DNA of 20,000 bases from an uncultured virus (IMG/VR IMGVR_UViG_2724679565_000006) (IMGVR_UViG_2724679565_000006), one strand, 5' to 3'. Counted from the stretch's first letter, positions 1 through 20,000 are shown. A program made the numbers and translations. Notes: generated by a model from the sequence alone, not told the origin.

Positions 1-1345
1 ATTTTGTTAATTTGAACAGCTCAATAATCTGCTTTTCTTTATCTATTCTATTATTAACGAAATCACTTACTAAAGGTATCCTTACTCCATCAAGTGTGTT
101 GTCTCTTTTTTCATTTATTAATAAGGTTGCATCTTTAAAATCAGAATCGGATTCAAAATAAGAATCCAATCTCCAATTATTCCAACCTTTCAATCCAGTA
201 TTCTTGGTAATTGCAATTCCTTCATTTGATGAGGCTGTTATTTCATATTCCTGATCTCCTACTTTAATTTTACTTCCTGCAAAATCTAAATTACTTCTAG
301 CTATTAATCTTCCATTTGCTTGCGTTGTATAGTTTTTTAAACTAATTGGAATATGACCGTTTTTAGCTTCATAGACATCATCAAAATCGAATTCATAGGT
401 GTTATTACCAATGGAAATATTATCACTATCTTCAATGGGTGTGTTATTAAAAACTAATTTCGCTTGTGCAGGGTTAGCATCTGCACTTACATCTACTTTT
501 ATATTGCTTTTCTCTAGCTTTTTCCAGTGATTCTCATCCCATTCTTCATCAGTATTTGTCTTAATACATTGGTATAAAATCCCACTTTTATTAACTATTG
601 TTCCATCTATATATTTAAATCCTTGCGTCCATTGTTTAACATTTTCATTTACAATTCCATCACCTGTATCGAATTCAAATATCTTATCACCTATCGTTAC
701 GATTTCGCTATCAAATACTGTTCCTGTAAATTTTAATATACCTTTACCACTAGAGCCATTACAAAAACTTGTAACTTCTCCACTATTACTTCTATTTGTT
801 ATTTCTAAGCTACCATCACTTATTTTTTTAATCCAAATATCTGGTTTTATATCTATATCCCCATAATTTGGTATTATTATTTCTGTTCCATCCTCATTGT
901 TTTCACTTAAATCATACGTTTCACTCAAATATTCTCTACTATAGGCATGATAAGTATTACATCTCATAGTTATGTCTAAATATCCTTGTTCTAGCCCAAA
1001 ATGTGTCATTTCAACATCATCAACAGGCATAGCATAATAAATCTTTTCAGGGTCTTCAGAAAAATATAATGGCTGATAATTATCTTGATGTAACCATCTA
1101 GCCACTTCTCTAATTAATTCTTTATTCCATTTTTCTGTGAAACAAAATTGTAATTTAAGTTGTAATGGATTTCTTTCTATTCCTTGAAAATAAGGCTTAT
1201 CAGCCTCTATAGTATTTATTTCTTTTATTTTCTTATTAGCTAAAAAATTTTCTTTTAATTCTGCATTATCTACAGAACCATTTATAATATTAAATTCTAA
1301 ACTATCTCTACCTGCATAATTGAAATATAAACTGCTCTTTATCAA
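1..1345 (-). CDS. Phage distal tail protein (Dit, SPbeta YomH-like N-terminus) with inserted modules; 3' end outside window
   Basis: Not in the ORF track because no stop falls in the window. RBS GAGAGGTG then TTG at 1345; reads MIKSSLYFNYAGRDSLEFNI...KPYFQGIERNPLQLKLQF...VARWLHQDNYQPLYFSEDPEKIYYAMP...GYLDITMRC. Frame is consistent through to position 1. Lies immediately downstream of the tape measure gene. Confidence 0.8.
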   Translation of the reverse strand, partial: MIKSSLYFNYAGRDSLEFNIINGSVDNAELKENFLANKKIKEINTIEADKPYFQGIERNPLQLKLQFCFTEKWNKELIREVARWLHQDNYQPLYFSEDPEKIYYAMPVDDVEMTHFGLEQGYLDITMRCNTYHAYSREYLSETYDLSENNEDGTEIIIPNYGDIDIKPDIWIKKISDGSLEITNRSNSGEVTSFCNGSSGKGILKFTGTVFDSEIVTIGDKIFEFDTGDGIVNENVKQWTQGFKYIDGTIVNKSGILYQCIKTNTDEEWDENHWKKLEKSNIKVDVSADANPAQAKLVFNNTPIEDSDNISIGNNTYEFDFDDVYEAKNGHIPISLKNYTTQANGRLIARSNLDFAGSKIKVGDQEYEITASSNEGIAITKNTGLKGWNNWRLDSYFESDSDFKDATLLINEKRDNTLDGVRIPLVSDFVNNRIDKEKQIIELFKLTK

Positions 1346-1371
1346 AAACCATCACCTCTCTTTAAAAAGAA

Positions 1372-1397
1372 AAGGATACAATTAAAATTGTATCCTT
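1372..1397 (-). terminator. Intrinsic terminator-like hairpin after the tape measure gene
   Basis: AAGGATACAATT-AA-AATTGTATCCTT inverted repeat followed by TTCTTTTT on the minus strand. Confidence 0.65.
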
Positions 1398-2073
1398 AAT
1401 ACTTTCCTCTATTTCTAAGAGTATTTATTATTTTAGTAGCAAAACCTTGAGCTTCATTTTCTGTTCCATACATTTTATCAATATGAAAATTTATTTCAAT
1501 ATTATTATTGTTACTAGTTGCCATTGCGGGTTGTAGATTTCTATTCATTCCATACCCAAAATTATTTATAGGTAAGGTATTAACAAAATTATATAATTTC
1601 TTACCTTGTTCTGCGTTAAATATAGTCTCTACTGCATTAGGATTCCCATGAAGCATAGCTTTTCCTGTAAAATCTGCAACTCCACCTTTATCATAATAAC
1701 CTTTAATATCGCTCATGGTATTTGCATAATTAGCTATCTCACTCTCAGTCTGATATCTATCTTTACCAAATAACCATCTCGCTTGACTATTATAAATTTG
1801 CTCCTTACCATCCATAGTGCCACCAACAACAATGTCATTCGCTGTTAATTGAACATCCCTAACAGAATTAGTATCTACAAATTGATAACCTAATTTAGTT
1901 AGATATTTCTTAGCTGCTTTCAAATCATAACCAGTTCCATATACTTTTCCATATTTAGACTTAGGAACATAATTAGCTTTATTCATAGCATTTAAATCGA
2001 TTAATGCTTTATTTCTTATTTGATTATATGTATCATTTCTATCATTTCCACCTAATCTAGTAACACCGTCTAC
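1396..2073 (-). CDS. Tape measure exon 5 (end of 2nd and 3rd cell-wall-binding-like repeat, TMP C-terminus)
   Basis: Frame open for 29 codons upstream of ATG 1986 (VDGVTRLGGNDRNDTY...), starting right after TCAG; C-terminal GYYDKGGVADFTGKAMLHG...E motif typical of TMP ends. Confidence 0.88.
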   Translation of the reverse strand, partial: VDGVTRLGGNDRNDTYNQIRNKALIDLNAMNKANYVPKSKYGKVYGTGYDLKAAKKYLTKLGYQFVDTNSVRDVQLTANDIVVGGTMDGKEQIYNSQARWLFGKDRYQTESEIANYANTMSDIKGYYDKGGVADFTGKAMLHGNPNAVETIFNAEQGKKLYNFVNTLPINNFGYGMNRNLQPAMATSNNNNIEINFHIDKMYGTENEAQGFATKIINTLRNRGKY

Positions 2074-5000
2074 CTGAACCTCCCATGACTAAAGTCACGG
2101 AGTTCTTGGTCAATAACACTAATGTGTTAAGTATCACCAAGCTATCCCCATAGTTCCTACGGTTCTTATATATATTATTTTTATTCTTATATCTTATTTA
2201 CACACTTACATACTTACTACTTTTTTATTATTAATTATTCTTAAACCTTCATTTAAAATATTAATACTAGCATTATAATCTCTATCTATTACTAAACCAC
2301 ATTTCTCACAGATATATGCCCTTACTCCTAAGTCTTTAGTTTGTTGTGATTGATTGCCACAATCGCTACATAATTGACTAGATGGATAAAATCTATCTAT
2401 TTGTTGATATATTTTACCGTACCATTTTGTTTTATATTCTAATTCTCTATTAAACTCAAAGAAACTTGCATCTGCTATACTTTTAGCTAACTTATGATTT
2501 TGTAATATTCCACTTGTATTCAAATCTTCCATGCAAATAATATCATAGTTATTAATAAAATCTGTAGTTAATTTTTGAAGAAAATCTATTCTACAATTAT
2601 AAATTTTTTTATGATATTTGTTTACTTTTAATCTTTGTTTATTTCTATTATTGCTACCTTTTTTACGTTTACTAAGTTTTCTTTGAGCTTTTATTAATTT
2701 ATCTTCATATCTTCTATAATATTTAGGATTAGAAATAACTTTATTATCACTTGTAGTTGCAAACTCTTTTATTCCTAAATCTATTCCAACTACTAAACCT
2801 GTTTTCTCTTTATTTTCTTGTGGTACATCTACACAACACAAACTAATATAATATTTACCATCTGTATCTCTTGATAAAGTAGAACTAACTATTCTACCTT
2901 GATATTGTCTTGAATAAGCTATTTTTACTTGTTTTAATTTAGGTAATTTAATTTTACAATTTTGCTTCTTATATTTACCTGTAGATGTGTATTTTATTTC
3001 TTTTTCTAATACTTCTATATTATTATTTGTATAATTGATTTTAATAGATTGATAATTACTTTTATATGATTTAAACTTAGGAAAACCACATTCTTTCTTA
3101 AAGAATTTTAAAAATGTTTCATATTGATTTTTTAGAGTATTTTGCAATACAGATTTTTCACATTGTTTAAGCCATATATTTTTCTTTTTAAGTAGTGTTA
3201 ATAATCTTGACATTTTAGCAAAATTTAATACTGATTTATGATGTTTTAATCTATGTTTATTAATATTTAAAAAATAATTCCAAACATATCTTTTAGCATT
3301 AAAACTCAATTCTATTTGATTTATTTGAGTTTTATTGGGATAAATTCTATATTTAAATCCTTTTGCTATTGTATTCTTTTCAATATTTGTAGAAGTCATT
3401 TATTAACACCTCATTTTAAGACTTATATTTGCTTTTCTAAATATAATATATCATATTCTAAATTTAATGTCAACATATTTTGTTTAGGTTTATAAATATT
3501 ATATATTGACTTATAAAATATATATGATACAATCTAAATAAAAGGAGTGATTTAAATGATTAGTTATAAACCATTATTTAGATTATTATTAGAAAGAGAT
3601 ATGTCCAAAACTCAACTTCGTGAAGCAGTTGGTTTCAGCACAGCTACATTAGCAAAAATGTCTAAAAATGAATATATTTCCATGGAAACACTTGAAAATA
3701 TTTGTGTGTATCTTAATTGTAACATTGAAAATGTTATTGAATTCATACCTAAATAATTTAAATAATATATATAAGAACCGTAGGTTCTTTAATCATGTTT
3801 GAGGTATCGTTCACATAGGTTCGCTACTACCTATGCAGTTCTCTTATGAACTTCTCATACTTTCGTATGACGCACAGACTATATCTTATCCCTCATCATT
3901 ACATGTTAGGGTCTACCCACTTCGGTACGCTTGTACCTACTTCCCTCAAGAGGAATAGTCGTTGAAGTTTCCTCTGTTCGAGGCTTACCTGCTGATTGCC
4001 CATTGTTTTAGTGTTTAGGATTTAACCTTGCACTATCCAATTAATTTTTTCTACTTTCGTAACTTTCACACTTAGACTTATTTCATTCTTATGTTGTAGT
4101 TTAATTAGCTTTAGGGCTTCCCAGCAATTCAAGTAGTGTTGGGTATTGTGACTAATACCACTACATACAGATTTCTCTATATGCTAACTGTTTGCCAACT
4201 AACTCATGGCTGAAGTCACGAGTATGCGTTGGCAAGTCAATCAAAGTTTACTCCACCTTTTGCACCTTTGCCACCTACAATAATATCATTTGGATTAAAA
4301 TTAATATCTTTAGAATTTATTTTTGATGTATCTACAAATTCATATCCTAAAGGACTAAGCCATGCTATAGCATTTTTTAAATCTTGTCCTGTACCATATA
4401 CAATTCCGCCAACAGGCTTAATTCTTCCACTTTGAATATCTGAATATAATTGTATGATTCCTGCCGTATCATATCTATTTTTCCCACCTAGTCTTATAGC
4501 ACCATTTAAATCTTGTCTGTCAACACCATTAATAGCACCAGTATCTCCTACAACTATATCATCTTTCCCAAAATGTAATTTGTTTTTGTCTACAAGGCTT
4601 GTATCTATATAGTTATATCCTAAAGAACCTAATATCTTTCGAGCATTGGCTAAATCCGCCCCTGTCCCATATACATTTTTAGTTTTATTTTCTTCAAGTA
4701 TTTTATCAGGGTCTTTTTTATCTATTCCATTTACTAAGTCTTGTGCTGCTTTTAATTGTTCTAATAATTCCTTTTTTATTTTGTCTCCTAGTGAAGTTAA
4801 CCCTTTTCCAAATAAATCCTCAAATTGTAATAGAGCATTTTGGATTCCAATTCTCTTACCATCAATCCATTCAATATAGCCTTCAGTTAGTGCTTTTCTT
4901 GCATCTAAATTTAGATAAACATTATCTAATCTTGTGTCGATATCACGTTTTTTCTTTTCTATTTCTTTTTTCTTTTCTTCTTTCTGTTTTGTTAGGGCTT

Positions 5001-8000
5001 CTTTCTTTAATTCATTATTGTGCTTCATCTGTAGATCAGTCTTTTTCTTCATTTCCTCTTGTAATTGTTTTTCGTACTCTAGCCTTCTAGCTATGCCTTC
5101 TTCGCTATCATCTGTTGATAATTTGGCTATCTTTTCTTGTAATTCCGCTATAGTTTTTAACTGCTCGCTTTTCTGTTCATTATAACTATTTCGTTTTTCT
5201 GCATCATCTATTTTCTTTAACTCAGCATCTATAGATTCCTCGAAATGTTTTAAAACTTTATCTAATTGTTCTTTCGCTAATTCAGCAGTTTTAGTTAAGA
5301 CTTCTCTTAGTTTATCTTCTATAGTGGACTTCATTTCAGACATTTTGTCTTTGATATCTTCTAGCTCTTTTTTATGCTTTTCTAGTTCAGTATTAGCTTT
5401 ATCTAATTCAGCAGTATACTCTCTAACTTTATCTAACAAGAAATCTTTGCCATATTTATATGCTATATCATTAGTTTCTCGAATTAACTCAGTCATTCTT
5501 CTAATATTTTCTTCGTCTTGTTCTACTAGTTGCTTCTTTAATATCATTATTTGCTTGATATTTTTTTCTTCATGTAAACTAAGTCTATCTAGTTCATTTG
5601 AAATCATTTCTATATTTTCTTTATAAATCTGCTGGATGGCTTCCCATTTAGCTGTCACTAATTCCAAACTTACATCTTTTATAGTTTTAGTCACATTAAG
5701 CATTTCTGACGTATAAACTCTATAATTTCTTATAAATACCTTATAATTCTTACAGGCTTATTTCCTTCTTCATCCTGTTCCATTTTGTAGTGAATAAATC
5801 CACATACTACTTTGGTTTGTATAACAGTCTAAAGGCTTAAATTCGACCTCATCAATGTCTACATATTAGCATAATCTTTTTATTTGATTTTTTATGCTAA
5901 TTTATAATTTGCTAAATTAATACTTGCGTTTTTATCTCTATCTAATACAAGATCACACTTTTTATTAGGACATATATAAGTCCTATCTTTAAGTCTTAAA
6001 TCTTTTTTGATAGTTCCACAACAAGAACACATTTTACTACTTGGAAAGAACCTATCTGCTTTTACAAATTCAATTCCATCCCATTTACATTTATATTTTA
6101 GAATAGCTATAAATTTATTAAAACATTGCTCTTGAATTGCTTTAGATAAATGTTTGTTTTTTAATAATCCATTTACATTTAAATCTTCTACTACTACTCG
6201 ATATGGCTTGGTTTTCACGATACTATTAGTAGTTTGATGTATGTAATTTAATCTTATATCTGCAATTCTTTTATGAACAAGTCTAATCTGTCTTTCAAGT
6301 TTTATGATATTGTTAGTTTTCTTTAATTTTTGACCTTTTTCAAAAGTCTTACTATTTTTCAACATATCATATTTCCTTGAAACTTTCCTTTGTAGTCTTT
6401 TAAGTTTCTTATTTAATCTCTTAACTTCTTTAGATTTATTAATGTTTTTAAAAGGTTTATCTATATTGCTAACTATTGCTAAATCCTTGATACCTAAATC
6501 CACACCTATGCTTTCAGTTGTAAGCAAATTAACATCATTGTTCTTACATTCTACACCAACTGATAAATACCAATAATGTCCATTATGTTTTACTCTTGGA
6601 TTCAAGACTTTGATTTTATCTTTTTTATATTTACCAACAGGAAGCCTACCTTCATCTTTCATTTTTACATAGCCTATTTTTTCAAGCCTAATATAATTAT
6701 CTTCTACAGTAAGTTTATTACCTAAATGATAAAATGAAATTTCACATTTACCTTTCTTTTTAAACTTAGGATAATTGGATTCTTTCTTGAAAAATTTCTT
6801 AAACGCTTCTCCTAAATCTTTAAGTGCTTGTTGAGGTATTTCTGATGAGACTTCTTTAAGCCACTCATATTGATTAGATTTTCTTAATTCTGTAAATATT
6901 TTTCTTAACTTTCCTATTGATAAAGATTTTTTATTTTCTTTATAATAATTATTAAGATAAGCTAATCCCCAGTTATAAGAAAATCTAGCGATACCTGCAC
7001 TTTTAAACATTAATTCTTCTTGCTTTTTAGTAGGATATAATCTTACTTTAATTGCCTTTATCACTAATATCACCTCACTCTCTAATATTATTATACTACA
7101 AAGTCATATGACTTGCAATGACTATTTTCATGTAATATAATAAATTTGAGGTGATATTATGGGTAATCAACAATTAAAAACAAGAACACCTATTGGTTCA
7201 GCCATCAATACCGAACTTTATAACAAACTTAAAAATTACTCTAAAAAAACTGGAATACCAATCTCAAAATTGCTTGATAAAGCAATATCTTTATTTTTAG
7301 AATCCGTTGAAAAATAACGGATTTTTTATTTTAGCAAATTATTTTTATTGACATTTTCTTTAGTATAAAGTATTTATAGAGTTTACACTCTTTTATCTAT
7401 GAACGCTACTTCATAAACACTATTTCGCTCACGCTAATAGTCACTTCCTTTTAGAACGTGCAAAGACTATTTCTTCACCTTCAGCATAACCTGTTAAGGG
7501 CAGACCTTTTCGGTTATCAATAGCTTATAACCTACTCCCTTCTAGGGATAGTCGTTGAACCTTATTCATATATCTATTTAAAGATACTTAGAATCTTGGC
7601 TGCATGAACAGGGATTGTTTTTGAATACTTAGGATTTAACCTTATATTCATCTCTACGTTTTTTCTACTTTCGTACCTTCATATAGTGCTTTCACCTATG
7701 TTGTGGTGTAGAGCTTTACCCATTACCTGCAATTAAATCTGTGTCCTATGCTCATTACTGAACATACGCAGCTTAGTTTATATTTTTATAAACTATTTAT
7801 TACTGTTCCTATATCTGAATATTTTTCACCAAGCATTTTTATAGTTTTTTCATCATATATTCCTGAACTTATTTCTTTTTTTATAAAATCTCTTTCTTTT
7901 TTAAGAACATCCAACTTTTTAACGGTATAATCATCTATTTTAGATAGATAATTAATATAATTAATATCATTTTTATTTTGTAAATCGACATCAGTTCTTA

Positions 8001-11000
8001 ATTGAGTAATCGTTCTATCGATAGATTTAACTTTATCATCGAACTGTCCTAATCTTGCTTCAAGTATTTGAATATTTATTTTATTTAATTCTTCTTGAAG
8101 TTCAAGATTTTTCTTTTCCATATCCATTGACTTTCCAATTAAGTCCATCTGTTCATCTATTGTAGAATGTATAGATGATTCACTTCCACCATATTCTTTC
8201 ATAAACTTCTTAACTTTAGGAATATAGTCTTTAGTTTCTTTGAACGGTGGAACTCCTCCATATTTTTGGACATTTCCCATACCTGCATTATAGGCAGCTA
8301 AAGCTAAATCTAAATTACCATTATATTTTTTCAAATATTTTGCTATTTCTTGTGTTCCACCCATAATACTCTGTCTAGGGTCATATGGATTACTTATCCC
8401 AAATTCTCTTGCATTTTCTGGCATAAGTTGCATTAATCCCATAGCTCCCGCATTAGAACGAGCATTAGGATTAAAGTCTGATTCTGCTTTTATAATTGCG
8501 GCAATCAATGATGCAGATACACCATATTTACTAGCGGCTTCATTTATATAACTAGAATATTTCCCATTATAGTTAGATGCTGTTGTTCTACTATAACTAC
8601 TTACACTGCCTCCACTAGCATATCTTCTAGCAGTTGCGTAGTCGCTTCTACTATTTAAACTAGAAACTTTAATTACATCTCCCGTTTTTGGTGCATGTAT
8701 ATATTGTCCATTCCCCATATATATTCCTACATGGTGTGGTGCTGATGGACTCCCAAAAAATACAGCATCGCCTACTTGTAATTGATTTTTAGCTACTGGT
8801 GTTCCTTGTTTAACTTGGTCATATGTAGTTCTATTTAATCCTATACCAACCTGTTTGTATACATATTGAACTAGACCAGAACAATCAAAAGATTCACTAG
8901 GGCTACTTCCACCCCATTTATATGGTTTTCCTAGATATTGTTGTGCATTTCTTACAACTTGCTCACCAATACTATTTCCCATGCTATTAATATAACTTCC
9001 ACCTACAGTACCTAATGAATTAGCTAATTGCCCATTCATCGCTATTTGTTGCTTATTTAATTCAATTTCTTGTTTAATTAAATTTTGTTTTTCTTTTAAT
9101 TTATTTATGTAACTATCACTATGTTCATATAATCTTCCTAATGCGATATTGTTTTTTGTCATTTGAATTTCTAGTGATTTTAAGGCTAACTCATATTGCT
9201 TTACGGCTTCTTTAGCTTTATTAACAGCCTCACGATTTTTATCTGTTTCACCCGTATTCTCTTTAGTTGCATCTGTACTTTTTTTTGTCTTTTCTGGGTC
9301 TGTAGGGTGGAAATCTGGTACATCGGGAGTTGTTGTACTAGTGGGTTGCTTATAAATACTATCTAATCTATCCAGTTCCTTTTGCCAATCTAACTTTTCA
9401 CTTGTCAACATATCTACTGGTTTTTGAAAAGGATTTGTTCCTGTAATCTTTAAACTTGGAAGAACCTCATTAAAAGTATCTGCTAACTTTTGCTTTTTCC
9501 CAATTTCCTCTTGTAAAAAAAGTATCCTTTTTCTAGTCTCTTCATAAGACATTTTAGTCATTCCTCGTTGTGCTTGAGCATGTTGCTTTGCTGCTTCTAA
9601 TTTAGCTTTAGTAAGTTTGTCAACGGTAAGTCCTTCAGTGTTAAGAACATCTATTTCTGTATTTAATAAACCTGTATTCTCAATTATTACATTGCCTTCT
9701 TTATCTTTTGTCAGAATCAACCCTTTAACTTTATCATTTAAAGATTCGGATACATGACTTAATTCCATTTCTTGGCTTTTGTTTTTATTTTTAATTGAAA
9801 TTAATCTATTATATTCATCATGTAACCCGATAATAGCATCTTTTTCTTGAATTTCATAATCTGCATTTTCTTTTATTGCATTTGCCATGTCCAAATTAGC
9901 CATATGGGATGATGCTTTTGCTAGGTCAGCTATCTTTCCTGTTGCTTCATCAATTGTAAAGTTGTTATCTTTAAGTGCTTTTTTTAGTTCTTGAATTCGA
10001 GTTTCAGTTTCTTTTAACTGATTAGCAACTCCTAAACTTACTCCATCTTTCATATTGGGTGAACCTTCCATCATCTTTTTCAGTTCTTCCCTCTTCTTCA
10101 TCAAACCTTGTAATTCATCTTGAGCTTTTTTAGGGTCTTCTGAAGCATTTTTTATAGCTTCTTTATTATTTTCTTTCATTGCCTTGGTTAAATCTTCATA
10201 ACTTTGTTTTAGTTTTTTATTTTCTTCTCTCATTTCTGCTTGATGTTTAATATGTTTAACTACTGCTGCTGTTGCTATACCTACTGCTGTTGCTATACCT
10301 AAGAATATTAACCCTGTTGGTGTTGTCACTAAATTCAATAAAACTGTTCCTAAATTTGAAAATGCCCCTTTTAATTTACTTATAGATGGTAATCCTGCAT
10401 CAGTTATATTAAATAATGTTTTAAACGCTGTACTTATGGAATATAAGTTTTTCCCATCTTTTAAAACATTAAAGAAAGTTTTGAATCTTTTTGCTAACAA
10501 AATTGTTGTTGGTAATAATACTAATAAACTTAATTTCATACCACCACTTGCATTAACTAATGCATCTAATACACCTACTAATTTTGTTCCTGTTGCTACT
10601 ATTACTTTTAATGCATCACTGGAAATAATAGATTGATAGAATTCCTCCCAAGCATGTTTAAGGTCATTAACTTTTGCTTCAAGAGAATTACCAAAATCCT
10701 TACCAAATTTATCTTCTGCTCCCCCTGCTGACTTCTCTACCTCTTTTTGAAGTTTGTTTACTTGGTCTAAGTTATTCATCAGCACTAGGAAATTTTCTCT
10801 TTGGTGCGTCAAGCTGTTACTTTCACTTGCAAAAAACAAGCTACTGACCATACCAAATTATTTTGATATGGCGAGATATTCGTTAAAATATCTTCTCTAT
10901 GTTTTCCATAGATGTTCAGATTATACCTTATAGGCTTATTTATAAAAACAGTTCCTATTGCTATTATAATCGTTGAACCTTCATCATATATAATTAAATT

Positions 11001-13591
11001 ATACTTAGATGCTTGGCTGCGTTTGGTTGCCCAATTTTTATATTTTTTACCATACCTAAGCCGTTATACTTAGCCATTATATATGTTTCCATAATAACTT
11101 GGTATATAAAACTCTAAGGACTTCCCCGTCAATTTAAGCATTTTTAAATATACATTACTGCATACTCAGGCACACATTTTACCTGCTAAACTTTTAGCTA
11201 TATCTGCTTTTTGCAAGTCATTGAACTCTTGCCATTTTGGTTTTAGTTCTTCTATAATTTGTGAAAATTCTTTAAAATGATATTGATCTTTTCTTATAGC
11301 AACTCCTACTTTGTCTAATGACTTTTCAACATTGGATATAGTTACACCATCATCGACATTGATATTTTGTTTAATATCTTGAAATCTTGCGAAAATTGTT
11401 TTAAAGCTCTCTCCTATAGATTCCGCAGATTTTCTTGTTGTTGCCGAAACTGTAGCCACATAAGAAGCTAATGTTTCAAAATTTACTCCTGCCATTTGTG
11501 CTGAAGATGATGTTCTCATCATAGCAGTAGCAACTTCTTGGAATGAAGTAGCAGAAGCATTATCCAATGTTGAAATAGTGTCAATAACGTGCATTACCAC
11601 TTCTTCATAACTTTTACCATCTTTCTGTGCTTGTTCAGTCATGTTACTAAAACCATTTGTTATAGCAATTAGTTGCTCAGACACGGCTCTATTATCCTGT
11701 CCAGAAATAGCTCCACCTATAGTTGAAGCTTTTAATAATCCTTTTGTTTCTTCTACACTTCTACCAGCTCTAAGAAACTCTTCCGCACCCATTAATTATT
11801 TAAATTAATCAATAGACTATATCATACTTATTAGGTTAAGTCCTCGCACTTCCACCCATAGAATTTCGCTATGGATGTACTAACAGTGTTAATTCACTCT
11901 ACTTCCTTATTCACATAAACAACCCTAATTACATTTATGTTATGGTTTCGATAGTCGTTTAACGATTATATATTTAAAAATAAATATAATTTCGCACAGG
12001 ATTAGATTTCTCTTTCCCTGTTAGCCCATTCATTAACAAATTATTTCCCATTTGACCTTAACGTTGAATAGACACCCTAGATTTCTAGGTTCACGAGGTT
12101 TTACATGGGCAGTGTGCTTTGTCCACCCATCATTTCTAATGTAGTAGTATGTAATTGACCAGCCAATTTACTATATTCTCCTGTTAAATCAGCAACTTTA
12201 TCTTTTTGCATTCCTGTTATCATTGCTATATTAGTTTGAGCCTTATCCAAATTAGATATAAACCCAATACCATCTTTTACTTTATGGATTGCCTCCATCC
12301 AAGCAGTAGTAGCACCTATCCAAATGGGAAACTTTGTCATTGCCTCACCAATAGAAGCTAATATACCCCCATTCCCCTTTTTACCACCACTATTTACAGA
12401 GTTCTCTAATTTATCATATTCATTTTTTATAACCTTCAATTGTCTAGAATATTCTTCAGCATCTTTTGAATTTGCTAATTTAGCCATTTCTTCTCTTAGT
12501 TTTTTCAAATCAGCTTCTTTAATTAATTTCCCATAAGAATCTGTTAATTTTTTTATTTTATTTTCATATCCTTGAATTGCCACTGGAGCATCTTTCATTA
12601 TCTTTTCTTTTTTCTTCATTTCGGTGTTATTTTCTTTAATTGTTTTATTTTCAAAATTCATTTTGCTAACTAAAATATCAAGTTCTTTTTGAATACTTTT
12701 ACTCATAGACTCACTAGATGATTTTGTTTTATCAATTAAAGTCTGTGCTTGTTCAAGATTCTTAACAAACAATTGACTTTGGCTTCCATCACCTAATTTT
12801 ATATTTTTTTCATTTAATTTATCTATGGTTTTCTGATATTGTTCTAATGTTTTTATACTTTTTTGTACATTTTCAGTAGTATTAACACCCGTATTTTCTA
12901 AAGATAAGCCTTTATTTATAACATTTTCTTTTCTTTTTATATCTTCTTTTATCTTATACGCCTGTTCAACTAATTTATTATCATTATCTACATAACTAAT
13001 TTTTGCACTTTTAATTCTACCATTTCCGCTTTCACTAACCTTTAATTTAGCTATAGAACCAGTTAATTCTTCTATCTTTTTTCTTTCTTTTTCCAATGAT
13101 TTAATTATTTTATCCTGATCTTGTAATCTTGTATCAGTCACAGCTTTTAATTTATCAATATACTTTCCATCATTACCTATATTTTTAAATGATTTATCTA
13201 TCTCGTAATTCTTTGTTATAACATTTCCAGCTTTATCTTCATATTGAGCTAAAGCACCTATTATCTTTCCATAATCATCTTTTATAGAATTAACATTTAC
13301 ATTAGACCCTATGTTTTTTAAATTATTTTTTATTTTATCTATTTGTTGTTCAAATTGTTTATTTACATCATCGAAAGTCTTTATAAATGTTTGACTAGAC
13401 TGGTTACTAGTTTTAATAATTTCTTGCTGTAGTTTATTTATTTGTTGCTGCATTTTATCTAAAGACATACCATCTGAAAAATCTAGTTTTATTTTACTAT
13501 TTTCTCCTACTTTACCTAAAAGAGTTTCAACTCTAGTAGTTAAAGAACCTAAATCTTCTAAAGTAAACGAAGTATGTATCCCTAAACCCAT
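1396..13591 (-). CDS. Phage tail tape measure protein, spliced from 5 exons (12125-13591, 11181-11789, 7792-10809, 4240-5709, 1396-2073), about 2413 aa
   Basis: RBS AAGGAGG before ATG 13591. TP901-type TMP core motifs cross the junctions (TTLEMMG|GAEEFLRAG; IAKSLAG|THQRENFLVLM). All four junctions are phase 0 with a 5'-exon terminal U and an intron terminal G; exons total 7242 nt. Confidence 0.88.
2074..2205 (-). ncRNA. Putative TnpB omegaRNA (reRNA) scaffold; predicted guide is the flank GTAGACGGTGTTACTAGATT (2073-2054)
   Basis: Lies between the tnpB stop and the right end. Established TnpB biology: scaffold from the right end, guide from the 3' flank. 5' boundary uncertain. Confidence 0.7.
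2206..3399 (-). CDS. tnpB: RNA-guided endonuclease TnpB (IS200/IS605 family)
   Basis: N-terminal KGFKYRIYPNKTQ; RuvC-I GIDLG, RuvC-II MEDL, Zn finger CSDC...CEKC, RuvC-III DRDYNAS; all three catalytic acidic residues present. Confidence 0.95.
   Translation of the reverse strand: MTSTNIEKNTIAKGFKYRIYPNKTQINQIELSFNAKRYVWNYFLNINKHRLKHHKSVLNFAKMSRLLTLLKKKNIWLKQCEKSVLQNTLKNQYETFLKFFKKECGFPKFKSYKSNYQSIKINYTNNNIEVLEKEIKYTSTGKYKKQNCKIKLPKLKQVKIAYSRQYQGRIVSSTLSRDTDGKYYISLCCVDVPQENKEKTGLVVGIDLGIKEFATTSDNKVISNPKYYRRYEDKLIKAQRKLSKRKKGSNNRNKQRLKVNKYHKKIYNCRIDFLQKLTTDFINNYDIICMEDLNTSGILQNHKLAKSIADASFFEFNRELEYKTKWYGKIYQQIDRFYPSSQLCSDCGNQSQQTKDLGVRAYICEKCGLVIDRDYNASINILNEGLRIINNKKVVSM
3445..3473 (-). promoter_or_regulatory. 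sigmaA-like promoter for tnpB
   Basis: TTGACA-17nt-TATATT with an extended TG, upstream of RBS GAGGTG. Confidence 0.6.
3506..3533 (+). promoter_or_regulatory. sigmaA-like promoter for the HTH gene
   Basis: TTGACT-16nt-TACAAT with an extended TG, upstream of RBS AAGGAG. Confidence 0.55.
3556..3756 (+). CDS. Cro/C1-type HTH protein (HTH_26-like) inside the IStron, divergent from tnpB
   Basis: MISYKPLFRLLLERDMSKTQLREAVGFSTATLAKMSKNEYISMETLENIC; RBS AAGGAG. Confidence 0.9.
   Translation: MISYKPLFRLLLERDMSKTQLREAVGFSTATLAKMSKNEYISMETLENICVYLNCNIENVIEFIPK
3760..4239 (-). ncRNA. Group I ribozyme moiety of intron 4
   Basis: P AAUUGCUGGGAA (~4118-4129), Q AAUCAGCAGG (~3988-3997), R UUCAACGACUA (~3956-3966), S AAGAUAUAGUC (~3878-3888); IGS GUUAG can pair with exon UUGAU giving the U.G pair. 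Confidence 0.92.
4240..5709 (-). CDS. Tape measure exon 4 (coiled coil plus cell-wall-binding-like repeats)
   Basis: ORF 4237-5703 plus TCA GAA upstream; the TGA stop is the first three nt of the IStron; VYGTG.DL..A...L..LGY..DT...DI.VG repeats. Confidence 0.85.
5710..5891 (-). ncRNA. Putative TnpB omegaRNA scaffold and right end with periodic TTATA(A)G-type repeats
   Basis: About 180 nt between the tnpB stop and the element end, with local hairpins and repeats AATTATAAG/TTTATAAG/AATTATAG reminiscent of IS607 subterminal repeats. Confidence 0.6.
5892..7073 (-). CDS. tnpB: RNA-guided endonuclease TnpB
   Basis: KAIKVRLYPTKKQ; GVDLG, VVEDL, CSCC...CPNKKC, DRDKNAS; catalytic D-E-D intact. True start may be GTG 7064 (RBS GAGGTG). 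Confidence 0.95.
   Translation of the reverse strand: MILVIKAIKVRLYPTKKQEELMFKSAGIARFSYNWGLAYLNNYYKENKKSLSIGKLRKIFTELRKSNQYEWLKEVSSEIPQQALKDLGEAFKKFFKKESNYPKFKKKGKCEISFYHLGNKLTVEDNYIRLEKIGYVKMKDEGRLPVGKYKKDKIKVLNPRVKHNGHYWYLSVGVECKNNDVNLLTTESIGVDLGIKDLAIVSNIDKPFKNINKSKEVKRLNKKLKRLQRKVSRKYDMLKNSKTFEKGQKLKKTNNIIKLERQIRLVHKRIADIRLNYIHQTTNSIVKTKPYRVVVEDLNVNGLLKNKHLSKAIQEQCFNKFIAILKYKCKWDGIEFVKADRFFPSSKMCSCCGTIKKDLRLKDRTYICPNKKCDLVLDRDKNASINLANYKLA
7090..7141. promoter_or_regulatory. Back-to-back sigmaA promoters sharing one palindromic -35, with a 14-bp palindromic operator candidate
   Basis: TTGCAA at 7113-7118 has TATAAT 17 nt away on both strands (7095-7090 minus; 7136-7141 plus); AAGTCATATGACTT at 7101-7114. 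Confidence 0.7.
7159..7317 (+). CDS. Ribbon-helix-helix protein (RHH_3-like), 52 aa, divergent from tnpB
   Basis: Below the ORF-track cutoff; RBS GAGGTG; MGNQQLKTRTPIGSAINTELYNKLKNYSKKTGIPISKLLDKAISLFLESVEK. Confidence 0.85.
   Translation: MGNQQLKTRTPIGSAINTELYNKLKNYSKKTGIPISKLLDKAISLFLESVEK
7301..7332 (+). terminator. Intrinsic terminator of the RHH gene
   Basis: AATCCGTT-7nt-AACGGATT followed by a T tract. Confidence 0.65.
7389..7791 (-). ncRNA. Group I ribozyme moiety of intron 3
   Basis: P AAUUGCAGGUAA (~7723-7734), Q AUGCAGCCAAG (~7595-7605), R GUUCAACGACUAU (~7549-7561), S AAGAAAUAGUC (~7465-7475), P3 CAGAUUU/AAGGUCUG. Confidence 0.9.
7792..10809 (-). CDS. Tape measure exon 3 with hydrophobic segments, NlpC/P60 peptidase (~8620-8970) and SLT lytic transglycosylase (~8200-8560)
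   Basis: GKPYKWGG...FDCSGLVQYVY...HHVGIY...YIHA; IAAIIKAESDFNPNARSNAGAMGLMQLMP...AAYNAG. Confidence 0.92.
10810..11180 (-). ncRNA. ORF-less group I intron 2, 371 nt
   Basis: P1 CAGGU|/GCCUG; P10 UGUGU pairs with exon ACGCA; P AAUUGACGGGGAA; R UUCAACGAUUAU pairs with S AAGGUAUAAUC; terminal G10810; joins SLAG|THQRENF. Confidence 0.92.
11181..11789 (-). CDS. Tape measure exon 2 (TP901-family TMP core)
   Basis: AEEFLRAGRSVEET...DNASATSFQEVATAM...TTRKSAESIGESFKTIFARF. Confidence 0.92.
11790..12124 (-). ncRNA. ORF-less group I intron 1, 335 nt
   Basis: P1 AUGGGU|/GCCCAU; P3 CCUCGU/GCGAGG; P4 CAGG/CCUG; R AAACGACUAU, S AUGAUAUAGUC; P9.0 AU/AU; terminal G11790; joins EMMG|GAEEF. Confidence 0.92.
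12125..13591 (-). CDS. Tape measure exon 1
   Basis: Long helical N-terminus followed by AMTKFPIWIGATTAWMEAI...LDKAQTNIAMITG, the start of the TMP core. Confidence 0.9.
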
Positions 13592-13709
13592 TAAAAGTCC
13601 TCCTTTTATATTTTGTTTACTTTAATTATATTTACATAATATTTTTTATGTAGATATATTAAGCAAAAATAAAAAGACATTATGAAAATGCCTTTAAATC
13701 TTAATTTTA

Positions 13710-13750
13710 TGCAAAATAAAAACTCCTAACTAATTGAAGCTAGAAGTTTT
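13710..13750 (-). terminator. Intrinsic terminator
   Basis: AACUUCUAGC/GUUAGGAGUU stem followed by UUUAUUUUGCA. Confidence 0.6.
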
Positions 13751-13800
13751 AGTAAAACTTTTGAAACTTTATGTAGTTGTTTAATTAATATCAAAGACCA

Positions 13801-13833
13801 AACCACTATATATTTACAACATATATAGTGGTT
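13801..13833. terminator. Hairpin at the end of the GNAT gene
   Basis: 13-bp perfect inverted repeat AACCACTATATAT/ATATATAGTGGTT. Confidence 0.55.
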
Positions 13834-14389
13834 ATATTACGATATACAACGGTTTGCATCCTTCATTATCTGAATCTGAAAAAGTATCCTTATTCACTTC
13901 AAGCTCTTGAAAATTAAACTTTTCTTTATAAAAATCTGATGCTGATTCTACTGAAAACACTATTATATATTTAATAGCAATTTTCTCTTTTATTTCGTTA
14001 GCTAAAGTAATTATATACTTCATTATTTTCTTGCCATATCCTTTATTTTGATAATCTTTATCTATAGCTAATCTGGCAATCTCTAATGATGGAATAATCC
14101 TAATTTGTCCTTCATATTTTTCATCCTTTATTTTAACTATATTTGCCTTTAAAGTAAAGTATGCTATAATTGTTCGTTGATTTTTACAATTGTTGTGTAA
14201 AATAAGAAATGTATTACCTTCTCCGTTTTCATCATAATTAAGAGCTTCATTTTTAAAAAAAACCGTCATTTCTTCTTCTAACCCACAATCAAAATCACCC
14301 ATTATTCTCAAATGTTTATCTGCATTTATTCTTTCTATAGACGGTTTGTTATTCCTCAATATCGAAAAATTCCTTTGATTCCTTTGCAT
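13832..14389 (-). CDS. GNAT acetyltransferase, AtaT/TacT-like type II toxin candidate (start uncertain, possibly TTG 14359)
   Basis: FDCG..E...FF...AL N-terminal motif, IAYFTL, PSLEIARLAIDKDYQNKGYGK acetyl-CoA motif, ASDFY; overlaps the small upstream ORF. Confidence 0.85.
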   Translation of the reverse strand: MQRNQRNFSILRNNKPSIERINADKHLRIMGDFDCGLEEEMTVFFKNEALNYDENGEGNTFLILHNNCKNQRTIIAYFTLKANIVKIKDEKYEGQIRIIPSLEIARLAIDKDYQNKGYGKKIMKYIITLANEIKEKIAIKYIIVFSVESASDFYKEKFNFQELEVNKDTFSDSDNEGCKPLYIVI

Positions 14390-14573
14390 ACTTTTCTAAA
14401 GTTTCTTTATCATATGTAGGTTTTCTAAGTTTGTCCAATAATATTTTCGCTTGTTTTCCTTCGATTATTGGTAGAACGCCCATTGACACTGCCATAATCT
14501 CATCCCCCTTTTGTCTTCTCCTTTTATTAAATTTATAAGTCTTTTTACTACTTGTCCATCTCTCTATATTCAT
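14349..14573 (-). CDS. Putative cognate antitoxin of the GNAT toxin (alternative start 14495)
   Basis: Small ORF overlapping the GNAT start; MAVSMGVLPIIEGKQAKILLDKLRKP; RBS-like sequences before both 14573 and 14495. Confidence 0.6.
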   Translation of the reverse strand: MNIERWTSSKKTYKFNKRRRQKGDEIMAVSMGVLPIIEGKQAKILLDKLRKPTYDKETLEKYAKESKEFFDIEE

Positions 14574-14830
14574 TTTACCACTCCCAGTACAAATTATCAA
14601 TATTTTACAAAATATTTATAATAAAGCCTTTTTGGGTTATATTATTTATTTCGTTTGTATATATTAAATAATTAGCATATTTATATATTACCATAAATTG
14701 GTATACACTTGATGATAATTCGTACCAAAAATATAGACAAGATGAATGTTAAAAGCTATGAATTGTATACTAAGATACAAAGTTTTATTGAGAAATTTAT
14801 CGAATCATATTAGTGAAGATATATTTTACT

Positions 14831-15001
14831 TTACAAACCTTCCTTTTCCACGATTTCTTTTAAGTTTTTATCACACTCTTTAAAAACACTCAATTTTAAG
14901 GTACTTTTCTCCATATCCTTTAATAAAATCTTAGCGTCTTCTTTTTTTAAACAAGGTAAAATTCCCATAGATACTGACATAATCTTTTTCCTTTTATTCA
15001 T
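14831..15001 (-). CDS. Small protein paralogous to the GNAT-adjacent antitoxin candidate
   Basis: MSVSMGILPCLKKEDAKILLKDMEK vs MAVSMGVLPIIEGKQAKILLDKLRK. Confidence 0.7.
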   Translation of the reverse strand: MNKRKKIMSVSMGILPCLKKEDAKILLKDMEKSTLKLSVFKECDKNLKEIVEKEGL

Positions 15002-15096
15002 AATTTCTACCCCCATATAATAATAATATTTTTAATCTAATATCTTTTTCTATTATATATAAGGCATTTAATTTAACAAAGCTTAATCTTGAAATA

Positions 15097-15393
15097 TTAG
15101 TTATCATTTTCATCATGAGCTAGTTTGTTAAACAATTCTAATCCTTTTTTCGCTACATCAAGTCTTAAATTGGCAGACTCTATATCTTTTTTAAATAATT
15201 GAGTAGCCTCTTCATCTAAACAAGTTAAATATGCTTTTGATACTTCCATCTCTCCATCTTCTTCTTGAAGTTCCTTTTTCAATTCTTTCCATGTTATCTT
15301 TTTCATTTTCCCACTTCGGATGGCTTTCATTTGTTTGAAGCTTTCCTCAAAAGATTCGGAAACAGGACAGTATCTTTGAGCTACCTTTTTCAT
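15097..15393 (-). CDS. Two-module small protein (antitoxin-like fusion)
   Basis: RBS AGGGAGG; N-half MKKVAQR...SFEESFKQMK...GK resembles 15981-16142; C-half MEVSKAYLTCLDEEATQLFKKDIE resembles 14831-15001. Confidence 0.7.
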   Translation of the reverse strand: MKKVAQRYCPVSESFEESFKQMKAIRSGKMKKITWKELKKELQEEDGEMEVSKAYLTCLDEEATQLFKKDIESANLRLDVAKKGLELFNKLAHDENDN

Positions 15394-15433
15394 AATCAAC
15401 CTCCCTATTAACTTATTCGCTCTTATATATGTT

Positions 15434-15568
15434 TTACTCTATTGTAAGCAGAAACTCTTCTTTAGTAGCTTTCTGTAATGCTAAACTATACTTACTTGTA
15501 TTTTTCTCCTTTTTGTAATTTTGACTTTCTTTATCTCTGTAATCTTTTAAGCTAATTATTTTTCCCAT
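15434..15568 (-). CDS. Hypothetical 44-aa peptide
   Basis: RBS AGAGGT; MGKIISLKDYRDKESQNYKKEKNTSKYSLALQKATKEEFLLTIE. Confidence 0.55.
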   Translation of the reverse strand: MGKIISLKDYRDKESQNYKKEKNTSKYSLALQKATKEEFLLTIE

Positions 15569-15587
15569 ACAACTACCTCTTCGTCCC

Positions 15588-15806
15588 TTAATTTATATTT
15601 TTGATATCATTATCTTTATATAATTCATCCCACTCTGTTTCTTTTATCCATTCATCATCTTTAGTTAATAAGGTTCTACCTTTATCATCTGTTTTTATAT
15701 CTTTCATCAATAAAGCTTTTAGTTTTATTTTATCTCTTCTAATATACATCTTTTTCTTATCTTTTGTGAATGATTGACTACAGTTCATCCATCTTTTTAT
15801 ATTCAT
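15588..15806 (-). CDS. Small protein with acidic, Trp-rich C-terminus (antitoxin-like)
   Basis: MNIKRW...IKTDDKGRTLLTKDDEWIKETEWDELY. Confidence 0.65.
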   Translation of the reverse strand: MNIKRWMNCSQSFTKDKKKMYIRRDKIKLKALLMKDIKTDDKGRTLLTKDDEWIKETEWDELYKDNDIKNIN

Positions 15807-15810
15807 ACTA

Positions 15811-15977
15811 TTACTTCTTAGTCTCTTGCTTGATATTCCCTATTATGTCTTCTTCTTCATCTTCTGAAATTATAACTTGTCCCATTTTATTTCTTTTAAT
15901 ATTTTTTTAGCAATTATAGTAGCTTTATATAGATTATTATATAATTCTTTTTGCAATTCAGATAATCTGTCACTCAT
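15811..15977 (-). pseudogene. Small ORF with an apparent 1-nt deletion in an A7 run
   Basis: RBS GAGGTG; MSDRLSELQKELYNNLYKATIIAKK; adding one A continues NIKRNKMGQVIISEDEEED, similar to IKTDDKGRTLLTKDDE of the neighbouring ORF. Confidence 0.5.
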
Positions 15978-15980
15978 AGA

Positions 15981-16142
15981 TTACACCTCATTTTCTGATT
16001 CTTCTGCCCATTTATCCCATAATTGTTGAGATTCTTTTAATGATTTTAATTTTTTCTTACCTTTATTAAAATCCTGTATTTCTTGAAAACTTATTTCTAT
16101 AGATTTTAATATATCATTAGGTCTTTGACTTATTTTTTTCAT
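15981..16142 (-). CDS. Small 53-aa protein (antitoxin-like)
   Basis: RBS AAGAGG; MKKISQRPNDILKSIEISFQEIQDFNKGKKKLKSLKESQQLWDKWAEESENEV. Confidence 0.65.
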   Translation of the reverse strand: MKKISQRPNDILKSIEISFQEIQDFNKGKKKLKSLKESQQLWDKWAEESENEV

Positions 16143-16166
16143 AATAAAACCTCTTAATAATCTTAT

Positions 16167-16601
16167 TTAATCTTCCTCTCTATATTTTCCTCTCATTTTA
16201 TTACATATCTCATCCTCTTCTTGAGTAGATTTATAATTTCTATCATAATAATCATAGACTTCTTTTCTCTTTTTTGGGTCAACAATCATATCTGACATAG
16301 AATAAGATTCTATTTGTATTCTTTTGTCTTGAGAGTATGCTTCTAAATCTATTATCTTTCTCATATCCTTCCTCCTGATTAATAAAAGTTCTAATAGTTC
16401 CTTACCTTTAGCTAACTTTGCTTCTACATCTATATCCTCAATTTCTATTTTATCATTATGATCTCCCTCAAAAAACATATCTAAGTATCTATCATCATCA
16501 TATAGTAAATCTGCTTTTGCTTCCATTATTTCTTCCTTCGTTAAGGTTTCTTTTGGTTTTATTTCTTTTTTATAATCAAAAATATCAATTATTTTACCCA
16601 T
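16167..16601 (-). CDS. Two-module acidic protein, probably a fusion of two small genes
   Basis: MGKIIDIFDY... and internal MRKIIDLEAY... (ATG 16364) with its own RBS AGGAGG. Confidence 0.7.
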   Translation of the reverse strand: MGKIIDIFDYKKEIKPKETLTKEEIMEAKADLLYDDDRYLDMFFEGDHNDKIEIEDIDVEAKLAKGKELLELLLIRRKDMRKIIDLEAYSQDKRIQIESYSMSDMIVDPKKRKEVYDYYDRNYKSTQEEDEICNKMRGKYREED

Positions 16602-16617
16602 AATTTTCACTCCGTAC

Positions 16618-16773
16618 TTACGAATCAGCTAGTTTCTTTAACGCTTTAGCATATTTTTTATTACACTTTTTAATTGATAAAATTACATCTTTAGTATTTG
16701 CCACTATATAGTTTTGTGATGTCTTTTTTTCTTTAAGCTTATTTTTATTATCATTCCACCTTTTGAAATTCAT
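16618..16773 (-). CDS. Small 51-aa protein; C-terminus reminiscent of Doc-type antitoxin tails
   Basis: RBS AGGAG; MNFKRWNDNK...SIKKCNKKYAKALKKLADS. Confidence 0.6.
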   Translation of the reverse strand: MNFKRWNDNKNKLKEKKTSQNYIVANTKDVILSIKKCNKKYAKALKKLADS

Positions 16774-16797
16774 AATTTTTCTCCTATACTTTTGAAA

Positions 16798-16959
16798 TTA
16801 TTTTTTAGATGGTTTTTTATATAAATTAGCAACTCTTTTACATTCATCTAAGTATTCTTTAGTTAGTCCTGGTTTTTCTAACTTTTTAACTATACTATTG
16901 AAATCATCTTTGGATACTGTAAATTCAAATATATTATTACTTCTATTAATTTTTGTCAC
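16798..16959 (-). CDS. Small 53-aa protein resembling GNAT-antitoxin C-terminal halves
   Basis: RBS AAGGGG, GTG start; FTVSKDDFNSIVKKLEKPGLTKEYLDEC vs AKILLDKLRKPTYDKETLEKY. Confidence 0.6.
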   Translation of the reverse strand: MTKINRSNNIFEFTVSKDDFNSIVKKLEKPGLTKEYLDECKRVANLYKKPSKK

Positions 16960-16975
16960 GATCTTATCCCCTTTA

Positions 16976-17160
16976 TTATATATCTTCACATTCTTTAAAA
17001 TAATCATATAAAGATTTTTCATTTATTGGTTTTACAAATTGTGAAAATATTTCTCTTCCTTCTGCATATTCTTCTTGAGAAAGGTGTTCTTAGTTATTTT
17101 TGTATTTAAAAAAGATTGTTCATTTTTATTTTTTTCTCTTATAGAATCTAATGTTATCAT
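16976..17160 (-). pseudogene. Small ORF, either 42 aa (stop 17032) or a frameshifted 61-aa gene
   Basis: RBS GAGAGG; MITLDSIREK...; one added A at ACT AA(A) GAA gives KEHLSQEEYAEGREIFSQFVKPINEKSLYDYFKECEDI, ending just before the next RBS. Confidence 0.45.
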
Positions 17161-17227
17161 ACTACCTCTCTCCCCCTTTTTTTTGTTCCATAATATAATC
17201 CTCTTACAATTACTATTCTTAATTATA

Positions 17228-17578
17228 TTATAACTCTAAAACAACTATGTTATCTATATACTCCAATTCAATATCTCCAAAATCATCATTCCAACTAATT
17301 AATCCTAATTTAGAAATTCCAAATATACAATTTTCTATATAATCTTCTCCATCATCAGTATTTAAACAAGCTTGTCCTGTTATTAAAATCTTATATTCAT
17401 TTTCCTCTACTGTAAAATCTTCTATAGCTAATACAATATCCTCTTGTTTTATGTATGTGCCGAATAGATTAATTGTTTTTAGTTTTTCCACTAACCCCTG
17501 AATCATTTCTTCATTCTCTTTTTCATAATTTTTAGCATTATTAATTATTTCTTGTTCCCAGTTTATTTTATTTAACAT
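17228..17578 (-). CDS. Hypothetical acidic protein
   Basis: RBS AGGGAG before ATG 17578; no recognised motif. Confidence 0.7.
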   Translation of the reverse strand: MLNKINWEQEIINNAKNYEKENEEMIQGLVEKLKTINLFGTYIKQEDIVLAIEDFTVEENEYKILITGQACLNTDDGEDYIENCIFGISKLGLISWNDDFGDIELEYIDNIVVLEL

Positions 17579-17649
17579 ACAAAACAACTCCCTATATTAT
17601 AATATTTGCAAGGTTTGGATTAATTGGTTTGTTTTGCCTTACAAATATT

Positions 17650-17678
17650 ATAATACTACCCCTTATCTTGTGTGTCAA
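17650..17678 (-). promoter_or_regulatory. sigmaA-like promoter upstream of the small-ORF array
   Basis: TTGACA-17nt-TATTAT. Confidence 0.6.
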
Positions 17679-17702
17679 TACTTTTATTAATATATTTTTC
17701 CG

Positions 17703-17906
17703 TTACTCTTTTATTAATTTAAAAATATCATCTGTACTTGTCTCTAAAACTTCTGATATTTTTAAGGCAACTTCTAAACTTGTATTGTACTTACCATTTA
17801 TAATATTACTAAGAGTTTTTGAATTAATTCCCACTTGTTCTGCTAACCATACTTGTTTGATTCCTCTATCTTTCAATATTTCTTTTAGATTGTTTTTTAC
17901 TGTCAT
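17703..17906 (-). CDS. XRE-family HTH transcriptional regulator
   Basis: NNLKEILKDRGIKQVWLAEQVGINSKTLSNIINGKYNTSLEVALKISEVL; RBS GGAGGG. Confidence 0.9.
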   Translation of the reverse strand: MTVKNNLKEILKDRGIKQVWLAEQVGINSKTLSNIINGKYNTSLEVALKISEVLETSTDDIFKLIKE

Positions 17907-17989
17907 TTATTAAATCCCTCCATATATTTTTATATGAGTTTTATGAGATTATTGTACCATATTTACTCATGAAATTTGATTTAAATTAA

Positions 17990-18021
17990 AAATGACATAT
18001 ATTGGAAACTATATGTCATTT
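17990..18021. terminator. Hairpin downstream of the lipoprotein gene
   Basis: AAATGACATAT/ATATGTCATTT inverted repeat. Confidence 0.5.
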
Positions 18022-18038
18022 CGTTTAAATTATAATAC

Positions 18039-18401
18039 TTATTTAAGATATATATCATCGGTTTTTATTTTTCTATTCTCACCTTCACCTTCAATTCTAA
18101 CAGTACAATGCCAATCCCAACGAATCTTAGCACCAAAACTATTTTCTGAATCCACATATCCAGAAACTTCATACTTATCGCCACCTAAGTCTTGTACCAA
18201 TTTTTCATCAAATTCTTGAAATTTAGCTGTTGAAGGAGATGTTAATTTTTGTTCTACTAAGCCTGTAGTAGCTTTATAGACATCGAATTTATAATGCCTA
18301 GCTTTATCCTCTTCTGATTCACTACACCCAACAAATAATCCTAAGCATAAAATAAAACTTAAACATAATAAGACCATTTTAAAAAACTTTTTCTTTTTCA
18401 C
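18039..18401 (-). CDS. Lipoprotein of unknown function
   Basis: RBS GGAGG, GTG start at 18401; basic N-terminus, hydrophobic core, lipobox FVGC; L.SPSTAKF...V.GYVDSENSFGA motif. Confidence 0.8.
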   Translation of the reverse strand: MKKKKFFKMVLLCLSFILCLGLFVGCSESEEDKARHYKFDVYKATTGLVEQKLTSPSTAKFQEFDEKLVQDLGGDKYEVSGYVDSENSFGAKIRWDWHCTVRIEGEGENRKIKTDDIYLK

Positions 18402-18550
18402 AATAATACCTCCAATATACAAATAATTCCATATATAATTTTTAATATATATGTATATTTTATACCAATTTGATAATATTGCCAACCTCGAAAAAGTTCT
18501 TTATATAAAACAATATTATCAAATTATTTTATATTTGTCAAATATTATTT

Positions 18551-18592
18551 TGCAAAATAAAAAACTCCTAACTTTTATTGATTAGAAGTTTT
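18551..18592 (-). terminator. Intrinsic terminator, similar to the one at 13710-13750
   Basis: AACUUCUAAU/GUUAGGAGUU stem followed by UUUUAUUUUGCA. Confidence 0.6.
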
Positions 18593-18810
18593 TATATAAT
18601 ACTATTAAAATATTCTTGTGTTACACCTAATTGGTCTTTCAATATATGCCTCCATAACTAATGTTTGATTTCTCCAGACCCTCGTGATACTTTAGTTTTT
18701 CTTATATTCCCATTTGAATCTTTTTTTCTATAATAATAATGGTTAGTATCTTTATATAGCTCCCATCCTTCTCTATCACAAAATCTTTTTAGTTCTTTGC
18801 ACTTCGGCAT
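18592..18810 (-). pseudogene. HicA-like toxin interrupted by an in-frame TAG at codon 51 (18660-18658)
   Basis: MPKCKELKRFCDREGWELYKDTNHYYYRK...TKVSRGSGEIKH*LWRHILKDQLGVTQEYFNSII; overlaps the upstream antitoxin-like gene. Confidence 0.75.
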
Positions 18811-19097
18811 TTTATGATTTCCTTTATTTTGTCTTCTTTCGTATTTTTAAACAGCTCTGAAAGAAATTGAACTTGAGATTTTCTTCTACTATCTGTACTC
18901 CAATAATCAGGTTCAGCTATATAATCGTCAATATAATCTTTTAATTCCTTAACTATTTCAGAAATAGCATCATTATAATTATTTGCATTTACTACAATAT
19001 CAAATTTTTCTAAAGAAAGTGTTACACTTCCATCATCCTCAATATATTTAATACAATTAAGAGACGTGTTATTATCTATATTCATAACCTTTTTCAC
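18789..19097 (-). CDS. HicB-like antitoxin candidate
   Basis: EDDGSVTLSLEKFDIVVNANNYNDAISEIVKELKDYIDDY pattern; coupled to the HicA-like ORF. Confidence 0.65.
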   Translation of the reverse strand: MKKVMNIDNNTSLNCIKYIEDDGSVTLSLEKFDIVVNANNYNDAISEIVKELKDYIDDYIAEPDYWSTDSRRKSQVQFLSELFKNTKEDKIKEIIKCRSAKN

Positions 19098-19355
19098 TCC
19101 TAATAGAATTTATGAAAATTTTAAAAATCTTTCTAACAAATTATTTTATTGTTCAATTCAATTAACGGTGTGCATTAGATTATTCCCTCTAATGAAGGTA
19201 CATACTAACTCATATTAATACAGTATATTCCTGAGTATTGATAAGATTAGACACCACACTAATCTTAGAAAATAATTTCATATACTATCATTTTATATTT
19301 GTTACAGCTTTATTGTTACTTTAAATCATGTAATAATCAATGGAATATTATTTTA

Positions 19356-19880
19356 TTATTCTTTAGTTACCGCAACTTGTTCTTCAGTAATATCATGTGC
19401 CAATTCAGCTATTAAATAAGATTTTATATCTGTTATATGTTGTCTAAAATAATTATTCTTATTATCTTCAAAAGATAAAATTCTTGATAATTTATATTCC
19501 AATTCAGCTATCATTTTTTTATTTTTAATAATAACAATTTTTTCATCAAACCCAATATAATCCCTTTCTATGTACTTTTCAGTTATAGGAATAACATCAC
19601 TAATGAAAAAGATTGATTTTAAGTTTGTCCTACCTACATGATAGAAACAAGACCTTATGTCTCTTTTAGGATAGCTTAGATATTTTTCTATTCTACTTTT
19701 CGCTTTTTCGTCTCTATGATTCCAATTTCCTACTGGTATAGCCCAATATAAGCCATTAACTTTATTTGACTCAATTAAACATATAATAGGACGTTCTTTT
19801 GAATCGTTCCATACTCCACCACATTTTTTAATTCTCTCATATATATCTTTTTTAGCGAAATACATTGCCTTTTCTTCCAT
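19356..19880 (-). CDS. Type III toxin, CptN-like endoribonuclease (174 aa)
   Basis: RBS GGAGAGGG before ATG 19880; KERPIICLIE...LYWAIPVG...FFISDVIPITEKYIERDY; preceded by repeats and a terminator. Confidence 0.8.
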   Translation of the reverse strand: MEEKAMYFAKKDIYERIKKCGGVWNDSKERPIICLIESNKVNGLYWAIPVGNWNHRDEKAKSRIEKYLSYPKRDIRSCFYHVGRTNLKSIFFISDVIPITEKYIERDYIGFDEKIVIIKNKKMIAELEYKLSRILSFEDNKNNYFRQHITDIKSYLIAELAHDITEEQVAVTKE

Positions 19881-19896
19881 AATTCCCTCTCCAATG

Positions 19897-19923
19897 AAAA
19901 AGAACCTATAAAACAGGTTCTTT
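19897..19923 (-). terminator. Terminator between the antitoxin RNA repeats and the toxin gene
   Basis: AAAGAACCU...AGGUUCUUUUU. Confidence 0.8.
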
Positions 19924-19924
19924 C

Positions 19925-20000
19925 CAACAATGTTTCTTTGTCGCACATTGTGAAGCGTATTTGTATCAACAATGTTTCTTTGTCGCACATTGTGAAGCGT
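19925..20000 (-). ncRNA. Type III antitoxin RNA (CptI-like) tandem repeats, 42-nt period, truncated by the window edge
   Basis: ACGCTTCACAATGTGCGACAAAGAAACATTGTTG repeated (19925-19958, 19967-20000); H-type pseudoknot possible (CGC/GCG and ACAAUGU/ACAUUGU). Confidence 0.8.

Follow-up and report, generated by a model that had tools for sequence, protein, structure and literature searches.

A minus-strand row of small, tightly packed and co-oriented ORFs with ribosome-binding sites (17160-14349 of the window, by which we mean the whole stretch of 20,000 nucleotides analysed here) is, on balance, probably a domesticated antitoxin bank, the products of which would neutralise the toxins of rival elements. 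On one side it is bordered by a strong promoter (17678-17650), on the other by a complete antitoxin plus GNAT-toxin pair (14573-13832). The row was divided into 13 modules: F2, F3, F4, F5a, F5b, F5c, b2, F7, F8, F9, b1, a3 and a2. What is directly observed is how the genes are arranged, which homologs they have, that homologs adjoin toxin genes, and that purifying selection has acted. Nine of the 13 modules are type II antitoxins by descent, having homologs directly upstream of or overlapping a toxin gene; these homologs come from related Clostridium plasmids or virus records. The toxin classes are GNAT (three modules), PemK/MazF (two), Doc, PIN and, tentatively, RelE/ParE-like (two). The initial annotation had proposed a multi-family set of antitoxin-derived peptides without their toxins and had suggested checking whether homologs adjoin GNAT, RelE, MazF/PemK or Doc toxins. 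The check was positive for these nine modules, and the proposal is therefore supported; the further idea of the initial annotation, by which the peptides would disarm host or rival TA systems, describes a candidate role. Among the remaining modules, F5a matches a cassette with a familyless partner, and F3, F5c and F9 are without a toxin-linked relative.

The features are listed in Table 1, where group (a) is one of the paralog groups, (a) to (d), into which the initial annotation had sorted the peptides.

Table 1. Features of the row and its flanks (window coordinates; minus-strand features are given from the higher to the lower position).
Feature	Position	Strand	Remarks
Promoter-like site TTGACA-17-TATTAT	17678-17650	-	11/12 matches, best in 13500-18100
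Inverted repeat	17595..17655	.	19 nt, 95% complementary, 23 nt apart; overlaps -10 box
119-aa gene	17587-17228	-	First of operon; between promoter and row
F2	17160-17032	-	ORF of 42 aa; frameshifted by 1-nt deletion; intact 61-71 aa in relatives
F3	16959-16798	-	53 aa from true start GTG 16959 (ORF 17022-16798); loosely like group (a)
F4	16773-16618	-	51 aa; Doc-antitoxin-like
F5	16601-16167	-	144 aa; in-frame fusion of F5a, F5b and F5c
b2	16142-15981	-	53 aa; paralog of b1; RelE/ParE-antitoxin-like
F7 remnant	15977-15811	-	1-nt deletion in A-run and 81-nt internal deletion; ORF 15977-15870, 35 aa
F8	15806-15588	-	72 aa; MazF-antitoxin-like; first leader residues retained
F9	15568-15434	-	44 aa; N-terminus resembles F5a start
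b1 + a3	15399-15097	-	100 aa; in-frame fusion; b1 N-half RelE/ParE-antitoxin-like, a3 C-half GNAT-antitoxin-like
a2	15016-14831	-	61 aa; short start at 14980
Cassette promoter-like site TTGATA-17-TAAAAT with TG	14600-14572	-	Overlaps leader ATG
a1, cognate antitoxin of the window's GNAT	14573-14349	-	74 aa; 26-codon leader (MNIERW...), then 48-aa body; GNAT ORF next
GNAT acetyltransferase toxin	14359-13832	-	175 aa from TTG 14359; open from ATG 14389 (ORF 14389-13832)
Terminator-like hairpin	13833-13801	-	Directly after GNAT stop

Most starts of the row have a Shine-Dalgarno match at a distance of 5-10 nt, compared with only 9 of 100 ATGs taken from the region as background. The upstream promoter-like site is kept in all four aligned sister sequences and would drive both the 119-aa gene and the row. 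An array of small co-oriented ORFs with ribosome-binding sites downstream of a promoter, as annotated initially, was thus confirmed by the ORF calls, the Shine-Dalgarno matches and the promoter match. Its layout had to be corrected in three respects: the 119-aa gene intervenes, two ORFs are fusions, and two modules are broken. The 100-aa and 144-aa ORFs are in-frame fusions, the component modules of which are separate genes in relatives; such joining might compromise function, and it resembles a side effect of deletion. Each broken module carries a 1-nt deletion, and one of them an 81-nt deletion as well. The 119-aa gene is 73-81% identical in the related records L001, L002 and L005 and matches no Pfam family; it is a backbone gene, occurring also where the row is absent. 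The inverted repeat is conserved in the same three records and may be the operator of the XRE-type HTH protein encoded upstream (17906-17703; HTH_3/HTH_26 match), a role that we infer. Terminator-like sites were found only at 13833-13801 and 13750-13719, both past the GNAT gene.

The absence of matching toxins is demonstrated for 17587-14600, where ORF calls and Pfam found no toxin gene. For the Doc, PIN_3 and ParE-like classes it is supported by the sister plasmid pNPD1_1, which carries most of the same modules and has no Fic/Doc, PIN_3 or L002-type ParE-like gene. The only MazF of pNPD1_1 lies 125 kb from the row and is unrelated to the MazF beside the F2-like antitoxin (E 0.71). No module matched an antitoxin family in Pfam, NCBIfam, PHROG, PDB or PADLOC, and none of 10 row or GNAT proteins was matched by PADLOC at E up to 0.001. 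The initial annotation saw no obvious DNA-binding domain, and indeed Pfam matched none in any module.

The orphan copies have been under purifying selection, with a pooled dN/dS of 0.24 in eight orphan-versus-orphan comparisons (Fisher p 3e-19; modules range from 0.08 to 0.39), the neighbouring backbone genes giving 0.17. A dN/dS below 1 is a sign of past constraint and does not show the purpose of that constraint. In five modules (a2, a3, b1, F2 and F5a) the start coincides with the internal Met of the cognates, so that the common N-terminal leader is missing; the cassette promoter is gone as well. A plain toxin deletion would have kept the leader and promoter of these five modules.

The modules linked to GNAT toxins are a2, a3 and F5b. 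The a2 module is 85% identical over 54 aa (E 5e-31) to L001 6156-6380, which precedes the GNAT of pNPD1_1; a2 is an orphan version of that antitoxin, the partner of which is not the GNAT toxin of the window. The a3 module is 75% identical over 53 aa to the GNAT-adjacent L002 6004-6237. Group (a) was confirmed by two significant matches in a 21-sequence database: the 48-aa GNAT-adjacent peptide matched 15016-14831 (38% over 47 aa, E 1.2e-8), and 15016-14831 in turn matched the C-terminal half of the 15399-15097 ORF (40% over 35 aa, E 3e-6). The components of F5 are separate ORFs in L003 and L019, and F5c has kept its own AGGAGG-6-ATG at 16364. F5b is 60% identical over 25 aa to L059 758-1024, which lies upstream of a phrog_1758 GNAT (4e-26); the L003 copy gives 56% over 57 aa (E 1e-21). 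F5a resembles the leader ORF of L069 (57% over 53 aa, E 7e-18), the cassette partners of which (106 and 232 aa) belong to no family. No relative of F5c was found outside such rows.

The cassette that ends the row is complete. Its promoter-like site shares the upstream DNA that precedes other TA cassettes, and the 48-aa body of a1 has its own Shine-Dalgarno sequence and ATG at 14495. Four proteins are related to a1, two of the four named entries bearing a C. botulinum label, and no Pfam, NCBIfam or PHROG family matches it. The GNAT protein matches Pfam Acetyltransf_7 above the cut-off (1.4e-8) and phrog_1758 (1.3e-31), and a 95% identical protein is also 175 aa in length. Its 14 best PDB sequences (E 3e-6 to 5e-4) are GNATs of TA systems, KacT among them. 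The toxin is closest to AtaT/KacT/TacT and is a GNAT of the TA type. Membership in the GNAT/DUF1778 TA family was rejected, since neither the antitoxin sequence by itself nor a profile matches DUF1778 or RHH: none of the seven members of its alignment had a Pfam hit at E up to 10, and the alignment profile matched no antitoxin chain in the PDB. Sister plasmids carry three mutually divergent GNAT toxins (33-35% identity), and the window has antitoxin copies for all three; its own GNAT is only 35% identical to that of pNPD1_1.

Two modules are linked to PemK/MazF. By tblastn the L001 copy of F2 shows 47% identity over 60 aa (E 1e-7) to L012 2884-3189, a leader-bearing ORF that precedes a PemK/MazF toxin (near-identical L057 ORF, PF02452 4.3e-6). 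F8 aligns with L010 4219-4446 (38% identity over 74 aa, pairwise E 1e-14), the next gene after which encodes a PemK/MazF toxin. The MazF link of both is given by homolog context; an identity as MazE was rejected, as no AbrB/MazE-type match was found in Pfam, NCBIfam or PHROG. The relationship proposed for group (c) was not significant within the window (E 0.06, 21-sequence database); the intact sister copy of the broken gene matches a MazF-adjacent antitoxin (47% over 30 aa, E 7e-5). The Doc-antitoxin resemblance proposed as group (d) stands by context: F4 is 54% identical over 35 aa (pairwise E 8e-12) to L010 5976-6215, directly upstream of a Fic/Doc toxin (PF02661 2e-16). An identity of F4 as Phd/YefM was likewise rejected, no Pfam, NCBIfam or PHROG family being matched and the Doc link coming solely from that context. 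The 81-nt deletion of F7 takes out its PIN-antitoxin-like part. L014 2381-2629, which precedes a PIN toxin (PIN_3 3.3e-16), shares 45% identity over 40 aa with the intact L001 copy (E 3e-11; tblastn gives 60% over 30 aa at E 1e-3).

The b modules are RelE/ParE-linked tentatively. L002 9963-10181, which precedes a 120-aa ParE-like ORF (PF05016 E 0.0036, below cut-off), shares 79% identity over 47 aa with b1. The b2 module weakly matches L011 2489-2644 (E 0.03, 49% over 47 aa); the 125-aa ORF overlapping the latter has RelE/ParE hits that stay below threshold. Partner ORFs of this family score 18.2-19.6 bits against RelE/ParE, where the Pfam cut-offs are 23-27; the same two families recur for three different partners, always below cut-off. 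The pairing of b1 and b2 as group (b) was reproduced (34% over 53 aa, E 9e-6, 21-sequence database). F3 occurs in 12 plasmid records and F9 in five, in every case inside such rows, with dN/dS of 0.20-0.22 and 0.08, respectively. Neither has a toxin-adjacent relative among the records searched, and F3 showed no significant match to leader-bearing antitoxins.

The same modules occur as orphans in 5-17 plasmid records on two different backbones, one of ~200-kb non-mobilizable plasmids with tail genes and the other of 149-275-kb plasmids, of which L003 and L004 are typed MPF_T. The element of the window is phage-like: it has tail genes, and the nearest among the records searched comes from a virus. 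The cassette type did not exceed chance level in 185,579 species-representative genomes. In L004 the row lies beside a stand-alone NADAR gene and PAPS-reductase-family and methyltransferase genes. Such a NADAR is of the orphan-antitoxin kind shown to act in phage counter-defence (PMC11825919).

It could be argued that the row is a graveyard of cassette turnover, that is, a hot spot of TA gain and loss in which toxin genes are easily deleted once an antitoxin is present and functionless antitoxin fragments persist for a while. The slot is indeed fluid: in L005 it holds a PIN TA pair and no row, G001 has nothing of the row, and row content differs in every element compared. The related plasmid p1BKT015925 (L010) has four complete TA pairs stacked near tail genes, L019 has a hybrid ORF whose parts meet at a short motif that they share, and the window itself contains two frameshifted modules (F2 and F7) and two in-frame fusions. 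We nevertheless regard this explanation as rather unlikely, because the orphan copies are constrained to a degree similar to that of backbone genes, the Shine-Dalgarno sites are still present, the same orphans recur on two unrelated backbones in up to 17 records, and five modules have cleanly lost leader and promoter.

It seems improbable that the small proteins serve their own element, as trans antitoxins or regulators for toxins or TA promoters elsewhere on the plasmid or in its usual host, or in a function unrelated to toxins. The toxin search was confined to the window and sister plasmids; the distant MazF of the sister plasmids has no annotated antitoxin adjoining it, and for F3, F5c and F9 no connection with a toxin was found, all of which would leave room for such service. 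The toxin content of pNPD1_1 described above, with an unrelated MazF and no Doc, PIN_3 or ParE-like toxin for the modules, and the lack of a DNA-binding domain in any module argue against it. Chance ORFs in AT-rich DNA are very improbable indeed and conceivable only for the least of the ORFs, for example 15116-14994 (40 aa). In favour of chance are the very small size of the ORFs and the lack of a match to any curated family; however, ribosome-binding sites, protein-level conservation, CDS annotation in sister records and homology to toxin-adjacent antitoxins refute this reading for most modules.

The antitoxin bank would have arisen as follows. The row would be an operon on a ~200-kb phage-plasmid of the Clostridium botulinum/sporogenes group, ending in one intact antitoxin plus GNAT cassette and derived from stacks of complete type II TA cassettes, as found in a related plasmid today. 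Deletions between short similar sequences may have removed toxin genes, promoters and N-terminal leaders and left the neutralising bodies. Made from the backbone promoter, these bodies would bind GNAT, MazF, Doc, PIN and RelE/ParE-like toxins of related competing elements, so that the carrier could invade or oust a rival while the cell escapes poisoning (anti-addiction or counter-exclusion). Expression of the row, toxin binding and target identity are the parts that we infer. The targets look more like rival plasmids or phage-plasmids than the host. Cognates similar enough to make cross-reaction plausible (75-85% identity) exist only for a2, a3 and b1; the nearest cognates of F2, F4, F7, F8 and b2 are only 38-60% identical and are found in other Clostridium lineages. 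It is possible, as a tentative extension, that Clostridium phage-plasmids share a modular TA cassette system, in which antitoxins to at least six toxin classes would use one promoter and one translated leader with two in-frame starts, and that the row is a leaderless, co-transcribed library of counter-weapons against the poisons of rivals. If true, the row would give broad immunity to these poisons and so decide which element invades or replaces which.

The bank extends the known idea of orphan antitoxins as anti-addiction modules, described in two reports for chromosomal CcdA of Erwinia against CcdB of the F plasmid and for four orphans on plasmid pVbh (PMC7354431, PMC12548467). Those too are toxin-less antitoxin genes proposed to neutralise the toxins of another mobile element; unlike such single or few scattered genes, the row has about 13 modules for at least five toxin classes in one operon, most of them trimmed to the neutralising body, on a phage-plasmid. 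Phage counter-defence antitoxins are a second parallel, since they too are antitoxin-like factors that a mobile element directs against toxins other than its own: AdfN, an orphan DarG1-like NADAR, for which this role was shown (PMC11825919), and Dmd of T4 and pseudo-ToxI, cited as such (PMC12548467). According to the same AdfN source, AdfN is without the N-terminal extension of the cognate antitoxin, like the leaderless modules of the row. These are single factors of proven activity against one defence system, whereas the row comprises many small type II-like peptides known from sequence.

Orphan antitoxins are also reported to be enriched among the early-entering genes of plasmid leading regions, where they are suggested to inhibit competitor elements or host TA defence (PMC11541004). 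The row of the MPF_T plasmids, with its NADAR, PAPS-reductase-family and methyltransferase neighbours, is like such anti-defence islands; that of the window, in contrast, is found at a hot spot among tail genes, on a plasmid typed as non-mobilizable. With the GNAT toxin/DUF1778 (RHH) antitoxin pairs AtaRT, TacAT and KacAT, as described in PMC9177977, the terminal cassette shares a similar toxin and a small antitoxin gene directly upstream and overlapping, but its antitoxin consists of the shared leader and a 48-aa body, with no DUF1778/RHH match. The stack of p1BKT015925 resembles the row in its leader-type antitoxins, its place near tail genes and its toxin classes (MazF twice, GNAT and Doc); every antitoxin there keeps its toxin, whereas in the window only the last cassette does.

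The small co-oriented ORFs in the window are eleven in number and fill 17160-14349 on the minus strand, closely packed as the initial annotation had described. Most of them have a Shine-Dalgarno match at a distance of 5-10 nt, compared with 9 of 100 background ATGs in the region, and the predicted promoter upstream of the row was also recovered (Table). Two of the ORFs, b1-a3 and F5a-b-c, are in-frame fusions in the window. Since relatives have the fused parts as separate genes, we count 13 modules (a2, a3, b1, b2, F2, F3, F4, F5a, F5b, F5c, F7, F8 and F9) upstream of a1, the antitoxin of the window's own GNAT. The proposed paralog groups are real for (a), the relatives of the GNAT-adjacent ORF (38% identity over 47 aa, E 1e-8; 40% over 35 aa, E 3e-6), and for (b) (34% over 53 aa, E 9e-6). 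Within the window, group (c) does not reach significance (E 0.06), one of its members being broken here; the intact copy of that member in a sister element is similar to an antitoxin beside MazF (47% over 30 aa, E 7e-5). No Rfam RNA family lies inside the row, PADLOC found no match among its proteins, and no module belongs, at the sequence level, to a curated antitoxin family. ESM Atlas look-ups of a1 and F5 gave best scores of 0.84 and 0.81, below the level of a lead, with Atlas models of low confidence.

The initial annotation had proposed to check whether homologs of the peptides adjoin toxin genes. Relatives of nine of the 13 modules were found directly upstream of a toxin gene elsewhere. 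The module a2 shares 85% identity over 54 aa with the ORF that precedes the GNAT of plasmid pNPD1_1, and a3 shares 75% over 53 aa with the one that precedes the GNAT of the sister plasmid pRSJ19_2. These GNATs are only 35% and 33% identical to that of the window; three GNAT toxins are therefore in circulation, each with an antitoxin copy in the window. The module b1 matches (79% over 47 aa) a pRSJ19_2 ORF that lies upstream of one of 120 aa, whose ParE match is below threshold (E 0.0036). For its paralog b2 the resemblance is weak (49%, E 0.03), to an ORF on a C. perfringens plasmid; this ORF overlaps one of 125 aa whose RelE and ParE matches are below threshold. The RelE/ParE assignments of these two partners are tentative.

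Plasmid p1BKT015925 carries a stack of four complete toxin-antitoxin (TA) pairs, with two MazF, one GNAT and one Doc toxin, flanked by a large tail-region gene on one side and tail genes on the other. F4 resembles the antitoxin beside Doc (54% over 35 aa, E 8e-12), a context that bears out the Doc-antitoxin likeness noticed earlier as group (d). The antitoxin beside the second MazF matches F8 (38% over 74 aa, E 1e-14), and the GNAT-adjacent one matches a1 (37% over 83 aa). Elsewhere on the same plasmid, a 198-aa PemK/MazF toxin follows an F2-like ORF (47% over 60 aa, E 1e-7). The C-terminal half of F7 matches an ORF preceding a PIN toxin in another plasmid of this kind. In virus contigs, the leader scan described below found F5b-like ORFs upstream of a phrog_1758 GNAT; this GNAT ORF gave no match in Pfam and aligns with no more than positions 60-166 of the profile. 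Leader-bearing F5a-like ORFs lie directly upstream of a 106-aa ORF (L069, 380-697) and a 232-aa ORF (L071, 44-739) in two other contigs. These two ORFs, with no match in Pfam, PHROG or PDB sequences, are candidates for unrecognised toxins. F3, F5c and F9 turned up in such rows only (12, 12 and 5 plasmid records, respectively).

The window GNAT has GNAT domains above the Pfam cut-offs and matches phrog_1758 (1.3e-31). Its 14 best matches among solved structures are acetyltransferase toxins of TA systems (E 3e-6 to 5e-4), KacT being named among them; the others we take to be AtaT, TacT and ItaT. Ordinary GNATs such as RimI match only at E > 0.01. The protein is a predicted TA-type toxin. A 175-aa protein, 95% identical to it, fits the TTG start at 14359. 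The upstream a1 (74 aa) overlaps the longer reading of the GNAT gene and has no family in Pfam, PHROGs or NCBIfam. One candidate relationship linked the a1 body, and the (a) family, with DUF1778 antitoxins (TacA/AtaR/KacA), the a1 body with their C-terminal part. The profile of the (a)-family alignment (A1) against PDB sequences and Pfam scans at E up to 10 gave nothing, and membership was therefore dropped. The alignments are shallow because a word-indexed protein search yielded few relatives (four of a1 and two of the GNAT). A 54-aa protein of an approximately 204-kb contig (P0004) has an a1-type body behind a short N-terminus like that of a2. It may be an orphan copy, in another element, of the antitoxin to the window GNAT; a context for this orphan form was sought in virus contigs and not found.

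The initial annotation had held that the GNAT is the only toxin accompanying the row. Indeed, no ORF in 17587-14600 matches a toxin family. Six-frame searches of the whole pNPD1_1 record, a plasmid with F2-F9 and b2, detected neither Fic/Doc nor PIN_3, nor any relative of the ParE-like ORF, and a single MazF, located next to a partition gene. This MazF is unrelated to the MazF beside the F2-like antitoxin (E 0.71) and was therefore rejected as a partner of F2.

Cognate antitoxins, those beside their toxins, open with the same leader (M-N/K-I-x-R/K-W-T...) whether the partner is a GNAT, MazF, Doc, PIN, ParE-like or HicA-like protein. The leader is 23-39 codons long and basic, and is immediately followed by a Met. 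All 12 leaders analysed have an open frame (no stop among 349 codons; the other two frames have 46 and 42), a count that is not unbiased as the 12 were chosen as annotated with a leader. They carry two Shine-Dalgarno sites, one before the leader ATG and one before the internal in-frame ATG, and the second site and ATG at the leader end suggest long and short forms of the protein. The conserved Arg is encoded by AGA in some copies and by CGT in others, which speaks for selection on the peptide. A search of 185,579 species-representative genomes with the leader DNA pattern gave 19 hits in unrelated taxa, about the chance estimate, and none in Clostridium botulinum. In virus contigs the pattern occurred at 48 places, corresponding to 24 distinct ORFs (19 leader-bearing and antitoxin-like, four of an unrelated 54-aa family, and one 9-codon stub). 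The modules a2, a3, b1, F2 and F5a begin where the cognates have their internal Met, and so correspond to a short, leaderless form. F4 and F8 keep the first leader residues.

The window has a G+C content of about 27%, and its long ORFs are all on the minus strand. The DNA of 13800-17700 matches 21 of 72,556 plasmid records, all from Clostridium (botulinum or sporogenes; best 88.7% identity over 78%), and none of 50,697 phage records. The closest plasmid records are circular, 197-215 kb and typed as non-mobilizable, with tape-measure and other tail genes around the matching stretch; the nearest record to the element is a virus record with terminal repeats (G001, 199,910 bp). The element was therefore treated as a phage-plasmid. 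In the region of the row, terminator-like hairpins occur only 3' of the GNAT gene. Two ORFs of approximately 395 aa (2206-3399 and 5892-7073), judged by eye to resemble IS605 OrfB/TnpB-type genes, sit among the pieces of the very long tape-measure gene (phrog_4211); a related plasmid region carries the annotation "transposase, IS605 OrfB family". The PHD_like antitoxin of the window lacks the leader found in its 153-aa relatives, and the HicA-like ORF after it has 50 aa, compared with 72 aa in the sister plasmids. This pair may be decaying.

Table. Features of the window in minus-strand order from 20000, and leader starts in related plasmid loci
Feature	Position	Strand	Remarks
Type III CptIN-family toxin	19356-20000 (with RNA)	minus	NF047359, E 4e-15
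RNA 5' of CptIN-family toxin gene	within 19356-20000		Rfam RF02920 'Fusobacteriales-1', 62.9 bits, above gathering score; match cut by window end; probably the antitoxin RNA of the type III pair
PHD_like antitoxin and short HicA-like ORF	18658-19097	minus	PF12910, 4e-11
Lipoprotein gene		minus	
XRE-type HTH gene		minus	
Row promoter, TTGACA-17-TATTAT	17678-17650	minus	best promoter match of the region
19-nt inverted repeat	17595-17655		embraces -10 box of operon promoter; conserved in four plasmids, one without row; candidate operator of adjacent XRE-type HTH protein
119-aa gene		minus	
Row of small ORFs	17160-14349	minus	
Second promoter-like site	14600-14572	minus	5' of last small ORF
Leader of a1	14573-14496	minus	
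GNAT gene	14389-13832	minus	
Tape-measure gene pieces		minus	
Leader, pNPD1_1 (L001)	6380		
Leaders, pRSJ19_2 (L002)	6237, 10181		
Leaders, L005	5097, 7819		
Leaders, p1BKT015925 (L010, L012) and another Clostridium plasmid (L014)			

The slot of the row is a hot spot. The set of modules differs in every element compared; one related plasmid locus (L005) has a PIN TA pair there and no row, and G001 also lacks the row. Recombination between modules is seen directly in a 40-aa hybrid ORF of another plasmid locus (L019, 5730-5852): its start resembles the PIN-adjacent antitoxin, its end resembles a2, and the junction falls at a short motif common to both.

On balance, we judge it somewhat probable from the sequences that the row is a retained bank of antitoxins against toxins of related elements. 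Stacked TA cassettes would lose toxins, leaders and cassette promoters by deletion, and the neutralising bodies would be kept because they are useful. Such an origin by deletion is common to this reading and to its main rival, that the row is mere debris of cassette turnover; the difference is whether selection keeps the modules. Broken and fused copies in the window are what debris would leave. F2 has a 1-nt deletion here, and F7 has a 1-nt deletion in an A-run and an 81-nt deletion removing the PIN-antitoxin-like part, although a sequencing error cannot be excluded for the single-base deletions. Retention is favoured by the dN/dS values (Nei-Gojobori, copies in different plasmids), which are 0.08-0.39 for every module, with a pooled ratio of 0.24 for eight comparisons between orphan copies (Fisher p 3e-19) and of 0.17 for three backbone genes nearby. 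Two further points against debris, which we consider rather unlikely, are the occurrence of the modules on two plasmid backbones and the clean way in which they are trimmed. With such values, it is scarcely credible that the ORFs of the row are not genes.

The likeliest use of a retained bank would be guarding against toxins of related elements. An element with the antitoxins of its rival could coexist with it or displace it, with no post-segregational poisoning. Alternatively, the modules might allow escape from toxin-based exclusion on entry. That they serve their own element, or have an unrelated role, seems distinctly improbable. We can only speculate that the row would be repressed once the element is settled and switched on upon entry, since the promoter is flanked by the conserved inverted repeat and the XRE-type HTH gene lies upstream.

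The locus offers a compact natural test bed of a dozen candidate neutralisers. Three of them have close cognates (antitoxin identity 75-85%) on sequenced sister plasmids, to which the reciprocal variation between elements adds. It also brings to light a leader common to the antitoxins of at least six toxin classes. For tiny "hypothetical" ORFs in hot spots of plasmids and phages, the gene neighbourhood of distant relatives can provide an assignment where family models are lacking.

The idea of anti-addiction, in which a mobile element or host keeps an antitoxin alone and so escapes the poison of another element, is old but thinly documented, mostly for single genes. Both orphan antitoxins and the anti-addiction model are established in the literature (PMC7354431; PMC12548467). 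Orphan antitoxins are described as enriched in plasmid leading regions, with competitor elements or host TA defence as proposed targets (PMC11541004). A literature search over the full main texts of papers did not find a multi-family orphan antitoxin operon or row. In plasmid pOsaka2020-1 (L004), a stand-alone NADAR-family gene (6354-6863) lies approximately 430 nt upstream of the same kind of row, with a PAPS-reductase-family gene and a methyltransferase gene as neighbours; this stretch resembles an anti-defence island. AdfN, an orphan NADAR antitoxin of a phage, is described as having proven counter-defence activity and as lacking the N-terminal extension of its cognate (PMC11825919). The rows of the MPF_T plasmids adjoin a stand-alone NADAR gene.
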